Assembly (NCBI GenBank): GCA_964522405.1 | Contig: CAZFTR010000001.1 | Coordinates: 116,686 to 180,685, forward strand | Direction: 5' to 3' | DNA: 64,000 nucleotides | Origin: an uncultured Gammaproteobacteria bacterium | Lineage (GTDB): Bacteria > Patescibacteriota > Patescibacteriia > Magasanikbacterales > UBA922 | In this document: piece by piece, positions 1 through 64,000 of the stretch | Numbering within the stretch: the first letter of the stretch is position 1 | Layout: each line of letters starts with the position of its first letter | Notes under the pieces: generated by a model | Database searches by the model: none | What the model was told of the DNA's origin: nothing | The model's input: only the letters and a program-made list of their open reading frames with translations | Program-made: the position numbers and the translations under genes

Positions 1-33
1 CCCGGCATATCCGGGGGTTTATTTTTGAATTTG
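1..33 (+). terminator. Rho-independent terminator hairpin (CCCGGCATATCCGGG + T-run) ending a gene upstream of the window
   Basis: Seen directly: 5-bp GC stem cccgg/ccggg, 5-nt loop, followed by gggtttattttt. Confidence 0.5.
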
Positions 34-39
34 GGCGTT

Positions 40-302
40 CGCAGAGCGAGCGCCCGGGTAACCAGTCCGCCATGAACGTCTCGCCCGGTCAGGGGTGAGG
101 AAGTTTCTAGGCGATCCGGGGCTGATGAGGAGTTGCTTGTGCGGGCTGTTTGCCCGACTTGCCGCTCCCCGAGTTGTCGGGGACGCTGAAGGCTGGGGTG
201 CCTTCGCGCACACAGATCGGCTGGCCGCCACCTCGCGGGAACAGTACGTCCCCAAATATGGTGCCGCCAGCAGTATCATCCACTACTACCAGAGAACTCA
301 TG
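40..302 (-). other. GC-rich transcribed segment of unknown function behind a consensus promoter; either a leaderless small ORF (about 64 aa from ATG at 301) or an ncRNA
   Basis: Sharp compositional switch from AT-rich to GC-rich. On the minus strand there is TTGACA (332-337), a 17-nt spacer, then TATACT (309-314). A 5'-terminal ATG sits about 7 nt after the -10. No long ORF in any frame. Confidence 0.35.
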
Positions 303-308
303 AGCAAA

Positions 309-337
309 AGTATACATAAAAAAATTCACTTTGTCAA
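309..337 (-). promoter_or_regulatory. Sigma70-like promoter (TTGACA-17-TATACT) reading into the GC-rich segment at 40-302
   Basis: Hexamers and spacing read directly from the sequence. Confidence 0.5.
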
Positions 338-410
338 TAATAGATCTTGATATTATTTAGTTATTTTGCTAAAGTAAGTACAGTTTTTAAGAATAAATTA
401 AAATGAAAAT

Positions 411-1604
411 ATGCAAATAAGTACTGATCAGGAGAAAATAAATGAATTATTGTCGCGCGGAGTAGAGAATATCTATCCAACCAAAGAATTTTTAGAAGAT
501 CGCCTTGAATCAGGAGAGCAATTGTCACTTTATACTGGTTATGATCCAACTGCACCAACTCTTCATATAGGTCATGGGATTACTCTTCTTAAACTTCGCC
601 AGTTCCAAGACCTAGGCCATAAGATAATCATGTTAATTGGGGATTTTACTGCCATGATAGGAGATCCTACTGACAAAGGCGCTGCCAGACAGAAACTAAC
701 CAAGGATCAAGTAATGGCTAATTGCCAAGAATATCAAAAACAAGCCAGTAGAATTTTGGACTTTGAAGGAGAAAATCCAGCAGAATTGCGCTACAATAGT
801 GAGTGGTTGGCTGATATGAGTTTTGCCGACGTGCTGGAGTTAACTTCTCATTTTACAGTACCTCGTTTACTAGAGCGCGATATGTTTCAAGAGAGAATAA
901 AGCAAGAAAAAACAATTTACTTGCATGAATTTATGTATCCAATTATGCAGGGATATGATTGTGTGGCTATGGATGTTGATGGGGAAGTGGGTGGTAATGA
1001 TCAAACTTTCAATATGCTTGCTGGAAGAACCCTAATGAAAGATCTCAAAGACAAAGAAAAATTTGTTTTAACTTCAAAACTTCTTACTGATAGTTCTGGA
1101 AAGAAAATGGGAAAAACTGAAGGAAATATGATTTCATTTTCAGATTCTCCCCAAGATGTTTTTGGAAAGGTTATGAGTTGGACAGATGAGATGATTGTTG
1201 TTGGGATGGAGCTTTGTACCAGAGTTTCAATGTCAGAAATAGAGGAAATTGAAAAGAAAATGAAAGCTGGAGAAAATCCTAGAGATTTTAAATTGCAGCT
1301 TGCATATCAGATTACTAAAACTTTTTTAGGTGAAGAAGCAGCAGAAAAAGGTAAAACACATTTTGAAAATGTTATCCAAAGCAGTGGTAAACCTGATCAA
1401 ATTCCAGAACTTAAACCAAGCTCAAATGACATTATCACCGTTCTTGTAGAAGCTGGTTTTGCTAGTAGTAAGGGTGATGCCAGAAGAGCGATTGATGGTG
1501 GAGGAGTAAAGATAAATGATCAGAAAATAGACAAACATGATGTGCAAGTCAATTCCGGAGACTTAATACAAAAAGGTAAAAGATTTTTTGTAAAAATCGC
1601 CTAG
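411..1604 (+). CDS. tyrS: Tyrosyl-tRNA synthetase
   Basis: Class I HIGH motif (TLHIGHG), KMSKS-like KMGKT, and a C-terminal S4-like RNA-binding tail (GGGVKINDQKI...). Confidence 0.9.
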   Translation: MQISTDQEKINELLSRGVENIYPTKEFLEDRLESGEQLSLYTGYDPTAPTLHIGHGITLLKLRQFQDLGHKIIMLIGDFTAMIGDPTDKGAARQKLTKDQVMANCQEYQKQASRILDFEGENPAELRYNSEWLADMSFADVLELTSHFTVPRLLERDMFQERIKQEKTIYLHEFMYPIMQGYDCVAMDVDGEVGGNDQTFNMLAGRTLMKDLKDKEKFVLTSKLLTDSSGKKMGKTEGNMISFSDSPQDVFGKVMSWTDEMIVVGMELCTRVSMSEIEEIEKKMKAGENPRDFKLQLAYQITKTFLGEEAAEKGKTHFENVIQSSGKPDQIPELKPSSNDIITVLVEAGFASSKGDARRAIDGGGVKINDQKIDKHDVQVNSGDLIQKGKRFFVKIA

Positions 1605-1608
1605 CTTT

Positions 1609-3336
1609 ATGATTGAAATTGTAAAAAAAGAAATACAAGAATTATTAAAATCAGCAGGAGTAACTGGAGAGCTTGAAATTACTTCCCCACCAAAAAAGGA
1701 AATGGGAGATTTTGCTTTTGGCTGCTTTGCTTTGTCAAAAGAGTATGGGCGACCTGAGGGTCATCCACTTTCAGGGAAAAACCCAGCAGAAATTGCTGCT
1801 GAACTTGCTAAAAAAATTGAGCCCAAGGGACTTATCAGTAGGGTTGAAGCTGTTGGGCCTTATATAAATTTTTATATAAATAGTAGTAAATTTGCAGAAG
1901 AATTATTCAAAGGATTGGATCAGACAACAGAAAAATATGGAAAATCAGACAAAAACGCAGGAAAAAAACTAATGTTTGAATTTGCCCATCCAAATACTCA
2001 CAAAGCATTTCATATTGGACATCTGCGAGGTGTCATAACCGGAGAGAGTATTATTAGAATTTTAGAAAATTCAGGATATCAAGTAGTTCGGACAAATTAT
2101 CAGGGAGATGTGGGTATGCATATAGCCAAATGTTTCTATGGTTTGAGTCAGATGCAAGATGAATATCAATCAGTAAAAGACTTAAGCTTAGAAGAAAAAG
2201 TTTCATTTTTGGGTAAAGCTTATGCACATGGTGGTCAAGCATTTGAGGACAGTGAAGACGCTAAGGCTGAAATTATTTCATACAATGATAAGATTTATTC
2301 GCGAGATTCTTCAATAGAGAAGATGTACAAGACAACCAGAGATTGGAGTTTGGAATATTTTGATAAAATTTACCAAAGATTGGGGACTCATTTCGATAGA
2401 TTGTATTTTGAATCAGAAGTTTATGAAAGGGGGCTTGAGCTGGTAGATCAATTTCTGGAAAAAGGAATTTTCAAAAAGAGTGAAGGCGCTATAATTTTTG
2501 AAGGAAGCAGGCATGGACTTCATGATCGAGTTTTTGTGAACAGCAAGGGATTTCCAACTTATGAGGGAAAAGAAATGGCACTTGCTGAAATGCAGCTTAG
2601 TGAATATAAAATAGACAAAGTAGTTCATCTAACTGGAAAAGAACAAGCTGATTATTTCAAAGTGGTTATAAAAGCAATAGAAAGTATTTTTCCTGATTCA
2701 GTAGGAAAAGAAGAACATATTACTTATGGATGGGTTAGACTAAAACATGGGAAAATGAGTTCAAGAACCGGCCAAGTGGTTCTAGGAGAGTGGCTACTCG
2801 ATGAAATTGAAAAAAAGATTGAAGAAACCATGAAAGATCGGCAAATAAAAGACAAAGAAGATTTGCTTAGAAAAATCGGAGTGGCTGCAACAAAATATTC
2901 AATGCTCAAAACCGGAGTTCAGAGCGATATTGCTTTTGATATAGATGAAACAGTTAGTACCACAGGAGATAGTGGTCCTTATCTCTTGTATATAATCACC
3001 AGAATCAAAAGTATTCTAAAAAAGGCAAATCTTGAATCTGATTTTGAATATCCACCTCAGCAAGAAATTAAAAAAGAAGAAAAACAATTATTACTTGATC
3101 TTGCCAAATTTCCAGAAATAGTCCTAGAATCTGCACAAGATTATGATCCATCACAAATTGCCAGGTATTTATTTGGATTGGCACAGGATTTTAATGCTTT
3201 TTATCAAGAATGTTCAGTGGTAAATGCAGAAACAGAAGAAATCAAAAAAGCTCGAGTCAAACTTATCCAAGCAGTGGAGATGATTATGGAGAGAGGTCTG
3301 TTCTTGCTTGGTATTGAGCATGTGGAGGAGATGTAG
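1609..3336 (+). CDS. argS: Arginyl-tRNA synthetase
   Basis: HIGH motif (FHIGHLRG), ArgRS-type MSSRTG motif, 575 aa with an anticodon-binding C-terminal region. Confidence 0.88.
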   Translation: MIEIVKKEIQELLKSAGVTGELEITSPPKKEMGDFAFGCFALSKEYGRPEGHPLSGKNPAEIAAELAKKIEPKGLISRVEAVGPYINFYINSSKFAEELFKGLDQTTEKYGKSDKNAGKKLMFEFAHPNTHKAFHIGHLRGVITGESIIRILENSGYQVVRTNYQGDVGMHIAKCFYGLSQMQDEYQSVKDLSLEEKVSFLGKAYAHGGQAFEDSEDAKAEIISYNDKIYSRDSSIEKMYKTTRDWSLEYFDKIYQRLGTHFDRLYFESEVYERGLELVDQFLEKGIFKKSEGAIIFEGSRHGLHDRVFVNSKGFPTYEGKEMALAEMQLSEYKIDKVVHLTGKEQADYFKVVIKAIESIFPDSVGKEEHITYGWVRLKHGKMSSRTGQVVLGEWLLDEIEKKIEETMKDRQIKDKEDLLRKIGVAATKYSMLKTGVQSDIAFDIDETVSTTGDSGPYLLYIITRIKSILKKANLESDFEYPPQQEIKKEEKQLLLDLAKFPEIVLESAQDYDPSQIARYLFGLAQDFNAFYQECSVVNAETEEIKKARVKLIQAVEMIMERGLFLLGIEHVEEM

Positions 3337-3356
3337 AAGGAGTTATTATTTATATT

Positions 3357-4394
3357 ATGAGTACAAGTAGGAAAATCAATAGTGAATCTTTTTTTGAATT
3401 GGATACTTTTTCAGAAAGATGTAAATTTTTATTAAACTACGCAGTATTAGCTCCATCAACCCACAATAGCCAACCATGGCTATTTAAAATTACAGATAAT
3501 TCTTGCAAAATTTACTATGATCCATCAAAAGCTCTTGAATATGCAGACCCAATCAAAAGAGATCTGTTTATAAGCATTGGTTGTTGTGTTGAAAATTTTT
3601 TAATATCTGCAAAATATTTTAAAATGTTTGATGGTCTAAATTATGATTTTCAAAATGATGATAATTTAGTGGTAGAAATATTTCTAAAAGAAAATAATCA
3701 AAATCTAGTAGACGATAATTACTTAGAATTATTAGAGGCGATACAAAATAGATATAATGCCAGAGGATTTTTTGATAAAAGTTCTCTAGGTTTGGAAGAG
3801 ATTGAAAGTTTAACTGACAAAGCAAGTTCGCAAGTAGATCTACCTAAACAAATTGAGATTACTTGTCTTTCAGAGCAGGGGAAAATAGCTGATATAGCAG
3901 ACTTAACAGCAGAAGGGATAAAAATAGCTAATAACAATATTAATTTCAGAAAAGAATTCAATAATTGGTTTCATTCAAGCTATACAAAGAAAAAATATGG
4001 AATTCCCGGATTTGCAGTAAATATGCCTGGAGTTTTATCTCTTTTTATTCCAACTTTGGCCAAGTTTTTTAATCTGGGAAAAATTTTAGCAAAATTAAAT
4101 AGTAAAAGTATAGAATCATCACAATATATTTTTGTCTTTAGCTCAAAGCAAAGTGGGAAATCAGATTGGTTAAGTGTTGGTATGGTTTGTCAGAGATTAA
4201 TGCTGGAATTAGTTTCAAAAGGATTGCAAAATTCAATTTTTGCTGCATCAATTGAAATGGGTAACTTAAATAAAAAACTCAAAGAAATCATAAGTCTGAA
4301 TACTGAACCACATTTTTTATTTGTTTCAGGTTTGATCAAGAATGCAAAAAGATTTACTCCACGATATCAAGTTGAAAATAAAATAATTAAATAG
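3357..4394 (+). CDS. Nitroreductase-superfamily FMN oxidoreductase-like protein (long, Acg/SagB-like pseudo-dimer size)
   Basis: N-terminal nitroreductase signature ...AVLAPSTHNSQPWLF...; 345 aa is about twice a single nitroreductase fold; the C-terminal half is also nitroreductase-like. Confidence 0.55.
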   Translation: MSTSRKINSESFFELDTFSERCKFLLNYAVLAPSTHNSQPWLFKITDNSCKIYYDPSKALEYADPIKRDLFISIGCCVENFLISAKYFKMFDGLNYDFQNDDNLVVEIFLKENNQNLVDDNYLELLEAIQNRYNARGFFDKSSLGLEEIESLTDKASSQVDLPKQIEITCLSEQGKIADIADLTAEGIKIANNNINFRKEFNNWFHSSYTKKKYGIPGFAVNMPGVLSLFIPTLAKFFNLGKILAKLNSKSIESSQYIFVFSSKQSGKSDWLSVGMVCQRLMLELVSKGLQNSIFAASIEMGNLNKKLKEIISLNTEPHFLFVSGLIKNAKRFTPRYQVENKIIK

Positions 4395-4398
4395 AAAT

Positions 4399-5466
4399 AT
4401 GCCAATGATCCAGTTAGGAGAAGATTATTTAAAAAGATTCAAAGAGTTTGATTCACATAGTTCAGTCTTTAAAATTGATGAACCAAAATATGGATTCAAA
4501 GCCTTTATAGCCATTCATCGAGAGAAGAAAAATATCCCAGCATTTGGCGCAACTCGATATCGTTCTTATAAGACTGAAGAAGATGCAATTGCCAATGTTT
4601 TGAATTTATCTAAACTCATGTCTTATAAATCTGCTTTTGCTAGCTTTCCATTTACAGGTGGGAAAGCAGTAATTGTTCCAGAGGATGGCATTAAAGAAGA
4701 TAAAAAAGAGTTGATTTTTTCTGTTTATGCAGACTATTTAAATCAATTAAATAGGAGATTTGTAACAGGATCAGATATAGGAGTAAGTAAAAAAGATGTA
4801 GAAATAATGCGTAGGCAATCTGATTTTATAGTTGGCTTAACAGTTTTTCCTGCTCTTTATACTGCAATTAGTGTGTACCAGTCTATTGAAGTTGCTCTCA
4901 AAGATGTTTTTGGGTCTGCAGATATCAAGGGTAAAACCATAGCTATTCAGGGTCTTGGAAAAACCGGTTTTTGGATTATGGAGAAATTAGCCAATGCCGG
5001 GGCAAATTTGATAGTCAGTGATTTTAACCAAGATATTTTAGACAAAGTTAAAAATGATTTTAAAAATGTTTCAGTAGTTGATCCTGATAAAATCATTGAG
5101 CAAGAAGTCGATATATTTTGTCCCTGTGCTATTGGCGGAGTTATAAATAATCAAATAATTGATAAATTAAAATCTAAAATCATTGTAGGTAGTGCAAACC
5201 TTCAATTAGAAGATGATTCTGTTGATGAGATTCTCTATCAAAAAGGAATTACTTATATACCAGATTATATTGCAAATGCCGGAGGATTAATCTCAGTTGT
5301 CGATGAATACCAAAATGGTCTTGGCGAAGAGAGTCGAATAATCAAAAAGATTTATCAAAATACAGATAAATTATCTGAGGCCATAAAAAAGAGTAAAATT
5401 AACAAAGTTTCAATTTTGAAAAGCTCAAAAGAAATCACTTTTGAAAATTATGAATTAAATTCTTAG
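4399..5466 (+). CDS. Glu/Leu/Phe/Val dehydrogenase-family protein (leucine/phenylalanine dehydrogenase-like)
   Basis: Blockwise similarity to Bacillus leucine dehydrogenase: KAFIAIH, GATRYRSYKTEEDAI, FTGGKAVIV, GKTIAIQGLGKTG (Rossmann), DIFCPCAIGGVIN, IVGSANLQLED, YIPDYIANAGGLI. Confidence 0.75.
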   Translation: MPMIQLGEDYLKRFKEFDSHSSVFKIDEPKYGFKAFIAIHREKKNIPAFGATRYRSYKTEEDAIANVLNLSKLMSYKSAFASFPFTGGKAVIVPEDGIKEDKKELIFSVYADYLNQLNRRFVTGSDIGVSKKDVEIMRRQSDFIVGLTVFPALYTAISVYQSIEVALKDVFGSADIKGKTIAIQGLGKTGFWIMEKLANAGANLIVSDFNQDILDKVKNDFKNVSVVDPDKIIEQEVDIFCPCAIGGVINNQIIDKLKSKIIVGSANLQLEDDSVDEILYQKGITYIPDYIANAGGLISVVDEYQNGLGEESRIIKKIYQNTDKLSEAIKKSKINKVSILKSSKEITFENYELNS

Positions 5467-5469
5467 TAT

Positions 5470-6966
5470 ATGGATATAATAAATATCCAAAAAAAATTGA
5501 GAAGAGAAGATCAGCAAAGCTGGAAAAGAGCTGGTGAAAAAAAAGTTTTAGAATTATTTCATGCCATGTCTGAAAGAGTTCCAGCTTATAGAGATTTTCT
5601 GCAAAAAAATCAGATCAAGTATCAATCAATAAACAGAATAGAGGATTTAAATAAAATCCCAACTATTGATAAGGATAATTATCTTAGAAGATACCCATTA
5701 AAAGATCTGTGTTGGGATGGCATTTTTGATAAGGGTCAATATACAATATCTTCCACTTCCGGATCAACAGGCAAAGCTTTTTATTTTCCAAGAACAAGTA
5801 AGCAGGTTGAAGACTATGCATTGCTTGCTGAGTTGTATCTTTTAGAAAATTTTGAAATTGACAAAAAAACAACTCTTTATATAAATGCTTTTCCTATGGG
5901 ACCTTGGATTGGTGGAGTTTTTACTTATGAAGCTGTGCGATTAGTTGCTGAAAGAGGAAAATATCCTATTAGTATTATCACTCCAGGTATAAATAAAAAG
6001 GAAATATTAAATGAAATAAAGGAATTTGGAAATCAATTTGAGCAGATTCTAATTGGAAGCTATGGTCCGTTTCTAAAAGACATGATTGATGAGGGGATTG
6101 AGCAAGGAATGGACTTTGGTCAGTATAATTTTGGCTGTATTTTTTCAGCAGAAGGTTTTACAGAAGGTTTTAGAGATTATGTTATTGAAAAACTCAGTCT
6201 AAAAGACAAGTATAAAATGACTTTGAATCATTATGGAACTGTTGATCTCGGAACAATGGCTCATGAAACTCCAATAAGTATTCTGATTAGAAGGCTGGCA
6301 ATAAAAAACAGTAGTCTTTACCAGGAATTATTTGGCAATATACATAAGCTACCAACACTTTGCCAATACATGCCTGATTTGTTTTATTTTGAGAGTATTG
6401 ATAATAGATTGATTTGTAGTGCTGACAGTGGAATTCCTCTTTTGAGATATGATCTAAAGGATCATGGAGGTATTTTTACTATAGAAAATCTAGAAAAAAA
6501 ATTTAAAAAGTTTGGCCTTGATCTATATCAGGAAATGGAAGAAGTTGGATTACAAGATTCTCTATGGAATTTACCTTTTGTCTACGTCTATGAGCGAAGT
6601 GATTTTTCTGTTAGTTTGTATGCATTTCAGATTTATCCGGAAACATTGAAGCGAGCTCTACAAAATCATGATTTGCATGAACAGATTACAGGTAAATTTC
6701 ATATGTTGGTCAAATATGATCAAGAACAAAATCAATTTCTTGAAATAAATATTGAATTGAAAAAAAACCAAAAAGAGACAGATCAGCTCCGGGAAAAAAT
6801 AGAAGGTTTTATTATTGACGCCCTTTTGAAAGAAGTTTCTGAATTTGCAGAAACCTATAAGCATAATCCTCAAAAAATGAAGCCAAGTATAGTTTTTTGG
6901 CCCTATGAGGATCAGAAATATTTTAAATCAGGTATTAAGCAAAAATGGAGTAGTAAAATAAATTAA
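5470..6966 (+). CDS. PaaK / coenzyme F390 synthetase-like adenylate-forming enzyme (ANL superfamily)
   Basis: TISSTSGSTGKAFYFPRT adenylation motif preceded by the conserved PaaK-like N-terminal block (VPAYRDFL...IEDLNKIPTIDKDNYLRRYPL). Confidence 0.7.
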   Translation: MDIINIQKKLRREDQQSWKRAGEKKVLELFHAMSERVPAYRDFLQKNQIKYQSINRIEDLNKIPTIDKDNYLRRYPLKDLCWDGIFDKGQYTISSTSGSTGKAFYFPRTSKQVEDYALLAELYLLENFEIDKKTTLYINAFPMGPWIGGVFTYEAVRLVAERGKYPISIITPGINKKEILNEIKEFGNQFEQILIGSYGPFLKDMIDEGIEQGMDFGQYNFGCIFSAEGFTEGFRDYVIEKLSLKDKYKMTLNHYGTVDLGTMAHETPISILIRRLAIKNSSLYQELFGNIHKLPTLCQYMPDLFYFESIDNRLICSADSGIPLLRYDLKDHGGIFTIENLEKKFKKFGLDLYQEMEEVGLQDSLWNLPFVYVYERSDFSVSLYAFQIYPETLKRALQNHDLHEQITGKFHMLVKYDQEQNQFLEINIELKKNQKETDQLREKIEGFIIDALLKEVSEFAETYKHNPQKMKPSIVFWPYEDQKYFKSGIKQKWSSKIN

Positions 6967-6967
6967 T

Positions 6968-8047
6968 ATGGAAAATTTCACCAAACCTCTAATTTTCAAG
7001 GAAGGTTCTTACTCAAAGCAAGATATAGAGGGTTTTCATAAGAATCAGAAAATAAATAAAATTATTGATATTTATCAGGAACAGATAAGAGAGTTGTTTG
7101 AAATCAATAATCCAGGTCTAATCGGCTCAGATCAGTTTGATTTTAAACTTAAGGAATTTTCTGATTCCAAGATCGGCTCAGAGCAAATTCTGGCAGGTAA
7201 TTGGGTTTTTTTCCCTTGGAATGGTAATTTTGTCCATATGGTGGTCGAGGAGGATTATTTTTCTCTTAGGACAAATAGAAATAAAAACCTAATAACAAAA
7301 GAAGAACAATTAGCTTTATCAGAATTTACAGTAGGTTTTGTTGGTCTTTCAGTTGGCTCAGATATGGCTATAAATATGACTTATTCTGGTATAAGTAATT
7401 CCATGAAATTGGCTGAATTTGACACTCTTGAAACCACAAATTTGAATCGGCTTAGAGCAAGAGTTGATCAAATCGGCGGTAAGAAAATTGATATTACTAT
7501 GGAGAAAATTTATCAGGTTAATCCCTATGCTAATTTGATAGATTTTTCTCAAGGTATAAATAAGGAAAATTTAGATTTATTTATAAAGGGAAAAAAGAAT
7601 TTAGATTTAATTTTTGAGATTATTGATGATTTTGAAATGAAAGTACTTTTGAGAATAGCAGCCAAACAAGCAAAAATACCAATTATAATGCTAACCAATT
7701 TGGGGGATAATGTACTTATTGATATAGAGAGATATGATTTGGATCAGGAATTAAAGCCTTTCAATGGTAGGGCAGATCATGTGGTTGATCTGGTAAAATC
7801 AGGTTCCTTGACCAAGGAAGAGGTTCATAAGTATGCCATAGAAATTGTTGGAAAGGAAAATGTGCCGGAAAAAGCCCAAGATTCAGTAAAAGAAATAGGT
7901 AATACTCTGGTTGGTAGACCGCAACTTATGAGTACGGTAAGTATTTCAGGTGGTTTGGCTTCTTTTCTTTCTCGCAAGATTGCGCTTGGTAACAGTTTGC
8001 CAAGTGGTAGATATAAGTTTTCAATTGAGAATATAATTCAAAATTAG
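6968..8047 (+). CDS. ThiF/MoeB/E1-like adenylyltransferase-family protein with an extra N-terminal domain
   Basis: Rossmann plus E1 signature VGFVGLSVGSDMAINMTYSGISNSMKLAEFDTLETTNLNRL (GxGxxG ... D.D.ve.sNLnRq). Confidence 0.65.
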   Translation: MENFTKPLIFKEGSYSKQDIEGFHKNQKINKIIDIYQEQIRELFEINNPGLIGSDQFDFKLKEFSDSKIGSEQILAGNWVFFPWNGNFVHMVVEEDYFSLRTNRNKNLITKEEQLALSEFTVGFVGLSVGSDMAINMTYSGISNSMKLAEFDTLETTNLNRLRARVDQIGGKKIDITMEKIYQVNPYANLIDFSQGINKENLDLFIKGKKNLDLIFEIIDDFEMKVLLRIAAKQAKIPIIMLTNLGDNVLIDIERYDLDQELKPFNGRADHVVDLVKSGSLTKEEVHKYAIEIVGKENVPEKAQDSVKEIGNTLVGRPQLMSTVSISGGLASFLSRKIALGNSLPSGRYKFSIENIIQN

Positions 8048-8052
8048 ATTCT

Positions 8053-8931
8053 ATGAATGCTGAGGATAGTTTGCTAAATTCAATTGCAGCAGAATTGGTT
8101 ATTGATTCAATTGTTGTTGATGACAAAAAAATTAATTTTGTAGTTGCTGGGCATGGTCCTGATTTACTGCTTTTGCATGGGGCTAATATTGGTTGGGGAC
8201 AATGGTATAAAAATATAGCTGTTTTTTCAAAAAAATTTAGAGTTTATGCTATTGATTTGCCAGGCTCAGTAGGTTCTTCTCCTGTAAACTACTCAGATTT
8301 TGATCTAAATAGAGATTTGCTGGAAATAGTGGAGAAATTTATACTTGAAAAAAAACTAAAAAAACCAGTGATTGTAGGCCATTCAATAGGTGCCTGGATA
8401 GCCGCTTCAATTGCAGTTAGAGGTAAAATAGATCTTAAATCATTAGTTCTGGCACATCCTATAGGATTTTCTAAAAAAACCCCAATTAAGCAAATTCCAC
8501 TTTCAATAAAATTTATAGCAAAGTTTATCTCTAAGTTTCTGTTTAAACCTACCAAAATCAATCTAGAAAAATTTATAAGAAGTGAAATTAAACAAAAAAA
8601 ATCAATTGATCCTATTTTTGTTGATTATTATTTTGAATCAGTTAATAAAAATGAGTTATCGCATCCTTTTTTATTTATAAGTTCTCTGATGAAGCCTTTT
8701 AGGTTAAACAAACAGCTAAATTTAGTTGATGATCTTCAGAAAATAAAAAAACCAACACTAATTTTGTTTGGAAAAGATGACAAATTGGTAAAACCAAGAT
8801 ATAATTATAGCAATGCTAGTAAAATTCCCAATTCTAAGATAAAAGTTTTTGATTCTGTAGGTCATGTTTCTCCAATAGAGGCTGCAGAAGAATTTAATCG
8901 CATAGTTTTAAATTTTGCCATGCAAAGTTAA
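8053..8931 (+). CDS. Alpha/beta-fold hydrolase
   Basis: HG oxyanion motif (LLLHGANIGW), nucleophile elbow VGHSIGAW (GxSxG), C-terminal His region (VGHVSPIE). Confidence 0.7.
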   Translation: MNAEDSLLNSIAAELVIDSIVVDDKKINFVVAGHGPDLLLLHGANIGWGQWYKNIAVFSKKFRVYAIDLPGSVGSSPVNYSDFDLNRDLLEIVEKFILEKKLKKPVIVGHSIGAWIAASIAVRGKIDLKSLVLAHPIGFSKKTPIKQIPLSIKFIAKFISKFLFKPTKINLEKFIRSEIKQKKSIDPIFVDYYFESVNKNELSHPFLFISSLMKPFRLNKQLNLVDDLQKIKKPTLILFGKDDKLVKPRYNYSNASKIPNSKIKVFDSVGHVSPIEAAEEFNRIVLNFAMQS

Positions 8932-8932
8932 C

Positions 8933-10549
8933 ATGAAGATTAGCCTGTCAGTACAATTTTCTATTTTGATTATAACTACACTTATTAATTTTCTTTTGTT
9001 ACATTCAGTTTACAATGCTAAACCTAGAAAAATATCAAATAAAATCTTCGCTCTTTTAAGTTTTGTAACTAGTCTTTGGTTTATTGCCATGTATGCCTCA
9101 GTTCAGCCCGGATTAGTTGATTATGGATTGCTGATTTTAAGAGCCACTTTCTTTTTGGCTGCTCCCATGAGCATGCTTCTTTTTCTTTTGGCTCATGTTA
9201 TGCCGGAAAACAAGATAACTTTTAAGAAATCTACCTTATATTCTGTCTATTCAATAACTGTATTGATGATGTTTTTATCATTCACTGATCTGATGTTTAG
9301 TGGAGTAACAGTAATAAATGGTTCAATTCAACCAATTCCTGGTTTGGGTATGTTATTTTTCTCGCTGGTTTCTACTTTTTTCAGTGTTTCAGCTGTATAC
9401 ATTCTTATCAGAAAGTACTTTAGGTTTGTCGAGGCTAAGCGCAAGCAAGTAAGATTGATTCTTGCGGGAATATTTATTATGTTGTCTTTGATTATTTCAA
9501 CTATCATGGTCCCGGTTGCCCTATTTGAAAATAATTATTTTGTATCTTTTGCGCCTTTTTATGTATTACTTTTCCTAGTTTTTACTGCGGCTGCAATTAT
9601 GAAGCACAGGCTATTTAATATAAAATTAATTGCCACAGAATCATTTATCGCTATACTGATAATAGTTGTTTTGTTTGAAGGTATGCTTTCTGATTCTCTA
9701 GTGCAGTTAGTATATAAAATTTTATTTGCAATTTTTATCGGATTTCTAGGAAGATTACTCATAAGGAGTGTGAAGAGAGAAATAAGACAAAGAGAAAAAT
9801 TAACCATAATGACCAAGAATTTGGAAACTGCAAATTTACGACTAAAACAGCTTGATCAGCAGAAGACAGAATTTCTTTCAATTGCCTCTCATCAACTTCG
9901 TACACCACTTTCCATTATCAAAGGATATCTTGAACTTATAAAAGATGGAGCTTATGGAAAAGTAACCAAGGCCACAGTTGAGATTTTAGATAATATGGAT
10001 ACTAGCAATGAAAGGCTGGTCAAATTGGTTGATGAATTTCTTGATGTTACCAGAATTGAACAGGGGAGGACCAAGTATAATTTTGAAAAACATAATATGT
10101 CTGATCTTATTTCCGGAGTGGTAGAGGAATTAAGAGATAGGGCAACACAAAAAGGTTTGAAATTAAATTGGAAAAAACCCAGTAAATTTCCTGAGTTTAA
10201 AATTGATGAGGAAAAAATTCGTCATGTAGTTTTTAATTTTATTGATAATGCTACAAAATACACTGAAAGAGGAAAAATAGATGTCAGCTTGGAGAAGGAT
10301 GCCAAGGGTGTAAGTTTTAAAGTAAAAGATACTGGTATAGGTTTTAACAAAAAAGATCAAGTAAATTTCTTTCAGAAGTTTTTTCGGGGTACAAATGTAA
10401 AAACAGTAAATGTAGGTGGTACAGGACTTGGTATTTATGTTTGTAAAAAATTTATAGAAAACCATAAAGGTAAAGTTTGGGCCAAAAGTCCTGGCTTGGG
10501 GAAGGGTGGAGAATTTGGTTTTTGGATACCTTTCAAGAGAAAAAAATAA
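8933..10549 (+). CDS. Sensor histidine kinase with a polytopic N-terminal membrane domain (no response regulator nearby)
   Basis: Multiple TM helices, H-box SIASHQLRTPLSIIKGY, HATPase G-boxes (DTGIGF, GGTGLGIYVCKKF). The likely start is the ATG at 8933, immediately after the upstream stop. Confidence 0.8.
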   Translation: MKISLSVQFSILIITTLINFLLLHSVYNAKPRKISNKIFALLSFVTSLWFIAMYASVQPGLVDYGLLILRATFFLAAPMSMLLFLLAHVMPENKITFKKSTLYSVYSITVLMMFLSFTDLMFSGVTVINGSIQPIPGLGMLFFSLVSTFFSVSAVYILIRKYFRFVEAKRKQVRLILAGIFIMLSLIISTIMVPVALFENNYFVSFAPFYVLLFLVFTAAAIMKHRLFNIKLIATESFIAILIIVVLFEGMLSDSLVQLVYKILFAIFIGFLGRLLIRSVKREIRQREKLTIMTKNLETANLRLKQLDQQKTEFLSIASHQLRTPLSIIKGYLELIKDGAYGKVTKATVEILDNMDTSNERLVKLVDEFLDVTRIEQGRTKYNFEKHNMSDLISGVVEELRDRATQKGLKLNWKKPSKFPEFKIDEEKIRHVVFNFIDNATKYTERGKIDVSLEKDAKGVSFKVKDTGIGFNKKDQVNFFQKFFRGTNVKTVNVGGTGLGIYVCKKFIENHKGKVWAKSPGLGKGGEFGFWIPFKRKK

Positions 10550-10550
10550 C

Positions 10551-10612
10551 CCAGACAAGCCTTTCTTTGAATACAATTTATGCTCAAAGAAGGGCTTGTT
10601 TTTTTTATAATT
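10551..10612 (+). terminator. Long hairpin terminator after the histidine kinase gene
   Basis: acaagcctttctttg ... caaagaagggcttgt followed by a T8 run. Confidence 0.6.
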
Positions 10613-10662
10613 TTAATTTATAATAAAAAAACTATAATTTATCTCTAAAATGCAAATTTAAT

Positions 10663-11133
10663 ATGTTTAAATCATCAGAACCTCAAATCTCAAAACAAGA
10701 TACACAAGCAAAATCTTCTTCTGATAGTGTTGAGACAGTAGTAGGGCCATCAGTGGTGGTGGAGGGTGATTTTTCTTCTGAGGGTAATATTTTAGTAAAA
10801 GGAACAGTTTCAGGAAATGTAAAAACAGCGCAACTGCTCACTGTTGAGGCTGGGGCAAAGATTTTGGCAAATGTAAAGGCACATGATGCTCTGATTTCCG
10901 GAGAAGTAAAAGGTAATGTCCGAGTAAATGAGAAGCTTGAACTAACAGAATCAGCAAGAATTAGAGGAGATATATCTTGTAAGGTTTTGGTTGTTGCCGG
11001 CGGAGCACTTTTACAAGGAAAAGTCGGTATGAAAGGAATTGAGATTGCAGGCTCTGGAGCAGAAAAGAAAAAAACTCCAAAAGCCAAACCGAGTAAATCT
11101 GTTTCTGATTTAGAGATCAAACCATCTTCATAA
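10663..11133 (+). CDS. Bactofilin-family cytoskeletal protein
   Basis: Repeating beta-helical pattern (VVEGDFSSEGNILVKGTVSGNV ... ISGEVKGNVRV ... IRGDISCKVLVVAGGALLQGKV) and a Lys/Pro-rich C-terminal tail. Confidence 0.7.
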   Translation: MFKSSEPQISKQDTQAKSSSDSVETVVGPSVVVEGDFSSEGNILVKGTVSGNVKTAQLLTVEAGAKILANVKAHDALISGEVKGNVRVNEKLELTESARIRGDISCKVLVVAGGALLQGKVGMKGIEIAGSGAEKKKTPKAKPSKSVSDLEIKPSS

Positions 11134-11177
11134 AATAGATTGATTCTATTTTATTATCATCTTTCTAAAGGATAGAT

Positions 11178-11939
11178 ATGTACGTATACCTATATGACAA
11201 TTTTCTCAAGCAAAAACGCTATGAGAATGTTTTGAAGTCAATTGAAACCAAATTGACTGATTATGGTATTGCTGGTAAGATTATCCGACTGCAAAATTTC
11301 ACTAATGCCGAGTGGGTAATAGAAGATGAAATTAGAAAAGGTGCCAAAACAGTAGTAATTGTGGGTAATGATGTTACTTTTGGACATGTTTTATCACGAG
11401 CAGCTGCAAGCAATGTAATTTTTGGATTTCTTCCGATAGGTCCGCAAAATTCTATTGCTGAAGTTCTTGGAATTCCCACTGATGAAACTGCTGCAGATGT
11501 TTTGGCAAGAAGAAGAAAAGTAAGACTTGATGTGGGTTGGTTTAACAATCGTTATTTTATTTCTCAGCTGTATATAGAGCCAAGTAATATTGCAGTTGAA
11601 TATGATGAGAAATTTAAAGTTTCCAGTAAAAGTAAAAAAATGGAATTAGTAGTTTGCAATCTCCAGCCTTTTCATTGGAAGAAAAAGGGTAAGGACAATG
11701 TAGTTCATCCGCAAGACGGTAAACTTGAGGCATTTCTACGGCCAATGGTAAAAACTAAGCTTTTTAGAAAAGCAGAATTTGAAGATCCAAGTATTTTTCC
11801 ATTTGAAGAAATGATAGTTAGCAGTAAAACTCCTTTTCCTGTAAAAGCAGATGGGAAATTATCCAAAGAGACAAAAATAACAATTAAGCTAGCCAAGAAG
11901 AGAATAAATATGATTGTTGGTGGAGCCAGGAAGTTTTAA
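11178..11939 (+). CDS. DAGK_cat / YegS-like lipid kinase-family protein
   Basis: VVIVGNDVTFGHVL (GGDGT-like) and LPIGPQNSIAEVLGIP (lP.GtgNdfar.lgip-like) motifs. Confidence 0.55.
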   Translation: MYVYLYDNFLKQKRYENVLKSIETKLTDYGIAGKIIRLQNFTNAEWVIEDEIRKGAKTVVIVGNDVTFGHVLSRAAASNVIFGFLPIGPQNSIAEVLGIPTDETAADVLARRRKVRLDVGWFNNRYFISQLYIEPSNIAVEYDEKFKVSSKSKKMELVVCNLQPFHWKKKGKDNVVHPQDGKLEAFLRPMVKTKLFRKAEFEDPSIFPFEEMIVSSKTPFPVKADGKLSKETKITIKLAKKRINMIVGGARKF

Positions 11940-11958
11940 GAGTTTATAATTAAATTAA

Positions 11959-12041
11959 GCGCGAGTGGTGGAACGGTAGACACGCAGGCTTGAGGGGCCT
12001 GTGCTCGCAAGGGTGTGGAGGTTCAAATCCTCTCTCGCGCA
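11959..12041 (+). tRNA. tRNA-Leu (anticodon GAG), type II with a long variable arm
   Basis: Hand-folded: acceptor GCGCGAG/CTCGCGC, 3-bp D stem, anticodon stem CAGGC/GCCTG with loop TTGAGGG, long variable arm, T arm GGAGG-TTCAAAT-CCTCT, discriminator A. No encoded CCA. Confidence 0.8.
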
Positions 12042-12097
12042 CAAAAAAAGCAAGGTTTCTGGCCTTGTTTTATTATTTACGAGATAAATTGGGAGTC

Positions 12098-12136
12098 GGG
12101 CGACGCGTCTGAGGGGAACCTCAGACGCGTCGCCAC
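12098..12136. repeat. Perfect 16-bp GC-rich hairpin (GGCGACGCGTCTGAGG-GGAA-CCTCAGACGCGTCGCC) at the distal edge of island 2
   Basis: Read directly; marks the AT/GC boundary next to the tRNA-Leu. Confidence 0.6.
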
Positions 12137-12422
12137 ACTCGCCGTCCTTGCCTGCGCTGTTGCGCAGACCCGCGTGGTTGGGGCGCCGTGCACCCCTTCC
12201 TTGCCTGGCCGCCGAAGCGACCTGTCGGTGCCCGGTATGGTACCGGAGCACTCCTGGCGTCGAAGCGCTCATCGTGGTGTCTCGCCGTTGCGATTCACCG
12301 GAGTCGGCGCGCTGGCGTGCGCCATTCTCGAGATGACCCTTGCAGTCGGTGCCGTCAGCAGGTGACGGCGGTTCCGTTGCCTTGAGCGATCATCTGTGCC
12401 CCCGAAGAGGCCTTCGGCGTGG

Positions 12423-13286
12423 CTACCAGCTGAAGCAGAAGTCGCTGCTCGTCGCCGTGTAGCCCGCCTCGTCGCAGCAGCCCGCGGTCACCCCGTTCGG
12501 GTTGTCGCCGCCCGCGCCGTAGTCGGTGTTCACGTCCTCGTTGGTCGCCGCCGTCACGTTCTCCGCCGCCGCGGTGGCCGTCTGGTTCAGGTTGTGCGGG
12601 AAGTCGCCCGTCGCAGCCGTCGCCGTGTTGGTCATGCCCGAGTTGCCAGTCTCCACCGTCTCGCCGCCGCCCGCGCCGTAGTCGGTGTTGCCCAGGTTGG
12701 CCTTGTTCGCGTCGAAGTCCGCCGTACCGCCGGTGTCGTTCGCCGCGTTCGCGCCGTAGTCGGTGTTCACCACCATCTCGATCTGGGTCGCGCCGTAGTC
12801 CACCAGGAAGGGGATGTCCACAGCCAGCGTGGTGTCCACCCGCATCAGGATCGCGGTCGCGCCGTGCTCGCCGTAGTTGTCCAGCATGGTCGCCCAGATC
12901 GCCGTCGCGTTCTCCGTCGCTGCACCCGCGTTGTCGTGCATCCACTGCCAGCCGTCGAAGGCCACCGTCTCGCGCGCCGCGCCGTAGTCGGTGTTGGTGC
13001 CCATGATGAGGTGCGCCAGCTCGTCGTCGGTCAGGGCCGCCTCCCGGTTCATGGCGAACCAGTTGTTGGCCGCGTCCAGCAGAACCCGGTTGCTGTTGCC
13101 GTCGTCGACGAAGGTCAACAGCAGGTTGCCGTTGAAGTCCACGTCCACCGTCAGGGTGGTGTGGGCCGGGGCGTCGACCTGATCGATGGTCGGCGTGTCC
13201 GGCTCGGCAGCCGCGATGCTGGTGGGCAGCACCAGCAGAAGCAGGACCGCGAATGCGGCCGTCAGGAACGAAAGTCTCCGTCTCAT
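12423..13286 (-). CDS. Secreted protein with six copies of an N(T)DYGA motif; high-GC codon usage
   Basis: N-terminal signal peptide (MRRRLSFLTAAFAVLLLLVLPTSIAAAEP). Repeated GTNTDYGAA, NTDYGANA, NTDYGAGG (x2), VDYGAT, DNYGEHGA. C-terminal Cys cluster CCDEAGY...FCFSW. RBS GGAGG sits 10 nt before the ATG. Third codon positions are almost all G/C, unlike the flanking genes. Confidence 0.7.
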   Translation of the reverse strand: MRRRLSFLTAAFAVLLLLVLPTSIAAAEPDTPTIDQVDAPAHTTLTVDVDFNGNLLLTFVDDGNSNRVLLDAANNWFAMNREAALTDDELAHLIMGTNTDYGAARETVAFDGWQWMHDNAGAATENATAIWATMLDNYGEHGATAILMRVDTTLAVDIPFLVDYGATQIEMVVNTDYGANAANDTGGTADFDANKANLGNTDYGAGGGETVETGNSGMTNTATAATGDFPHNLNQTATAAAENVTAATNEDVNTDYGAGGDNPNGVTAGCCDEAGYTATSSDFCFSW

Positions 13287-13351
13287 CTTAGGAATTCCTC
13301 CACAAGGTCATCAACTTCCCGCGCCAGGTTTGGTTCGGGATTGCATTATCC

Positions 13352-13380
13352 ATTATATGATTTTTTTTGAGAGTGTGCAA
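13352..13380 (-). promoter_or_regulatory. Consensus sigma70 promoter (TTGCAC-17-TATAAT) driving the secreted repeat protein
   Basis: Minus strand: -35 at 13375-13380, -10 at 13352-13357, 17-nt spacer, located in AT-rich DNA. Confidence 0.55.
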
Positions 13381-13481
13381 GTATTGTAAGAGAAAGCGAT
13401 TTTCCAACAATGAAATTTGTCAAATGATTTGTTTTTTCTTAACTGAATTTTTATTATTTGCTATAATGATAATATTAAAAA

Positions 13482-13870
13482 TTGAAAATTCAAGCATTGA
13501 GATTTCAATTAGAAGATTTTTTAAATTTTATGGATGAATATTCAACAGCTGGTCAAATTATGTATTGGCTAGTTATGCTCGCTCTCTATCTTTATCAGGG
13601 TTATGCATTTTTGATAATTGCCAAAAGAACAGGTACTGCCAATGGCTGGATGGCATTTATACCGATCCTAAATGTTTTTTTGATGCTAAGAATTGCTAAA
13701 AAGCCTCTATGGTGGTTTCTTTTGCTTTTAGTTCCTCTTATAAATATTATTTTTAATTTTGTTGCTTATTGGACTGGCAAGATCTCTGAATAAATCTCCA
13801 TGGTTTGGGATTTTATTGATGGTTCCAATTGTTAATTTAGTTGCTCTCGGGTATTTGGCTTTTAGTGAGA
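13482..13870 (+). pseudogene. Small multi-TM membrane protein gene interrupted by a frameshift near 13790
   Basis: The 103-aa ORF ends at 13793. The downstream +1-frame text translates to ...KSPWFGILLMVPIVNLVALGYLAFSEN*, a hydrophobic continuation typical of this small membrane-protein family. Confidence 0.45.
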
Positions 13871-13887
13871 ATTAGAAAAAATAAATT

Positions 13888-13918
13888 AAAAAACCACGGA
13901 TTAAACCGTGGTTTTTTA
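13888..13918. terminator. Bidirectional hairpin terminator (AAAACCACGGATTAAACCGTGGTTTT)
   Basis: Perfect stem flanked by A/T runs on both sides. Confidence 0.6.
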
Positions 13919-13921
13919 ATG

Positions 13922-14318
13922 CCTTGTCCATTAAATAAGCCGAATTCTGTATCCTTGCAAGCAAGGTAATGATCATTTCTCTGGTTCCAGTGTTGCCACT
14001 AGAATCTAACGAGCTAACTTTTCGAATTCTGAAATTCAGAAAACGCTGCTCTTTCTCCAGGTAGGGTTTACCACCCTGACATAATGTCAGGTAGTATGGT
14101 AGCTTTTGACTCGAGATCAAAAACATCCATACTCTTTTCACCTTTCATTTTGCGAAGCAAAATTAGTATAGTCTCTGCGGCACTTTCCCGTCCATACTTG
14201 TCACCAAGCCGGAGGTGGGCGTTACCCACTACCATGACCCCGAAGAACTTCGGGGGGAGTTCGGACTTTCCTTCCAGCTCCCAAAAGGAGCCAGGCGATC
14301 ATTTATAATGAACAAGAC
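13922..14318 (-). ncRNA. rnpB: RNase P RNA (bacterial type)
   Basis: On the minus strand: GGAAGGAAAGTCCGAACTCC (CR-I/P4 5' strand), GGTGAAAAGAGTATGG, and ACAGAATTCGGCTTAT (CR-V/P4 3' strand). The 5' and 3' ends pair as P1 (GTCTTGTTCATTATAAAT with ATTTAATGGACAAG). Confidence 0.75.
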
Positions 14319-14423
14319 AAAGCTTAATATAGCATATTTTGGAGAGTTTGTCAAGTTGACCAAAGGCCTTTATTTAGGTAAAATAGCCTAGTAAGTAATA
14401 TTTTGTTGGTATAAAAGAAACCC

Positions 14424-15842
14424 ATGAAACGTTCTCAGGTGATACTAATGGTACTTCAGGTGCCGATCGACTATATTGTCTTGATTTTAGCAGGTATTTC
14501 AGCTTTTTATCTGCGTTTTTCTGATTGGGCTATTTCCATGCGACCGGTTGTTTTTGATATAACTCTTAGTGAGTTTACTGCTTTTGTTTCAGTTATATCC
14601 ATTGTTTGGCTAGTTATTTTTGCTATTGCCGGGCTCTATTCTGTAAATCCAAATAGGAAATTTTCCGCAGATATTACTCGTATTATTTTTGCTTGTTCTT
14701 CTGCGCTTGCTCTTGTTGCTGTTTATGTTATGTTCGCTCAGCAATTGTTTGATTCACGTTTTCTCGTAGCAGCTTCTTGGGGTTTTGCAATTGTCTATAT
14801 GATAATTGCCAGACTGCTTATGAGGGGTGTTAAATCTCTTATGTATCGACTTGGTTTTGGACAAAGACGAGTGGTTATAGTTGGTTCAGAAGAAGTTGCA
14901 GAAGCTATTAAAAATGAATTAGAAAAAAGACCAGAACTCGGATATAAATTTCTGGGTCAATTTAAGAAATTTGAAAAATCAATTATCCCTAAATTAAAAA
15001 GATTAAGATTAGATGAGTTGCTTTTTATAAATCCAAGAGCAGATGAACTTGAAAGTTTGCAAGCATTGGATTTTTGCAATGAAAATCATATTGTTTTTAA
15101 ATATTCTGCAGACCTTTTTGCGACTTACAGCGCAAATATGAGTGTGCATCCAGTGGCTGGAATTCCAATTGTTGAACTCAGAAGAACCAGGCTTGGTGCA
15201 TGGGGTAGAGTAATCAAAAGAATTTTTGATATTTTTATGAGTTTGTTTTTAATTGTTTTGTTTAGCCCATTGATGCTTTTGGTTGGTATTTTAATTATGG
15301 TTGAATCCGGTCGACCAGTTATTTACAAAAACGAAAGAGTTGGATTTAAGACTAGGAACTTCACTGCCTATAAATTTCGTTCGATGTTACAGAAGTATTG
15401 TACAGGTTCACAGTTTGGAAATGCTGGGAAAAAAGCAGAAAAGCATGAAGAAAAATTAATTGAAAAACAAAACTCAAAAGCAGGCCCGATTTACAAAGTA
15501 AAAGACGATCCCAGAATTACTAGGATTGGAAGTTTTATTCGCAGATTTAGTATTGATGAGTTACCACAATTTTTTAATGTTTTGATGGGAAATATGAGTT
15601 TGGTTGGACCGCGCCCTCATCAGCCGAGAGAAGTTGCTGGTTATGAAAAACAGCATAAATCAGTTTTCAATGTTAAGCCTGGAGTTACCGGCTTGGCGCA
15701 GATTTCCGGTAGAAGTGATTTGAGTTATGAAGAGGAGATGAAGTTGGATATTTTGTATATTGAGAGATGGAGTATTATGCTTGATTTGGTTATTTTGCTC
15801 AAAACTCCCTTTGTCATATTTAAGAGTAGGAAAGTTGTTTAG
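14424..15842 (+). CDS. Polyprenyl-phosphate hexose-1-phosphate transferase (WbaP/WcaJ-like initiating sugar transferase)
   Basis: N-terminal TM helices and a C-terminal bacterial sugar transferase domain (PRPHQPREVAGY...VKPGVTGLAQISGRSDLSYEEEMKLDILYIERWSIMLDLVILLKT). Confidence 0.85.
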   Translation: MKRSQVILMVLQVPIDYIVLILAGISAFYLRFSDWAISMRPVVFDITLSEFTAFVSVISIVWLVIFAIAGLYSVNPNRKFSADITRIIFACSSALALVAVYVMFAQQLFDSRFLVAASWGFAIVYMIIARLLMRGVKSLMYRLGFGQRRVVIVGSEEVAEAIKNELEKRPELGYKFLGQFKKFEKSIIPKLKRLRLDELLFINPRADELESLQALDFCNENHIVFKYSADLFATYSANMSVHPVAGIPIVELRRTRLGAWGRVIKRIFDIFMSLFLIVLFSPLMLLVGILIMVESGRPVIYKNERVGFKTRNFTAYKFRSMLQKYCTGSQFGNAGKKAEKHEEKLIEKQNSKAGPIYKVKDDPRITRIGSFIRRFSIDELPQFFNVLMGNMSLVGPRPHQPREVAGYEKQHKSVFNVKPGVTGLAQISGRSDLSYEEEMKLDILYIERWSIMLDLVILLKTPFVIFKSRKVV

Positions 15843-15844
15843 AT

Positions 15845-16990
15845 ATGAAAATAGCACTTGTACACGATTACCTGTCACAGCACGGAGGAGCAGAACGAGT
15901 TCTCGAGGCTTTTTCTGAAATTTGGCCAGAGGCGCCAATTTTTGTGCTTTTTCATGACAAAAAGAAAATAAAAGATTTTCAAGACAAAGATATTCGTCAG
16001 TCTTTTATACGCAGAATGCCCTTTGCCAAGAGTAAGTATCAATGGTATCTGCCTTGGATGCCTCTTGCGACTGAGCGTCATAATCTTCATGAATTTGATA
16101 TTGTATTGTCATCAACCAGCGCTTTTGCCAAGGGTGTTTTAACTAGACCTGATACTCTTCATATTTCCTATTGTCACACTCCGACCAGATATCTTTGGAC
16201 TGATACTCATGAATATATTGCTGATCTTAAGCATAATAAGTTGATAAAATCTGTTTTGCCCAGATTGATTCACAGACTTCGCTTATGGGATACCATGAGT
16301 ATTGATCGAGTTGATAATTTTATTGCAAATTCTCGAACAGTACGCGGTCGGGTTCAGAAATATTACCGACGCGACAGCCAGGTAATTTATCCGCCGGTTG
16401 ATATTGAGAAATTTTATATTTCCAATGATATTGGTAGTTATTTTGTTTCCGGAGGAAGGCTAGTGCCTTACAAACGTTTTGATTTGCTTATTCAAACATT
16501 TAATAGATTGGGCACACCTCTGAAGATTTTTGGGACAGGACCAGAGAGAGAGCGTTTGGAGAAAAAAGCTAAGAGAAATATACAATTTTTAGGTCATTTA
16601 TCTGAAAAAGATAAAGCCGATTTGCTTAGTAGGGCAAAAGCATTTATTCACCCCCAAGTTGAAGACCTGGGCATCACACCAATTGAATCCATGGCATGTG
16701 GTAGGCCAGTGATTGCTTATGGGGTTGGTGGAGTAACAGAAACAGTAATTCCCGGCAAAACCGGTGTATTTTTCGATGAGCAAACCTGGGAATCTCTTCT
16801 TGATACTGTTATTCATTTTGATCCCCACGAGTGGGATACCCAGGCAATTCGTGAATGGGCTGAGCGTTTTGATATTAAGCATTTCAAAAAAAGAATAAAA
16901 AATTATGTTGAAGATAGTTATGGTCAATTTCAGCAAGATCTAAATCAGTGTGTGCTAGATTTTCATGTAGACAGTAGTCAGAGAAAATAG
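15845..16990 (+). CDS. Glycosyltransferase family 4
   Basis: GT-B fold; C-terminal ESMACGRPVIAYGVGG (E-x7-E-like) motif. Confidence 0.75.
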   Translation: MKIALVHDYLSQHGGAERVLEAFSEIWPEAPIFVLFHDKKKIKDFQDKDIRQSFIRRMPFAKSKYQWYLPWMPLATERHNLHEFDIVLSSTSAFAKGVLTRPDTLHISYCHTPTRYLWTDTHEYIADLKHNKLIKSVLPRLIHRLRLWDTMSIDRVDNFIANSRTVRGRVQKYYRRDSQVIYPPVDIEKFYISNDIGSYFVSGGRLVPYKRFDLLIQTFNRLGTPLKIFGTGPERERLEKKAKRNIQFLGHLSEKDKADLLSRAKAFIHPQVEDLGITPIESMACGRPVIAYGVGGVTETVIPGKTGVFFDEQTWESLLDTVIHFDPHEWDTQAIREWAERFDIKHFKKRIKNYVEDSYGQFQQDLNQCVLDFHVDSSQRK

Positions 16991-16993
16991 TTT

Positions 16994-18133
16994 ATGAATA
17001 TTGCCATAGATATACGTTGCCTGATGAGCACTCAAAAAACAGGTGTTGCTGAATATACTTCAAGATTCTTGGATTCACTTTTAAGACAGAATACTGAAAA
17101 CCAGTATTTTTTGTTTTATAATTCACAGAATTTAGAGAATAAGAAAATTGAAAAATGGCAGGGAGAAAATATACATTATATAAAAACTGATTTTCCCAAT
17201 AAATTATTTAATTTAGGTATTTTTTTGTTTGGTTTTCCTAAGTTGGATAAATTGATTGAGTCTAAAATTAAAAAAGATTTGGCAGAGCCAGATTTTAAAT
17301 TAGACAGTTTTATTTCTCCAAATTTAAATTATACAGAAGTTTCCAAATCAGTTAAGTACGTCCTGGTAATTCACGATCTTAGTTTTGAGTTATTTCCTGA
17401 TACTTATTCTGCAAAGAGGCGATTGTGGCATAAAATTGTTTTTCCTAAAAAACAATGTCAGCGCGCAGATTTGATTTTAACTCCTTCTGAAAATACTAGG
17501 CAGGACTTGATAAAATATTTCAAATTAGATCAAAATAAAATTAAAGTATCTTATCCCAATCATCTATTTGGCTCAGAAAGTTCAGTAGGTTTTGAAAAAT
17601 TAAAAGAAAAATATCAATTGCCGGAAAAATATATTCTCTATCTAGGTACTCTTGAGCCCAGAAAAAATTTAGAGGCATTATTAACTGCATTTTCAAAAAC
17701 TAAAGCTAGGGATGGGGGATTTAAATTAGTAATTGCCGGCTCAAAGGGTTGGAAGTATAAAAAAATTCTAGAAGAAATTAAAAAAACAGATGGAGTAAAA
17801 TATATTGGCTATGTAGATGATGAAGATAAGGATGGATTATATAAAAATTCAAAATTATTTGTTTACCCTAGCCTGTATGAAGGTTTTGGTTTGCCAGTGC
17901 TTGAAGCCATGAGTAGTGGAGTTGCTGTGATTACCAGTAACAGATCTTCACTTGTTGAGGTCGGTGGTAATGCAGTGCATTATATAAACCCACTGAATAT
18001 TTCTGATATGATAATAGCTATAGATGAGGTTTTGGAGAATTCAGAATTAAATCAGGAATTGGTAAATAGGGGATATGAGCGGGTTGAGAAGTTTAATACT
18101 GAAGTTAGATTATTGGAATTATTGAGTAGGTAA
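16994..18133 (+). CDS. Glycosyltransferase family 4
   Basis: PSLYEGFGLPVLEAMSSGVAVITS motif. Confidence 0.8.
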   Translation: MNIAIDIRCLMSTQKTGVAEYTSRFLDSLLRQNTENQYFLFYNSQNLENKKIEKWQGENIHYIKTDFPNKLFNLGIFLFGFPKLDKLIESKIKKDLAEPDFKLDSFISPNLNYTEVSKSVKYVLVIHDLSFELFPDTYSAKRRLWHKIVFPKKQCQRADLILTPSENTRQDLIKYFKLDQNKIKVSYPNHLFGSESSVGFEKLKEKYQLPEKYILYLGTLEPRKNLEALLTAFSKTKARDGGFKLVIAGSKGWKYKKILEEIKKTDGVKYIGYVDDEDKDGLYKNSKLFVYPSLYEGFGLPVLEAMSSGVAVITSNRSSLVEVGGNAVHYINPLNISDMIIAIDEVLENSELNQELVNRGYERVEKFNTEVRLLELLSR

Positions 18134-18189
18134 GTTGGGTAGGAAAAAATATGTTATAATTTATTGGCTATTGGTTATTCACTAATAAT

Positions 18190-19320
18190 ATGAAAATTGG
18201 AATAGATGCTCGCATGTTCGGACCAGAACAGGCCGGACTGGGGAGGTACATAGAACAATTGATTTTACATCTTGAACACATTGATAAAAGCAATCAGTAT
18301 ATTTTGTTTTTAAAAAAAGATAATTTTGAAAAATATATTCCCAAGAATCCAAATTTTGAAAAAGTACTTGCAGATATAAGTTGGTATTCATGGGCAGAGC
18401 AATTTAAATTCAAGAGAATAATAAAAAAACAAAAATTAGATTTGATGCATTTTCCACATTGGAATGTTCCAATTTTTTATCGAGATCCATTTGTGGTTAC
18501 TATCCATGATTTGATTATGTATCACTATCCGCGTCATGAGGCAAGTACACTTGGACCAATTAGTTATTGGTTCAAAGACAGAGCTTCACGAGTAGTTTTG
18601 AATCATGCCATAAAAAAATCAAGGAAGATTTTTGTGACCAGTGAATTTACCAAACATGACTTAAACAAAACACTGGGGGTGAATTTGAATAAAATGGTTA
18701 CACTTTATCAGGCCCCATTTTTCAAAGAGCAAAGAAAAAGAACAAAAGAAGATCAAAAAGAATTTTTTGAAAAATTGAAAATTGAAAAACCTTACTTGCT
18801 CTATGTTGGAAATGCTTATCCTCATAAAAATCTAGAGAGGTTGGTACAAGCTTGGAATCTTTTTACTCGACAACATGGATTACATTTTCAATTAGTATTG
18901 GCAGGAAAAAGAAATTTTTTTTATGATCGCCTGTTTGAAAGTGAAACAGTAAAATCAAGTAATGGAATTATTTTTACAGATTTTCTAGCAGATGATGATT
19001 TACAATTATTGTATGATCATGCTCAGGCTTTTATTTTTCCTAGTCTTTATGAGGGATTTGGACTTCCTCCAATAGAAGCTATGTACCATGGTCTGCCGGT
19101 TGCCTCTTCAAATCAAACTTCTTTGCCAGAAGTATTGGGACGCTCAGCAATTTATTTTGATCCAACTAATATCGAGTACATGGCAACAAGTATTTATAAG
19201 ATACTTACTGATCAGAATTTAAGGCTAAATCTACAGCAAAATTCAAAGTATGAACTTAGACGTTTTTCTTGGGGATCTCTCTCAAGTAGGGCAGTAAAAG
19301 TTTATCAATCAATAGTTTAA
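18190..19320 (+). CDS. Glycosyltransferase family 4
   Basis: PSLYEGFGLPPIEAMYHGLPVASS motif. Confidence 0.8.
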   Translation: MKIGIDARMFGPEQAGLGRYIEQLILHLEHIDKSNQYILFLKKDNFEKYIPKNPNFEKVLADISWYSWAEQFKFKRIIKKQKLDLMHFPHWNVPIFYRDPFVVTIHDLIMYHYPRHEASTLGPISYWFKDRASRVVLNHAIKKSRKIFVTSEFTKHDLNKTLGVNLNKMVTLYQAPFFKEQRKRTKEDQKEFFEKLKIEKPYLLYVGNAYPHKNLERLVQAWNLFTRQHGLHFQLVLAGKRNFFYDRLFESETVKSSNGIIFTDFLADDDLQLLYDHAQAFIFPSLYEGFGLPPIEAMYHGLPVASSNQTSLPEVLGRSAIYFDPTNIEYMATSIYKILTDQNLRLNLQQNSKYELRRFSWGSLSSRAVKVYQSIV

Positions 19321-19412
19321 TTTTTTTTCAAATATTTATAAACAGGTAGAGGGCTGCCTGTTTTTTAATAATAGCAATTTTATGCTATAATATAATAAAA
19401 TTTAAACTTATC

Positions 19413-21998
19413 ATGGCTAAAAATACCAAACAAAAAGGAGTCACAGCTCGAACCAGAAAAATTCAAAAGAGGGCAGCTTTGAGAAGGTGTTCTCTTTGTG
19501 CTCGTGTAGGTCATAATAAGAAGACTTGTCTAGAAAATGTAGTTTCTGCCACCAAAAAACCAATCAAAAAAACTAATAACCAATTTAGCAGAAAAAAAAT
19601 ATCTACTCCAAAAGAAAATATTCAAAAAAAATCAGCCAGCAAAGTTTCGCATATTTTTGTAAACGCTCATCAGAAAACTCAAGAGTCAAAACATATAATT
19701 GATTTGAGTAAGAACAAAAAAGATATTTGGTCTTCGATAAAAGCCTACAGTGAAGAGCCGGCCAAGAAAACTAAACGTCATACTTTAAATTTTGCTCAGC
19801 TTGTAAAAAGTGCAAATAGTCAAAAAACTAAAGTAGCAAAAAATTTACCAAAAACTGCTGAGAAAAGAATACATAGCAAACCATTGGCGCTAAATTCTTT
19901 TTTCAGAGTAAAAGAATTTTTATCAGATGCTTTTTTTTCAATTCAAAATTTTTTCACTATTCCTGCCAAGTATTTTGATTTCAAAAAATTTGCATACAGC
20001 ATGGTAGTTTTTTTATTTTTGGTTTCAATTCCATTTCCAGCTGCCGGAGTTTATCGACAAGTAAAGGATGATACAAATTATATTGTGCAGAGAAGTACAG
20101 ATGCTTTTTTGGCTTTACAGTCTTCAACAGTGGCAGCGCTCTCAACCAATATTGAACAAGCTCAATTTGATTTAAATGAAGCACTGAGTGCTTTTACAGA
20201 TGCGCAATCACTTATAGATCGAGAGTACAAAGCATTGACTTATGTTGCCAGTGCTTTGCCTGTTGTTGGAAAACGAGTTCAGAGTAGACAGCAGTTGCTA
20301 GTGGCAGGACATCATATAGCGCTTGGAAATACTTATCTGGTAAAAGGAATCGAAGAAGCAAGTGAAAAAGAAGATTTAAATAATACTGACAGAATTTCAA
20401 TTTTAAAAGTTCACTTGAGAAGCGCTTTGCCACAGTATCAAGAAGCATTACTTAATCTTGCCAATGTTGATCACAGTGCTTTGCCAGTTGAGTTTCAAGA
20501 ATCTTTTTCTGAATTTAAAATACTTTTTGCAACTTTTATAGATGATATCAATGATCTTTCTGAAGTTATGAGTGGGATAGAGAAAATTCTTGGCTCAGAT
20601 CAGTTTAAACGATACTTGGTTTTATTTCAAAATCATCATGAGCTTCGAGCTACTGGGGGATTTGTAGGAAGCTTTGCTATTGTTGATGTTCAGAAAGGAA
20701 GAATTTTAAACATAGAAATTCCAGGGGGTGGTAGTTATGATTTACAAGGATACTTGGATACTTATCTGGCTCCGCCGTTGCCACTTCAGATTGCCAATGG
20801 AAGATGGGAATTTCAGGACTCAAATTGGTTTGCTAGTTTTCCAGCATCAGCCGAGAAAGCTTCTTGGTTTTATGAGCATTCTAGTGGTCGGACTGTTGAT
20901 GGGGTAATTGCAATAAATGCTTCAGTTTTGGAGAGGTTGGTAAAAGTTATGGGCCCGGTTTACAATGAAAATTATGATTTACTTATTAATTCAGAAAATG
21001 CCTTGTCGCAAATACAAAGAGAGGTAGAGGTTGAATATGATCGAGAAATCAATCAACCGAAGGCTGTCCTTTCAGAACTTCTGGATCAGATGTTAGCTGG
21101 ATTAAAAGATATACAACCTGTTCGTTTGGTTGATTTGCTTTCACAGATGCATAGTGCTTTGACAGAAAAAGAAATTCAAATTTATATGACAGATGATTCT
21201 CTCCAAAGAGATCTTTCAGAATTTGGATGGACAGGAGAATTGCTAGAAGAAAATCAAAATCAGGATTATCTTATGGTGGTAAATACCAATATTGGCGGAG
21301 AAAAAACTGATGCCAAAATAGATCAAGCTATTGACCATCAATCTCATGTTCAGTCCGATGGATCAGTAATTAATACAGTTATTGTCAGGCGTGAGCATTC
21401 TGGTAATTCAGGAGAGCTTTTTTATGGAAAAGAAAATATAAATTACTTAAGAGTTTATGTTCCAGAAGGATCAGAGTTGATAGAGGCAGGAGGATTTAGT
21501 TATCCAGAAGAAGAATCTTTTATGGTGCCTGAACCATGGTATGAAGATGATCAGGATTTGGAAGAGATCGCTCAAACTGAGACTATTCACGTAGGAAGTG
21601 GTACCAGAATTACCAATGAGTTTAAGAAAACGGCTTTTGCAAATTGGATTGTAACCAATCCTGGAAAAACTACAGAAGTATATTTTGTTTACAGACTTCC
21701 TTTCAAAGTGTTGGATACAGAGATGGCTGAAAATAGTGATAGAAATATTATCGAAGATATAGCTATGCTGGCTGGAAACAAGCTTGAGAATAGTCAATTA
21801 TCGCATTATTCTCTACTTTCTCAGAAGCAATCAGGAACAAATGCAAAATTAAATTCAACAATTATTTATCCTGATGGTTGGAATCCGGTTTGGCGTACAA
21901 ATGATGATGTGCATGTTACCTTGAATGGCGCAACTTATAATACTGGTTTAAATACAGACAAGGTATACGGAGTAGTTATGAAAAAAATAGAAGAATAA
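19413..21998 (+). CDS. Large membrane-anchored extracytoplasmic protein (DUF4012-like) with an N-terminal CCHC zinc-knuckle-like motif
   Basis: Lys-rich N-terminus containing CSLCARVGHNKKTC (CX2CX4HX4C), a single TM segment (FAYSMVVFLFLVSIPFPAAGVY), and about 650 aa after the TM. The gene context matches the DUF4012 proteins found next to CPR glycosyltransferase genes. Confidence 0.45.
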   Translation: MAKNTKQKGVTARTRKIQKRAALRRCSLCARVGHNKKTCLENVVSATKKPIKKTNNQFSRKKISTPKENIQKKSASKVSHIFVNAHQKTQESKHIIDLSKNKKDIWSSIKAYSEEPAKKTKRHTLNFAQLVKSANSQKTKVAKNLPKTAEKRIHSKPLALNSFFRVKEFLSDAFFSIQNFFTIPAKYFDFKKFAYSMVVFLFLVSIPFPAAGVYRQVKDDTNYIVQRSTDAFLALQSSTVAALSTNIEQAQFDLNEALSAFTDAQSLIDREYKALTYVASALPVVGKRVQSRQQLLVAGHHIALGNTYLVKGIEEASEKEDLNNTDRISILKVHLRSALPQYQEALLNLANVDHSALPVEFQESFSEFKILFATFIDDINDLSEVMSGIEKILGSDQFKRYLVLFQNHHELRATGGFVGSFAIVDVQKGRILNIEIPGGGSYDLQGYLDTYLAPPLPLQIANGRWEFQDSNWFASFPASAEKASWFYEHSSGRTVDGVIAINASVLERLVKVMGPVYNENYDLLINSENALSQIQREVEVEYDREINQPKAVLSELLDQMLAGLKDIQPVRLVDLLSQMHSALTEKEIQIYMTDDSLQRDLSEFGWTGELLEENQNQDYLMVVNTNIGGEKTDAKIDQAIDHQSHVQSDGSVINTVIVRREHSGNSGELFYGKENINYLRVYVPEGSELIEAGGFSYPEEESFMVPEPWYEDDQDLEEIAQTETIHVGSGTRITNEFKKTAFANWIVTNPGKTTEVYFVYRLPFKVLDTEMAENSDRNIIEDIAMLAGNKLENSQLSHYSLLSQKQSGTNAKLNSTIIYPDGWNPVWRTNDDVHVTLNGATYNTGLNTDKVYGVVMKKIEE

Positions 21999-22002
21999 TT
22001 TT

Positions 22003-24012
22003 ATGGAAGAAAAATCAGCCCCATCTGCTGACAAGCAGGAAGAAAAAAATATAATTGAAAGTGGTAAACATCATTTTGTAAAAAAAACAATTGAGAGCAG
22101 TGAAGATCCAGAATCATCTGCAGATTTTATTGAACAGGAAAATTTGCAAGAGCAGAGTCAAGAGGATTTAAAAGAAAAAGAAGAAATTATGGAAAAACCC
22201 GAAAAACAAAAAACTAGAAAAAAAACTAGAAAAGTAAAAAGAAAAAAAAGAAGTTTAGAAAAGCAGGTTGAGTCAGATCTAGCTGATATTTACAAGGATT
22301 CTGACGGAAATATGCCAGACATGAAAAAGATCAAAAAGGTTAAGCATAGCAGTTTAATCAAGGCTTTTTTTGTTTTAATTTTTTCTTGTATATTTTTGGC
22401 TAGTGTTGCTTGGTTAGGTTTTTTTGTTATGCAACCAGATACTGAATTTTCTCAGGAGGATGTTATAGTTTCAATTTCAGGGCCAGATCAAATCGGAATT
22501 GGTCAAGAAGTAAAATATCGAATTAGATATAGAAATGCCCAAAATGTATTGCTCAACAATGTCACTATCGAAGTTAGATATCCGCAATCTTTTGAATTTG
22601 CCACCAGTACTGTTCAGCCATCAGGTGAAAGTATGGATCGATGGGAGTTGGGTAATTTGCAAGCTGATGACAGTGGCTATATAGATGTAGAGGGATTTAT
22701 TGAGGCAGATATTGATAGTGATCATTCTTTTAGATTGTTTTTCAATTACACCCCACAAAATTTTAGTTCTCCATTTCAAAAAGTACACTCAACTGAAACT
22801 AAAATCTCTGAGTCGCCAGTGATCATGTCTGTCCAAGGTCCAGAAGAATCTATCTCTGGCTCAGTAGTAGAGTACAAAGTTGTGGTTGAGCTTGAAGATG
22901 AGGATTTTACAGGTCAGAAATTTTTGGTTATGGAGCCGGGACTTAATTTTTCTGTCAAAGAAAGTAATCTTGAGCCAATAGATCATGGTGCATATGAGTG
23001 GTTGCTCGCCTCAACTACAACTGAGACAGTGGTGATTCAAGGAGTTTTGCTTGGCGGAGAAACAGGTGGTCAAGAGTCGATCAAGTTTATGGTTCAAGCC
23101 CGTGACCAGGAAGGTGAATATTATACTTTGGCACAAGAAGAGAAAACTATAAAAATAGTAGAAAATGGAGTTTCAGCAAATTTAATTATAAATGGCGCAA
23201 TAGATAGTTTAACAGCTTTTCCCGGAGACATACTAAATGCCAGTATAGTGGTAGAAAATACCGGAAGCAAGACTCTCGAAGATCTTAATACTAAATTGGT
23301 TTTTGAAGCACCTTCATATAAAAAGAAAAGCATATTTGCCTGGAGTAGGATTGATGACTTGTTTGATGGAGACATTCGTGGTGAACAGCTAACTGACTCA
23401 ATTCGTTTGGGTGAGATTACATGGGCAAAAAAACATATAGAAGATTTTAAGAAATTTGAACCGGGTGACAAAGTAGTCATTGATTTAATTTTACCAGTTA
23501 AAACCAGTGATGATATTGATCTAAGCGCTTTTGAAGATTTTGCTGCTCAAGCTTATCTTGATTTGAAATTTGAACAAGATGGAGGAGTCGATACATTGAG
23601 CAGTAGTCATCTGAATATTGTTTTTAATTCAGATATGGATCTGGAAGTTAGAGATGAAATTGGCACAAGTAATGGAAAAGAAAAACATACTATTACTTGG
23701 CTTTTAACCAATAGTTTTCATGAGCTGAATAATGTTGTACTGGAAGCAGATTTATATGGTGATTTTAATTTTGATCCTGAAGATGTTTCAGTACCGGCTG
23801 GAGAGATTGAATACAATGAAACAGATCAGAAATTGCTTTGGAAAATAGAAACCATGCCAACTAATTTGGATGTGCTTGCTTTGCAGTTTGATTTAATTTT
23901 AAATAAGAAAAATCCATCTCAAACAAATTTAACTTCCAGAGTTCGTGGAACTGCAATTGATAGCAAAACTGGTGAAGAGGTCTTAGCAGTAGGGGATGAG
24001 GTGTTGTTTTAA
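22003..24012 (+). CDS. Large membrane-anchored, predicted extracellular beta-rich protein
   Basis: Acidic/Lys-rich N-terminal 110 aa, a single TM (AFFVLIFSCIFLASVAWLGFFV), and an approximately 530-aa C-terminal domain with no recognisable catalytic motifs. Confidence 0.4.
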   Translation: MEEKSAPSADKQEEKNIIESGKHHFVKKTIESSEDPESSADFIEQENLQEQSQEDLKEKEEIMEKPEKQKTRKKTRKVKRKKRSLEKQVESDLADIYKDSDGNMPDMKKIKKVKHSSLIKAFFVLIFSCIFLASVAWLGFFVMQPDTEFSQEDVIVSISGPDQIGIGQEVKYRIRYRNAQNVLLNNVTIEVRYPQSFEFATSTVQPSGESMDRWELGNLQADDSGYIDVEGFIEADIDSDHSFRLFFNYTPQNFSSPFQKVHSTETKISESPVIMSVQGPEESISGSVVEYKVVVELEDEDFTGQKFLVMEPGLNFSVKESNLEPIDHGAYEWLLASTTTETVVIQGVLLGGETGGQESIKFMVQARDQEGEYYTLAQEEKTIKIVENGVSANLIINGAIDSLTAFPGDILNASIVVENTGSKTLEDLNTKLVFEAPSYKKKSIFAWSRIDDLFDGDIRGEQLTDSIRLGEITWAKKHIEDFKKFEPGDKVVIDLILPVKTSDDIDLSAFEDFAAQAYLDLKFEQDGGVDTLSSSHLNIVFNSDMDLEVRDEIGTSNGKEKHTITWLLTNSFHELNNVVLEADLYGDFNFDPEDVSVPAGEIEYNETDQKLLWKIETMPTNLDVLALQFDLILNKKNPSQTNLTSRVRGTAIDSKTGEEVLAVGDEVLF

Positions 24013-24032
24013 GTGGAATTTATATAAATAAA

Positions 24033-24060
24033 AAAACCGCTGTGAAGCGGTTTTTTGCTA
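24033..24060. terminator. Bidirectional terminator (AAAAAACCGCTGTGAAGCGGTTTTTT)
   Basis: Perfect 7-bp stem with A6 and T6 flanks between convergent genes. Confidence 0.7.
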
Positions 24061-24070
24061 CTTTACTAAT

Positions 24071-25240
24071 TTACTCTTGTTCAATCAGTTGTAATTTATA
24101 TTGATCCAGTTCTATTTGGCTTAAATCTTTTCCAGTTACCTCCATGGTGTCACGAGCTGCTGTTATTTGTTCCCAACCCTGTTCTATGTGCATTAACCAT
24201 TCTTTGTAAGAGGTAAATTTTCTTTTTACATCTTCAAAATATTTTTTAAATGCCTTAATTTTTTGATCGTCTGTTCTTTTCTCACCTTCTGGCAGGTCAT
24301 GATCAAACAATATCTTATCTGTAGTTTGTGTGAATCTGCTTGGTTTATATTGATCAGAGGATTTGACAGCCTCCTCAAAGACGCTCATTGCCTTGCCTAT
24401 GAGTTCATATCTGGCGTTTCTTGCTCTCTGTTTTCTAAACAGTTTTGGCATTTTCATTTTTGCAGCTTGTTCTAAAATTGGAAATGCTTCATCAATTTTT
24501 TTAATCTTTTCTTTAACTATCTCGCGAGCTCTCTCTAATTCAGTATTGCGTCTTTTTGGATCCATCTTTGCTAAAGCCTCTAAATTAACTTCTGTATCTG
24601 GCATATCTGTATTAAGTCCAAATCCAGTGTAACCTATGTCCTGTCTTCTATCTTCGGATAATCCGAGCGCGTCATAAAGCTGTTTTTGCTTAGTATCAAA
24701 CTCGGCTGGTTTTTCTTTGTGGAGTTTTGCTCGTAATTCTGACCATAACTCATTTTTCACTTGCGCTTTCAAATTTTCAGAATCTGGGATCTCGTCAAAA
24801 GTGGAGTTTAATCTTTCTACATATAATTTTACTTCTCGAGCTGCTGAATCAGATGTAGAGTATCGTCCAGCTTTGAAATGTAAAATAAGTGAATCCAGTG
24901 ACATATTTGTACCACCTACTTTGTATTGGCTTCTCCACCATGCAGGTCCTAATTCTTTATGTGTTTCATCGTCTATGCCTTCAATGTTCACTGCGTATGC
25001 TGGGGATGTTCCAATCTCTTCTCCTTCTTGGATGTGTTTGTTCATAAATCTGTCAACATCTGCAGTTGAAAGTCGTCGCTCTCCTCCTTCTGATTCAGAT
25101 AGTACAGGTCTTACTTTTTTAGCTGTATCGCCTGAATGAAGATGAATACGATCAGTATACCCATCCTTAGTGTTCACATTTTCAAAAAAATCTCTAGCTT
25201 TTTTTTGTGCATCTGGATTGCCTCCGCGTCTTGGTTTCAT
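24071..25240 (-). CDS. Hypothetical charged protein, monocistronic, no recognisable domain
   Basis: 389-aa ORF, Lys/Glu-rich, with its own terminator and an AT-rich upstream region. Confidence 0.4.
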   Translation of the reverse strand: MKPRRGGNPDAQKKARDFFENVNTKDGYTDRIHLHSGDTAKKVRPVLSESEGGERRLSTADVDRFMNKHIQEGEEIGTSPAYAVNIEGIDDETHKELGPAWWRSQYKVGGTNMSLDSLILHFKAGRYSTSDSAAREVKLYVERLNSTFDEIPDSENLKAQVKNELWSELRAKLHKEKPAEFDTKQKQLYDALGLSEDRRQDIGYTGFGLNTDMPDTEVNLEALAKMDPKRRNTELERAREIVKEKIKKIDEAFPILEQAAKMKMPKLFRKQRARNARYELIGKAMSVFEEAVKSSDQYKPSRFTQTTDKILFDHDLPEGEKRTDDQKIKAFKKYFEDVKRKFTSYKEWLMHIEQGWEQITAARDTMEVTGKDLSQIELDQYKLQLIEQE

Positions 25241-25391
25241 ATTTAACTCTTAATAAAATTAATTTAAAAATTCTCTTATATGATTATTGTATCATATTTG
25301 TTCTTTTGGTAAATATTTTAATTCAAAAAGAGAGAGGTTTGTATGCAGCTTATTTTGCTTGCTGGTAGATAATTTCCATTAGTTTTTAGTG

Positions 25392-25463
25392 TGCCCCCGC
25401 CAGGAATCGAACCCAGATCAACGGTTCCGAAGACCGTTGTGTTATCCGTTACACCACAGGGGC
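25392..25463 (-). tRNA. tRNA-Arg (anticodon TCG)
   Basis: Hand-folded: acceptor GCCCCTG/CGGGGGC (one G-U pair), D arm GTGT-AACGGATA-ACAC, anticodon stem ACGGT/ACCGT with loop CTTCGGA, T loop TTCGATT. The T stem has two G-U pairs. Confidence 0.6.
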
Positions 25464-25551
25464 ATATAAACAATTAAACAACTAACAATTAACAACTAAC
25501 AAGTCAATTTAACGAGCATGTTAATTATTAATCAATTAGTTGTTAATTGTT

Positions 25552-25627
25552 TGGTGCGCCGTAAGGGATTCGAACCCCTGACCGTTTGGTTAAGAGCCAA
25601 CTGCTCTACCGACTGAGCTAACGGCGC
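25552..25627 (-). tRNA. tRNA-Lys (anticodon CTT), CCA encoded
   Basis: Textbook cloverleaf: GCGCCGT-TA-GCTC-AGTCGGTA-GAGC-A-GTTGG-CTCTTAA-CCAAC-GGTC-AGGGG-TTCGAAT-CCCTT-ACGGCGC-A-CCA. Confidence 0.85.
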
Positions 25628-25636
25628 TTTTCCGGA

Positions 25637-26437
25637 TTATCCCAAAGGATCTTCCGGTTTTCTTTCTAAAATTTCAACTTTTGGTCCTTTCCATTTTTTT
25701 ACTTCTATGGCGTTTTCTGCTGCTACGATCTGCGCTTCTTGCTTGCTTCCGCCAATTCCTTCAGCAATCTGTTCTCTGCCTAGGTAAATTCCCACTGTAA
25801 ATTCCTTGGCATGATCTGGTCCTTCTTCTTTTAGTACTTTGTAAGTAGGTGTTAGACCAACAATTTCCTGAGAAGCTTCTTGAAATCTAGACTTTGGATC
25901 CATCCACAGACCTAGCTCTAGTACTTCTCCCAATTTGCTAATAACCCATCTGGTAATAAATTGTTTGGCCAAATCCCAGCCTTTATCTACATATATTGAT
26001 CCGATTACAGCTTCAAGTGCATTGGCCAGTATATAATCACGCGCTTTGGTGTTTTCATCTTTTGACTCTCCATGACTTAGAAAAAGATAAGGTTCAAACC
26101 CGATCTCTCTTGCTACTGAAGCACACATTTTTGAATTTACCAGTGCTGCTCTCCAGTTGGTTAGTTCACCTTCTGGGTTTAAGTAGTTTTCAAAAAGATA
26201 TTCTGTAACTACAAGCTCAAGTACGGCATCGCCCAAAAATTCTAATCTCTCATTGTGAGCCAAAGGAAAATCACGATTTTCATTTAGAAATGAACGGTGT
26301 ACCAGCGCTTGTACAATATGATTTTTGTTGGTGAATTCTACACCAATGGCTTTTTCTAATTCTGCAAAGCCCTTTTGAGTATATTCAGGAATTGTTTCCA
26401 TATTTGCTGTGTTTAGCACACAGTTTGTAGTAACCAA
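25637..26437 (-). CDS. rnc: Ribonuclease III
   Basis: RNase III signature ERLEFLGDAVLELVVTEYLF and a C-terminal dsRBD (GSKQEAQIVAAENAIE). Confidence 0.88.
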   Translation of the reverse strand: MVTTNCVLNTANMETIPEYTQKGFAELEKAIGVEFTNKNHIVQALVHRSFLNENRDFPLAHNERLEFLGDAVLELVVTEYLFENYLNPEGELTNWRAALVNSKMCASVAREIGFEPYLFLSHGESKDENTKARDYILANALEAVIGSIYVDKGWDLAKQFITRWVISKLGEVLELGLWMDPKSRFQEASQEIVGLTPTYKVLKEEGPDHAKEFTVGIYLGREQIAEGIGGSKQEAQIVAAENAIEVKKWKGPKVEILERKPEDPLG

Positions 26438-26496
26438 ATATGGTAGGTAAGTTCTACTATTTAGATACTAGAAACTGAGCGAGTTTACTAATTAAA

Positions 26497-26961
26497 TTAA
26501 TCCTTTTTTTCCTCTGAAAGAGGTTGTTCTGTGGATGTTGATTGTTTAAATAATTGATTATACATTGCCCCTAGAATTCCATTTATGAATTTCCCGGATG
26601 ATGGTCCACCATAAGTTTTGGCCAATTCAATCGCTTCGTTTATGGCAACTTTGGGAGGAATATCTTCATTATATTTCATTTCATAAATGCCTAGTCGCAG
26701 AATATTTCTATCAACCAAAGTCATTTGTTCAAGAGGCCAATTGGAAGCATATTTTTCTATCAATTTGTCTATTTCTTTTTGTTTATCAATGATTCCGCTT
26801 ACGCTGTTTTCAATAAAATCCTTGGTTTCTTCAATTCCAGAACCAAATTCCTCTATGTTTTGCTCAATAATTGCAGGCAAAGCAGCCGTCGGTCCTCCGC
26901 GGAAGTCCCATTGATAGAGAGATTGCATTATTATTTCTCTTGCCAAGTGACGCTTTGCCAT
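26497..26961 (-). CDS. nusB: Transcription antitermination factor NusB
   Basis: [18 protein letters not shown]-terminal motif; 154 aa. Confidence 0.8.
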
Positions 26962-26970
26962 ACAAATATA

Positions 26971-27192
26971 TTAAGCTGCTTTTTTGTTGCGAAGAGTTCG
27001 CGCAGCGCGTTTTTGAGTATTTACTGCCTTTTTGCCTTTGTAAGATCCGCATTTTGGACATGCTCGATGAGCAAGAAGTTTTGTGCCACATTCTTTGCAA
27101 CTAACCAATGCGATTTTCTTAAGTGCAAAATGAGACGCACGCTGTTTTTTGGAAGTGCTAGTCCTCTTTTGTGAAGGTAATCCCATATACAA
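26971..27192 (-). CDS. rpmF: 50S ribosomal protein L32
   Basis: KRTSTSKKQRASHFALKK...CKECGTKLLAHRACPKCGSYKGK (Zn-ribbon bL32). Confidence 0.8.
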   Translation of the reverse strand: MYMGLPSQKRTSTSKKQRASHFALKKIALVSCKECGTKLLAHRACPKCGSYKGKKAVNTQKRAARTLRNKKAA

Positions 27193-27347
27193 ATAATTCT
27201 TATATAACGGAAATATTATAGCTTATTTGTTAAAAAAAATCAATAGTCTGGGCAAACTAGCTTTTTTTGACTTATTTTAGCAAATTATATAAAATATATA
27301 ACTAAAATTAGTTTGATAATTTAGTAGGTTTTAGCTATAATCTCTCT

Positions 27348-28349
27348 ATGAGAATAACTGAAATTAATTCTAGAAATGAGTGGGAAAAAGCAGTAAGTCA
27401 GTCAGAGATGATTGAATTTTTGCAATCCTGGAATTGGGGTGAGTTTCAAAAAACAGCAGGAAATCGTCCAATACGCTTGAGTTTTGTTGATCAGCAGAAA
27501 CAAATCCGCTGCCTTCAATGTTTTGAACATAGAATTGGATCTAATTTTAAATATCTTTATTTGCCAAGAATTGTTGCTAATGCAGAAATTATAGAATCTT
27601 TGAAAAGTTGGGCAGCTGAAAAAAACTTTGTCTTTTTAAGAGTTGAACCTGCCAGAGAATTTAGTATAGATAAATTTAATCTAAAAAATGTTATAATAAA
27701 AAATAGACAACCAAGACATACTAGTATTTTAAATTTAGAAAAAACAGAAGATGATTTGCTTTCAGCAATGCATAGCAAGACCAGATATAATATTCGTTTG
27801 TCAGGCAGAAAAGGGGTTGATATAAAAGACCGAAAAGATCTGGGTATTTTTTGGAGATTAAATCAGCAAACCACGCAGAGAGATAAGTTTCGCAGTCACC
27901 AGAAATCTTATTATGAGAAGATGCTTGCGTCAGATATGTGTTATCAGCTTACTGCCTGGTATGATCACTTGCCAATTGCTTCAAATCTTTATTTATCTCA
28001 TGACAGGAGAACAACTTACCTGCACGGCACTTCGTCAAATCAGCATCGATCAGTTATGGCGCCGTATTTATTGCAATGGCAGGCCATAAAAAAAGCCAAG
28101 CAAGATGGACATAGGGAATATGATTTTTGGGGGGTAGCAGAGCCGGCAGAGCGAATAGAACATCCTGATTTAGAAAGTTTTCACAAGAACACTTGGAAAA
28201 AATCAGATCCTTGGAGTGGAGTGACCAGGTTCAAGGCTGGATTTGACGGTCAGGTTGCGGCTTATCCAGATGCTTTTGATGTTCCTGTTAAATCATCTTT
28301 TTATAAAATGTATAGGTTTCTAAGGAAGGTTTTGAGAAAAGGAGAATAA
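27348..28349 (+). CDS. FemAB-family peptidyltransferase (peptidoglycan interpeptide bridge formation, FemX-like)
   Basis: N-terminal ...FLQSWNWGEFQ... block and overall size are typical of FemAB / lipid II aminoacyltransferases. Confidence 0.55.
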   Translation: MRITEINSRNEWEKAVSQSEMIEFLQSWNWGEFQKTAGNRPIRLSFVDQQKQIRCLQCFEHRIGSNFKYLYLPRIVANAEIIESLKSWAAEKNFVFLRVEPAREFSIDKFNLKNVIIKNRQPRHTSILNLEKTEDDLLSAMHSKTRYNIRLSGRKGVDIKDRKDLGIFWRLNQQTTQRDKFRSHQKSYYEKMLASDMCYQLTAWYDHLPIASNLYLSHDRRTTYLHGTSSNQHRSVMAPYLLQWQAIKKAKQDGHREYDFWGVAEPAERIEHPDLESFHKNTWKKSDPWSGVTRFKAGFDGQVAAYPDAFDVPVKSSFYKMYRFLRKVLRKGE

Positions 28350-28379
28350 TATAATTTTATTGGCTGTCAGTTATTAATT

Positions 28380-28982
28380 ATGAAAATTATAAAAGAGGAA
28401 AATTTAAATTTAGATGAAATTGTTGAGGAGTTGCGACAGGGTGCTGTTATTGTTTACCCGACAGAAACTTGTTATGGTTTGGGTTGTGATGCTAGCAATC
28501 AGGCTGCGGTTGATAAAATTTTTGCTATCAAAAAAAGACAAAAAGACAAGGCATTGCTGGTAATTGCTGATGATCCTTCCACCATGATCAATTATGTAGA
28601 ATGGAACGAGCAGTTAGAACAAATTTCAGAAAAATATTGGCCAGGTCCACTAACAGTTGTAGTTGAAACTCGACCAAATTGTGGATTGGCAACTGGTGTT
28701 GAGGCTGAAGACAAGACTGTGGCTTTTAGAATAACAGATCATCCTCTGGCTTCCACACTTAGCAAGGTACTTGGAAAGCCAATTGTATCGACTTCAGCAA
28801 ATATTGCAGCAGCAGAAAGTCCATATGATATAGAATCTGTTAGAAAAATGTTTGAAGGAATGGACCAGCAACCAGATGTAGTCATTGATTCAGGTATCTT
28901 ACCTCATAAAATACCATCAACAATTATCAAATTAAACAATGGAAATTTTGAAGTGATTAGACAGGGCGAGGTGGTAGTTTAA
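28380..28982 (+). CDS. tsaC: L-threonylcarbamoyladenylate synthase (TsaC/YrdC type)
   Basis: VIVYPTETCYGLGCDASNQAAVDKIFAIKKRQKDKALLVIADD; about 200 aa, single YrdC domain. Confidence 0.8.
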   Translation: MKIIKEENLNLDEIVEELRQGAVIVYPTETCYGLGCDASNQAAVDKIFAIKKRQKDKALLVIADDPSTMINYVEWNEQLEQISEKYWPGPLTVVVETRPNCGLATGVEAEDKTVAFRITDHPLASTLSKVLGKPIVSTSANIAAAESPYDIESVRKMFEGMDQQPDVVIDSGILPHKIPSTIIKLNNGNFEVIRQGEVVV

Positions 28983-29169
28983 AATAACTAATAATTAGCA
29001 ACTAACAATTAACAAGTGATTGGTGATTGAATGCTGTCAATTGAATTAAACCGCTTGCCAAACACAAGGGATCCCTCGATTACGTTTTTCTTTCAGAAAA
29101 CTTCACTCGGGATGACAGTGCTGTCATCCGCATAATCAGGATTATCCGTAAATCCGAATACCCCAACAC

Positions 29170-30384
29170 ATGAAAAAAAGGAGAGCTAAACAATTGCAAA
29201 GAAATTTTTCTCGGATGTTTTGGATTCGAGCTTTTTTGAATCTCAAGGTTATAAATATTGTCTTGTCACTTTTTTATCTGCACAGGGGAGCAACACTAGC
29301 TGAGATTTTTTATCTTGGACTTTTTTGGGCGACAGGTGCCTTGCTGTTTGAAATACCCTCAAGCTATCTGGCAGACAAATGGGGGAGAAAGAGAACCATA
29401 ATTTTGGGTGCGATTTTCATGTCTATTTATTTGTTTGTTTTTATATTTGCTCAGGGTTTTATCTGGTTGGCGGTAGCCATGGTTTTCTACGGTCTTAGCT
29501 TTGCTTGTTTTTCCGGTACAGATCATGCACTTCTCTATGATACAGAAAAAGAATTAAGAGGAGAGGAAAAAACTTTATCCAGGCTTGGTTCTTATGATTC
29601 AGCCCAAAATATATTTAAGATTTTTACTCCGATCATCGGGGCATTGATTGCTCATGATTTAAGCTCTATTCAATTTGTTATTGTTATAGTAATTGATTTT
29701 ATCGGAACACTTGTGGCTTTGTATTTGTCATTTAGAATTGTTGAGCCAAATCATCATATGGATTTAGAAAAACAAGAAGCCGGAATAATTATGGATGCAA
29801 TTAAGATTTTTAAAACTCACAAGATGTTGGCCAGGGTGATCTTGAACAGTGAGTTAGTATTTTTTGCAAGCTTAATTATTTTCCTTTATTATCAGAAAAT
29901 ATTTGTTGATCTTGGGTTAACAATTATATTTATTGGTGTTGGTTGGGGTTTTTCTCATCTCTTGAGATTTTTGGTAAAAAGGAATATTCATTTATTGATG
30001 CCCAAAATATCAATTTACAAAAGAATAAATATTTTAAACCACATAGCTTTTGCGTTTTTAGCCAGTTTTATAGTTGTTTGGTTTTCTGTTAAGTTTGCGG
30101 TTCTGCTATTTATACTTTATATAATATTTTCAGTCACTGAAGGAGCCAGAAAACCTCTATTTGCTGAAATATACAATAAATATAGTCATTCATATAACAG
30201 GTCAACTACATTGTCTCTGGCAAACTTTACTCATAGTATTCTTGAGTTCCCAATTTTTATTTTTGCTGGGATTTTGATTACAAAAAATATCATATTTCCA
30301 ATTATCTTTGGATTATTTTTAATATTATTTACTTTAGTGTTTTTGACATTAAAGCAACCACAAGGTAAATTAAAGAGACTATGA
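29170..30384 (+). CDS. MFS transporter
   Basis: About 12 predicted TM helices; loop 2-3 motif region GRKRTIILGAIFMS. Confidence 0.7.
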   Translation: MKKRRAKQLQRNFSRMFWIRAFLNLKVINIVLSLFYLHRGATLAEIFYLGLFWATGALLFEIPSSYLADKWGRKRTIILGAIFMSIYLFVFIFAQGFIWLAVAMVFYGLSFACFSGTDHALLYDTEKELRGEEKTLSRLGSYDSAQNIFKIFTPIIGALIAHDLSSIQFVIVIVIDFIGTLVALYLSFRIVEPNHHMDLEKQEAGIIMDAIKIFKTHKMLARVILNSELVFFASLIIFLYYQKIFVDLGLTIIFIGVGWGFSHLLRFLVKRNIHLLMPKISIYKRINILNHIAFAFLASFIVVWFSVKFAVLLFILYIIFSVTEGARKPLFAEIYNKYSHSYNRSTTLSLANFTHSILEFPIFIFAGILITKNIIFPIIFGLFLILFTLVFLTLKQPQGKLKRL

Positions 30385-31538
30385 ATCATCAACATCCCAA
30401 ATTATATTTTATAATTTTTCTGGGCATTGCCCTGCTTGCTTCTATTGGAATTGGCTGGCAATGGACTCAGACTCTTCATGCAGTAGAGATTTCTTCTTTA
30501 ACTTCTCAAATAACTCCGGTTGTAAATAGAAGGCCGGAAGTTATGCTCAAACAGCAGCAAACCAAACCTCTAAAAAGAGAAGTAAAAGGAGTTTATCTAA
30601 CAGCTTATTCAGCGGGAAATACCAAAACAGTCGATGGTATTATTGATCTTATCAATCGAACAGAATTAAACGCAGTTGTTGTTGATATAAAAGATTATAG
30701 CGGAAAAGTCTTATATGATAGTGATTTAGAAATTATAAATAACTTAGAGCTTGAAGATGATCGAATCGGAGATGTGCGAGCACTTATCAAAAAATTACAT
30801 GATCATGATATATATGTAATAGCCAGACAAACTGTTTTTCAGGATCCAATTTTGGCCGAGAAAAAACCAGAACTGGCAATTCACAGCAAAAATGGAGGTC
30901 TTTGGAGAGATAATCTAGGTTTGGCTTGGGTAGATCCAACTCAAAAACAGGTTTGGGAATACAATGTAGCGCTTGCCAAAGAAGCAATTAGGCTAGGTTT
31001 TGATGAGATACAATTTGATTATGTTAGATTTCCATCAGATGGAAATATGGGTTTAGTAATTTATACTAATGGAGAATTACAAATACATGAGGTGATGGCT
31101 GGCTTTTTCGCCTTTTTGGGTCAAGAGTTGACTAGTCAACCAGCCTGGATATCTATAGATATGTTTGGTTTTGTTATGGAGCGCCATGATGGTATGTCTA
31201 TTGGCCAGCGTCTTGAAGATGCTGTTGATCATATTGATTATATTTCCCCGATGATGTATCCATCACATTATCCGAGTGGGCATCTTGGCTTGGCAAATCC
31301 TGCTGATCATCCAGGCTTGGTTATAGACAATGGTATGAAAAAGGGAATGCCTTCTTTTGCAGACAAAAGAGCAAAACCAAGACCTTGGATCCAAGCCTTT
31401 CATATTGGTGCATATTATGACGGACCGAAAATACGAGCTCAGATAGATCATGTTGAAAAATATACAGATGGTGGCTGGTTATTATGGAATCCAATAAATA
31501 GATATAGTACAGATGGTTTGAAGCTGTCTTCAAATTAA
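30381..31538 (+). CDS. Putative glycoside hydrolase-like TIM-barrel protein (GHL/DUF4015-like)
   Basis: N-terminal signal/TM, then VKGVYLTAYSAGNTKTVDGIIDLINRTELNAVVVDIKDYSGKVLYD, which is typical of this family. Confidence 0.5.
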   Translation: MNHQHPKLYFIIFLGIALLASIGIGWQWTQTLHAVEISSLTSQITPVVNRRPEVMLKQQQTKPLKREVKGVYLTAYSAGNTKTVDGIIDLINRTELNAVVVDIKDYSGKVLYDSDLEIINNLELEDDRIGDVRALIKKLHDHDIYVIARQTVFQDPILAEKKPELAIHSKNGGLWRDNLGLAWVDPTQKQVWEYNVALAKEAIRLGFDEIQFDYVRFPSDGNMGLVIYTNGELQIHEVMAGFFAFLGQELTSQPAWISIDMFGFVMERHDGMSIGQRLEDAVDHIDYISPMMYPSHYPSGHLGLANPADHPGLVIDNGMKKGMPSFADKRAKPRPWIQAFHIGAYYDGPKIRAQIDHVEKYTDGGWLLWNPINRYSTDGLKLSSN

Positions 31539-31547
31539 GCAGTAGCT

Positions 31548-32369
31548 ATGCAAACTGATTTGCTCAAACCGACCTATCTCAAAGAACTTTGTCAGAAATA
31601 TCATCTCCGACCTTCTAAAAGCTATGGACAAAATTATCTGATTTCATCATCTCCTATTCTTAAGATGATAGAAGCAGGAAGTCTTACCAAAAAGGATACA
31701 ATTATAGAAATTGGTCCGGGTTTTGGTGTTTTAACTTTGGCTATTGCTCCAAAAGTGAAGAAAGTCATTGCTTTTGAAATTGAGCAAAAATTAAGAGAAT
31801 ATTGGCAGCAAAAACAAGGGGAATTTCAGAATATAGAAATTGTTTGGGGTGATGTGCTCAAGCAGATTGAAAAGACTAAACTTCCTGCTAAATACAAAGT
31901 TCTTGCCAATCTTCCTTATCAAATTACTTCTTATATTTTACGAAAAATATTTGAACTAAAAAATCCCCCGGAACAGATAATTGTTATGGTTCAAAAAGAA
32001 GTAGCAGATCGGATTTGTGCTAAGCCCGGGGAAATGAGTATTTTAGCTGTGTCAGTTCAATATTTTGGAAATCCAAAAATTATAACCAAAGTACCAAGGG
32101 GAAGTTTTTGGCCTTCTCCAAAAGTAACATCAGCTGTGGTAAGTATTTCAAATATACAAAACAGATCTCAAGCAGAAGTTTTTTTTAGATTTGTTAGAGC
32201 TGGTTTTTCTCATAAACGAAAACAACTTTGGAAAAATCTTTCAAGTGCTCTCTCTATAGAGCCGACATTGGTCAAAAAATCTCTTGAAAGGTTATTTGCA
32301 AATCATAAGATTAGAGCAGAAGAGTTGGGAGTGGGTGATTGGGAAAAATTAGTCGATGATCTTGGATAG
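31548..32369 (+). CDS. rsmA: 16S rRNA (adenine1518/1519-N6)-dimethyltransferase
   Basis: SKSYGQNYLISS ... IIEIGPGFGVLT (SAM-binding) ... NLPYQITS. Confidence 0.88.
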   Translation: MQTDLLKPTYLKELCQKYHLRPSKSYGQNYLISSSPILKMIEAGSLTKKDTIIEIGPGFGVLTLAIAPKVKKVIAFEIEQKLREYWQQKQGEFQNIEIVWGDVLKQIEKTKLPAKYKVLANLPYQITSYILRKIFELKNPPEQIIVMVQKEVADRICAKPGEMSILAVSVQYFGNPKIITKVPRGSFWPSPKVTSAVVSISNIQNRSQAEVFFRFVRAGFSHKRKQLWKNLSSALSIEPTLVKKSLERLFANHKIRAEELGVGDWEKLVDDLG

Positions 32370-32534
32370 AGAGCGGGGATTGTCAATAATACTTTTTTTG
32401 TTTCGCTTCACTATTGCGGATTTTTTTAAATATGAGATAATCAATTGTTAAAATTGGTTATGCCCAGTTTAAATGTATTGCTGATTGTTGTTATTTGGTT
32501 TTTTTGATATAATGTATTTACAATATAACTCATT

Positions 32535-33218
32535 ATGCAAGACAAATTTGCAGAATCGCAAGCACTATCTCGAGAAAGAAAAATAGGTTTTGTTTTCCTA
32601 TTGATTTTTGCTATTTTGACAGTAAGTCTGGGAGTGCTTCAGCTCAGAAATACTATTTACGGACCTTATGCAATTAAAGTCGCCAAAAAAGATAGTGTTG
32701 AGAGTCTTCTACTAAAAGACGAAGATGCCAGATTGCAACAAATCGATACAGACCATGATGGAATAAATGATTATGAAGAATTGTTTTTTTATGAAACCAG
32801 TCCGTATATTCCAGATACTGATTCAGATGGTATAAGTGATAAGGAAGAATTAGAAGATGGAACTGATCCGCTTTGTCCAAAGGGACAGGATTGTGGTGAA
32901 GTTCAGAGCGAGGCAATTTCAGATCAAGCACCAAAACAAGAAGTTATTGGATCTCCGATTGTTGGAAATGTCAAAACAGCTGCTGAATTGTTGGGTGGCG
33001 CTACTACTGACCAGCCTCCAGAAGTGGATATTGCCAGTGAATTGGCAACCATTGCCACTGATGCTGATATACTTAGAGAGATGCTTTTGGCAACAGGAAA
33101 TATAACCCAAGAAGAACTTGATAAAGTAACAGATGAACAACTATTAGAATCTGCTAAAAACCTTCTTTCTACGCAGGGTACTGCTCCAGTAGCTACCGAA
33201 GAAGAATCCAGTCAATAA
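32535..33218 (+). CDS. Membrane-anchored acidic protein with Ca-binding-like DxDxDG repeats
   Basis: TM segment IGFVFLLIFAILTVSLGVL; DTDHDGINDYEE and DTDSDGISDKEE (thrombospondin-type-3/EF-like) repeats; stop codon abuts the start of the giant ORF. Confidence 0.5.
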   Translation: MQDKFAESQALSRERKIGFVFLLIFAILTVSLGVLQLRNTIYGPYAIKVAKKDSVESLLLKDEDARLQQIDTDHDGINDYEELFFYETSPYIPDTDSDGISDKEELEDGTDPLCPKGQDCGEVQSEAISDQAPKQEVIGSPIVGNVKTAAELLGGATTDQPPEVDIASELATIATDADILREMLLATGNITQEELDKVTDEQLLESAKNLLSTQGTAPVATEEESSQ

Positions 33219-33219
33219 C

Positions 33220-36200
33220 TTGCTGATTTTTATGTTTAAAAATCAAAATAGAAAATTAAAAACCTCATTGATAATACTGTTATCAAGTTTTGTTATTTTG
33301 GTTCCGGTTCTTGCCGGTTTACTAAAAATTGATCAGGCTCATGCTCAGGCCGCTGCAGCAGCAAAAGCAGCAGCAAAAGTTGCCACAGAAGCAGCATCAG
33401 GAGCAGCAAATTCAGCTCCGGCAGTGCCAACTCATGAGTTGAGTAGTGTTCCGAAGAAAATGCAAAAAATAGAAGATACTCTAGACGATACTTTTTTATC
33501 TACAGGACTTTCAGCTCTTATTAGTGGAGCTTCATATTTTTTAAACCGCCTTGCTTATGATGGTGCTAGGTGGATTGCTTCGGGTGGAAAAGGGCAGGGA
33601 GCACTTGCTTTTCAAGATGGATTTGGAGAGTACATCTTAAAAGTTGGAGGAGACAGTGTTGCTGATGCTGTTCAGCAGTTGGGAAATCCCTATGGATTAA
33701 ATCTCTGTAAACCCTCAAATTTAGATGTGCAGGTTTACCTGCAACTAGGATATAGAAAAGTTTATGATGGGCTTGGTGGAGAAGGTGGTCCTAAACCAAA
33801 ATGTTCATGGTCAGAGCTCAAGGATAAAATTGAATTTCAAACTTCAGGCGACGGAGTGCGATATTTTGGAGACACTATTGTCGAAGGTTTCCAAAACTCT
33901 TTTAGAGTTGAAGATAGTGATTTTGGAATTGCACTTGGAGCAGCTGGACAGCTAGACAGAATATATGCCCAAAAACAACAAGAAGCAGAGGGTGAACAAT
34001 TGGTTGGTGAAGGGTTTAAGCCACTTAAGAGTATGTTGTCTGGAAAAACTCTAACTCCGGCACAGATAATAAAAGAAGAAGCAAAATCTATTACTGCCAA
34101 ACATCAGGGTCAGATGACGGCTAATCAGATATCTGGAGTTTATGGCTCAGGAAGTATTGAGGCTCTGGTGGGTGCTGCTTCAATTTTTTTGACTACACTT
34201 ATATCTGATCTTTCCAAAAATATTTTAACTGATGGTTGGTTGACAGATCCTGGTTCAGGTGGAGGGGGTAGTTTATCTTCAAATACAGAAGTTGTAATCA
34301 ACGAATTTGCTTCAGCCATAAACCAAAATAGAAGAGCTGCAGAAAATGCCTTTAAATTTTTGTTTACAGCAGTTCCTGTTAAGCAGAGTTCCAGTTATCC
34401 GCTTTTGGATGATTTTGCCTCATGTCCTGATGATCCTGCTTTAAACCATCCTAAATTAACAAATTGTGTTATTGACCGAGCCTTTAGAGAAGCAATAGAT
34501 CGTGGAAACCAGGGGAGTAGTTTGACTATAAGAGAAGCCATGCTAAAGGAAAACGGAGAACTTCTCCACGGAGGTTGGCCTCTAATATCTCCTCTGAGAG
34601 AAGAAGAACATACAGAAGTAAAAGATTGTTATAGAAATGGATATTGCTACTCAAATATACAGAAATTGAGAAAAGCTCGTATCCTTCCTCTTGGTTTTGA
34701 GATCGCAGCCCTTCGTTCTGATCCGGATCAGCCCTGGACTCTTAAGCAGGTTGTAGATGGATTCAACGATTGTGCGGTTGATCCTGATTCTGGAAATATT
34801 GTCCAAAGTTCAAAAAAACCTTTTTGTCATTTGATTGATCCAAATTGGATTATACGCTTACCTGATCCGCGTTGTGAATCACTTGTTTATGGGCCAAATT
34901 TGATTTCCAATGCTGCGCCTACAAGACATAGTGAATGTGCTGATATTTCTACTTGTTTACTTGAAGATGAAAATGGCCAATGTATTGGTCAATATGGTTA
35001 TTGTCTAAAAGAAAAAAATGTCTGGAATATGCCGGGTCAATCTTGCCCTGCTCAGTTTAGCACTTGTGACACTTATACCAATACTAAGACTGGGAAAATA
35101 GAAAGCTTTTTATCAAGAACTGTAGACTATGATCAATGTACTAGTGATGCTGCTGGCTGTAGAGCATATAGTATTTACCAGGAAGACGGTGCATGGAGAA
35201 ATAGTAGTCAAACAGATGAGCTTTTAAAAACCAAAGGAGAGGCGCAAACCATGTATTTTGGAAAACTGGCAAGCCATGCAACTTGTCCTATTGATGTTGA
35301 TTTAAATGCTGATGGTTGTTCTGCATTTCTTCAGGTAACTTTTGACAGCGAAGTTGGTAATTATCAGAAAATAGCAGCTGCCACACCTCTTTATATGCAA
35401 AAGGCTCCAAATTATCTAGGTTGTTATGATACTGATTTATCTACCAAAGAAATTATAGATTGGCCAATTTCAGAAACTGATTTAACCCTTCTGACTGATA
35501 GACCTGAACAATGTGCAGACTATGCTCAGGTTTGTGTAGAAGATGAAGCAGGTTGTAGAAAATATCGCGCAGCTGAATCCGGAGTTCAAGACGTGGTTGG
35601 TATTGTGGGAGCAAATTCTTGTCCTGCTGAATGCGTAGGTTATGATACTTTCAAACAGGAAGAAAGTAATTTTGAACCTTCAATATTCCCAATGTATTTT
35701 ATTGCTGACGGTGTTGGGTCTAGAAGTTGCCCAGGACAGTATTCCAGCTGTTCAGAATTTACCAATATTGGCGCTGCCGGAGAAGGTGGAGAAGAGCTTG
35801 AGTATTTTGTTGATATTAAATATTGTGAAAAACCAGAAGAGGACAATGAAAAAACCTATTATTCTTGGGAAGGATCTGACAGTGCTGGATATGTTTTGAA
35901 AGTTCACAAAATGAAACAAATTGATCAAGAGGAATATACTTCTTATATTTTTAAAGTGGGTCAAGCAATTCAATTTAATCCTGGAGATAATTTAAGTTTT
36001 TATGAGATTGGATCACCGGCATATGCCAAAGATTCAGTAGAAAACTTAGAAGAATATTATCATGCTTGTAATGAGGAAAATTATAAGCAACTCATAAATG
36101 GAGAAAATCAGTTAGGAGATATAGACGAAGGTTGTGCTGCAATTTATGATAATGATGGAAATATTTATTATAGAATTTTATCAGAAACTGTAACTGTATC

Positions 36201-39200
36201 TGATCAATGTACACCTTATAGAAAAACTAATACTTATCTTGAATTGGATTCAGATTTAAATACTAGTGAACTTTGTTCATACAAATCAGGACTTTGGTCA
36301 GATGCTAATCTCAGTTGTGAGAGATGTTTCAATGGCGGAGAATATCTAGATGGGTCTTGTGTTTATTGGACTATTCCAAGTGAGTCTCTTTCATGTCAAG
36401 GTCCTGCAGGACAAGAAAATTTGTACAATGGTTGTCGAACTTATACTGGAAATGCAGTAAATGATCCTGTTCAGAAAATATTCTTTGATTTTGAACCTCA
36501 GCCATCTGATGATGATCCTGATGGTTTGAACAATGCCAAAGATGGTTGGTCTGTAGGAGAAATTACTCTTGACGCACAGCAAGTGGGACTTCATTCATTG
36601 CAAATTGATTCTGGTATTGTTGCTTTAGATGTGCCTGCTGAGATATTTACTGAGGATAAATGGTATGAATTAACTTTTTGGGCTAGAAGCGCTGTTGAAC
36701 AAAACCTAGTTGTGAAACTGATTCAGATTGCTCAGGATGTTGGCAATTTCAATTCTAATCCAAATATAGAAGGTGGGGAGATCCCAGTTAAAATAAATAC
36801 CAATTGGCAGGAATATAAATTAGGTCCGGTTCAATTTGCTGGAAGTACTGACTTGGAGGTGACGGCTATGTTCCAGGCAGTTTCTCTTGGGGTGAGTAGT
36901 GCTTATTCAATTGATAATGTTCGTATAGTGGAAGTTCCAAAATTTCACCGCATTAAAAATTCATGGCAACAAAAAGATACTGGTCCACTTGGTGAAGAGG
37001 TTGTTTTGGATGTTCCTTTGCTCTGTGACACTACACCTACTGATCCGTTCCCAGGTGAACATCTTGGCTGTAGTGCATATACGGACAAGACTGCAGATCC
37101 TGATCTGCCAGTCTATACTTCTGGATTTGAAAAATTGTGCAGAGTCAAAGCAGAAGGTTGTCGTCCTATAGTAGATACTTTTAATACAGTGAGCCATGAA
37201 GATCCGGGCAATCAAGATAATACCTTAACTCATGTATACAATGCATGGTGTGAGGAATTGGCAGAGGACATTTGTCAGGTTAAACACATTGATCAGGTAT
37301 TGGGAGAATGTCAGGTTGGAAAAGGTAAAAATGGTTGTTATATTCCAAAAATTGTCATTCCTGCCGGTGTGGAATTCAAAGATTTGTTAAATACCACAGA
37401 TTCAACAGTGGTTGTACCTGCTGATACAGAGGAAACTACACCAATTTATCTAACCTACAATACTGAGTATGCATGTTCTTCCAGCTTTATGGGTTGTAAA
37501 GCTGGTGCTCTTGAAGAGCAATCTCTACCAACAGAAAATCAAATTTCCTATGAGTTTAGTGAGCAAATGGTCTATGATAATCCGACTTTTTATGAACAAA
37601 CTCTTTGTAAATCAGAGGAGTTAGCTTGTGAAGAATACCGACATGGTAACAGTTTGGCTTACTTCAAAGATCCATATCTTACTGGTTCCAAACTGTGTAA
37701 ATATCGAGAAAATTTAGACTCAGGTGAGAACTATGGATGGTTTATGGAGGGTATAGGAAAATGTACTGGAACAGAAGATCTCTGTAGTTCAAGTGATGAT
37801 TGTTCTGAGGATGTTGCTTGTGATCTTGAGATAGATGTTCCTTGTTATGATAATTATCTGCAGGCTGGTGGAGAAAATGGCATTTGGTCAAATGATGCCT
37901 TATTTCATCCAATAACAGGAGAGAGTTTGTATGATGGTTTTGTTGGATTATGTGAATCACAATATAATAATTGTACTGAATATTTGGATCCACAGGATAG
38001 TTCTGGAGCTGATCCAGATGGTAAACCTTATTACGTTATAGCAGACAACCAATTGATTTCCGGTCAGTCTGAGTGTGCCGGACAGGTTAGTTTGCACGAG
38101 GGTTGTGTCTTGTTTGATCAAACAGACAACCCAAATAAGTTTTATGACAGTGAAGCAAGTTATAAGAAAAGCGCTGCTACAGATAATCCAAAATATCAAC
38201 CGGTTACACCAATTACCAGTGGTAATCTGGACGCAAATGTAGTATTGAAAGTTGAAGCTAATAGAAGCTGTAGCGAATGGTTGTCATGTAAAAATAGTAT
38301 CAAGATTACTGATGAAAATGGAATTCCAAAAAATGTTTGTAATGAATTCAAAGCTTGCAAGGAATCAGATGGTTCAGCGGGCTGTGCTAATTGGGCTGTT
38401 GATTCTGCTTACGAAACAGAGCCTTTGACTCAAGAGAAATATATTAAGCGTGATACATCCTGGTATGGAGAAGAATACACAGGATATTCACTGTTTGATA
38501 AATATCAGATTAGTAGTATTGCTTATGTTTCTGTAGAAGACGAGCCATTTTCATATATGGCTTACGAATTACATCCTGGAGTTGCTCCAAATAATAACTG
38601 TATAGGACAAGCTGCTTGGAGTAAATGTGGTTTTGATAATGGTGGTAGATGTCATAATGAAAAATGTATCTATACTATGAGCGGTCCTTTTTTACCTGAC
38701 TCTGATACAAAAGATGAAATCGTGGCAGAGTTAGAGGGCGGAACTTGTAAGGCTTTCCCAGAGGATAGTTCACCATATGATTTTAGTTTTGCAGAGCAAC
38801 CAACGCTTCATGAGACTGCCTATGATGACGGGCCTGATAGATATACTTTTGAAACCAAGAAAAAAGGATATGGTGGAGCAAATATTTGTCAGAGTGGAGA
38901 GAATTGCTCCTGTGAGTACAAGAAAATAGCTTATGGTAATGGTACAACTGATTACTTGAGCTATAGTGAAGATAAATATGCCAAAGGTGTTTGTACGGGA
39001 GGAGATTTTGCTCAGAAATCTTGTAGAATAAATTCTGACTGTGGTGCGGGTGGTTCTTGTAGTAGGATCACGAGTATTGAAACTCATATAGGTTTGAGGG
39101 GTCTGTGTATGGAATATGATTTGAGCAGACCAATAGACAAAGATAAGGATATTTACCCGTGTCTCACTTGGTTGCCGGTGGATACTGCGGCGACAGTTCT

Positions 39201-42200
39201 TGATCCATATAACAATGATCCAAAAGCAGGTTATCTACCACGGCTTGATGCCAGTGTTACTCTAGCCAATGGTTTTAAGAGTGAGTATGGACAAGTTTAT
39301 TGTAGCGAGGCATCAGGAAATGCCAAGGGTGCCTATGACATAGATGGATACAGAGAGATAACAAATGCAATTAACCAATCTACAGTTCCAAAATTTTCAG
39401 CCATATGTGATGGTAATCCAGATACTTTTGTTTGTAACAAGGACCTGTATAGTAATATGTTCAATGAGTATGGAGATTATATCTTTGATGAGAAAAAATG
39501 GGTAAGTATTACTGGTAATCCAGAGATAGCTTATGATGTTGGTGATGCAAATGCAGAATTTCCATTTACAGAAAAACTGCCTGTATTGCGTGATCCATTT
39601 AATGCTGGTTGGGGTGATAATTTTTCTTCTTTTAATACTTGGGAAGATGTGGAAGGATCCAAAACCACTATAATGCAAGGATTTTTTGAATGGCAAACTC
39701 GTCCACCGGCTACACCTGGTTCAGATGTGCTTACTGGCGCTAGTTTGTATCCTGATGATGACCAGAACAAGAATATATATAATTATCCGGATTTTGTCTA
39801 CTCCTTGGTTCAGCAATGGGCCTGGCATGGTGGTATGTATGGCAGAGGGTTGGCAGAAACCAAGGAATCCAAGAATATTATTTTGAATACCAAGAGTATA
39901 TCTGATCTGTGTGGAGATTTGATAGGTAAGGGGCAGCTATATACCGGTTGTGCAGACCTCTATAATTTTGCTGTAAATGCTCCAACTAAAACTCAGCAGG
40001 TTGAGTTATTAAAAGCTCTTCTTAACGCTCGAGTCAGTAGAATTTTAGCTGAAGATACCGAGGAAATTAAGCAGCAAGAAATAGTCAATCCAAATTCAAC
40101 TGTATTATTTACCTCAGCTCTTTATTTTAGGGATTACTTATATACTTCTTTGAAAAAAGTAGAAGAGATTGCGCCTGTAAAGGGTCTTGAAAGTAAAGGT
40201 CAGGATAAGAATAAATGGTATCTAGAAGATGAAGAGATGACCGAAGACTTGAATGGGGATGGTAAGGTTGATTATAAAGATATCACTGATCCTGAGTCTA
40301 TATTTTTGAGAGTAAGTTATGAACCGGTAGATTTTCATAGTTATACTCCGGGAACAATTGAAAAGGTCTTTGATTTTACAGGCGGCAGTAATAAAAGCAC
40401 AGATAAAGATGATCCAAATAATTATTTTTACAAGAGCTCAATTTGGGGGCATGCTACCAAGAAACTACGTGGTTATCATCCGGTCTTTTACAATTATGAA
40501 GCAGCAATAGAGGTTGTAGAAGATGAGATCAGTAAATTGCACTATGGACCAATGATGGCTCCAAATGGGATTGAAAGAGTTCTTACTATTGATTTTGATA
40601 CTCTTAATAATAGTCTGCCGCTTGAGTCAATCACAGCAAATGATGGGGTTTTGTACGATCTTAACTATTATTCAGAGGCTGTAAAAGGAGTTTATGTTTT
40701 TAAGGTAAGCCCAAGAACAGGTCCTAGAGCAGGTTGGTCACGATATATTATTATATCTATGGAAGACGGGGGATTTAGCGAAGATAAACCAGTGACTGAT
40801 TTGAGTCTTGATTTCTTTGTGGAGCTTCTTGACGAGTGGGCTGGAGATTCAAAATCCAAGTGGTCAAAGGGTGTGGATTGGATTGACGAGGATTTGGGAA
40901 ATAGATCACTTATTTGGGTCTGGGCTGATTTTGATGAGAAAGGTAATATGTCCGATGATTTCATAAAATCAAACTACCAAGCTTGGTATCAAAATACTAA
41001 AAGTATTTTTGTCTACAGTTCAGAGTTCAATGCCAAAGATGGAAAAACTCCTTTCTTGGCAGTTGTAGCAGAGACACATCCAAGATGTACAGAATTCCAG
41101 GTTGTTTATGATAGTGAAACCGAAGGGCTGGGCGGTTCAACTAACAAGGCTTGGACTGATAGAGTTTGGAATTATTCTAATTATCAACCGGGAACTACCT
41201 TTTTCTTTGGTAATAAATTAACTAAGCCGGCCTTTTCTCGACCTTTTGGTTCATTGCAATTAACTGCTGATTCTTTTGAAGGTACAAATGCATCAGGTTT
41301 GAGTTGGGAAGATGCCAGACGCAGATACACCTTTAGATCACCTGAGTTTGATGGTATACCTTATTCATGTGACGCAACAGCTCTAGAGTCAGAGCAGACC
41401 GCATTCAATCAAGGTAACTTTTTTAATGAAGGTTTGATGTATGATAATCCAGATTTTATTGGGCTTATAGAGTGGGGTGAACAAAAATGTATAGCGTCTT
41501 ATGGTGGAAATAATGAACTATATAACACCATGTCTTTTGTTGAGGCTGAAAATGGTATAGATATGCTATCTCAATTATTTAAAAAATCATTTACCTCTAT
41601 TAGAGCAAATGAACAGGGAGAAAATAAATTTGGTATTAAAGGAGCAATTGATCCACAGAATTCACTCTTTGTGAAGGAAGTTGGATTTGATGGTTCATCT
41701 ACTGCTGAGGCAGGTCTAATTCCTCCACAAATATATTCACTAAATCCAACCACTTGTTATGATTATACCGGTGGTAAAATTAATTGTACTATTGGAGAAG
41801 CAGATAATATAACCATAAACAGAAGAAATTTCATGTTAGAAGATTATGATGATGATGGATTTTATGATGAAGATCTAAATGGTGATGACTTGCCTGATCT
41901 GATAATTGCAGAAAATTCATTTACTGCTGTTGCTCATTTCTTTGCTTATGCTGATCATAACCGCATGCCTATTCGAAGAGTAATGGTTGATTGGGGAGAT
42001 GGAGATATTTCAAATCAAGATAGAAAGGGAATGTATAAGAATAGAAAACCATATTGTATTGGTGTTGGTAATGAGCAGAGTCCAGATATTGGAGAGTGTT
42101 CTCAGTCTGAGCAATTAACTTGTCTCAAAGATTCAGATTGTCCTTTGGCAGGAGAAACTTGTGATTTGAATGCAGCCAGGCATTTTGGAAATTCAGATAG

Positions 42201-42624
42201 AGCTTGTGTGCCGGAATATTTTGAATTTATGCATGGTTATTCTTGTTCGCAGTTTGATCTTCAATTGAGTGAGCTTGATAATGTTGATTTCTTGGAATAT
42301 ATGATTGAGTTTGATCAGCTTGATGAGTATCTGGGTAGGCCGGACGTAGAGCAAACTCTTAAGAATAGGGGTTATACTCCAGAAGTAAATACCAAGGTCT
42401 GTGTATTCCAGCCAAAAGTTCAGATATTGGATAATTGGGGGTGGTGTAATGGAACGTGTGATTATAAAGGTCCTGGAAGTGGGTGCTATTCCGAAGATGA
42501 GCTTAGTGGAGATTTTTGCGAAGTGAGTTCAGACAAGCCTTGGACAGGTTATGGTGAAGAGACAGTAGACAGTCTGGGTAATACGATTAGAAGTGGTTCA
42601 ATTATAGTAATTCCGACATCATAA
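33220..42624 (+). CDS. Giant (3134 aa) cysteine-rich predicted cell-surface protein
   Basis: Single uninterrupted 9.4-kb ORF with an N-terminal TM/signal (LIILLSSFVILVPVLAGLL), an Ala-rich linker, then a Cys- and Asp/Gly/Asn/Tyr-rich extracellular sequence with no catalytic motifs. Confidence 0.7.
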   Translation: MLIFMFKNQNRKLKTSLIILLSSFVILVPVLAGLLKIDQAHAQAAAAAKAAAKVATEAASGAANSAPAVPTHELSSVPKKMQKIEDTLDDTFLSTGLSALISGASYFLNRLAYDGARWIASGGKGQGALAFQDGFGEYILKVGGDSVADAVQQLGNPYGLNLCKPSNLDVQVYLQLGYRKVYDGLGGEGGPKPKCSWSELKDKIEFQTSGDGVRYFGDTIVEGFQNSFRVEDSDFGIALGAAGQLDRIYAQKQQEAEGEQLVGEGFKPLKSMLSGKTLTPAQIIKEEAKSITAKHQGQMTANQISGVYGSGSIEALVGAASIFLTTLISDLSKNILTDGWLTDPGSGGGGSLSSNTEVVINEFASAINQNRRAAENAFKFLFTAVPVKQSSSYPLLDDFASCPDDPALNHPKLTNCVIDRAFREAIDRGNQGSSLTIREAMLKENGELLHGGWPLISPLREEEHTEVKDCYRNGYCYSNIQKLRKARILPLGFEIAALRSDPDQPWTLKQVVDGFNDCAVDPDSGNIVQSSKKPFCHLIDPNWIIRLPDPRCESLVYGPNLISNAAPTRHSECADISTCLLEDENGQCIGQYGYCLKEKNVWNMPGQSCPAQFSTCDTYTNTKTGKIESFLSRTVDYDQCTSDAAGCRAYSIYQEDGAWRNSSQTDELLKTKGEAQTMYFGKLASHATCPIDVDLNADGCSAFLQVTFDSEVGNYQKIAAATPLYMQKAPNYLGCYDTDLSTKEIIDWPISETDLTLLTDRPEQCADYAQVCVEDEAGCRKYRAAESGVQDVVGIVGANSCPAECVGYDTFKQEESNFEPSIFPMYFIADGVGSRSCPGQYSSCSEFTNIGAAGEGGEELEYFVDIKYCEKPEEDNEKTYYSWEGSDSAGYVLKVHKMKQIDQEEYTSYIFKVGQAIQFNPGDNLSFYEIGSPAYAKDSVENLEEYYHACNEENYKQLINGENQLGDIDEGCAAIYDNDGNIYYRILSETVTVSDQCTPYRKTNTYLELDSDLNTSELCSYKSGLWSDANLSCERCFNGGEYLDGSCVYWTIPSESLSCQGPAGQENLYNGCRTYTGNAVNDPVQKIFFDFEPQPSDDDPDGLNNAKDGWSVGEITLDAQQVGLHSLQIDSGIVALDVPAEIFTEDKWYELTFWARSAVEQNLVVKLIQIAQDVGNFNSNPNIEGGEIPVKINTNWQEYKLGPVQFAGSTDLEVTAMFQAVSLGVSSAYSIDNVRIVEVPKFHRIKNSWQQKDTGPLGEEVVLDVPLLCDTTPTDPFPGEHLGCSAYTDKTADPDLPVYTSGFEKLCRVKAEGCRPIVDTFNTVSHEDPGNQDNTLTHVYNAWCEELAEDICQVKHIDQVLGECQVGKGKNGCYIPKIVIPAGVEFKDLLNTTDSTVVVPADTEETTPIYLTYNTEYACSSSFMGCKAGALEEQSLPTENQISYEFSEQMVYDNPTFYEQTLCKSEELACEEYRHGNSLAYFKDPYLTGSKLCKYRENLDSGENYGWFMEGIGKCTGTEDLCSSSDDCSEDVACDLEIDVPCYDNYLQAGGENGIWSNDALFHPITGESLYDGFVGLCESQYNNCTEYLDPQDSSGADPDGKPYYVIADNQLISGQSECAGQVSLHEGCVLFDQTDNPNKFYDSEASYKKSAATDNPKYQPVTPITSGNLDANVVLKVEANRSCSEWLSCKNSIKITDENGIPKNVCNEFKACKESDGSAGCANWAVDSAYETEPLTQEKYIKRDTSWYGEEYTGYSLFDKYQISSIAYVSVEDEPFSYMAYELHPGVAPNNNCIGQAAWSKCGFDNGGRCHNEKCIYTMSGPFLPDSDTKDEIVAELEGGTCKAFPEDSSPYDFSFAEQPTLHETAYDDGPDRYTFETKKKGYGGANICQSGENCSCEYKKIAYGNGTTDYLSYSEDKYAKGVCTGGDFAQKSCRINSDCGAGGSCSRITSIETHIGLRGLCMEYDLSRPIDKDKDIYPCLTWLPVDTAATVLDPYNNDPKAGYLPRLDASVTLANGFKSEYGQVYCSEASGNAKGAYDIDGYREITNAINQSTVPKFSAICDGNPDTFVCNKDLYSNMFNEYGDYIFDEKKWVSITGNPEIAYDVGDANAEFPFTEKLPVLRDPFNAGWGDNFSSFNTWEDVEGSKTTIMQGFFEWQTRPPATPGSDVLTGASLYPDDDQNKNIYNYPDFVYSLVQQWAWHGGMYGRGLAETKESKNIILNTKSISDLCGDLIGKGQLYTGCADLYNFAVNAPTKTQQVELLKALLNARVSRILAEDTEEIKQQEIVNPNSTVLFTSALYFRDYLYTSLKKVEEIAPVKGLESKGQDKNKWYLEDEEMTEDLNGDGKVDYKDITDPESIFLRVSYEPVDFHSYTPGTIEKVFDFTGGSNKSTDKDDPNNYFYKSSIWGHATKKLRGYHPVFYNYEAAIEVVEDEISKLHYGPMMAPNGIERVLTIDFDTLNNSLPLESITANDGVLYDLNYYSEAVKGVYVFKVSPRTGPRAGWSRYIIISMEDGGFSEDKPVTDLSLDFFVELLDEWAGDSKSKWSKGVDWIDEDLGNRSLIWVWADFDEKGNMSDDFIKSNYQAWYQNTKSIFVYSSEFNAKDGKTPFLAVVAETHPRCTEFQVVYDSETEGLGGSTNKAWTDRVWNYSNYQPGTTFFFGNKLTKPAFSRPFGSLQLTADSFEGTNASGLSWEDARRRYTFRSPEFDGIPYSCDATALESEQTAFNQGNFFNEGLMYDNPDFIGLIEWGEQKCIASYGGNNELYNTMSFVEAENGIDMLSQLFKKSFTSIRANEQGENKFGIKGAIDPQNSLFVKEVGFDGSSTAEAGLIPPQIYSLNPTTCYDYTGGKINCTIGEADNITINRRNFMLEDYDDDGFYDEDLNGDDLPDLIIAENSFTAVAHFFAYADHNRMPIRRVMVDWGDGDISNQDRKGMYKNRKPYCIGVGNEQSPDIGECSQSEQLTCLKDSDCPLAGETCDLNAARHFGNSDRACVPEYFEFMHGYSCSQFDLQLSELDNVDFLEYMIEFDQLDEYLGRPDVEQTLKNRGYTPEVNTKVCVFQPKVQILDNWGWCNGTCDYKGPGSGCYSEDELSGDFCEVSSDKPWTGYGEETVDSLGNTIRSGSIIVIPTS

Positions 42625-42636
42625 AAATTTTCAAAA

Positions 42637-42666
42637 ACAAAAAATGACCTACAAGGTCATTTTTTA
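42637..42666. terminator. Bidirectional terminator (AAAAAATGACC-tacaa-GGTCATTTTTT), copy A
   Basis: Perfect stem with A/T runs on both sides. Confidence 0.65.
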
Positions 42667-42697
42667 TTTAAAATATTTTTGATTTTTTTAATAAAAA

Positions 42698-42798
42698 GGG
42701 CCGTGCCGAAGCGCGTCCACGAGTTCACCGAAGTGAGACTTGTGGGCGCGCTTGGCTTGGCGTGCGACTGCTGAGAAAACGAGTTCGACTGCCGTGTA
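42698..42798 (-). other. Conserved GC-rich structured 3' element, copy A (nested about 60-nt helix with a CGAA tetraloop)
   Basis: gccgaagcgcg / ccacgag / tcac-CGAA-gtga / cttgtgg / cgcgcttggc nested pairing; about 75 nt identical to copy B at 43657-43761. Confidence 0.5.
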
Positions 42799-43326
42799 CT
42801 ACGGCTTGAGCTCCAGCGTGTAGTCGGGGCCGTCGTTGTCGAAGATCGTGATCTCGATTCCCTCGGAGGTCTTGATGACCTCGTAGTACCAGCCTGCCGG
42901 CTTGTCGAGGGGGAAGACCACAGCGGCCTCCTCGGGGTTGTCGTGCCAGGTGATCAGCGGACCGGTGATCATGGGCTTCTTGCCGAAGCCGATCATGGTC
43001 ACCTCACAGGTGTGACCACCGAACCCGTTCTCGATCATCTTGGTCGTGATCTCCTCGCCCCAGCCCTTGAAGTGCTTCCACTTGCCCGCGATGTTCGGGC
43101 AGATGTCCACCACGGGGATGGGCTCAGGGGCAGGCTCTTCTTCCGGGGTGGGCTCTTCAGGTCGCGGGATCGTGTCCGGCTCGACGAACCGGGGCTGTTG
43201 GGCTGTGTCTTCTGGGATCTGATCTCGGTTAGTGCTCCGAGGGTAGTTGGAGCTACAGCTGGTAAAAAGAAAAGCCACGAGCGTGGCCACGAGAATGAGG
43301 ATGTTTTTCCTCTCCATGGTGGCCAC
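42799..43326 (-). CDS. Lipoprotein paralog A with a conserved C-terminal domain; high-GC codons
   Basis: Lipobox LFTSC, Pro/Glu-rich linker, conserved block VVDICPNIAGKWKHFKGWGEEI...GFGGHTCEV...WHDNPE...GWYYEV.KTSEGIEIT. RBS AAGGAGGTG upstream. Confidence 0.7.
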   Translation of the reverse strand: MATMERKNILILVATLVAFLFTSCSSNYPRSTNRDQIPEDTAQQPRFVEPDTIPRPEEPTPEEEPAPEPIPVVDICPNIAGKWKHFKGWGEEITTKMIENGFGGHTCEVTMIGFGKKPMITGPLITWHDNPEEAAVVFPLDKPAGWYYEVIKTSEGIEITIFDNDGPDYTLELKP

Positions 43327-43500
43327 CTCCTTGCAGTAGCAGCCGGAGCTATAGTGGAATTTCCACTACACTTCTAGCTACCACTAGCAGGAGTTTTTTG
43401 TCGCACGCTATAGATCTTGCCTTTTGGCTAGGTTTAGCCAAGCAGACAAAGATATTGAAAAGAGCTTTTAGTCATCAAAGACTGATAAATATTAGACTAT
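43327..43500 (-). promoter_or_regulatory. Conserved 5' leader, copy A, with palindromes (TAGTGGAA-A-TTCCACTA; GCTAGTGGTAGC; TTGGCTAAACCTAGCCAA) and an upstream TTGACA-17-TCTAAT promoter-like site
   Basis: Nearly identical to 44278-44450. The palindromes were read directly; the promoter call is weaker (the -10 is non-consensus). Confidence 0.45.
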
Positions 43501-43586
43501 ATTTTTGTAATTTTGTCAAGTTTTCTATAGTAAAATAAAACTATTAGAAATGGTCAAATTAGGGTAATCCTTGTTTTTCAAATTTA

Positions 43587-43616
43587 AACAAAAAATGACC
43601 TGGTGGGTCATTTTTT
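43587..43616. terminator. Bidirectional terminator, copy B (AAAAAATGACC-tggtg-GGTCATTTTTT)
   Basis: Same stem as copy A but with a different loop. Confidence 0.6.
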
Positions 43617-43656
43617 GTTTAAGTAATTTTTCACATTTTTTAAAAAATCATTTAAG

Positions 43657-43761
43657 GGGCCGTGCCGAAGCGCGTCCACGAGTTCACCGAAGTGAGACTT
43701 GTGGGCGCGCTTGGCTTGGCGTGCGACTGCGAGGAAAAAACGAGAGTTCGACTGCCGTGTA
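43657..43761 (-). other. Conserved GC-rich structured 3' element, copy B
   Basis: See copy A. Confidence 0.5.
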
Positions 43762-44277
43762 CTACGGCTTGAGCTCGGCCCAGATGTCGGGCTTGGCCTC
43801 GTTGTCGAATCGCGTGATCTCGATCCCCTCGGAGGTCTTGACGACCTCGTAGTACCAGCCCACCGGAGCCGGAATCGGGAAGACCACGGCGGTCTTCTCG
43901 GGGTTGTCGTGCCAGGTTGAAGCCGGACCGGGGAACATCGGCTTCTTGCCGAAGCCCGTGATGGTGACCTCGCAGGTGTGGCCACCGAACCCGTCCTCGA
44001 TCATCTCGGTCACGATCTCCTCACCCCAGCCCTTGAAGTTTTTGTACTTGCCCGCGATGTTCGGGCAGATGTCCACCACGGGGGTGGACTCTTCGGGGGC
44101 AGGATCCGCGGGCTTGTCGAGCCGCGGGGTCTCGACCGGCTCGACGAACCGGGGTTCCTGTGCGGCGTCTTCCGGGACGTAGTCCCGATCTCCCCCACGC
44201 TGAGGGGTGAAGCCGCAACCGGTGGAAAGCAAAGCCACGAGCGTGGCGACCATGAGCAGATTGCTCTTCTTCATCAT
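43762..44277 (-). CDS. Lipoprotein paralog B (about 65-70% identical to A); high-GC codons
   Basis: Lipobox LSTGC, Pro-rich linker, and the same conserved C-terminal domain as copy A. Confidence 0.7.
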   Translation of the reverse strand: MMKKSNLLMVATLVALLSTGCGFTPQRGGDRDYVPEDAAQEPRFVEPVETPRLDKPADPAPEESTPVVDICPNIAGKYKNFKGWGEEIVTEMIEDGFGGHTCEVTITGFGKKPMFPGPASTWHDNPEKTAVVFPIPAPVGWYYEVVKTSEGIEITRFDNEAKPDIWAELKP

Positions 44278-44450
44278 GGCGCCACCTCCTTGCAGTAGCA
44301 GCCGGAGCTATAGTGGAATTTCCACTACACTTCTAGCTACCACTAGCAGGAGTTTTTTGTCGCACGCTATAGATCTTGCCTTTTGGCTAGGTTTAGCCAA
44401 GCAGACAAAGATATTGAAAAGAGCTTTTAGTCATCAAAGACTACTATCCA
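44278..44450 (-). promoter_or_regulatory. Conserved 5' leader, copy B
   Basis: See copy A. Confidence 0.45.
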
Positions 44451-44713
44451 TTAAGTATTAGACCATGTTTTACCAGTTTTGTCAAGCTCTCTATAGTGAA
44501 AAGGTTAATAATTTGTGTATAAAAAGATCAGTTTTTGCTTAATTTAGCCTAGATTTTGATTTTAATAAAATTTAATCTAGGACTTGCATAGTTGCAAAAA
44601 AGCCTGTTTTTGCTAAAATAGAAGGACTTTTATAGAGTTGGTTTATAGTCAGTAATTAGTGAAAAATTTCCTAAACTACTAACTGTCAACTGTTAACTAC
44701 AAACTATTTAAAT

Positions 44714-46474
44714 ATGTACAAAACAAACACATGTGGAGAATTAAGAAAAGAGGCTGTTGGGCAAGAAGTTACCTTATCGGGTTGGGTTCATAAGAGAAGA
44801 GATCTTGGTGGTCTGGTTTTTGTTGACTTGCGAGATAGATATGGTATTACTCAGATTGTTTTTAATCCTGATCAGGTTGAGGATTTTTCTATTGCTGAAA
44901 GTTTGAAATATGAATTTGTCATAAAAATTTCCGGAACTGTTGCAGAGAGATCAGCTGAGACTGTTAATCAGGAAATTGAAACTGGCCAGATTGAAGTTCA
45001 AGCCAAAACTGTAGAAGTTCTAAGCAAAGCCAAAGCAATGCCTTTTGAGATCTTTGAAACCAAAAAAGGTGAAGAAGATGAAGAGCTTCGTCTTAAGTAT
45101 AGATTCCTAGAACTTCGCAGACAAAAACTAAAAAATAATATTTTGTTTCGTTCAAAGATGACTAAATATATTCGGGATTTTATGGATAAGAATGATTTTG
45201 TACATATTGATACTCCTATTCTTACAGTTAGTTCTCCAGAGGGTGCTCGAGATTTTCTTGTTCCAAGTAGAATTCATCTTGGAAAATTTTATGCGCTTCC
45301 TCAAGCTCCACAACAATACAAACAACTTCTAATGGTGGCTGGTTTTGATCGATATTATCAAATTGCCGCTTGCATGCGTGATGAGGATCCTCGGGCTGAC
45401 AGATCGCCGGGAGAATTTTATCAGCTTGATTGTGAAACCAGTTTCCATACTCAAGATGAATTTTTTGAACTTATGGAACCTCTTTTTGTTGAGCTTACTG
45501 AGAAAGTGGCTGGCAAAAAAGTTAAACAATCTCCTTTTCCTAGAATTCCTTTCAAAGAAATTATGGAAACCTATGGAAGTGATCGGCCTGATTTACGTTA
45601 TGATTTAAAATTACAAGAAGTTACTGATTGGGCCAAGACCACTGAGTTCAAAGTTTTTGCAAGTGCTGATCATGTTCGTGCACTTCATGTGCCGGGCGGA
45701 GCAGAGTTTAGCAGAAAAGAAATTGATGATCAGTTCACTGATGTGGCAGTTCGAGCTCATGCCAAAGGCCTTGCTTGGATGAAATTTGTAGATGGAAAAT
45801 TTGAAGGTAATATTGCTAAATTTTTCAATGAGGAAAAATTAGATCAATTAAGAGAATTATTAAATCCAGAAGAGGGGAGTATTATATTTTTTGGGGCAGA
45901 TGAATGGCAAGTTTCTTGTGAGGCTCTTGGTGCTGTTCGTGCTTTGGTTGCCAAGAAACAAAATTTAGCTGATCCAAACTTAATAGCCTGGGCTTGGATT
46001 GTTGATTTTCCTATGTATGAAAAAGACAAGGAAACTGGAAGAATAGATTTTGGGCATAATCCTTTTTCTATGCCTCAAGGTGGTATGGAATCTCTAGAAA
46101 CAAAAGATCCACTTGATATTCTTGCTTTTCAATATGATATTATAGCAAATGGACTTGAACTTAGCTCTGGGGCTGTTAGAAACAAAGATCCGGAAATTAT
46201 GTACAAGGCTTTTGAGATTGCCGGCTATTCAAAAGCTGATGTTGATGCAAAATTTGGTCACATGATAAAAGCTTTTGAATTTGGAGCTCCACCCCATTGT
46301 GGATTTGCTCCAGGTATTGAGAGGTTGGCCATGCTTCTTCTTGGAGAAGAAAATATTCGTACTGTTGTGCCCTTTCCGAAAAACCAAAAAGCAGAAGAAC
46401 CTATGATGGGTAGTCCAAGTGAGGTTGATGAGGCTCAATTAAAAGAACTTGGACTTAAAATTTATAAAAAATAA
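44714..46474 (+). CDS. aspS: Aspartyl-tRNA synthetase (bacterial type)
   Basis: N-terminal OB anticodon-binding domain (VTLSGWVHKRRDLGGLVFVDLRDRYGITQIVF), class II motifs (FRNEG-like ...ACMRDEDPRADRSPGEFYQLD..., GGMESLETKD, C-terminal GFAPGIERL). Confidence 0.88.
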   Translation: MYKTNTCGELRKEAVGQEVTLSGWVHKRRDLGGLVFVDLRDRYGITQIVFNPDQVEDFSIAESLKYEFVIKISGTVAERSAETVNQEIETGQIEVQAKTVEVLSKAKAMPFEIFETKKGEEDEELRLKYRFLELRRQKLKNNILFRSKMTKYIRDFMDKNDFVHIDTPILTVSSPEGARDFLVPSRIHLGKFYALPQAPQQYKQLLMVAGFDRYYQIAACMRDEDPRADRSPGEFYQLDCETSFHTQDEFFELMEPLFVELTEKVAGKKVKQSPFPRIPFKEIMETYGSDRPDLRYDLKLQEVTDWAKTTEFKVFASADHVRALHVPGGAEFSRKEIDDQFTDVAVRAHAKGLAWMKFVDGKFEGNIAKFFNEEKLDQLRELLNPEEGSIIFFGADEWQVSCEALGAVRALVAKKQNLADPNLIAWAWIVDFPMYEKDKETGRIDFGHNPFSMPQGGMESLETKDPLDILAFQYDIIANGLELSSGAVRNKDPEIMYKAFEIAGYSKADVDAKFGHMIKAFEFGAPPHCGFAPGIERLAMLLLGEENIRTVVPFPKNQKAEEPMMGSPSEVDEAQLKELGLKIYKK

Positions 46475-46518
46475 ATAATGTTAGTCACTAATTGTTGTTT
46501 ATTGGTCACTGAATAAAT

Positions 46519-48264
46519 ATGCCTGAGATTTTTAGTTTTGCAGAAGTACAAACTATTATAGCTATTAAATTTTGTTTGTTCTTGTTTCTGGCTATGGGTA
46601 TTGCAGCGGTTTTCAGCAGATGGAAACCGTTTGTTTTCTTGTTTTTTAGTGGTTTATTTGCTGCAATTGCCTATGGAATTTTTTCAAATGATCTTGTGCT
46701 AATGCTCTGGGGTCTTGAGGGGGATGAGGTAACTATTGCTGCCATGTATCAGGGATTTGCTCATGGAAGCTTTTTTTCTGATTTTAGCTATGCTGGTTTG
46801 CCACCATTTTATCCACCATTATTTTTTTGGATATTTAGTTTAGTAGGCAGATTCTTTAGTTGGAATGGGGTTCAAATTGCTAAATTTGCTGCTTCAGCTT
46901 CTATTTTTATTTTTCCTTTGCTGGTCTATAGTTTCCAGGCCTGGTATTGGGGTGTAAGCAAAAAAAGAAAACTTTCCAAAGAAAAAACTCCGGGTCAAAT
47001 TGCCTGGCTTTTGGCACCACTTCTTGTTTGGATTTTTATTGATTGGGATGCTTTTATTCTTAAGCCTTATGAAGTTATCGCTGCTAGCTTTAGTGTTCTT
47101 TGGATAGGTTTTTTGGTGCGTGATCTTTTACAAAGAAGATATTCATGGAGAAGATTTTTGCTTTATGGAATTAGTGGGGGATTGATTTTCATGACTTATT
47201 ATCTCTGGTTAGTTTTTGGCGCTATTGCCATTGCTATTTCTGCTTTCTGGACCAAGAGAGGTCATAAATTAAAATATTATGGCTCACTTGTTTTTATTGC
47301 TGTTGTGGCCTTGCTTATTGCTCTGCCTTATTTGGGTCCATTGGTTTCATCTTACGCAGAACATGGATCAGAAAATTGGCAGCTTGGTTTGATGACTGCC
47401 AAGGGCATTTCTTTTTATGCTCCCATGTTTCAGTATTTTAGATGGGAGAGCTTGCTGATGCTGGTTGGTTTTGGATCTTTGGTATTATTTTGGAAAAATA
47501 AATACATTCGAACTCTGCTAATTTTGTTTGTCACTTCATATATTTGGCAGATCATGGGTCTTGTCACTGTTTATTTTTTTGAATCGCCACTTCAGGAATT
47601 CAAAGGGTTTTATTTCTTGAATAGAACTATTTTAGCTTTTGCTCTTGCTTATGGAATTGAATATTATTGGAAATTAAGTTCTCAGGTCAGACATGGAGTT
47701 AGATGGCAGAAACCAGCTATGATTATTGGATTATTTTTCTTGAGTACTCAGATGTTTTTTGGATTTTTTATAGATGATCCCAAAGTACAAGAAAGATTGG
47801 TTGAATCTAGAAATTTGGAACCTGAATTACATGGTTTAGTTGATTATTTAAGACATGATCCAAAGCAAATTGAAAGGCCACTTACGCTTAGTGCTGGAAT
47901 AAATGAATTATATGCCTTTGTGCCTATGAATACTTTTATATATTTTAATCAGCATAATTCCCATCCAGGAGCTTTGTTTTCTGAGAGAAAATTAGCGATT
48001 GAAGATGTGGCTAATAGTAAAAATATCGAAGAGTTTTATGATCTTAGTCAGTACAATCAATTTGGGTCTATAAAGAGATTAATTTTTTATGAGAATAAAG
48101 AGATTGATGTTTATGAAGTTTTTCTGACAGTTGATGGCTTTCCAAATTCTACAGAGGGAGAAGTAATAAGTATTCCAAAGGAATTTTTCCAGGCTCCATA
48201 TTTTGAAAAAGTTTTTGAAAATAAAAGGTATGTGGTTTGGGATAGGATTTCAGGGATCAATTAA
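46519..48264 (+). CDS. Polytopic integral membrane protein, possibly a GT-C-type glycosyltransferase
   Basis: More than 12 predicted TM helices; sits immediately upstream of a GT2 polyprenyl-phosphate sugar synthase and a GT-C-like protein. Confidence 0.35.
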   Translation: MPEIFSFAEVQTIIAIKFCLFLFLAMGIAAVFSRWKPFVFLFFSGLFAAIAYGIFSNDLVLMLWGLEGDEVTIAAMYQGFAHGSFFSDFSYAGLPPFYPPLFFWIFSLVGRFFSWNGVQIAKFAASASIFIFPLLVYSFQAWYWGVSKKRKLSKEKTPGQIAWLLAPLLVWIFIDWDAFILKPYEVIAASFSVLWIGFLVRDLLQRRYSWRRFLLYGISGGLIFMTYYLWLVFGAIAIAISAFWTKRGHKLKYYGSLVFIAVVALLIALPYLGPLVSSYAEHGSENWQLGLMTAKGISFYAPMFQYFRWESLLMLVGFGSLVLFWKNKYIRTLLILFVTSYIWQIMGLVTVYFFESPLQEFKGFYFLNRTILAFALAYGIEYYWKLSSQVRHGVRWQKPAMIIGLFFLSTQMFFGFFIDDPKVQERLVESRNLEPELHGLVDYLRHDPKQIERPLTLSAGINELYAFVPMNTFIYFNQHNSHPGALFSERKLAIEDVANSKNIEEFYDLSQYNQFGSIKRLIFYENKEIDVYEVFLTVDGFPNSTEGEVISIPKEFFQAPYFEKVFENKRYVVWDRISGIN

Positions 48265-48272
48265 GGAGTTTT

Positions 48273-49016
48273 ATGAGTGAAGAACAAACATTAACTTTGC
48301 TGATTCCGGTTTTCAATGGAGAAAACTATCTTAAAAAGACTTTTTTAGAACTTGAAGATTTTTTTGCTGATAAAAAATATTTAGATCAGATAATTTTTAT
48401 AGATGATGGCAGTAATGACAATAGTTTTGAATTGATTAGTAATTTCAAAGAAGTCTCTAATTTAAATATTAAAATTGCCAGAATAGAAACTAATTCAGGT
48501 AAGGGTGCTGCTCTGAAAAAAGGTATGACACTGGTAGGGGATTCAGATTTTGTTGGTTTTACAGATATTGAACTTCCTTTTGGTTTAGAAGTTTTAGACC
48601 AGATTCTAGATAAATTTGATAAAGATCTTGATACTAAATTGGTTTCTGGCAATAGAAAACTGGGTAGCAAAAAGCAATATTCATTTTATAGAAAATTTTA
48701 TACAGTTTGTTTTAGGGTATTTATTCCCAAGAAGTTAAGAAAAATTCCTGATACCCAATGTGGGTTAAAAGTATTTAGAGCTAGTGAAGCAAAAAAGATT
48801 TTTAGCAAAATTAAAACCAATAGATGGGTATTTGATCTGGAATTATTCTTAATTGCACTTGAAAATTCCTATAAAATAGATTTTGTTCCGGTAAGTATTA
48901 AATCTAGTTGTGTTGATGGAAAGGGTGGGGTTTCTTTTTTGCGTCATGGAGCCTTTATTATTTCAGATTTAAATAGAATACGTAAATATCAGAGAAATGG
49001 ATACTACAGTCTTTAA
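48273..49016 (+). CDS. Glycosyltransferase family 2 (polyprenyl-phosphate mannose/glucose synthase, DPM1/GtrB-like)
   Basis: LLIPVFNGENYL ... IIFIDDGSNDNS ... (DxD) GT-A motifs; 247 aa. Confidence 0.75.
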   Translation: MSEEQTLTLLIPVFNGENYLKKTFLELEDFFADKKYLDQIIFIDDGSNDNSFELISNFKEVSNLNIKIARIETNSGKGAALKKGMTLVGDSDFVGFTDIELPFGLEVLDQILDKFDKDLDTKLVSGNRKLGSKKQYSFYRKFYTVCFRVFIPKKLRKIPDTQCGLKVFRASEAKKIFSKIKTNRWVFDLELFLIALENSYKIDFVPVSIKSSCVDGKGGVSFLRHGAFIISDLNRIRKYQRNGYYSL

Positions 49017-50451
49017 GAAAATTATTAAAAATCAGTGGTTTACTGTCATTGCCTTGATCATTTTTAATTTTGCTATCTATAGTCATTTGATTGGACACTT
49101 TTTTTATTCAGATGATTTTGTTTGGCTTTATTATGGTGAGCTGATAAATGAGGATATTTTAAATACTTTTAAGCTTCATGTTACAAGCTTTTTTTCACCG
49201 GTTGTAAATGCTTATTTTGGATTTGGACAAGCAGTTTTTCCTTTTAATGCCAAAGCTTTTCATATCTTGGGAATTTTGATACATGCGGTAAATGTAGTTT
49301 TGGTATATTTTCTTGCTTTGAAAATTACTAAACATCGAATCGCTTCCCTCATTGCTGCGCTTTTCTTTTCTTTTGCTGAATATCATTATGAAGCTGTGAT
49401 CTGGATAAGTGCCATCATGCATGTTCTGGTAAGCTCCTTTGTTTTGTTAGGATTGTTAGCTTATACCAAATTTAGAGAATCAAAAAAATATACTTATATT
49501 CTTCTTTCAATCCTTGCCGGTTTACTTGCTTTTTTTGCAAAGGAAAATGGAATTGTCTTTGTTCCTCTGGTGGTTGGTCTATATTTATATTTTGAAGATC
49601 GTAGTTTTTGGAGGTTTAAAAACTGGAGACATCTTTTGCCGTATGCAGCATTGCTTTTGTTTGTGCTCGGGTATACTTATTTAAATCAGAGAAATTCCAT
49701 GTGGATTGAAAATGGAATTTACAATATTCATATTAAGGCTCTTTATCCTCTGCTTGCTTCTTTTTTTGCTTTGTTTGATATGGATTCTGCTAAATATCTT
49801 ATTGCCAGACCTAAGATTTTCCTGGCTAGTTTTCTTGCCTTATTATCATTTTTTGTTTTGGTTTTCAGAAAAAATCAAAAAGAGGCAAAATTGTTTTTGT
49901 TGGGTTGCTATATGGCATTAGTTAGTTTTACTCCTGTGATGTTTTTTTATTTTGGCACTTGGAGAGAGATAAGTCAGAATAGATACTCTTATTTGCCGGC
50001 CCTCGGAGCAGCTCTGGTTTTTTCAAGTTTTGCTCTGTTAATCAAGAAAAAATTTGGGTATAATAAGGTAGTTATTAGCTTAGCGCTTGTAGTTTTTTGT
50101 TTATATGGATTATTCCAAATATCAAGTTTTATAAAATTCTACAATGGTGAATACGATTATATTGATCAACAAATGAGGGGAATGGAAATGAGTTTTGATC
50201 TGTTGGAAGAAAAACTAACTGATCATAAAAACATAATTTTAACTGGTCATTATCCCTTTGGAGGTAATGAGTATTATCGTTACATGTATAGATATTTTAC
50301 TGATCCAAATATGAATAAGAGTGTTGATGATTGGAGTTCTATGATTGATTATCACCAGGCCATAGAAAAATTTGGTTCTGATCCAAAATATCTTTTGCTA
50401 GGATGGGATGACCTGGAAAAAGAAATTTACATAATACCTACCAAAGAATAA
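48997..50451 (+). CDS. GT-C fold membrane glycosyltransferase (PMT/ArnT/YfhO-like)
   Basis: First extracytoplasmic loop carries YSDDF (a DD/DE motif); about 11 TM helices and a large C-terminal soluble domain. Confidence 0.5.
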   Translation: MDTTVFKKIIKNQWFTVIALIIFNFAIYSHLIGHFFYSDDFVWLYYGELINEDILNTFKLHVTSFFSPVVNAYFGFGQAVFPFNAKAFHILGILIHAVNVVLVYFLALKITKHRIASLIAALFFSFAEYHYEAVIWISAIMHVLVSSFVLLGLLAYTKFRESKKYTYILLSILAGLLAFFAKENGIVFVPLVVGLYLYFEDRSFWRFKNWRHLLPYAALLLFVLGYTYLNQRNSMWIENGIYNIHIKALYPLLASFFALFDMDSAKYLIARPKIFLASFLALLSFFVLVFRKNQKEAKLFLLGCYMALVSFTPVMFFYFGTWREISQNRYSYLPALGAALVFSSFALLIKKKFGYNKVVISLALVVFCLYGLFQISSFIKFYNGEYDYIDQQMRGMEMSFDLLEEKLTDHKNIILTGHYPFGGNEYYRYMYRYFTDPNMNKSVDDWSSMIDYHQAIEKFGSDPKYLLLGWDDLEKEIYIIPTKE

Positions 50452-50452
50452 A

Positions 50453-51139
50453 ATGGATTTTAAAACAGAAAAATTTAATGGACCACTTGATCTGCTTTTA
50501 AGCTTGGTTCAAGAAAATGAGTTTAGTATCAATGATGTTGCTCTTTCAGAAGTAACAGAGCAGTATCTAGATTATGTAGATCAATTTTCAGAAATTGATG
50601 CAGATGAATTGTCTGATTTTTTGTTAGTAGCCAGCAGACTGCTTTATCTCAAGTCAAGAGCATTATTGCCACAGCTTATGCCAGAAGAAGAAGCAGGGCA
50701 AGATCTGGCTGATCAATTGAAATTATATAAAAAGTTTCTTGAGGCAAGCAAAAAAATTAATGATATTTGGCTTAATCCCAGTATGTCATTTTCTAGAATT
50801 GAGCCTGCTCGAATTCCTGAAATTCCAGAGATGCCCAAGAACTTAAAGAAAAAAGAACTTAAGCAGTCCATGTTAAATTTATTGCATCGTATAAAGCCGC
50901 CAAAACCAATCCCAAGAGCATATATAGATAAAGCAGTTAGTTTAAAAGAAACAATTACCAAAATGCGAAATTTTTTGAAAAATAGAAAGTCATTTAATTT
51001 TTCAGAAGTGCTCAGTAGTTCTGAAAATAAAACTGAATTAATTGTAGGCTTTCTAGCAGTTCTTGAATTGGTTAAACAGAAAACCGTCATGTTAAAGCAA
51101 GATGATATGTTTGGAGAAATTTTAATCGAACGTTTTTAG
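50453..51139 (+). CDS. scpA: Segregation and condensation protein A
   Basis: FNGPLDLLLSLVQENEFSINDVALSEVTEQYLDY N-terminal block. Confidence 0.8.
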   Translation: MDFKTEKFNGPLDLLLSLVQENEFSINDVALSEVTEQYLDYVDQFSEIDADELSDFLLVASRLLYLKSRALLPQLMPEEEAGQDLADQLKLYKKFLEASKKINDIWLNPSMSFSRIEPARIPEIPEMPKNLKKKELKQSMLNLLHRIKPPKPIPRAYIDKAVSLKETITKMRNFLKNRKSFNFSEVLSSSENKTELIVGFLAVLELVKQKTVMLKQDDMFGEILIERF

Positions 51140-51246
51140 CTAGCTAACAGTTTACAGTTGATAGTTTTCAGTTTAAAAAATGTTTTTTAAAATTTCCAAT
51201 TAATAACTGTAAACTGTTAACTGATTACTACTAACTAATAAAAAAT

Positions 51247-51792
51247 ATGAATCTAAAATCAAAAATCGAATCAATACTTTTCGTGGCTTCACGCCCGCTG
51301 ACAATCAAAAAAATTGCCAAAGAATTAAAAGAAAAAGAATCTGATATCCAAGATGTTATTGAGCAGATCAAGGAAAAATTTGATAATCCGGAATCTGGCA
51401 TACATTTGATAATTACTGGAGATCAAGTTCAGTTTTCAACAAATTCCGATAATGCAGAATTTGTAGAGAAGTTTATAAAAAGTGAGTTAATGGGGGAGTT
51501 GACCAGAGCTCAATTGGAAACACTTACTGTTATTGCTTATCAAGAACCAATTACTAGACCTGAAATTGAACAAATCAGAGGTGTTAATTGTGCTGTGATT
51601 TTGCGAAATCTTATGCAGAGAGGTTTGTTGGGTGAAGAAGGATCAGAAGCGCTTATGCCGGTTTATAGATTGTCTGTTAAGGCTCTGCAACATCTTGGGG
51701 TCAGTTCTCCGCAGGAGTTGCCAGATCATGGGGAGCTACATGGTCATGATTATCTAGAGGTGAGGAAAGCTGGAATAGGAGATCAAGAATAA
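51247..51792 (+). CDS. scpB: Segregation and condensation protein B
   Basis: IESILFVASRPLTIKKIAKEL ... TLTVIAYQEPITRPEIEQIRGV (tandem winged helix). Confidence 0.8.
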   Translation: MNLKSKIESILFVASRPLTIKKIAKELKEKESDIQDVIEQIKEKFDNPESGIHLIITGDQVQFSTNSDNAEFVEKFIKSELMGELTRAQLETLTVIAYQEPITRPEIEQIRGVNCAVILRNLMQRGLLGEEGSEALMPVYRLSVKALQHLGVSSPQELPDHGELHGHDYLEVRKAGIGDQE

Positions 51793-52830
51793 TTGGTTTA
51801 TAAAACTTTGATAAATATGTACGATGGTAATTTTATTATAGAAGTGAGGAACAATGAAAATAGAGTCAGAAATTGGATTTTTGGATTTTTGGTTGTTGCA
51901 GGAGCAGTTTTCTTTTTTGGTAAAGATCAGATTTTATTGAATTTAAATTCTTTTGAAGTCAAATTGACCAAGGCCGGTTCTGTTGATTCTGAACAGACGC
52001 AGGGTGGAGATATAAATTTTGATAATTTTGAGCCGGCTGTCACTGCTCCTCAGAAGCTCGGTAATCAGGAATTGGATAAGTCTATTTTTACAGCAAATAA
52101 AATTTTAGTTAAGGATACAGAGAGTGGGGCAGTGCTTTTTTCCAAAGACGAATATGAGTATCATTCTCTTGCTAGTATTACCAAATTGATGAGCGCACTG
52201 GTACTTATGGATCAGGGAATAGCTTGGAATTCTACTACAACTGCAACTGGAAGTGGGCTTTTTGATACTATTATCCAAAAAGATTTTGATTATCTAATTG
52301 AAGATCTTTGGAATGCTGGCTTAATAGCTTCTTCAAATAGATCAATTATCACCTTGGTTGATGCCAGTGGTTTATCAGAAGAGCAGTTTGTAGAAAAAAT
52401 GAATCAAAAAGCTCGGGAGCTAGGCATGATGGACACGGTTTTTATTGACCCAACCGGATTAGCTATTAATAATATTTCAACAGCTTCGGACATAATCCTA
52501 CTTTTGAATGAAGCGCTAAGAAATGATACAATAAATAAAACACTATTAAGAAACGAATACCATCTTGCTACAGTAGATGGAGAGCATGATCGACAAATGT
52601 GGAATACTAATTGGTTACTGCTTGGTTGGATTCCGCATGGTTTTGAGGCTTTGCAGGCTGGCAAAACCGGTTTTATACCAGAGTCTGGTTATAATTTTGT
52701 CACCAAAGTTGCAGATCAATTTGGAAATCAAATAGATATTGTAATTTTGGGCGCCATTGATCATGAATTGCGTTTTTCTGAGGCAAGAGATATCGCTGAA
52801 TGGGTTTTTAAGAATTATTCATGGCAATAA
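51793..52830 (+). CDS. Serine-type D-Ala-D-Ala carboxypeptidase (peptidase S11, low-MW PBP)
   Basis: SITK (SxxK), SSN (SxN) and KTG motifs in the correct order; N-terminal TM anchor. Confidence 0.75.
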   Translation: MVYKTLINMYDGNFIIEVRNNENRVRNWIFGFLVVAGAVFFFGKDQILLNLNSFEVKLTKAGSVDSEQTQGGDINFDNFEPAVTAPQKLGNQELDKSIFTANKILVKDTESGAVLFSKDEYEYHSLASITKLMSALVLMDQGIAWNSTTTATGSGLFDTIIQKDFDYLIEDLWNAGLIASSNRSIITLVDASGLSEEQFVEKMNQKARELGMMDTVFIDPTGLAINNISTASDIILLLNEALRNDTINKTLLRNEYHLATVDGEHDRQMWNTNWLLLGWIPHGFEALQAGKTGFIPESGYNFVTKVADQFGNQIDIVILGAIDHELRFSEARDIAEWVFKNYSWQ

Positions 52831-52840
52831 GCAAATTAAT

Positions 52841-53341
52841 ATGAGTTTAAATCCAGTAGATTGGTTTGTAAATCTCCCACCAGAATGGGCAACCTTTTTT
52901 ATTTCTATGATTCCGATTACCGAGTTGAGGGCTTCTATCCCAATCGGTATAGAAGTTTATCATTTGCCGATAATTAAAGTCTGGCTTATAGCTGTGGCAG
53001 GAGATTTTATACCAGCAATTTTTATTTTATTCCTTTTGCCCCATGTTCATGATTGGATGGTTAAGACCAAATTTTTGGGACATCATCTTACTCGAGAGTT
53101 AAAAAAAGCAGAGAAAAAATTCTCTGGCAAATATGCCAAATACGGCGCTATTGCCTTGATAGTTTTTGTGGGAATTCCTTTGCCATTTACAGGTTCTTGG
53201 ACTGGATCTTTTGCCTCTTTTGTATTCAATATTCCTTTCAAGAAATCCGCGCCATTAATATTTGCCGGAGTTTGCATGGCAGCAACTCTAGTAACTTTGA
53301 TTACAATTTTTGCTGGGAATGGGCTTAGGTGGTTGTTGTAG
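52841..53341 (+). CDS. Small polytopic membrane protein (COG2426-like)
   Basis: Four predicted TM helices. The likely start is the ATG at 52841 (MSLNPVDW...), not the upstream ATG that overlaps the preceding gene. Confidence 0.45.
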   Translation: MSLNPVDWFVNLPPEWATFFISMIPITELRASIPIGIEVYHLPIIKVWLIAVAGDFIPAIFILFLLPHVHDWMVKTKFLGHHLTRELKKAEKKFSGKYAKYGAIALIVFVGIPLPFTGSWTGSFASFVFNIPFKKSAPLIFAGVCMAATLVTLITIFAGNGLRWLL

Positions 53342-54300
53342 GTATGGATGAGTACCAAGATAAAAAAATTTTTGTAACTTCTTATAAAAATCCTGATTTA
53401 GATGGTTTTGGTTCTGCATATGCTTATGCAGAATTTTTAAATTTACAAGGAATTGATGCTGTTCATGGAGTTTTTGGAACTCCTAGAAATGAAGTCGGAT
53501 TTGTTTTGAAAGAATTTGATATTAAATATGATCAAAAATCAGAGAATCTACTAGGAGACTATCCAGAAGTGGTTTTGGCTGATGCCAGTTCATTGCCGGG
53601 GTTGCCTTCGCAAATTAATCCCAAGAGTGTGGTGGAAATCATTGATCACAGAAAAGTACATGAGGCAGAAAATTTTCCAAATGCAAAGGCACAATTAGAG
53701 TTGGTAGGAGCTGCTGCTACACTTATTGCTGAGAAATTTTACCATGCAGGTATAGAGCCATCAAAAGAATCTGCAGTCTTATTATTTTTTGGTATTGTTT
53801 CAAATACTATTAATTTTAAAAACAATGTAACCACAGATCGAGATAGGAAGATAGGAGAGTGGTTAAAAGTTTTTTTTGAATTCAAAGAAGGTCAAATAGA
53901 TAGATTTTTTGAGAGTAAAGTAAAAATATCTGACTCAGTTGAGAAGAGTTTGGATTATAAAATCATAAGCTATGCTGTACCCTTTGATTTTGGAGGCAAT
54001 AGTATTGGTATAGCACAGCTTGAAATGGTTGATGTTGAAAATTTTATAAATTCAAATTTGGATGAAATTGAAAAAAGATTAGAGGAATTAAAAAAAGATC
54101 GTGATATAGATCTAGTATTTTTAACTTGTGTTGATCTTAAGGAATATTTTAATTTGTATGTTTGTTTTGAAGAAAAAATGAAAACCATTTTGTCTACTAC
54201 TCTTGGTTTGGAATTCACTGGGGCTCTAGCAAAAAAAGATGGAATTTTAATGAGAAAGGAAATTGCTCCAATTCTAAAAGAGTATTTAGAAAAAAATTAA
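53329..54300 (+). CDS. DHH-family phosphoesterase (NrnA-like)
   Basis: N-terminal DHH motifs (KIFVTSYKNPDLDGFGSAYAY ... LADAS ... IIDHRKVHE) and a C-terminal DHHA1-like region. Confidence 0.7.
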   Translation: MVVVGMDEYQDKKIFVTSYKNPDLDGFGSAYAYAEFLNLQGIDAVHGVFGTPRNEVGFVLKEFDIKYDQKSENLLGDYPEVVLADASSLPGLPSQINPKSVVEIIDHRKVHEAENFPNAKAQLELVGAAATLIAEKFYHAGIEPSKESAVLLFFGIVSNTINFKNNVTTDRDRKIGEWLKVFFEFKEGQIDRFFESKVKISDSVEKSLDYKIISYAVPFDFGGNSIGIAQLEMVDVENFINSNLDEIEKRLEELKKDRDIDLVFLTCVDLKEYFNLYVCFEEKMKTILSTTLGLEFTGALAKKDGILMRKEIAPILKEYLEKN

Positions 54301-55265
54301 TAAACTTCCAGCAAAACAATCTCTGGAAGATTAAACAGTCTCGCTCTTGCTCCACTTTCTCCAACTCCACTAGTGACAAAAACTTTTAGACTGTCATGTT
54401 CATACCAACCTTTGTACCATTTATCTGGTATTACGCCATCAACTTTTCCAATTGGTCCAAGAAATGGAAGTCTAATTTGCCCGCCATGAGTATGGCCAGC
54501 AAGCATTAAATCAATACCGTGCTTAGAGGCTTCCCAGGTTGCAGCAGGATTGTGAACCAGTCCTATTACGGCTGTTTCTTTTTGTAGATTTTCAAGGACA
54601 GAAAAATCAGTATTTCCTGACCACCAAGCATCTGATCCATAGAGAAAGAATTCCTGGTCTTGTACTTGGATTTCTTCTAATTCATTTACTAAATAGCGTA
54701 CCCCAAGCTCTTCCATAGCTTTTTTGGTTTTTTGGCTGTTGTCCGGATAACGAGCAGATTTATCATTGATAGATCCAGGGCCCCAAATACCATATTCATG
54801 ATTTCCATGTACTGCATAAACCGGAATTTTTTTTGCCAGCTCTTCGAGAGGTTTAAGATACTTTGTTTCATCTGTTTGTTGATCATATAAATTGTTATCA
54901 ATTTGATCTCCAGCTATTAAAACCAGATCAGGATCTGATTTAAGAATTTTCCTGACAGTCCTTTCTACAAATTGATCTTTTTTGTAAGGTCCGACCTGAT
55001 AATCTGCAACCAAAGCTATTATAACTGGTTTTTCAATGTACTCGAGGTCAATTTTTTCTTTTTTTACAATTATAATTTTTGGTTCTATAAAACTTCCCCA
55101 AACTAGAGTGATAGTTCCAATCAAGAAAAAGCTTGCCATCAGATGAAGAAGCTTTTTTTGATTTTTTGATTTTCTAGCAACCAAAAACAAAATCATGGCT
55201 GGCAAGGCAGTCATGATTATTCCGAGAGCTATGATTAGGTCAAATTGGCTATGAGAGAAGTTCAT
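54297..55265 (-). CDS. Membrane-anchored metallophosphoesterase (calcineurin-like)
   Basis: N-terminal TM helices; GDQIDN, GNHEY and GHTHGGQ metallophosphatase motifs. Confidence 0.8.
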   Translation of the reverse strand: MNFSHSQFDLIIALGIIMTALPAMILFLVARKSKNQKKLLHLMASFFLIGTITLVWGSFIEPKIIIVKKEKIDLEYIEKPVIIALVADYQVGPYKKDQFVERTVRKILKSDPDLVLIAGDQIDNNLYDQQTDETKYLKPLEELAKKIPVYAVHGNHEYGIWGPGSINDKSARYPDNSQKTKKAMEELGVRYLVNELEEIQVQDQEFFLYGSDAWWSGNTDFSVLENLQKETAVIGLVHNPAATWEASKHGIDLMLAGHTHGGQIRLPFLGPIGKVDGVIPDKWYKGWYEHDSLKVFVTSGVGESGARARLFNLPEIVLLEVY

Positions 55266-55419
55266 GATATTTTTTAAGTTTTTGTAATTATATTTGAAAT
55301 TTTATGTTTCGTCAAAGGGGTTGTTTTTTTATCTTTTTTATGTTAATATTTTTTTGCATGAAAGAGAACGTTAGCGTTTCTCAGAGGACCATAACCGGCT
55401 AAAGAGAGCTAAGACGGAT

Positions 55420-55600
55420 TTTTTTCAGCATCATGCTGGGGGAGGTCACTTGTGACCATGATTTTCGACGCAAAGCGTGGGTCGAAGAAATAAGGGTTGC
55501 GCCGACCAGAACCGGAACAAGGGGGAACGGGGGTTGCCACCGGATATGAAATCTCGACTTGCAAAAGTCGTAGACGAACAACCGAGTGGTCACCCCCAAG
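55420..55600 (-). ncRNA. Candidate structured GC-rich ncRNA or cis-regulatory leader (unclassified)
   Basis: About 180 nt, GC-rich within an AT-rich locus. The minus-strand RNA begins GGGGGUGACCACUCGG and folds back on CCGGUGGCAACCCCC. Further hairpins are UUCGACCCACGC..GCGUCGAA, GGUCACAAGUGACC and CAGCAUGAUGCUG. There is no credible ORF. It lies between the tRNA-Leu terminator and the phosphoesterase promoter region. Confidence 0.4.
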
Positions 55601-55602
55601 AC

Positions 55603-55630
55603 CCAATAAAATAAAACCGCATAAAGCGGT
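55603..55630. terminator. Hairpin terminator (AAAACCGCATAAAGCGGTTTT) downstream of tRNA-Leu(CAA)
   Basis: Perfect stem with flanking A/T runs. Confidence 0.6.
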
Positions 55631-55638
55631 TTTATTAG

Positions 55639-55720
55639 TGCCGAAGAAGGGAATCGAACCCTTACTCCCGAAGGAACACGATTTTGAGTCGTGCGCGTCT
55701 ACCAGTTCCGCCACTTCGGC
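55639..55720 (-). tRNA. tRNA-Leu (anticodon CAA), type II
   Basis: Acceptor GCCGAAG/CTTCGGC, anticodon stem CACGA/TCGTG with loop CTCAAAA, long variable arm, T arm AGGG-TTCGATT-CCCT. Confidence 0.8.
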
Positions 55721-55799
55721 ATATCTGAAATATTTGCTTAGTAGAGCATATTATATTCTATATTGTTGATTTTGTCAATTTGCGATATAATATAGATAT

Positions 55800-56564
55800 A
55801 TGTCGCGAATTATATCTATTGTTAATCAGAAGGGTGGAGTAGGAAAGACAACTTCAGCAGTAAACATAGCAGCAGCCCTCGCAGAGATGGGCAAATTTGT
55901 TTTATTAGTAGACATGGATCCGCAGGGCAATGCTACTAGCGGTCTAGGATTGGATAGAAAGACAGATCTGTTGGGAATTTATCAGGCTTTGTCAGGCCAG
56001 AATAGGCTTCATGATACTATTTACAACACTCCTCATGAAGGTCTGCGAATTTCTCCGGCAACACAAGACTTGGCAGGCGCAAATGTTGAACTTGTGAGTG
56101 TTGAGAATCGTGAGCATCAGTTGTCGGGTATTTTACAAGAAGCCAGACATGCCTATGATTATATTATCATAGATTGTCCGCCTTCTCTAGGTCTTCTTAC
56201 GATAAATGGCTTAGTTGCTGCAGATGAATTGCTTATTCCGGTTCAGGCTGAGTATTATGCGCTTGAGGGGCTAGGACAGCTTCTTGAAACAGTTAATTTG
56301 GTCAAAACCCATGTTAAGCCGGATTTATCAGTGCTGGGCGCAGTTATCACTATGTTTGATAAGCGTACCAAACTTTCAGAAGAGGTTATGCATCAGCTTT
56401 ATCAATATTTTCCAGATACGATCTTTCGCTCAGTAATTCCAAGAACTGTTCGTTTGGCTGAAGCACCAAGTTTTGGACAATCAATTTTTCATTATGATCC
56501 TCGCAGCAAGGGAGCTCGAGCTTATGAGAAACTTGCTCGAGAAATTTTAGATAAATATAATTAA
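55800..56564 (+). CDS. parA: ParA/Soj chromosome partitioning ATPase
   Basis: Deviant Walker A KGGVGKTT; 254 aa. Confidence 0.88.
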   Translation: MSRIISIVNQKGGVGKTTSAVNIAAALAEMGKFVLLVDMDPQGNATSGLGLDRKTDLLGIYQALSGQNRLHDTIYNTPHEGLRISPATQDLAGANVELVSVENREHQLSGILQEARHAYDYIIIDCPPSLGLLTINGLVAADELLIPVQAEYYALEGLGQLLETVNLVKTHVKPDLSVLGAVITMFDKRTKLSEEVMHQLYQYFPDTIFRSVIPRTVRLAEAPSFGQSIFHYDPRSKGARAYEKLAREILDKYN

Positions 56565-56581
56565 AAGATAATTTTACCACT

Positions 56582-57442
56582 ATGGCTCTAGGAAAAGGCC
56601 TAAATTCTCTTATTCCCAGCAAATCCGGGAAATCAAGAAAAATAACCAGAAAAGAGACTGGAACTCCATCAAAGGATCGACTTTGGCATATTCCAATTTC
56701 AGAAATTTCTCCGAATTCAGAACAGCCTCGTAAGCATTTTTCTCATGCTGAACTTGAAAATTTGGTTACTTCCATAAAGGCTCATGGTATTTTGCAGCCA
56801 ATCACTGTTACTGAAAAAGACGATGGCGGTTATGAGCTGATAGCTGGTGAGAGAAGATTTAGGGCTTCGCAGATTGCCGGGCTGGCAACTGTTCCGGCAT
56901 TGGTGCGAGTTGCCACAGAACAAGAAAAATTAGAACTTGCTCTTATTGAGAATATTCAGCGTGAAAATCTTAATCCAATTGAAGAAGCTTTTGCATATTC
57001 CAGGTTAATTGAAGAGTTTGGTTTGACTCAACAGCAGGTTGCAGAGCAAGTAGGGAAGAGTAGACCGGTAATTACCAATACTATCAGACTTTTAAATTTG
57101 CCTGATGTTATTCAGAAAGCCTTGATGGATGGAAAGCTCAGCGCAGGAAAAGCTCGAGCATTGCTTAGTTTAAAAGATGAAAAAGAGCAGATTGAAATGT
57201 TTGAAAGTATGCAGGGCGAAAGGATGAGTGTGCGTGATGTTGAGTCAGCAGTTGAGAGAAAGGGTAGTAAATCTAGAAAAGGTTCTGTTAGAAGAGATCC
57301 AAATATTCTAGCTCAAGAAGAAATCCTTGAGGAAAGATTAGGCTCAAAAGTAAGAATTCTTATTCGGGGTGATCATGGAAAAATTGAAATTAGTTTTCAT
57401 TCCCGTGATGAACTTAAGCGACTGCTTGAAGAGCTTTCCTAA
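56582..57442 (+). CDS. parB: ParB/Spo0J partition protein
   Basis: ParB N-terminal box (GERRFRASQIAGL), HTH region, C-terminal dimerisation domain. Confidence 0.85.
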   Translation: MALGKGLNSLIPSKSGKSRKITRKETGTPSKDRLWHIPISEISPNSEQPRKHFSHAELENLVTSIKAHGILQPITVTEKDDGGYELIAGERRFRASQIAGLATVPALVRVATEQEKLELALIENIQRENLNPIEEAFAYSRLIEEFGLTQQQVAEQVGKSRPVITNTIRLLNLPDVIQKALMDGKLSAGKARALLSLKDEKEQIEMFESMQGERMSVRDVESAVERKGSKSRKGSVRRDPNILAQEEILEERLGSKVRILIRGDHGKIEISFHSRDELKRLLEELS

Positions 57443-57532
57443 ATTTAACCACCCCTTGTTCCCCTCCCTGAAAAAGGGGGGCCATGCCACGTCAGTCGCG
57501 ACTGACGTGGTTAGAGGGTGGTTCACCTTAGA
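57443..57532. terminator. Nested palindromic structure between convergent parB and rel (inner CCACGTCAGTCGCGACTGACGTGG; outer AACCACCC/GGGTGGTT)
   Basis: Perfect 12-bp inner inverted repeat with an 8-bp outer pairing. GC-rich. Confidence 0.5.
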
Positions 57533-59023
57533 TTATTTCTTGTTAGGCAATACAGATTTGAGCCAGCGAGTTAGAGCTTTCTTTTCTTCTTGTTTGAGCT
57601 CTGTACGAATATGGTATCTGGCTGTGTGAGTTTTTACAAAGTTTAACCAATCTTGGCTTGGACCTTTTCTATTCTTGTCAGTATTTATATCCACCACATC
57701 TCCGTTTTTGAGTTCTGTATTTAGTGGTACCATTTTATCATTTACTATGGCGCCGGTGCATTTGTTGCCAATTTCTGTATGTATATGATAGGCAAAATCA
57801 ATTGGTGAAGCTCCTTCAGGTAGATCTATAACATCGCCTTTTGGAGTAAATACAAATATTCTGGTTTGGAGGAAATCAACTTTCATTTCTTCTAAATCTG
57901 AAAGTCTGTTTAAAATATCTTTTTGAATTTCAGCTAGCTCTTGTGCCCATTTTACTTCGCGTTTTGGTAAGCGAGAACCATGTTCATCATAATGCCAGTG
58001 TGCTGCAACACCGTACTCAGCTTCTTCATGCATCTCTACAGTTCTAATTTGAAATTCGATAATTTCCCCATCTTCTCCAAAAATAGTGGTATGTAGAGAT
58101 TGATAGCCATTTGGTTTTGGTTGAGAAATATAATCTTTGATTCGTCCTTTTACCGGTTTCCAGATATTGTGAAGTATTCCAAGTGTGGCATAACAATCAG
58201 CAATAGAGCTTACAATAATTCGAATGGCTACCATGTCATAAATTTTAGCAAGTTGGTTATCTTTTCTCAGGAGTTTTTGATATAGACTATAAAGACGTTT
58301 ATTTCTGCCATAAATTGAAACCGGTTTTAGTTTTGATTTGGTTAATTCTTTTTTAGCTTTTTCAATTGTCTTTTTAAAATATTCTTCTTTTCCTTTTAGT
58401 TTGTCATCTCTGATTTTCTTCACTCGTCTAAATTCTTTGGGATAAACATATTGAAAAGAAAGATCTTCAAGTTCTCCTTTCATCTCGTCCATGCCAAGTC
58501 GGTTGGCAATCGGCGCGTAAATCTCCAGGCTTTCAAGGGCAATTCTATATCTTTTTTGAGGAGGTAGTGCTGAGAGTGTTCGTAGATTGTGAATTCTGTC
58601 AGCAAATTTAATAATCATTACCCGGACATCCTCTGCCATGGCTAAAAACATTTTTCGCAGATTTTCTATGTATCTTTCAACGCCACGATATTTCAGTTTT
58701 CCAAGTTTGGTAATTCCTTCCACCATTGAAGCAATTTCATTCCCAAAATTTTTCTCTAGTTCTTCTAAAGTCACTTCTGTATCTTCTGGTACATCATGAA
58801 GAAGGGTGGCGCAGATAATCACAGGATCAATTTTTTGATTTGCCAGATAATGAGCAGCTTCCAGTGGATGAATTATATAGGGTTCGCCTGATTTTCTGGT
58901 TTGTCCTTTGTGTGCTTCTTTGGCAAAATCATAAGAAATGCGCACTAAGTCAGTATCAGCTTTGGGATGATATTTTTTGATTTTTTCTATAAGTCCGTCA
59001 ATTGTCAGTTTCTTTTTTGCCAT
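57533..59023 (-). CDS. Short bifunctional RelA/SpoT-homolog (HD hydrolase plus (p)ppGpp synthetase, 496 aa)
   Basis: HD motif HPLEAAHYLA...LLHDVPEDT; synthetase motifs DMVAIRIIV, YISQPKPNGYQSLHTTIFG, EFQIRTVEMHEEAEYGVAAHWHYDE. Too short to carry the full TGS/ACT regulatory tail. Confidence 0.8.
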   Translation of the reverse strand: MAKKKLTIDGLIEKIKKYHPKADTDLVRISYDFAKEAHKGQTRKSGEPYIIHPLEAAHYLANQKIDPVIICATLLHDVPEDTEVTLEELEKNFGNEIASMVEGITKLGKLKYRGVERYIENLRKMFLAMAEDVRVMIIKFADRIHNLRTLSALPPQKRYRIALESLEIYAPIANRLGMDEMKGELEDLSFQYVYPKEFRRVKKIRDDKLKGKEEYFKKTIEKAKKELTKSKLKPVSIYGRNKRLYSLYQKLLRKDNQLAKIYDMVAIRIIVSSIADCYATLGILHNIWKPVKGRIKDYISQPKPNGYQSLHTTIFGEDGEIIEFQIRTVEMHEEAEYGVAAHWHYDEHGSRLPKREVKWAQELAEIQKDILNRLSDLEEMKVDFLQTRIFVFTPKGDVIDLPEGASPIDFAYHIHTEIGNKCTGAIVNDKMVPLNTELKNGDVVDINTDKNRKGPSQDWLNFVKTHTARYHIRTELKQEEKKALTRWLKSVLPNKK

Positions 59024-59088
59024 ATCTTTTTAGGGTAACATGTTTTTTTATACTTGACAAATGAGCTTTCTTATGCTACTATAGGGTC

Positions 59089-59160
59089 GGTGATATAAAG
59101 GCAGGACCTATATGTCCTGAGATAACCTCAGCCAACTTGGCTGGGGTTTTCTTATTTTAT
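59089..59160 (+). ncRNA. Candidate small RNA 1 (promoter TTGACA-17-TACTAT; internal hairpin GGACCTATATGTCC; terminator CAGCCAACTTGGCTG + T-run)
   Basis: The promoter, about 70-nt body and intrinsic terminator were all read directly. No ORF. Confidence 0.35.
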
Positions 59161-59237
59161 GCTAAAATTAGCATTTTTTTAGTTTTTTGAAGTAGATATC
59201 AAATAGACAAAAGAAATTTCTATGTTATAATGCCTGC

Positions 59238-59328
59238 GTGGCGGGTGAGGGGCCTTTGTATCACCTTAGGCATTGAGGTTACCCTCCTTGCCACATAAAA
59301 AAACCCAATTTTGTTGGGTTTTTTATTT
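59238..59328 (+). ncRNA. Candidate small RNA 2 (extended -10 TGTTATAAT; body GCCTGCGTGGCGGGTGAGGGG...CCCTCCTTGCCAC; terminator shared with topA)
   Basis: TAGACA-16-TGTTATAAT promoter-like site. The GC-rich body pairs with itself (GTGGCGGGTGAGGGG with CCCTCCTTGCCAC). It is followed by AAACCCAATTTTGTTGGGTTTTTT. Confidence 0.3.
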
Positions 59329-61633
59329 ATTTGGGATCTTCTTCTTTTTCTGTCTTTTTTGTAAATTTTCTCCGTCCTTTTGGTTTGGCATCTTTGAGTA
59401 TCTCTTCACATTCTTCCAGGGTTAGTTTTTTGGGATTTGCCTCTTTGGGGATTTTTCCATTTTTTTCACCATCTGTCACATATGGTCCATATCTTCCATT
59501 GAGAACTTGAATTCCTTTTTCCGGGAAATCTTGAATGATTTTTTCTGCTTCTGCTTTTTTCTTAGCTGTTATTACTTCCAGAGCTCTTTCAAGTGTAATT
59601 GTGTAGGGATCATCATCTTTTGTGGAATAAAATTTTGATTTTACTTTGACATAAGGACCAAAACGACCAATATTGGCAATTATATCTTCTCCTTCTTGAT
59701 CTTGTCCAAGTGTCCTTGGTAAGGAAAGGAGATGAAGTGCATCTTCAAGAGTTAAGCTGTCAATTGTTTGTCCTTTTTGTAATGATGCAAATCTGGGTTT
59801 TTCTTCGTCGTCTTTGGTTCCCAACTGAACAAATGGACCGTATCTTCCAATACGTGCTGAAATAGGTTTTTTTGTTTTCGGGTCAATTCCAATTTCTCTG
59901 CTATGAAGTACATCTTCTTTTTTTATATTTTCTTCTGCTTTTTCAATTGTGCTGTGAAATGGCTTGTAGAATTCTGAAATAATCGGTTGCCATTCTTTTT
60001 CACCTTCAGCAATATGGTCTAGATCCTGTTCCATCTTTGCTGTGAATTCATAATTAAGAATGTCTCCAAAATGTTTAACCAGAAGATCGTTTACCACCAT
60101 AGCTATATCTAATGGCTTTAAGCGTTTATTGTCATCACGTTCTACATATTTTCTAGCTTCTATGGTTGCTATTGTCGGTGCATAAGTAGAAGGTCTACCA
60201 ATTCCATGCTCTTCCAAAACTTTTACTAGGGTAGCGTCAGAATAGCGGGCAGGGGGTTGGGTAAAATGTTGTTCCGGTTTTAGTTCAGTACAATCCAGCT
60301 GATCTTCTTTTTTTATTTCCGGCAACATTTCTTCTTTTACTGACTCAGGATAAAGTTTTAACCAACCATCAAAAAGCATAGATTGTCCATTTGCGCGGAA
60401 CATATACTTTTTTGATTTGATATCTATATTGGTTTTGTTAAGTCTTGCTTCTGCCATTTGAGTAGCCATGGCTCGTTTCCAAATTAGACTGTATAGTTTG
60501 AATTGATAAGGGTCAAGAAAAGCTTCAATTGATTCAGGTGTTAGATCTGCATGAGTTGGACGGATAGCTTCGTGAGCTTCTTGTGCTCCTTTAGATTTTG
60601 ATTTGTAAACCCTTGGCTTTGTAAGTGTATATTTATCTCCATATTCAGATTTTACAAATTGATTACTTTCCTTTAGAAACTTATCTGAGAGATTTGTAGA
60701 GTCAGTTCTCATATAAGTTATAAGACCAACTTGTCCGCGGGTGCCAAGTTTTATTCCTTCATAGAGTTGTTGGGCAACTCGCATGGTCTGTTTGGAGGAA
60801 TAACCAAATTTTTGATTGGATTGCTGCTGCAGTGTGGAAGTTCGGTAAGGTGGGGGAGGAGTACGTTTGGTTTCTTTTTGTTCGATACTGTCTACTGTAT
60901 ATTTTGCTCCATCAAGATCTTTTAAAATTTGATCAACTTGTTCTTTGTTTTCCAGATCAAGTTTTTTTAGTTTTTTGTCATCAATACTGTGCAGCTTGGC
61001 AGGAAAAATATGATCTATATTTTTTTCTTTGAACATGCCCTCTAGGCTCCAGTATTCGTCTGAAACAAATGCTTCGATTTCTCTTTCTCGTTCTACGATG
61101 AGTCTAACTGCTACTGATTGGACTCGGCCGGCAGAAAGACCTCTGGCAACTTTTTTCCAAAGAAGAGGAGAAAGCTCGTATCCAACCAATCTATCAAGTA
61201 TTCGTCTGGCTTGCTGTGCATCTACAAGTTTCTGATCAATATGTCTCGGTTCTTGAAGAGCTTGCTCAATTGCATGTTTGGTAATTTCATGAAAAACTAT
61301 ACGTTTGCTTGATTTTGGTTTAACTCCTAGAATTTCAGCAAGATGCCAACTAATGGCTTCTCCTTCTCGGTCTTCATCTGTGGCAAATATAATTTTGTCA
61401 CATTTTTTGGCTACTTCTTTTAGTGTTTTAACTTGTTTTGATTTATCTTTTGGAACTCTATAAGTTGGTTCAAAAGTCCCACCTTCTATATCTATGCCCA
61501 TTTTACTTTTGGGAAGGTCTCGAAGATGACCAAAAGAGGACTCTACTTTGTAGTCCTTGCCAAGAAATTTACTAATTGTTTTTGCTTTTGTTGGTGACTC
61601 AACAATTACAAGAGTTTTACTCATATGGCGCAC
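59327..61633 (-). CDS. topA: DNA topoisomerase I
   Basis: N-terminal TOPRIM (LVIVESPTKAKTISKFLG), active-site region, C-terminal topo-I repeats with a Lys-rich tail. Confidence 0.9.
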   Translation of the reverse strand: MRHMSKTLVIVESPTKAKTISKFLGKDYKVESSFGHLRDLPKSKMGIDIEGGTFEPTYRVPKDKSKQVKTLKEVAKKCDKIIFATDEDREGEAISWHLAEILGVKPKSSKRIVFHEITKHAIEQALQEPRHIDQKLVDAQQARRILDRLVGYELSPLLWKKVARGLSAGRVQSVAVRLIVEREREIEAFVSDEYWSLEGMFKEKNIDHIFPAKLHSIDDKKLKKLDLENKEQVDQILKDLDGAKYTVDSIEQKETKRTPPPPYRTSTLQQQSNQKFGYSSKQTMRVAQQLYEGIKLGTRGQVGLITYMRTDSTNLSDKFLKESNQFVKSEYGDKYTLTKPRVYKSKSKGAQEAHEAIRPTHADLTPESIEAFLDPYQFKLYSLIWKRAMATQMAEARLNKTNIDIKSKKYMFRANGQSMLFDGWLKLYPESVKEEMLPEIKKEDQLDCTELKPEQHFTQPPARYSDATLVKVLEEHGIGRPSTYAPTIATIEARKYVERDDNKRLKPLDIAMVVNDLLVKHFGDILNYEFTAKMEQDLDHIAEGEKEWQPIISEFYKPFHSTIEKAEENIKKEDVLHSREIGIDPKTKKPISARIGRYGPFVQLGTKDDEEKPRFASLQKGQTIDSLTLEDALHLLSLPRTLGQDQEGEDIIANIGRFGPYVKVKSKFYSTKDDDPYTITLERALEVITAKKKAEAEKIIQDFPEKGIQVLNGRYGPYVTDGEKNGKIPKEANPKKLTLEECEEILKDAKPKGRRKFTKKTEKEEDPK

Positions 61634-61745
61634 AGCATAATTGAAATTGAGAAAATTGTCAAATATCAGGCGAAAAATTTTATTTCTTATTCAATATTTT
61701 CAATACATTATTCTTTCATTTTATCGGCTGCTCCAACACCAAATC

Positions 61746-62051
61746 CTACTTCAATTCCTGTTTTTTGTCTCTGGCAGTTCCGCTTATTTGTCTTTTGTAT
61801 AAGCCTGTACCATGATCTGCGATTGTGTATACATTCTCTGAATATAGGCTTGTTTCAAGATCATGCTCAGAAAATGCCTGTGTTAGTGCTTCTACAAAAG
61901 CTCTATTGCCAGGTAGAAAATTACCTGCTGCGTCATCTTCGGCATAGTCATCTCCCAGTGTTTGAGATGCTTCTAAAAAAGCTGTTTGTACTCTGTCATG
62001 AACTTCAGCCTCTACTTTATTTATTTCTGCTGCGTGATGTTTGAATGTCAT
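61746..62051 (-). CDS. Small acidic hypothetical protein
   Basis: 101-aa ORF between folC and topA, co-directional with both; no recognisable motif. Confidence 0.35.
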   Translation of the reverse strand: MTFKHHAAEINKVEAEVHDRVQTAFLEASQTLGDDYAEDDAAGNFLPGNRAFVEALTQAFSEHDLETSLYSENVYTIADHGTGLYKRQISGTARDKKQELK

Positions 62052-62081
62052 ATTTTTAATTTAATTATAATAAATATTGAT

Positions 62082-63368
62082 TTAAATTTTTCTTAATTCT
62101 CCACTAAGAAAAATTGAGCCTGTGGTTAGTACTGTACTTTTGATTTGTGCTTGAGATCTGCTCCAAATCAATGCGTCTTTTGGGTCTGAAAAAACTCTGG
62201 TTTTGATTTTGGGAAGTTGTTTTTTGAATAGTTTTGCGATTTCATATGGATGGGCAACTTTTCGAAATTGATTTACTGTGTTTCGAGTACAAGCAATAGA
62301 TTTTAGATCTAATCTGGAGAGTAATTTAATCATCTGAGAAATATCTTTGTTTTGGCAAAATCCTATAATCAGATGTATATTTTTTACGCCATCCATTGCT
62401 TCAACTGTTGTTTTCATTTTATCAAAATTATGTGCACTGTCTAGAATGATATCTGGTTTCTTGGATACAAGTTCCATGCTCGCCACTTGTTTTGCAGTTC
62501 TAAGTCCTGAAAGTAGGGAAGCTTCGTTGATTTTCAGATGTTTAGCAATGTCTATGGCTAAGATGGCGTTTGCTATTTGGTGTTGTCCAATACTTGAGAT
62601 TTTGCAATATAGGCTTTGGTAAATAAATTCTGATCCATTTTTGTCATAATTTATCAATTCAAATTTTGGTTTGGATATAAACAGTGAGTTGGGTTTGCTG
62701 GCTTTTTTGATTACTTCCAAAATTTTCTTATCCTTTTCTTGGGTAAAAACAGCACATCCTTTTTTGATTATTCCGGATTTTTTGTCTGCTATTTCTGCTT
62801 TTGTGTTTCCCAGTATGTGGGTGTGATCAAGTCCTACATTGGTGATGACTGCGATGTCTTTTTGGGGAATTATATTTGTTGAGTCGTAGCGCCCACCGCA
62901 GCCGGCTTCTAGAATTACCCATTTTACTTTTTGTTTGGCAAACCAATAGAGCGCTATTGCAGTGGTCATATCAAAAAAAGATGGTGGGCCATATGGTGAA
63001 GTTTCCAGATATTTATCCAATGCTTTTTTGAAAGTAGAAATAATTTCAGAGAATTCTTTTTTGGTCATTTGCTTCTTGCCAATCTTCCAGCGTTCTGTAA
63101 TTTCTGTAGGATGTGGTGAAATATATGACCCTGTCTTCAGTCCACTTGAGTCCAGAATAGAATGAAGAAAATTTGCCAATGATCCTTTTCCGCTAGTTCC
63201 TGCTATATGAATATAATGTGGAATTTTCTTTTCCGGATTTCCAATTAAATCTAAAAAAAACTGCATCCTCTTCAGATAATTCTTACAATCTCTTGGGTCT
63301 TTCATGTATTCTTTACGTGGTAGATTGGAGAGAGAATACAAAAATTGTTCAGCTTCTTGAAAATTCAT
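62082..63368 (-). CDS. folC: Folylpolyglutamate synthase / dihydrofolate synthase (Mur ligase family)
   Basis: FLDLIGNPEKKIPHYIHIAGTSGKGS P-loop characteristic of FolC; 428 aa. Confidence 0.75.
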   Translation of the reverse strand: MNFQEAEQFLYSLSNLPRKEYMKDPRDCKNYLKRMQFFLDLIGNPEKKIPHYIHIAGTSGKGSLANFLHSILDSSGLKTGSYISPHPTEITERWKIGKKQMTKKEFSEIISTFKKALDKYLETSPYGPPSFFDMTTAIALYWFAKQKVKWVILEAGCGGRYDSTNIIPQKDIAVITNVGLDHTHILGNTKAEIADKKSGIIKKGCAVFTQEKDKKILEVIKKASKPNSLFISKPKFELINYDKNGSEFIYQSLYCKISSIGQHQIANAILAIDIAKHLKINEASLLSGLRTAKQVASMELVSKKPDIILDSAHNFDKMKTTVEAMDGVKNIHLIIGFCQNKDISQMIKLLSRLDLKSIACTRNTVNQFRKVAHPYEIAKLFKKQLPKIKTRVFSDPKDALIWSRSQAQIKSTVLTTGSIFLSGELRKI

Positions 63369-63418
63369 AATTCAAAATCTCCCCGGCTTGTTTTATGTAA
63401 GCCGGGGAATTAAATAAT

Positions 63419-64000
63419 TTAGTTTAATTGTGGAATTGGATCTCCATCCTCATCTTTGCCGGGTTTTTTCAACCATTTAACTAGAGCATAGACAAATGGC
63501 GTATCAATTACTGCAAAAGTTATCTTGAATAACCAGTAGCTCAGACATAGCTGAAGTATAAACGCAACTGTGAATTTGGGACTGACTCCATAAAAAGCAA
63601 TAAACATAAAGAGAAGTGTATCTATGGCCTGACTCCCAAAAGTTGATAGGTTGTTTCTAAGCCAGAGGTATCTTCCTTTGGTTTTTCTTTTCCAGAATTC
63701 GAATGCCCAAATATCATGTAGCTGACTGATAATAAAGGCAATCAAACTGGCGATAATCATGCGCAGACTTCCGCTAAATACTTTTACATATTCTTCGTTC
63801 AGGTGATATCGATCAGCTGCCGGAAGTTTGATTGAAATGTAAACTAGAAATAAAACCAGAACTTGAGCAATCAGTGCTGAGTATACGACTTGTTTGGTTT
63901 TTTTCTTACCATAGACTTCTGAAATGGCATCTGTAATCAGAAAGGTGAGGGGATAGGCAAATATTCCAACTGAAACTGCAATTCCGAATAGTACTGTAAT
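63419..64000 (-). CDS. YhhQ/DUF165 (VUT-family, queuosine-precursor transporter-like) membrane protein, 5' end beyond the window
   Basis: The ORF is open to the window edge in frame (…PLTFLITDAISEVYGKKK…WLRNNLSTFGSQAIDTLLF…), which matches the YhhQ family. Confidence 0.55.
   Translation of the reverse strand: MTVLFGIAVSVGIFAYPLTFLITDAISEVYGKKKTKQVVYSALIAQVLVLFLVYISIKLPAADRYHLNEEYVKVFSGSLRMIIASLIAFIISQLHDIWAFEFWKRKTKGRYLWLRNNLSTFGSQAIDTLLFMFIAFYGVSPKFTVAFILQLCLSYWLFKITFAVIDTPFVYALVKWLKKPGKDEDGDPIPQLN

Follow-up and report, generated by a model that had tools for sequence, protein, structure and literature searches.

The locus lies in a 64-kb stretch of DNA (hereafter, the window) from a member of Candidatus Magasanikbacteria (CPR/Patescibacteria). 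Between a tRNA-Leu(GAG) gene and the RNase P RNA gene, the AT-rich sequence is interrupted by a GC-rich segment of 1,248 bp, which contains a single complete gene together with the gene's ribosome-binding site (RBS) and structured 3′ flank. The features of the region are as follows (strand and supporting evidence in parentheses):

11959-12042 (+): intact tRNA-Leu(GAG) bounding the variable site on the left (ARAGORN; Rfam tRNA, 53.1 bits)
12043-12091 (no strand): native AT-rich spacer between the tRNA and the insert (sequence; terminator scan; Logan contigs L083/L084)
12092-13339 (no strand): GC-rich inserted segment, GC about 0.66-0.69 (composition; change point; absence at the equivalent site in relatives)
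12093-12140 (−): hairpin at the segment terminus (perfect 16-bp stem, extending to 22 with the outer pairs, and a 4-nt loop; lacks a U-tract)
12141-12422 (−): non-coding GC-rich 3′ flank of the gene (several hairpins with UUCG/GNRA-type loops)
12423-13286 including the stop codon (−): gene for a 287-aa acidic NTDYGA-motif protein, predicted to be exported (ORF list; GC3 periodicity)
12513-12995 (−): motif region with four exact NTDYGA motifs and two degenerate ones (direct-repeat family D3; motif table)
12513-12530, 12672-12689, 12750-12767 and 12978-12995 (−): exact NTDYGA DNA copies (direct-repeat family D3)
13206-13286 (−): predicted Sec-type signal peptide, codons 1-27 (MRRR, hydrophobic core, IAAA followed by EP)
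13287-13339 (−): 5′ leader within the GC-rich segment (sequence; change point 13339)
13352-13380 (−): promoter-like site TTGCAC-17-TATAAT in native AT-rich DNA (sequence; promoter scan)
13532-13793 (+): AT-rich, divergent gene for a small DUF5684 membrane protein (Pfam DUF5684)
13920-14315 (−): class A RNase P RNA bounding the variable site on the right (Rfam RF00010, 161.9 bits)

The composition profile showed a GC content of about 0.64-0.69 from ~12090 to ~13340, against 0.33-0.38 in the flanking DNA and 33% in the host genome, and the maximum-likelihood change point placed the right-hand edge at 13339. This agrees with the jump from AT-rich to GC-rich DNA described in an earlier, sequence-only reading of the locus. 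ARAGORN and Rfam likewise agreed on the tRNA-Leu(GAG) neighbour named there, whose position beside a DAGK-like gene is kept in most of 80 related loci. The earlier statement that GC-rich DNA begins directly after the tRNA was not accurate: the first GC-rich base is 12092, about 50 nt beyond the tRNA 3′ end at 12042 and past a bidirectional intrinsic terminator of the native spacer (stem 12047-12071, T-runs on both strands; terminator scan of both strands). The sequence ATTG occurs at 12088-12091 and again at 13340-13343, forming a 4-bp repeat at both segment edges.

The minus-strand gene has a reading frame intact over 864 nt with clear three-base periodicity (GC1/GC2/GC3 of 0.60/0.48/0.95). 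Host genes have GC3 values of 0.22-0.27, and the codon usage is alien to them, as previously suggested. The predicted signal peptide consists of MRRR, LSFLTAAFAVLLLLVLP and TSIAAA followed by EP, and thus combines a basic n-region, a hydrophobic core and small residues at −3/−1, as in Sec-exported proteins. Kyte-Doolittle hydropathy reached its maximum of 2.35 over residues 7-25, the sole strong hydrophobic segment of the protein, which supports the earlier description of a 287-aa signal-peptide protein. According to the −3/−1 rule, cleavage would take place after IAAA, and the product is predicted to leave the cell via the Sec pathway and to act outside it.

The protein is very acidic (pI about 4), and its mature part is rich in Ala, Thr, Asp, Asn and Gly. 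Six degenerate NTDYGA repeats had been proposed; six [DN]YG motifs are indeed present; four are exact NTDYGA and two are degenerate (VDYGAT and DNYGEHGA). The four exact copies are also identical as DNA over 18 nt, and for this reason the repeats are far beyond chance. The cysteine tail was found as described (Cys 270, 271 and 284, C-terminus ...DFCFSW, giving CC...CFSW). A 13-residue period of the beta-solenoid or ice-nucleation type was rejected, with no lag-13 autocorrelation and a z of only 2.7 at lag 26. AlphaFold2 run without an alignment was uninformative both for the full protein (pLDDT 36) and for residues 28-182 (pLDDT 33). A RiPP precursor with the Cys/Ser/Thr-rich tail as its core was also rejected: the gene stands alone among the tRNA, DUF5684 and RNase P RNA genes, and its product has a Sec-type signal peptide. 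As a low-confidence guess, the mature protein may be an envelope-associated binding protein for divalent cations or for the surface of a partner cell.

Neither the full protein nor its N-terminal half gave a match above noise in Pfam, NCBIfam, PHROGs or PDB sequences; at E values up to 10, Pfam and NCBIfam returned only a sub-threshold DUF5008. RTX/HemolysinCabind, BNR/Asp-box, TSP3, dockerin and ice-nucleation repeats were considered and dropped, with no profile match. Searches of 5.8 billion clusters (word-indexed) and of 1.84 billion representatives (exhaustive phmmer) recovered the protein itself only. No match to the gene was found in plasmids and phages (tblastn, blastn), and scanning JGI/ENA metagenome contigs and IMG/VR for peptide patterns returned nothing. 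Judged by its sequence, the protein fits into none of the recognised families, as the earlier reading had also noted for its repeats.

Scanning DNA for pairs of DYGA-encoding 11-mers spaced 52-82 nt apart yielded unrelated repeat proteins, and among the matches listed the only carrier of NTDYGAG was an RsgI_M-PepSY lipoprotein encoded on metagenome contigs L128, L132 and L135. Its C-terminal NTDYGAGSDGVTDYG tandem repeats resemble the 287-aa protein in the repeated exact NTDYGAG within an exported, acidic, Gly/Thr/Asp-rich tail. However, the similarity is confined to the motif (a BLASTP score of 25 bits with E = 0.001, the pair having been selected post hoc), the lipoprotein has RsgI_M and PepSY domains that the 287-aa protein lacks, and its repeats are regular 15-mers, whereas the motif spacing in the 287-aa protein is irregular.

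A promoter TTGCAC-17-TATAAT had been called textbook. The site is present in AT-rich DNA, but the label does not hold, as no more than 3-4 of the 6 positions of its −35 hexamer agree with the consensus; the promoter scan also scored TGCACA-16-TATAAT at 10/12. Promoter-like hexamers are frequent in the local AT-rich DNA (8 in 2.5 kb vs 1.9 in shuffled sequences), and another such site, at 13439-13467, would serve the DUF5684 gene. The predicted transcription start lies a few nucleotides ahead of the segment boundary. The Shine-Dalgarno sequence GGAGG (13301-13297) was correctly placed 10 nt ahead of the ATG, but not in native DNA as claimed: the change point at 13339 falls downstream of the −10 box and upstream of the RBS, and the RBS is therefore part of the GC-rich segment.

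Downstream of the gene, the sequence 12043-12425 is strongly structured in the mRNA sense (−183 kcal/mol, z = −7.4), and the terminal hairpin alone folds at −44.4 kcal/mol (z = −7.8). The 3′ flank (12141-12422) showed no three-base periodicity, no Pfam match in any frame, no recombinase fragment and, at E up to 5, no Rfam family. The terminal hairpin had no match in IMG/VR.

The site was compared across 80 syntenic Magasanikbacteria loci, the same loci from which the host was assigned to this group. In about 24 of them the gap between the tRNA and RNase P RNA (located by nhmmer) is 18-192 nt, compared to 1,877 nt here, an empty site of the kind that was to be looked for in related genomes. No similarity to the segment was detected in any of the 80 loci by tblastx or blastn, and no relative carried an ameliorated copy of the gene. 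The segment is thus missing from the orthologous site in relatives, as expected for horizontal acquisition. The DUF5684 gene is also missing from this site in the relatives (tblastn, 80 loci). The reconstructed empty site aligned with relatives over the tRNA only, the divergence of the intergenic DNA being too great.

In other relatives, unrelated cargo of 0.3-9.8 kb lies between the tRNA and RNase P RNA; among them are L067 and L027, with GC-rich single genes, and L022, with a serine-recombinase element. Because of these unrelated insertions, the tRNA-Leu(GAG)/RNase P interval is a hot spot of variation in this lineage. The L027 islet, from another Magasanikbacterium (JBDRSF010000014.1, about 11050-11700), has the same layout at the same tRNA: AT-rich native upstream DNA, its own strong RBS and a hairpin-rich, GC-rich 3′ flank. 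Its ORF encodes a signal-peptide protein of 149 aa (GC3 0.88). It differs in its opposite orientation, in encoding a shorter protein whose sequence shows no detectable similarity to that of the 287-aa protein, and in having a canonical U-tract terminator within the islet. The L022 element (GC 0.58) encodes a large-serine-recombinase-like protein (Recombinase and Zn_ribbon_recom), abuts the tRNA 3′ end without a spacer and has no similarity to the segment.

The alien composition and codon usage, together with the empty site in about 24 related genomes, establish the segment as foreign. It is contiguous with native DNA and unameliorated, and has neither a recombinase nor an att duplication. We consider it probable that the locus records a recent single-gene transfer, in which 1,248 bp from an unsampled high-GC bacterium entered a Magasanikbacteria intergenic site and came to be read from a host promoter. 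Several points count against this explanation: the lack of relatives or a donor is surprising if the transfer is so recent that GC3 still stands at 0.95, both structure predictions were uninformative, promoter-like hexamers are frequent in the local DNA, and continuity over the terminal hairpin depends on the deposited assembly and a contig overlap.

An assembly chimera, in which a high-GC fragment was misjoined into a CPR contig, might be suspected from the extreme jump in composition and from the Logan contigs, all of which end inside the terminal hairpin. It is largely refuted and hardly credible. Contigs from three runs (SRR8146441, SRR8146440 and SRR31802803) covered 10860-12116/7, 12095-15156, 12095-20842 and 12198-13466 of the window with 0 mismatches, and both AT/GC junctions lie inside single contigs of separate runs made with a different assembler; L083 and L084 each pass from native DNA through the spacer 12043-12091 into the GC-rich hairpin. 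The breaks are explained by the 16-bp perfect palindromic stem, and the contigs to the left and right overlap by 22 nt of identical GC-rich sequence. Continuity over the hairpin is given by the deposited assembly and this overlap rather than by a single spanning Logan contig. Since both junctions are reproduced in independent assemblies of three runs, the segment is not a chimera, and the discontiguity that would have undermined the sequence-only reading did not appear. A full-text literature search on the three runs gave no result. An ancient, vertically inherited gene of unusual composition has even less to recommend it. Nothing was found in its favour, and within the sampled relatives it is refuted by the empty site and by the lack of any similarity across the 80 loci; moreover, a GC3 of 0.95 could not persist against amelioration in a genome with a GC3 of 0.24. 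A real foreign insert could also be an inert passenger, very recently acquired, neutral or slightly harmful, not usefully expressed and destined to be lost. Zero amelioration, occurrence in one population only (three runs, identical sequence) and the lack of relatives that would indicate selection are consistent with this, and DNA uptake is known for CPR genomes. Against it stand the intact ORF, with an ideally spaced and oriented RBS following a promoter-like site, the identical sequence in a run of much later accession number, and the other GC-rich islets of this genome and L027, whose same layout and exported proteins look like selective retention. We regard the passenger as a minority possibility, if a real one.

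The route of entry can be weighed in the same way. Integration at tRNA genes is established knowledge, and the segment might be the remnant of an integrase-borne element at tRNA-Leu(GAG) that later lost its integrase and one att site, leaving the cargo gene; the L022 element, abutting the same tRNA 3′ end, speaks for this. As in integrase-type tRNA islands, the segment is adjacent to a tRNA and deviant in composition, but no integrase and no att direct repeat were found. A Pfam search of neighbouring ORFs (3.3-20.8 kb) and all frames of the segment detected no integrase or recombinase. When the 64 kb were searched with two 20-nt probes for the tRNA 3′ end at up to 3 mismatches, only the tRNA itself matched, so that the suspected att-like repeats were not borne out, and a repeat search on the tRNA end gave just a 71% inverted match. 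With 50 nt of native DNA, including the tRNA terminator, between tRNA and segment, no recombinase fragment in the frames of the 3′ flank and no likeness to the L022 element, such a remnant appears unlikely. The integration hotspot of the sequence-only reading is therefore retained as a truly variable site, but not as classical tRNA-att integration. A hairpin-dependent cassette (integron attC-like or IS200/IS605-type) or a reverse-transcribed mRNA would account for a unit running roughly from leader to terminator: there is exactly one promoter-less gene, beginning 52 nt ahead of its ATG and ending at a hairpin of −44 kcal/mol, with ATTG at both edges. Nevertheless, no transposase, integron integrase, TnpA or reverse transcriptase was found in the 17 kb examined, the hairpin is present at one end only, no attC-like or other RNA/DNA family scored, the comparable L027 islet runs past its own terminator, and a 4-bp repeat is weak evidence. 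An integron cassette was specifically rejected, as on inspection the hairpin lacks RYYYAAC/GTTRRRY core sites at the boundaries and there is no integrase; an IS200/IS605-type or palindrome element was rejected likewise, with one hairpin only, no second copy in the window and no transposase. We consider this class of mechanisms very improbable.

Under the preferred reading of a recent single-gene transfer, the segment would have been taken up as DNA and joined to the genome by illegitimate or microhomology-mediated recombination; alternatively, it may be what was left of a larger integrated element after deletion. The gene would be transcribed from the AT-rich, promoter-like host site 12 nt outside the segment boundary, and the transcript would end at the segment's own hairpin and/or the native bidirectional terminator. 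The product would leave the cell by the Sec pathway, lose its signal peptide after IAAA and work outside the cell as an acidic mature protein.

Horizontally acquired islets are a well-known, ordinary class of event. Genomic islands and transferred genes account for as much as 13% of Patescibacteria genomes, recent transfers into them from other phyla are rare, and most reported CPR transfers are CPR-to-CPR (PMC12455944); the donor of this segment lies clearly outside the AT-rich CPR. The segment resembles tRNA-linked islands (PMC12455944) in being deviant DNA next to a tRNA, missing in relatives, with accessory cargo and a predicted exported product. In contrast to them, it is only 1.25 kb long, holds one gene, has no integrase or att duplication and was inserted past the terminator of the tRNA, not within the 3′ end of the tRNA.

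The 64 kb contain at least three GC-rich islets, and those examined encode proteins predicted to be exported, without relatives among ~15 billion proteins. The second, at 42,690-44,400, carries a tandem lipoprotein gene pair (GC3 0.84-0.87) with exported products, whose only relatives are each other and which is flanked on either side by native AT-rich promoter and terminator DNA. Unlike the segment, it encodes lipoproteins with a Cys lipobox and no NTDYGA, is partly ameliorated, was duplicated in place and adjoins no tRNA.

These islets hint that such reduced genomes draw on foreign DNA to renew their surface proteins. More speculatively, and with considerable doubt, the GC-rich islets of the window and of related Magasanikbacteria might be DNA from a high-GC partner of the episymbiont, kept for fast-evolving exported proteins of the cell-cell interface. 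If that were true, the NTDYGA protein would be the first member of a new acidic surface-binding family, and unameliorated islets would be sequence tags for identifying the hosts of CPR bacteria. The locus itself represents an unusually clean and very recent cross-phylum gain by a CPR bacterium: one gene with verified junctions, inserted where relatives have an empty site and unaccompanied by integration machinery. Its donor, if found, might point to the physical partner of the lineage.

An intact tRNA-Leu(GAG) gene was located at 11959–12042 on the plus strand (ARAGORN and Rfam). Next to it, the GC fraction in 300-nt windows rises from 0.33–0.38 to 0.64–0.69 between approximately 12090 and 13340 and then returns to 0.28–0.34; a two-change-point fit placed the right edge at 13339. 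The GC-rich segment carries a 287-codon ORF with GC values of 0.60/0.48/0.95 at codon positions 1/2/3 and clean three-base periodicity over its full length, compared with third-position GC (GC3) of 0.22–0.27 in eight host genes of the window. The tRNA, the adjacent GC jump, the minus-strand ORF and its alien codon usage had all been described in the sequence-only reading and were confirmed.

Organization of the GC-rich segment and its tRNA-side flank
12043–12091: native AT-rich DNA with a bidirectional intrinsic terminator
12092 onward: start of the GC-rich segment, which opens with a 22-bp-arm hairpin
12093–12140: hairpin at the tRNA-side end of the segment, with a 16-bp perfect palindromic stem (−44 kcal/mol)
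12141–12422: structured GC-rich DNA, 282 nt
12423–13286, minus strand: gene of the 287-aa protein
13287–13339: leader, 53 nt, with GGAGG 10 nt before the ATG

The region 12141–12422 is strongly structured in the mRNA sense (z = −7.4) and lacked codon periodicity; none of its frames matched Pfam, and it fitted no Rfam family. The tetranucleotide ATTG is present at both outer edges (12088–12091 and 13340–13343) and was given little weight. Long ORFs in other frames (324 aa on the plus strand, 196 aa on the minus strand) are side effects of the high GC content.

The exact 287-aa protein is recorded both from NCBI (187-kb contig) and from Logan assemblies, the product of a different assembler. Logan contigs from three runs (SRR8146441, SRR8146440 and SRR31802803) matched the window without a single mismatch.

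Logan contigs matching the window with zero mismatches
L083: window 10860–12116
L084: window 10924–12117
L001: window 12095–15156
L223: window 12095–20842
L002: window 12198–13466

Both AT/GC junctions are therefore found inside single independent contigs, and the segment is real DNA, not a mis-join. Every Logan contig breaks within the hairpin at 12093–12140, where the two sides overlap by an exact 22-nt GC-rich sequence; the break is the expected effect of its palindromic stem. In L223 (261–851, equal to window 12355–12945, minus strand), the gene caller took the out-of-frame 196-aa ORF over the 287-aa gene, which is why some contigs carrying the gene have no record of the protein.

The protein begins with MRRR, followed by a 17-residue hydrophobic core and then IAAA|EP; by inspection and hydropathy this stretch is predicted to be a Sec-type signal peptide, and the product would be exported by the Sec pathway. 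The mature part of 260 aa contains 40 acidic versus 5 basic residues (computed pI ~4.05), with Ala, Thr, Asp, Asn and Gly accounting for 60% of it. As first read from the sequence, the protein has six NTDYGA-type repeats (four exact NTDYGA motifs, VDYGAT and DNYGEHGA) and a cysteine-containing tail, its only three cysteines being at positions 270, 271 and 284 and its C-terminus ending in DFCFSW. At the DNA level, the exact copies use the same codons over 18–25 nt in all four cases. A regular 13-residue period was tested for and not found. An extracellular role as an acidic repeat protein binding cations or surfaces is a tentative and rather doubtful suggestion.

Homology searches of Pfam, NCBIfam, PHROGs and PDB sequences returned nothing useful, placing the protein in no recognized family in these databases. 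A search of 5.8 billion clusters and an exhaustive phmmer search of 1.84 billion representatives retrieved only the protein itself; tblastn and blastn against plasmid and phage DNA were equally uninformative, as were peptide-pattern scans of IMG/VR and of JGI/ENA metagenomes. AlphaFold2 without an alignment gave pLDDT values of 36 and 33. Among the matches listed, the NTDYGAG heptapeptide occurred elsewhere only in a metagenomic lipoprotein with RsgI_M and PepSY domains (L128, 7260–8834; also L132 and L135), found by a motif-level DNA scan and bearing C-terminal tandem NTDYGAGSDGVTDYG repeats. The resemblance ends at the motif, and the two proteins were counted as unrelated.

With the DAGK-like protein (11178–11939) as query, 80 syntenic loci were collected at 60–79% identity, nearly all of them annotated as Candidatus Magasanikbacteria or Patescibacteria. 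The gene order DAGK-like gene, tRNA-Leu(GAG), RNase P RNA, Bac_transf sugar transferase is conserved, and the gap between the tRNA and RNase P RNA is 18–192 nt in about 24 loci versus 1877 nt in the window. An ameliorated copy of the gene in relatives would have indicated ancient vertical inheritance; none of the 80 loci showed blastn or tblastx similarity to the segment. The window also has an AT-rich gene for a DUF5684 small membrane protein (13482–13793), located between the islet and the RNase P RNA gene and missing there in 80/80 loci, so separate insertions took place at this hot spot at least twice.

What occupies the site varies within the group, with 0.3–9.8 kb in other loci, including riboflavin-synthase-like genes, a restriction-modification pair and radical-SAM genes; GC-rich single genes occupy it in L067, L027, L037 and L048. 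The islet of L027, another Magasanikbacterium (11050–11700), follows the same tRNA and has the same layout: its own GGAGG-type RBS, a signal-peptide ORF (149 aa, 11100–11549, GC3 0.88) and a structured, GC-rich, hairpin-rich 3′ flank. No similarity was detectable between the 149-aa and 287-aa proteins. The GC-rich gene of L067 (11307–12161) instead encodes a member of a 128-protein family of hypothetical proteins (~284 aa) spread through Parcubacteria, Kaiserbacteria, Nomurabacteria and other CPR lineages, with up to 89% identity; the GC-rich islets of these genomes thus do not all share one source. Members of this family (L067, L218–L222) exceeded their flanks in GC in all four distinct contexts checked (GC3 0.50–0.82) and are not tied to tRNA; the gene looks like one moving among CPR genomes. 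Elsewhere, L063 (6175–7524), L035 (6445–7659) and about 10 more relatives carry a GC-rich (0.60–0.64) KAS-III-like gene (ACP_syn_III_C) between a small toxin-like gene and a histidine kinase. At that position the window has AT-rich nitroreductase-like, ELFV-dehydrogenase-like, ThiF-like and alpha/beta hydrolase genes and a gene for a 498-aa protein without a Pfam match.

The segment is of foreign origin and was inserted into a hot spot with its gene intact; the absence of amelioration establishes that it arrived recently. Classical integration at the tRNA, as initially proposed, was not supported, and signatures of site-specific recombination are absent. No integrase, transposase or reverse transcriptase was found by Pfam in ORFs from 3.3 to 20.8 kb, and two 20-nt probes of the tRNA 3′ end, with three mismatches allowed, matched nothing else in 64 kb. 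The sole repeat connecting the tRNA end with the opposite side of the segment, a 24-nt inverted match (71%) rich in A-runs, was treated as chance. Entry would have occurred via illegitimate recombination after DNA uptake or through trimming of a larger element. The latter is improbable, and what speaks for it is L022, in which a GC-rich (0.58) element (10834–12107) with a large-serine-recombinase-like ORF (Pfam Recombinase and Zn_ribbon_recom) abuts the 3′ end of the same tRNA with zero spacer, the contig ending inside the element. There is a real, if low, possibility that the segment is a functionless passenger present only transiently. The hairpin terminator without a U-tract, the strong GGAGG and the GC3 of 0.95 presumably fit an actinobacterium-like donor, which is a hint only.

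Regarding expression, a TATAAT hexamer lies in AT-rich DNA 12 nt past the right boundary, with TTGCAC 17 nt upstream. The candidate promoter reported earlier is thus present, but is not textbook, since the −35 element matches at only 3–4 of 6 positions; promoter-like hexamers are also frequent around the segment (8 in 2.5 kb versus 1.9 in shuffles). The RBS had been assigned to native DNA; with the edge at 13339, GGAGG sits inside the foreign leader, whereas the promoter-like site is host DNA. Transcription would accordingly run from the host site into the foreign leader and may end at the foreign hairpin, the native terminator or both; the native terminator may also shield the tRNA from antisense transcription.

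Two further GC-rich islets are present in the window, at 30–300 and 42,690–44,400. The former (~0.6 GC), upstream of tyrS, is cut by the window start, and a short minus-strand ORF starts near 302. The latter is a tandem duplication with a unit of ~960 bp that includes AT-rich promoter/terminator flanks.

Genes of the duplicated islet
42799–43326, minus strand: lipoprotein gene (GC3 0.84)
43762–44277, minus strand: lipoprotein gene (GC3 0.87)

A single 3134-aa, Cys-rich ORF with an N-terminal hydrophobic segment (33220–42624) ends directly upstream of this islet. The two lipoproteins are each other's only relatives in 5.8 billion clusters. Their coding regions share 67% amino-acid identity versus 88–92% identity in the non-coding flanks, and third-position differences are mostly G/C versus A/T, a pattern that appears to indicate fast protein evolution, possibly diversifying, and ongoing AT-ward decay. 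On this scale, the 287-aa gene is the youngest arrival.

The segment is a real, well-delimited, very recent single-gene islet of horizontal acquisition, whose product is a predicted exported orphan protein. This class of event is already known: in a survey of Patescibacteria, islands and transferred genes made up to 13% of genomes, and most such transfers were CPR-to-CPR and not recent (PMC12455944). It is odd that the donor is wholly invisible in searches despite the absent amelioration. It is very unlikely that islets of this kind represent surface genes taken from the host and could be used to tag it. Equally odd is the recurrence in this lineage of GC-rich islets encoding putatively exported orphan proteins.

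Follow-up and report, generated by a model that had tools for sequence, protein, structure and literature searches.

A hairpin-dense GC-rich tail, probably the 3′ UTR of a small foreign cassette, in an AT-rich Magasanikbacteria genome

A GC-rich island between tRNA-Leu(GAG) and RNase P RNA

The host genome, that of a member of Candidatus Magasanikbacteria (CPR), is AT-rich (36% GC), and the window analysed here, the whole 64-kb stretch of DNA, contains a few sharp GC-rich islands. One of them, island 2 (about 12085–13345; 1.25 kb, 65–70% GC), lies between the genes for tRNA-Leu(GAG) and RNase P RNA and comprises one ORFan gene on the minus strand followed by a long GC-rich tail. The locus contains the following features.

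11178–11939: DAGK-like gene, upstream neighbour of tRNA-Leu(GAG) and anchor of the locus scan
11959–12042, plus strand: tRNA-Leu(GAG), the host gene flanking the insertion (ARAGORN; Rfam RF00005, 53 bits)
12047–12071, both strands: bidirectional intrinsic terminator, AT-rich and host-type (CAAGG-n7-CCTTG with T runs on both strands; terminator scan)
12085–12422, minus strand: GC-rich non-coding tail, 338 nt, 67% GC, putative 3′ UTR of the cassette mRNA
12423–13286, minus strand: GC-rich ORFan CDS, 864 nt, 287 aa, TAG stop at 12423–12425
13287–13345, minus strand: 5′ UTR as read from the sequence, with the ribosome-binding site GGAGG at 13297–13301, 10 nt before the ATG
13352–13379, minus strand: candidate sigma-70-like promoter of host type (TGCACA-16 nt-TATAAT), in the adjoining AT-rich DNA immediately beyond the GC-rich island

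Positions 12043–12084 are AT-rich host DNA and lie outside the tail; they include the terminator, which adjoins tRNA-Leu(GAG) and is separated from the tail by about 15 nt of AT-rich DNA. An earlier note on this DNA had placed a GC-rich, hairpin-dense non-coding stretch at 12050–12420, and such a stretch is indeed present, although the lower of these bounds takes in about 35 nt that do not belong to the tail. Two further points of the note hold as well: on the minus strand the tail follows the stop codon, and its length goes far beyond what a terminator requires. The 12047–12071 terminator serves tRNA-Leu on the plus strand and is likely also the final terminator of the minus-strand cassette mRNA.

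The ORFan protein has a signal peptide and five NTDYGA-like repeats. GC content by codon position in its gene is 0.60/0.48/0.95, a GC3 of 95% in a genome of 36% GC, and GC3 in local windows stays between 0.83 and 1.0 throughout the CDS. The protein has no Pfam or NCBIfam match, and its AlphaFold model is unusable (pLDDT 36). Only the self-match was returned by a word-indexed search of 5.8 billion protein clusters and by an exhaustive HMMER search of 1.84 billion representatives; no relative was found among about 15 billion proteins overall, and neither collection contained an identifiable donor for island 2. Back-translated scans for the CDS in metagenome and viral contigs found nothing, and the island as a whole, compared by blastn with plasmids and phages, gave no match. 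If the transfer was recent, it is odd that the protein should have no relative.

A scan anchored on the DAGK-like gene yielded 80 related loci with 60–79% protein identity. Most are titled Candidatus Magasanikbacteria or other Patescibacteria; the remainder carry the title 'uncultured Gammaproteobacteria', apparently a labelling error. In most of the 80 loci the DAGK-like gene is followed first by tRNA-Leu(GAG) and then by RNase P RNA. The gap between the tRNA and RNase P genes is usually about 40–150 nt and is occupied by unrelated genes in about 14 cases. In the window the same gap measures 1.9 kb and holds the GC-rich island together with a small host-like DUF5684 gene. The tRNA-Leu(GAG)/RNase P RNA gap is a variable insertion hot spot.

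Both island junctions are reproduced in independent read sets, which excludes an assembly chimera. Logan contigs of SRR8146441 and SRR31802803 match 12095–15156 and 12198–13466, and contigs of SRR8146441 and SRR8146440 match 10860–12116 and 10924–12117, all at 100% identity. Contigs from two read sets end inside a palindrome at 12093–12140, as de Bruijn assemblers do at such sequences. Because the tail belongs to a foreign insertion, its GC content and its length need not reflect function.

Horizontally acquired islands beside tRNA genes have been described in Patescibacteria (PMC12455944). Island 2 resembles them in being DNA of foreign composition next to a tRNA in a variable region, but it differs in measuring only 1.25 kb, in carrying one gene and in having neither an integrase nor an att repeat. 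No direct repeat of the tRNA 3′ end, and no att-like direct repeat or target duplication, was found at island 2 across 11940–14000. ORF and Pfam analyses of the island revealed no integrase, the ORFan CDS being its sole gene, and the island-adjacent genes examined, which are housekeeping or cell-envelope genes, include no integrase, transposase or reverse transcriptase. A tRNA-targeted integrative island was rejected on two of these grounds, the lack of an integrase in the island and of a distal copy of the tRNA 3′ end.

The tail is non-coding and rich in hairpins

GC content by codon phase is flat in the tail (0.71/0.64/0.66), and 3-base periodicity is absent from every 120-nt window. Stops occur in all six frames, the in-frame continuation past the TAG ends after 10 codons, and a Pfam search with the tail's called ORFs found nothing. 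Flat GC phase together with an overall GC content equal to that of the CDS marks the tail as non-coding DNA of the same foreign origin; its composition resembles that of the foreign CDS and not that of host ncRNAs. Protein-coding sequence and pseudogene were rejected on the flat phase and the lack of a Pfam match, in agreement with the earlier view that the tail contains no plausible ORF.

In the RNAfold prediction the sense strand of the tail forms a row of about ten stem-loops. Individual hairpins and stem-loops, all on the minus strand and written as RNA, are listed from the distal to the stop-proximal end.

12093–12140: terminal hairpin with 22-nt arms (91% complementarity), ending 2 nt before the GC-to-AT boundary
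12152–12167: CUGCGC-AACA-GCGCAG, 6 bp, perfect
12180–12196: GGGGUGC-ACG-GCGCCCC, 7 bp including one U.G pair, in the RNAfold MFE and centroid structures
12207–12222: GGUCGC-UUCG-GCGGCC, C(UUCG)G tetraloop, stem including one U.G pair
12232–12246: CCGGUA-CCA-UACCGG, 6 bp, 3-nt loop
12322–12395: composite stem-loop, whose outer stem AGAUGAUC.../...GGUCAUCU encloses a 7-bp hairpin
12351–12369: GCCGUCA-CCUGC-UGACGGC, the 7-bp hairpin nested in the composite stem-loop
12402–12417: CCGAAG-GCCU-CUUCGG, 6 bp, 6–21 nt past the stop, without a U-tract; alternative fold GCCUC-UUCG-GGGGC

The hairpins named in the earlier note are all there. GCCGTCA-gcagg-TGACGGC is found at 12351–12369 exactly as described; the CCGGTA hairpin exists at 12232–12246, but had been parsed slightly wrongly and reads CCGGTA-tgg-TACCGG with a 3-nt loop; and the 16-bp stem with a GGAA loop, at 12099–12134, proved to extend to the 22-nt arms of 12093–12140. 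The last is the strongest hairpin of the tail. Its core is a perfect 16-bp stem (GGCGACGCGTCTGAGG/CCTCAGACGCGTCGCC) whose loop reads UUCC on the minus strand; it lies 289 nt downstream of the stop codon and is followed by CGACUCCCAAUUUAUC, without a U-tract. The terminal hairpin has a predicted energy of -44.6 kcal/mol, with z=-9.1 for 12045–12145. The hairpins at 12180–12196 and 12207–12222 form fully only on minus-strand, that is sense, RNA, because each needs a G.U pair.

Hairpin density was compared with three baselines. Perfect hairpins with stems of 6 bp or more number five in the tail, whereas dinucleotide shuffles yield 0.68 (P=0.002) and equal-sized pieces of the adjacent CDS 0–1; the high-GC baseline, which consists of a single contig of 71% GC, has 0.5–0.8 per 338 nt, a density exceeded 6–10 times by that of the tail. 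Folding, a check proposed in the earlier note for the minus strand, was applied to 12045–12425 and gave z=-6.7 on that strand and -4.8 on the plus strand; the large palindrome contributes much of this signal. After removal of the 16-bp hairpin, the remaining 285 nt retained a modest sense-strand bias, with z=-3.3 on the minus strand (0/200 shuffles) and -1.6 on the plus strand (15/200). In 150-nt windows the proximal tail has a z of about -2.9, inside the range of the CDS (+2.2 to -4.5).

Several kinds of known element were searched for. The tail contains no tandem repeats, no promoter-like site and, according to ARAGORN, no tRNA or tmRNA. A scan of the whole window with Rfam 15 at the gathering threshold, also among the checks first suggested, recovered only RNase P RNA and four tRNAs, so that no family matches the tail at that threshold. 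In a permissive Rfam scan of 11900–13450 the best match was STnc400 (33 bits, against a gathering threshold of 80), centred on the palindrome, and matches to symR and miRNA-like families were confined to it. No second copy of the tail was found with blastn-short or nhmmer in the 64-kb window or in the 80 related loci, and the exact hairpin pattern is absent from metagenome and viral contigs. A repeated palindrome of REP or MITE type was rejected, as the window and the 80 related loci hold no further copies. No homologous locus was found for the cassette in the collections searched.

Terminator classes were considered in the same way. A classical (L-shaped) intrinsic terminator was rejected for the tail, none of whose hairpins has a U run; the only element of that kind is the one at 12047–12071, outside the tail, and the host's own terminators are of this classical type with a U-tract. 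The sense strand of the tail contains 116 C and 110 G, and a Rho-dependent terminator (rut) was rejected since the tail is not C-rich over G and is highly structured. Pairing between the 5′ UTR and the tail, estimated with RNAduplex, gave -56.6 against -50.0 ± 3.7 in shuffled tails, a marginal result (P=0.05).

Other GC-rich cassettes and their tails

Island 2 is one of four such islands in the window, all on the minus strand, scattered and each with its own host-type promoter. The other three lie as follows.

1–311, minus strand: island 1
42687–43330, minus strand: island 3
43642–44320, minus strand: island 4

GC-rich single-gene islands also occur in relatives, at the loci L027, L080, L071 with its orthologue L086, L048 and L045. 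The plan common to these islands is a GC-rich CDS that encodes a secreted protein or lipoprotein and, past its stop, about 60–330 nt of GC-rich non-coding tail; the cassettes are single ORFs, and most of the encoded proteins belong to no known family. At L027, a different cassette (GC3 0.88) occupies the same tRNA-Leu hot spot in the opposite orientation. The L071 protein carries a Stig1 domain, and its homologues with an organism name are from Myxococcota, for example Labilithrix; one homologue lies on a 71% GC contig. For at least this one cassette a high-GC bacterial donor is plausible from these matches.

Tails that end in a hairpin recur among the cassettes. In 6 of the 12 tails measured, those of window islands 2, 3 and 4 and of L080, L048 and L045, the strongest hairpin ends 1–8 nt before the GC-to-AT boundary. 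The hairpin of L080 is a near twin of that of island 2 (-45.6 against -44.6 kcal/mol), with a 4-nt loop and no U-tract. Across independent tails the motif CUUCGG has eight occurrences in sense orientation and a single one in antisense, for which our own binomial estimate is about 0.02; this strand bias is an RNA-level signature.

The tails resemble each other in architecture and not in sequence. An all-against-all comparison of cassette tails found only the similarity between islands 3 and 4 and chance 9-mers, MAFFT and RNAalifold applied to six tails gave zero consensus pairs, and no shared motif emerged apart from UUCG loops. The comparison of the island-2 tail with other island tails that had been proposed likewise gave no sequence similarity (blastn-short, nhmmer) and zero consensus pairs. 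The analogy that the earlier note had drawn with a 3′ element of island 3 stands for the architecture, in that both GC-rich cassettes have a strong hairpin at their 3′ edge, but extends to no shared sequence or structure.

Two pairs allow a comparison between related cassettes. L071 and L086, whose CDSs are about 88% identical, differ by a 53-nt indel in the proximal tail just past the stop, and both retain the terminal hairpin and the host flank despite it. The CDSs of islands 3 and 4 have diverged to dS 0.48 and dN 0.215; their leaders are 97–100% identical, and a 40-column block containing the tail hairpin is 100% identical. Where tails are comparable, the terminal hairpin is the conserved part, the proximal tail not being kept (L071/L086; islands 3/4). 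Islands 3 and 4 have a GC3 of 0.84–0.87, and such high GC3 retained at dS 0.48 suggests that cassettes of this kind can be old. If they are old residents, non-coding tails of 67% GC would need constraint or selection to persist.

The tail as a probable 3′ UTR of a foreign high-GC cassette

We consider it somewhat probable (roughly 55%) that the tail is the untranslated 3′ part of a small foreign high-GC cassette inserted in the AT-rich Magasanikbacteria genome. The host-type promoter, ribosome-binding site and terminator predicted here bracket the segment, which supports the 3′ UTR reading. We infer that transcription would start at the promoter at 13352–13379 and run through the 864-nt ORFan CDS and on through the 338-nt tail. 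The RNA 3′ end would lie at the U-tract-less hairpin at 12093–12140, or about 25 nt beyond at the shared terminator at 12047–12071, giving a 3′ UTR of about 370 nt closed by the terminal hairpin or by the shared bidirectional terminator. The tail would have arrived with the gene as non-coding DNA of the donor, its composition unshifted toward that of the host. Its sense-strand hairpins, including those with C(UUCG)G loops, would be of the type that high-GC bacteria use as U-tract-less terminators. The terminal hairpin could stop or pause polymerase before an antisense run into tRNA-Leu, block 3′-to-5′ exonucleases, or both, with the host terminator at 12047–12071 as its backstop.

The terminal hairpin is the part of the tail most likely under selection. 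The foreign DNA ends at its foot, which is consistent with deletions having trimmed a streamlined genome back to the last element of use. The 230 nt or so that separate the stop codon from this hairpin probably have no function of their own and may not yet have been trimmed. As the GC3 of the CDS is still 95%, the insertion looks young, so that persistence of the tail says little about function. Since the hairpin density is 6–10 times the baseline, simple carry-over of intergenic DNA may not fully account for the proximal 230 nt. The suggestion of the earlier note that the tail forms a structured stabilizing or terminating element is plausible for the terminal hairpin, and the tail as a whole is best regarded as nothing unusual in kind: a 3′ UTR, long and structured, together with a terminator region.

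U-tract-less (I-shaped) terminators are the predominant intrinsic type described for high-GC mycobacteria, where the criterion is a stable hairpin that lacks a U run and lies no more than about 50 nt past the stop (PMC12288462). The tail resembles these terminators in its strong GC-rich stem-loops on the sense RNA past the stop, none with a U run; the first of them is found 6–21 nt past the stop, and the largest closes the foreign segment. It differs in that its 16-bp hairpin lies 289 nt past the stop instead of within 50 nt; the near-stop hairpin at 12402–12417 also lacks a U run but has only 6 bp. The host also differs, being an AT-rich CPR bacterium with classical U-tract terminators. By this comparison the terminal hairpin is a candidate I-shaped terminator or 3′ stabilizer.

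The hairpin may also be likened to stem-loops that stabilize mRNAs at their 3′ ends. REP-type hairpins at operon ends and the 'positive retroregulator' of Bacillus thuringiensis cry are of this kind. By analogy with both, the very stable terminal hairpin of the tail could block 3′-to-5′ exonucleases; unlike REP elements, which are repeated many times per genome, it occurs once in the window and has no counterpart in the related loci.

Bacterial 3′ UTRs can also be long and regulatory, as those of S. aureus icaR and Salmonella hilD are, and the tail is like these in its length (about 300–400 nt) and its position past a monocistronic gene. The whole tail might be a functional, cis-acting multi-hairpin 3′ UTR that sets mRNA half-life, binds a protein or gives rise to a 3′-UTR-derived sRNA, a reading that seems to us possible and on the whole unlikely. 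It would account for a hairpin density well above that of shuffles, adjacent CDS and the high-GC baseline, for the sense-strand folding bias, sense-only G.U hairpins and UUCG loops, and for the non-coding flanks of islands 3 and 4, which are much better conserved than synonymous sites. The only orthologous pair argues the other way, since the 53-nt indel between L071 and L086 falls in the proximal tail and the terminal hairpin alone is kept. The 5′ UTR/RBS pairing that defines icaR is marginal at best in the tail (P=0.05), no Rfam family matches, and a proximal z of about -3 is within the range of the CDS of the same island, which reaches -4.5.

A broader proposal is that Magasanikbacteria possess a class of high-GC 'secretome cassettes', each with a single gene, that follow a common plan and whose non-coding ends are conserved and functional; we hold it improbable. 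The plan would consist of a host-type promoter or leader, a foreign GC-rich ORF for a secreted protein or lipoprotein, and a GC-rich tail closed by a very strong U-tract-less hairpin exactly at the edge, a scheme to which we give a low probability. On this proposal the tail of island 2 would be an unusually long multi-hairpin 3′ module, again a doubtful assignment. The 67% GC of the tail would have been kept against AT-biased mutation because its structure, as RNA or as DNA, is needed for expression, stability or capture of the cassette, for which we see a slim chance. The proposal stays alive, at this low probability, because islands 3 and 4 keep their GC3 and near-identical non-coding flanks at dS 0.48.

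The terminal hairpin could instead be the boundary of a mobile cassette and serve as a recombination or mobilization signal similar to integron attC sites or to the subterminal hairpins of IS200/IS605, so that the tail would form part of a mobility apparatus; this we judge decidedly improbable. Consistent with such a signal, foreign DNA ends 1–8 nt past the strongest hairpin in 6 of 12 tails, the cassettes are single ORFs for secreted proteins and lipoproteins mostly without families, L027 holds a different cassette in the same hot spot in the opposite orientation, and all four window islands are on the minus strand. Integron cassettes, too, are single promoter-independent ORFs, often without relatives, with an inverted repeat at the 3′ boundary. 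However, the tails share no motif except UUCG loops, and the stem is perfect where attC has extrahelical bases, with no RYYYAAC/GTTRRRY cores in the right position at 12085–12145. The neighbouring genes examined include no integrase, transposase or reverse transcriptase, island 2 shows no target duplication or tRNA 3′-end repeat, and, unlike integron cassettes, these have their own host-type promoters and are scattered instead of arrayed. Their host-like promoters and terminators fit deletional trimming, not precise insertion. An integron attC site as such was rejected on the position of the core motifs and the lack of an integrase and of a cassette array.

It is very improbable that the tail is an ncRNA gene of its own, on one strand or the other, that happens to separate the CDS from tRNA-Leu. 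The earlier note had raised a separate ncRNA, and the length, GC richness and significant structure of the tail speak for one. But the tail has no internal promoter-like site and no tRNA or tmRNA, its best Rfam score is the 33 bits (against 80) of STnc400, its composition is of the foreign CDS type and not the host ncRNA type, and no copy or relative was found in the window, the 80 loci, plasmids, phages, or viral or metagenome contigs. Decayed coding sequence, whether a frameshifted C-terminal extension or the remnant of a second cassette gene, is barely credible: open frames stay long in high-GC DNA, and the tail does contain several called ORFs of 60–116 aa, but these have no Pfam match, all six frames contain stops, the continuation past the TAG is short, and the 3-base periodicity is missing next to a CDS with GC3 of 0.83–1.0.

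Read as the 3′ UTR of a foreign cassette, the tail serves as a marker: a streamlined, AT-rich CPR genome holds tiny foreign units of 67% GC that encode secreted proteins without known relatives, are equipped with host promoters and terminate in strong hairpins. If the terminal hairpins terminate or stabilize RNA, this would explain how a CPR bacterium expresses foreign high-GC genes, and if the tails proved conserved, a new cassette system would be indicated. The lineage of the donor could also hint at the partners of these episymbionts, the named homologues of one cassette being Myxococcota. The tiny high-GC ORFan cassettes of Magasanikbacteria are a more interesting lead than the tail itself.

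Islands 1, 3 and 4 of the window

Islands 3 and 4, sharp GC-rich stretches of the window, are paralogous units in tandem, each consisting of a leader, a lipoprotein CDS and a tail:

42640-43480, unit region of island 3
43600-44440, unit region of island 4

The leader and promoter region (about 160 nt) is 97-100% identical between the two units, and a 40-column block over the hairpin of the 3' tail is 100% identical. Amino-acid identity of the CDSs has fallen to 66% (dS 0.48, dN 0.215, dN/dS 0.45), with GC3 still at 0.84-0.87 in both diverged sequences. Synonymous sites are far less conserved than the non-coding flanks, a pattern that points to gene conversion or strong UTR constraint. The long structured 5' leader had no match in Rfam. 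Directly upstream of the pair lies a giant ORF with a TTG start (33220-42624, 3134 aa), in which Pfam detected no domain.

The region of island 1, confirmed by an independent Logan contig (L083), holds the following features:

1-311, island 1, GC-rich
118-301, minus strand, GC-rich ORF of 61 aa
34-56, 10-bp hairpin within a GC-rich tail of about 90 nt
1-27, host terminator adjoining the tail and its hairpin

Because the ORF starts just 7 nt after the promoter (TTGACA-17 nt-TATACT), the mRNA from this island may be leaderless.

Non-coding DNA beside tRNA-Leu(CAA)

A further stretch of the window adjoins a tRNA gene:

55380-55610, non-coding stretch of about 230 nt, about 55% GC
55612-55635 (approximate), terminator-like hairpin after that stretch
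55638-55720, minus strand, tRNA-Leu(CAA)

Rfam returned no match for 55380-55610 at gathering or permissive thresholds; the stretch may be an unannotated ncRNA.

Single-gene islands in related genomes

Single-gene GC-rich islands are also present in other Magasanikbacteria genomes, where their GC3 is 0.69-0.88 and the host genomes have 32-42% GC. Those listed here come from related loci (L-numbers):

L027, 10872-11750
L080, 18888-19270
L071, 18640-19570
L069, 19110-19720
L045, 6023-7000
L067, 11250-12400
L048, 13830-14570

Each carries a GC-rich hairpin tail 3' of its gene. The N-terminus of several of the encoded proteins resembles a signal peptide or that of a lipoprotein, and Pfam has no family for most of them. 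The tRNA-Leu(GAG) hot spot that holds the window's island is also the site of the L027 cassette, which lies in reversed orientation and encodes an unrelated protein.

Loci L003-L082 were collected through the DAGK-like gene. Downstream of it, many of those from Magasanikbacteria have the RNase P RNA gene adjoining tRNA-Leu(GAG), in plus or minus orientation depending on the species, and unrelated genes have repeatedly been inserted into the gap between the two RNA genes. Many public MAGs with Magasanikbacteria-type synteny (L003, L021-L025 and others) are titled 'uncultured Gammaproteobacteria bacterium', labels that appear to be wrong.

A Stig1-domain cassette and its possible source

The GC-rich cassette protein shared by L071 and L086, a further sequence, contains a Stig1 cysteine-rich domain:

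L071, 18758-19570, minus strand, Stig1 cassette gene
L086, 98-862, Stig1 cassette gene

All of its homologues with an organism name belong to Myxococcota, namely Labilithrix and other Myxococcales. A contig of 71% GC (L087) also encodes a homologue. Together, these matches suggest that CPR bacteria acquired the cassette by transfer from a lineage of high GC.

What the first reader, a model, noticed from the sequence alone, without database searches (positions are those of the whole stretch)
25466..25551. Family of intergenic inverted repeats built from AACTAACAATTAACAA-like words at at least four loci
Between tRNA-Arg and tRNA-Lys, CAATTAACAACTAACA (25483-25498) is repeated as its reverse complement at about 25531-25546, around a 30-nt spacer. 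The same 17-mer CAACTAACAATTAACAA recurs at 28996-29012 after tsaC. Related TAACTG/CAGTTA words form inverted repeats at 44676-44705 before aspS. A further pair is at 51131-51148 and 51201-51219 before scpB (CTAACAGTTTACAGTT … AACTGTAAACTGTTA). All sit in short intergenic gaps immediately upstream of plus-strand genes. They may be a MITE-like repeat family, a shared operator for one regulator, or attenuator-like structures.
Basis: seen in the sequence. Interest (0 to 1): 0.5.

Follow-up and report, generated by a model that had tools for sequence, protein, structure and literature searches.

The report
Seven-base tandem repeats forming hairpins
The flagged repeats are short runs of a 7-base unit, sometimes paired with an inverted copy so that they fold into hairpins; they fill gaps between genes in this Magasanikbacteria (candidate phyla radiation) genome and belong to a known but poorly understood class of bacterial simple repeats, here seen in a lineage where I found no earlier report.

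Summary
The words are real, about 3 nt off the stated coordinates. Their unifying feature is a 7-nt tandem period, not inverted symmetry. All four loci are arrays of a degenerate unit AACWRNN: 17 hits against 0.9 expected, 16 of them in the four loci.

Only two loci form significant hairpins:
- The tRNA-Lys/tRNA-Arg spacer, 32 bp, -29.4 kcal/mol on the transcribed minus strand.
- The scpA/scpB spacer, -26.9 kcal/mol.

The window comes from a Magasanikbacteria genome. In 1.08 Mb from about 65 related genomes, period 7 gives 86 strict arrays. The next best period gives 21 and shuffles give about 1. Outgroup taxa (650 kb) have none. Words differ between genomes (102 words in 164 arrays). About a quarter of arrays have an inverted partner nearby. 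The same gene junctions carry arrays with unrelated words in different species. Many arrays lie inside genes.

Best reading: heptanucleotide simple-sequence repeats, like cyanobacterial STRR, TAACTGA and Xanthomonas GGGAATC repeats. I infer that they arise by replication slippage and that their transcripts form long AU-rich hairpins likely to be cut by RNase III. They are not a MITE, a T-box, an attenuator or a canonical terminator. A single-regulator operator is unlikely. This is a new member of a known kind, of moderate interest.

The parts
25467..25503 (+). Tandem array TAAACAAT TAAACAAC TAACAAT TAACAAC TAACAAG (two 8-mers and three 7-mers). In the minus-strand transcript it is the 3' arm (UUGUUAG/UUGUUAA units) of the spacer hairpin.
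   Evidence: Sequence. TRF finds period 7, 3.7 copies, 89% matches, and period 14 with score 61. Lag-7 scan.
25519..25551 (+). Degenerate inverted partner of the array (TGTTAATTATTAATCAATTAGTTGTTAATTGTT). It is the 5' arm in the minus-strand transcript.
   Evidence: Inverted repeats I1-I4. Fold.
25469..25551 (-). Predicted RNA hairpin that fills 83 of the 88 nt between tRNA-Lys and tRNA-Arg. It has about 32 bp with several G.U pairs.
   Evidence: MFE -29.4 kcal/mol, z -7.5, 0 of 200 shuffles as good. The opposite strand reaches only -17.8.
25391..25627 (-). Context: tRNA-Arg(tcg) 25391-25463 and tRNA-Lys(ctt) 25552-25627. tRNA-Lys starts 9 nt after the stop of rnc (25637-26437), all on the minus strand.
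   Evidence: ARAGORN, Rfam, NCBIfam RNase III TIGR02191 at 6e-65. The rnc, tRNA-Lys, tRNA-Arg order is conserved in relatives.
28983..29031 (+). Direct array of seven units starting 1 nt after the tsaC stop: AATAACT AATAATT AGCAACT AACAATT AACAAGT GATTGGT GATTGAA. No significant hairpin.
   Evidence: Sequence. TRF period 14 and 7. Lag-7 scan. Fold z -0.6. Identical in Logan contig L081.
44674..44708 (+). Direct array of five units ending 5 nt before the aspS ATG (44714): AACTACT AACTGTC AACTGTT AACTACA AACTATT. It lies in the probable 5' UTR; a promoter-like site TTGCAA-16-TAAAAT is at 44592-44619.
   Evidence: Sequence. Lag-7 scan. Pattern search. Promoter scan. Fold z -1.2. Identical in Logan contig L001.
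51140..51174 (+). Distal arm after the scpA stop: CTAGCTA ACAGTTT ACAGTTG ATAGTTT TCAGTTT, which is the reverse-complement orientation of AAACTGN units.
   Evidence: Sequence. TRF period 7, 4.1 copies. Lag-7 scan.
51198..51246 (+). Proximal array running up to the scpB ATG (51247): AATTAAT AACTGTA AACTGTT AACTGAT TACTACT AACTAAT AAAAAAT. Its first units pair with the distal arm. It contains one exact TAACTGA (51218-51224).
   Evidence: Sequence. Hairpin -26.9 kcal/mol, z -5.2, equal on both strands. Pattern search.
18767..18789 (+). Weak three-unit array (TTGAAAAA TTGAAAA TTGAAAAA) inside the GT4 glycosyltransferase gene. It lies near the position where orthologues in related genomes carry strict heptamer arrays.
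   Evidence: TRF period 7, 3.0 copies, score 39. Sequence. Orthologue arrays at 520-600 nt from the ORF start.
46475..46518 (+). Possible degenerate member, below threshold: the aspS-downstream spacer with TTAGTCACT ... TTGGTCACT words 21 nt apart. Similar sub-threshold spacers occur at 18160-18189 (TTATTGG CTATTGG TTATTCA) and 28350-28379.
   Evidence: Read by eye. Did not reach 15 of 21 in the lag-7 scan.

Best explanation
The loci are heptanucleotide simple-sequence repeats: short arrays (3-7 units) of a degenerate 7-nt unit, AACWRNN in this genome. They occupy tolerated gaps between genes.

Inferred origin: the arrays arise and turn over by slipped-strand mispairing in 7-nt register. Inverted partner arrays arise or are kept matched by intra-strand template switching between the arms. 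This would explain why the period, but not the word, is shared across the lineage.

Inferred consequence: where both arms exist and the region is transcribed, the RNA folds into a long AU-rich hairpin. The 32-bp hairpin that fills the tRNA-Lys/tRNA-Arg spacer is long enough to be a substrate for RNase III, which is encoded immediately upstream in the same orientation. Cleavage there would separate the two tRNA precursors. The arrays abutting the aspS and scpB start codons form SD-less 5' leaders, as described for TAACTGA repeats.

Shown here: the periodicity, its excess, its restriction to this lineage, the enrichment of inverted pairing, and the predicted folds.
Inferred, not shown: slippage, template switching, transcription and RNase III cleavage.
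For: - The 7-nt period marks exactly the four loci. The AACWRNN x3 pattern gives 17 hits against 0.92 expected.
- Lineage-wide excess. At 17 or more matches of 21, 1.08 Mb of Magasanikbacteria DNA has 86 arrays at lag 7. Any other lag gives at most 21, apart from its harmonic lag 14, and shuffles give about 1. Outgroup loci have none. An independent metagenome set agrees: 15 in 406 kb of relatives, 0 in 486 kb of outgroups.
- Intergenic density is about 5.4 times the coding density (36 intergenic and 50 in ORFs, with 12% of the DNA intergenic).
- The word is not conserved: 102 canonical words among 164 arrays.
- Orthologous junctions carry arrays of unrelated words or none. The tRNA-Lys/tRNA-Arg spacer ranges from 0 to 1594 nt. 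The scpA|scpB gap is under 40 nt in 13 of 21 relatives, and 87-173 nt and filled with inverted, repeat-built (mostly 7-nt-period) hairpin sequence in the others.
- An inverted partner lies within 160 nt for 21-29% of arrays, against 2-3% in a reverse-only control.
- Hairpin folds: -29.4 kcal/mol (z -7.5) and -26.9 kcal/mol (z -5.2).
- rnc is adjacent.
- Published precedents. Heptameric SSRs are over-represented in many bacteria, and polymerase slippage has been proposed as the cause (Mrazek 2007, as cited in PMC4679880 and PMC4692102). In Xanthomonas the same inter-gene positions carry arrays that vary in length and sequence (PMC4692102). In H. influenzae a transcribed (ATCTTTC)n array forms one arm of a long 5'-UTR hairpin that RNase III cuts (PMC12721329).
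Against: - No direct evidence for slippage. The only near-identical sequences available are 100% identical over two arrays, and the related genomes are too divergent (about 72% nucleotide identity) to read indels.
- All four loci in this window share one degenerate word. Within genomes, distant arrays are more alike than between genomes (distance of 1 or less: 18% against 7%, p 0.003). Pure local slippage does not predict this.
- Arrays recur at the same codon positions of the same genes in many species. That needs either long persistence with word turnover, or selection.
- The window's tRNA spacer folds much better on the transcribed strand (-29.4 against -17.8), which hints at RNA-level selection at this locus. 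Relatives show no such bias (7 against 7).
- Why the period is 7 remains unexplained.
Confidence: 0.6

Rival explanations
1. The arrays are binding sites for a multimeric, sequence-specific RNA- or DNA-binding protein that reads a triplet (AAC) every 7 nt. The analogues are HutP on UAG-N4 repeats and the omega repressor on contiguous 7-bp heptads. Binding would control translation initiation or transcription of the downstream genes (aspS, scpB).
For: - All four loci share AACWRNN with strict 7-nt spacing.
- Two arrays end 0-5 nt before start codons that lack a Shine-Dalgarno sequence. This is the arrangement MacGregor described for TAACTGA repeats and interpreted as post-transcriptional regulation (PMC4679880).
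- Some word sharing exists among distant arrays within a genome.
Against: - 102 different words in 164 arrays across close relatives, so there is no conserved specificity.
- Arrays also lie between two tRNA genes, directly after a stop codon, and inside ORFs.
- Orthologous genes in relatives lack the arrays altogether.
- No candidate binding protein was identified.
- HutP and omega are recalled from general knowledge and were not tested here.
Confidence: 0.13
2. The hairpins are selected functional RNA structures. They could be intercistronic or 3'-end stem-loops acting as weak terminators, decay barriers or processing sites, in the manner of REP/BIME stem-loops. On this view the heptamer periodicity is only how such stems are built in this lineage.
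For: - Almost every tRNA-Lys/tRNA-Arg spacer of 24 nt or more in relatives folds into one hairpin starting 0-4 nt after tRNA-Lys. Some are canonical terminator-like stems with a U-tract (L008, L009, L010, L014, L040), and the heptamer-type stems are often followed by T-runs.
- The ACACGAT-word hairpin is conserved in a subclade, with 8 of 26 pairs showing double changes.
- The window's spacer uses G.U pairs only on the transcribed strand.
- Left arms are A-rich and right arms T-rich in 21 of 29 pairs (p 0.02).
Against: - Two of the four window loci have no significant structure.
- Several relatives have spacers of 0-18 nt with no hairpin, and 13 of 21 relatives have an scpA|scpB gap of 39 nt or less without arrays, so the structure is dispensable.
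- No sense-strand stability advantage in 11 intergenic pairs, 18 in-ORF pairs or 14 tRNA-spacer hairpins.
- The covariation term in RNAalifold is not favourable (+0.82).
- None of the arrays meets a terminator consensus.
Confidence: 0.2
3. The loci are copies of a miniature mobile element (MITE, REP or SDR-like) that inserts into intergenic gaps.
For: - An exact 17-mer is shared between two loci 3.5 kb apart.
- The same word recurs at several loci within single genomes, for example AAAACTC in L030, CGGATTT in L045 and AAATGAT in L026/L029.
- The gaps look like insertions relative to species whose genes abut.
Against: - There is no common element with defined ends, no terminal inverted repeats and no target-site duplications.
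- Loci differ in length and architecture (direct only, or inverted pairs).
- Beyond the 17-mer, similarity is only the heptamer word.
- Three unrelated exact 17-mer pairs occur in the same window by chance.
- No transposase was seen next to the loci, though the window was not fully annotated.
Confidence: 0.04

Closest known systems
Heptanucleotide long simple-sequence repeats (LSSR; Mrazek 2007 as cited in PMC4679880 and PMC4692102) and cyanobacterial STRR heptamers (Calothrix/Nostoc, cited in PMC4692102)
   Same: - Tandem 7-nt units in short arrays.
- Period 7 is over-represented relative to other unit lengths.
- Mostly intergenic.
- Restricted to particular lineages.
- Function unknown; polymerase slippage has been proposed.
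   Different: - AT-rich words in a candidate phyla radiation (Patescibacteria) lineage. No report was found for this lineage.
- There is no single dominant genome-wide word across the lineage.
- A large share of arrays (50 of 86) lies inside ORFs at recurrent positions.
TAACTGA direct repeats of marine Beggiatoaceae, some Cyanobacteria and Bacteroidetes (MacGregor 2015, PMC4679880)
   Same: - Nearly the same word: the window has TAACTGT, AAACTGT, CAACTGT, TAACTAC and one exact TAACTGA.
- 2-7 units.
- Forward orientation ending 0-5 nt before start codons that lack a ribosome-binding site (aspS, scpB).
- In-ORF copies occur in the reverse orientation. Peptides like LSTISY and LSAMSY in relatives resemble the LSVISYQ predicted for TCAGTTA.
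   Different: - Units are degenerate, not exact TAACTGA tandems.
- Related heptamers are also repeated (TAACAAY).
- Inverted pairs are common here, whereas there was 1 in 170 in BOGUAY.
- Other genomes of the lineage use unrelated words.
GGGAATC repeats of Xanthomonas and GGGGA(C/T)T repeats of Nostoc (Rehm 2015, PMC4692102)
   Same: - Heptameric intergenic SSRs, typically about 4 units.
- Some occur as inverted pairs able to form stem-loops.
[quoted passage not shown]
   Different: Those are G-rich and can form G-quadruplexes. The arrays here are AT-rich and cannot.
Haemophilus influenzae hmw (ATCTTTC)n 5'-UTR hairpin processed by RNase III (PMC12721329)
   Same: A transcribed heptamer array forms one arm of a long imperfect hairpin, paired with a non-periodic complementary arm. 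Such a hairpin is a double-stranded RNA substrate for RNase III.
   Different: - Here there are 5 units rather than 11 or more.
- The hairpin lies in a tRNA spacer or operon junction, not upstream of an adhesin gene.
- Phase variation and cleavage are untested.
REP/BIME intercistronic palindromes of enterobacteria (recalled from general knowledge)
   Same: Imperfect palindromes in short gaps between co-directional genes. They fold in mRNA and are dispensable at any given site.
   Different: - REPs have a conserved family sequence and are mobilised by RAYT transposases.
- Here the only shared feature is the 7-nt period, and no RAYT was seen.

Membership tests
Heptanucleotide SSR (LSSR / STRR-type) | Head-to-tail copies of a 7-nt unit, at least 3 copies | tested here: met
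   TRF finds period-7 arrays at 25477-25502, 28989-29015, 51147-51175 and 51205-23. Units were parsed from the sequence.
Heptanucleotide SSR (LSSR / STRR-type) | Period 7 over-represented against other periods and against shuffled sequence | tested here: met
   In the window, lag 7 marks the four loci while other lags give 0-2 intergenic hits. In the lineage, 86 arrays at lag 7 against 21 at most for other lags apart from the harmonic lag 14, and about 1 in shuffles. An independent set gives 15 arrays, with 0 in outgroups.
Heptanucleotide SSR (LSSR / STRR-type) | Preference for non-coding DNA | tested here: met
   In the window, 5 of 6 segments lie in the 12% of intergenic DNA. In the lineage the intergenic density is about 5.4 times the coding density, but 50 of 86 arrays are in ORFs.
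Heptanucleotide SSR (LSSR / STRR-type) | Same inter-gene position in related genomes, with variable length and sequence | tested here: met
   The tRNA-Lys/tRNA-Arg spacers and the scpA|scpB junctions carry arrays of unrelated words, or none.
Heptanucleotide SSR (LSSR / STRR-type) | Unit-number polymorphism within populations (slippage) | tested here: inconclusive
   Two independent assemblies are identical over two arrays. Related genomes are too divergent for indel calls. Read-level data are needed.
TAACTGA repeats (MacGregor 2015) | Direct tandem copies of exactly TAACTGA | tested here: not met
   One exact TAACTGA (51218-51224). The neighbouring units are TAACTGT, AAACTGT and TTACTAC.
TAACTGA repeats (MacGregor 2015) | Forward orientation ending a few nt before a start codon, usually without a ribosome-binding site | tested here: met
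   The aspS array ends 5 nt before the ATG, and the scpB array runs up to the ATG. No GGAG-type motif is present in either. This does not apply to the tRNA spacer.
TAACTGA repeats (MacGregor 2015) | [quoted passage not shown] | tested here: not met
   TAACAAY arrays occur in the same window. The lineage uses 102 words.
MITE / small mobile palindromic element | Several near-identical full-length copies with terminal inverted repeats and target-site duplications | tested here: not met
   Only a 17-mer is shared. With up to 3 mismatches all 5 hits fall at the tRNA-spacer and tsaC-downstream loci, so no further copies were found. Architectures differ between loci.
Intrinsic (Rho-independent) terminator | G+C-rich stem followed by a U-tract | tested here: not met
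   No terminator-like site coincides with any array. The stems are AU-rich.
T-box or other aminoacyl-tRNA synthetase leader upstream of aspS | Match to an Rfam leader or riboswitch model | tested here: not met
   Rfam at gathering threshold finds only RNase P and four tRNAs in the window.
RNase III-processed SSR hairpin (H. influenzae hmw type) | A heptamer array forms one arm of a long (over 20 bp) RNA hairpin | tested here: met
   The tRNA spacer forms about 32 bp at -29.4 kcal/mol, z -7.5, on the tRNA-coding strand.
RNase III-processed SSR hairpin (H. influenzae hmw type) | The hairpin is transcribed and cleaved by RNase III | not testable with these tools
   rnc is present and adjacent. 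Cleavage needs RNA end-mapping or an in vitro assay.
Operator made of contiguous heptads (omega/pSM19035 type; recalled from general knowledge) | One fixed heptad word, repeated in direct or inverted order at promoters of a regulon | tested here: inconclusive
   A degenerate word is shared within the window. However, promoter-like sites are at chance level, the locations include a tRNA spacer and ORFs, and the word is not conserved in relatives.

The most novel reading that the evidence does not exclude
Magasanikbacteria may maintain heptamer arrays actively and for a purpose. Arrays recur at the same codon positions of cell-envelope genes in dozens of species: the FemAB-family peptidoglycan-bridge enzyme, GT4 glycosyltransferases and a DUF4012 protein. 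Each species has its own word, often with two mutually complementary arrays flanking a conserved segment.

This could be a lineage-wide contingency system, meaning phase or sequence variation of surface-biosynthesis genes by gain or loss of one 7-nt unit. It could also reflect a dedicated heptamer-generating or hairpin-dependent mechanism. On either reading the intergenic arrays in this window would be the non-coding face of that process.
Probability: 0.12. Interest if true: 0.7.

Novelty: new member of a known kind. Interest (0 to 1): 0.42.

Why it matters
Heptameric simple repeats are a long-noticed but unexplained oddity of a few bacterial lineages: cyanobacteria, Xanthomonas and giant sulfur bacteria. 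Finding the same phenomenon in an ultra-small candidate phyla radiation lineage has three consequences.

- It widens the phylogenetic range. Here the arrays are AT-rich, many form hairpins, and the word differs in nearly every genome.
- It argues that the 7-nt period itself is what is generated or selected, rather than any particular word or binding protein.
- It offers a compact comparative system (about 1 Mb genomes, many species) for asking why the period is 7.

There are also practical points. These arrays mark places where short-read assemblies may be fragile. They explain otherwise puzzling 90-170 nt gaps inside operons such as scpAB. The in-ORF arrays in envelope genes are candidate phase-variable sites in organisms that live attached to hosts.

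Tried and rejected
- RNA-level selection tested by strand asymmetry (G.U pairs). Only the window's tRNA spacer shows it. In 11 intergenic pairs, 18 in-ORF pairs and 14 heptamer-type tRNA spacers from relatives there is no sense-strand advantage. It was rejected as a general property.
- Covariation in the ACACGAT-word spacer subclade. The hairpin is conserved, but the covariation term is not favourable and only 8 of 26 pairs show a double change. This is not decisive.
- Unit-number indels between related genomes. Pairwise alignments of L037/L039 and L026/L029 are only about 72% identical and unreliable.
- Strain polymorphism through exact-protein look-ups. Two Logan contigs were found and both are identical to the window. 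ScpB is not on record.
- Canonical promoters and terminators at the arrays: at chance level, with none coinciding.
- Rfam at gathering threshold over the window.
- A lineage-wide consensus word: none, 102 words.
- The exact 17-mer as proof of a family: rejected as a standalone argument, because three unrelated 17-mer pairs occur in the same window.
- GC-rich islands: no Rfam, Pfam or blastn match. They remain unexplained.
- The three whole-database protein searches, structure prediction and fold search were not used, because no protein question turned out to be decisive.

Full report
**What is there**

The flagged interval is the 88-nt spacer (25464-25551) between tRNA-Arg(tcg) (25391-25463) and tRNA-Lys(ctt) (25552-25627). 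Both tRNA genes are on the minus strand, and tRNA-Lys starts 9 nt after the stop of an RNase III gene (25637-26437, minus). CAATTAACAACTAACA is at 25486, and the 17-mer CAACTAACAATTAACAA is exact at 25479 and 28999. CTAACAGTTTACAGTT is at 51144, and its 15-nt complement is at 51205. Two independent Logan assemblies are identical to the window over the tsaC-downstream and aspS-upstream arrays, so the repeats are not assembly artefacts.

**The real common feature is a 7-nt tandem period**

Tandem Repeats Finder reports period-7 arrays at 25477-25502, 28989-29015, 51147-51175 and 51205-51223. Reading the sequence gives these units:
- tRNA spacer: TAAACAAT TAAACAAC TAACAAT TAACAAC TAACAAG.
- After tsaC: AATAACT AATAATT AGCAACT AACAATT AACAAGT GATTGGT GATTGAA.
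- Before aspS: AACTACT AACTGTC AACTGTT AACTACA AACTATT.
- After scpA: ACAGTTT ACAGTTG ATAGTTT TCAGTTT.
- Up to the scpB ATG: AACTGTA AACTGTT AACTGAT TACTACT AACTAAT.

I ran a lag-k autocorrelation scan that asks for at least 15 matches in 21 positions. At lag 7 it returns exactly these loci plus one weak genic hit. After merging, five of six segments lie in the 12% of the window that is intergenic. Lags 4-13 other than 7 give 0-2 intergenic hits. The degenerate pattern (AACWRNN)x3 with at most one mismatch has 17 matches against 0.92 expected (maximum 3 in 100 shuffles), and 16 of them are in the four loci. The shared exact 17-mer alone would not be convincing, because three unrelated 17-mer pairs occur in the same window.

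**Only two loci are hairpins**

On the tRNA-coding strand the tRNA spacer folds into one hairpin of about 32 bp covering 83 of 88 nt (-29.4 kcal/mol, z -7.5). The opposite strand reaches only -17.8, because several pairs are G.U. The scpA/scpB spacer folds at -26.9 kcal/mol (z -5.2), equally on both strands. The arrays after tsaC and before aspS are direct repeats with no significant structure (z -0.6 and -1.2).

**Origin and relatives**

RNase III relatives place the window in Candidatus Magasanikbacteria (Patescibacteria), with a best match of 82% identity. The order rnc, tRNA-Lys, tRNA-Arg is conserved, but the spacer ranges from 0 to 1594 nt. It takes several forms:
- Canonical terminator-like stems in some species.
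- Heptamer-built hairpins with other words in others: an ACACGAT subclade, AAAACTC in L030, AAATTCC in L035 and AAACACC in L058.
- GC-rich palindromic elements in others.
- Nothing at all in several species.

With a stricter scan (at least 17 of 21), 1.08 Mb from these genomes holds 86 arrays at lag 7. That compares with 21 at lag 8, 14 at lag 9, 5 or fewer at lags 4-6 and 10-11, 52 at the harmonic lag 14, and about 1 in block shuffles. The 164 kb from other taxa hold none. An independent set fetched through AspS from JGI metagenomes agrees: 15 arrays in 406 kb of relatives and none in 486 kb of outgroups. The phenomenon is therefore specific to this lineage, and it is defined by the period.

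**Words, partners and positions**

- Among 164 arrays there are 102 different canonical words.
- Distant arrays within a genome are somewhat more alike than arrays from different genomes. A distance of 1 or less occurs in 18% against 7% of pairs (p 0.003).
- About a quarter of arrays have an inverted partner within 160 nt, against 2-3% for a reverse-only control.
- At the scpA|scpB junction, 13 of 21 relatives have a gap of 39 nt or less. The others have 87-173 nt filled with inverted, repeat-built hairpin sequence, mostly of 7-nt period, with unrelated words such as CCAATAG, AGTAAAT and TACGAAT.
- Upstream of aspS, several relatives carry other short-period (7-9 nt) repeats in the leader.

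**An unexpected finding**

More than half of the strict arrays (50 of 86) lie inside long ORFs that have clear homologues in the window. The FemAB-family gene (window 27348-28349) carries, in some 20 species, two arrays at about 220-240 and 300-340 nt from the start. They sit between the conserved YLYxPR, FxFxRIE and NRQP motifs. Each species has a different word, and the two arrays are often mutually complementary, with fold z down to -8. GT4 glycosyltransferase and DUF4012 orthologues show the same behaviour. The window's own FemAB gene lacks arrays. Its GT4 gene has a weak three-unit array at 18767-18789.

**Tests of function**

- No sense-strand folding advantage exists in relatives.
- The ACACGAT hairpin is conserved but shows little covariation signal.
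- No array meets a terminator consensus, and promoter-like sites are at chance level.
- Rfam finds no leader or riboswitch.

**Interpretation**

The loci fit the known class of heptanucleotide simple-sequence repeats. This class was described as over-represented in many bacteria, and polymerase slippage was proposed as the cause (Mrazek 2007, as cited in PMC4679880 and PMC4692102). Known examples are STRR heptamers in cyanobacteria, GGGAATC in Xanthomonas (same inter-gene positions, variable length and sequence, some inverted pairs; PMC4692102) and TAACTGA in Beggiatoaceae. The TAACTGA repeats mostly end just upstream of start codons that lack a ribosome-binding site (PMC4679880). The window's AACTGN units are close to TAACTGA and take the same position before aspS and scpB, but they fail the exact-word criterion.

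The H. influenzae hmw leader shows experimentally that a transcribed heptamer array can form one arm of a long hairpin that RNase III cuts (PMC12721329). That is the best mechanistic analogue for the tRNA spacer hairpin, which sits next to rnc.

I therefore commit to this account (confidence 0.6). The arrays are slippage-generated heptamer repeats, and their arms are kept matched by template switching. Their transcripts form long AU-rich hairpins, and the hairpin in the tRNA spacer is probably cleaved by RNase III. The periodicity, its excess, the lineage restriction, the inverted-pair enrichment and the folds are shown here. Slippage, template switching, transcription and cleavage are inferred.

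**Rivals**

- A protein reading AAC every 7 nt (0.13).
- Selected RNA stem-loops (0.2).
- A mobile element (0.04).

**Novelty and interest**

I found no report of such repeats in Magasanikbacteria or Patescibacteria. The kind itself is known, so this is a new member of a known kind, of moderate interest. The recurrent in-ORF arrays in envelope genes are the part most worth following up.

Noticed in passing
Related loci L007, L018, L024, L026, L029, L037, L039, L043-L047, L049, L050, L053, L055, L057, L063, L074 (orthologues of window 27348-28349); also orthologues of window 18190-19320, 16994-18133 and 19413-21998: Heptamer arrays lie inside protein-coding genes at recurrent codon positions: the FemAB family at about nt 220-240 and 300-340 of the ORF, GT4 glycosyltransferases, and DUF4012. 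Each species has its own word. The two FemAB arrays are often mutually complementary and flank a conserved segment. The ORFs stay open through the arrays.
   Followed up: partly
window 12100-13300; 42760-43483 and 43719-44442; also 1-300 and 55330-55640: Non-coding islands of 60-71% G+C sit in a 35% G+C genome. The 42.7-44.4 kb island is two direct copies of about 730 nt that are 82% identical. They have no Rfam hit, no Pfam hit for their ORFs and no homologue in the 160 fetched loci. They could be large structured RNAs or foreign DNA. A Logan contig breaks at the edge of this island.
   Followed up: partly
L005, L006, L007, L017, L027, L034 and L033, L051, L057 (tRNA-Lys/tRNA-Arg spacers); window 57443-57532: A second, GC-rich family of palindromic elements occupies the same tRNA spacer in other species (for example ...CCCCTCTAACTCCCCCTGATAGGGGGAG...). 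The window has a GC-rich palindrome of similar style at 57443-57532 (CCACGTCAGTCGCGACTGACGTGG). The tRNA spacer looks like a hot spot for hairpin-forming insertions.
   Followed up: no
L018, L026, L033, L035, L073 (tRNA-Lys/tRNA-Arg spacers): Some longer spacers contain tRNA-like fragments or extra tRNA-like sequences that ARAGORN did not call, for example GCACCCGTAGTTCAACGGATAGAACATCGGTC in L026 and L035.
   Followed up: no
window 18160-18189, 28350-28379, 46475-46518: Three further short gaps immediately upstream of start codons contain heptamer-like words just below the detection threshold (TTATTGG CTATTGG TTATTCA; TTAGTCACT...TTGGTCACT). The word CTATTGG also forms arrays in L033 and L093.
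   Followed up: partly
window 29031-29169: Between the tsaC-downstream array and the MFS transporter gene lies a 140-nt stretch that is richer in G+C. It has an ATG-initiated reading frame of about 40 codons and short stems. It could be a small ORF or an RNA element and is not annotated by any library tried.
   Followed up: no
window 33220-42624: A single ORF of 3134 codons begins with a GCA-rich low-complexity region (33355-33408). It was not examined.
   Followed up: no
L008-L012, L014, L029, L031-L035 and others: Many GenBank records titled 'uncultured Gammaproteobacteria bacterium' carry RNase III 72-78% identical to the window's and the same rnc, tRNA-Lys, tRNA-Arg synteny as Magasanikbacteria. 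The organism labels appear to be wrong.
   Followed up: no
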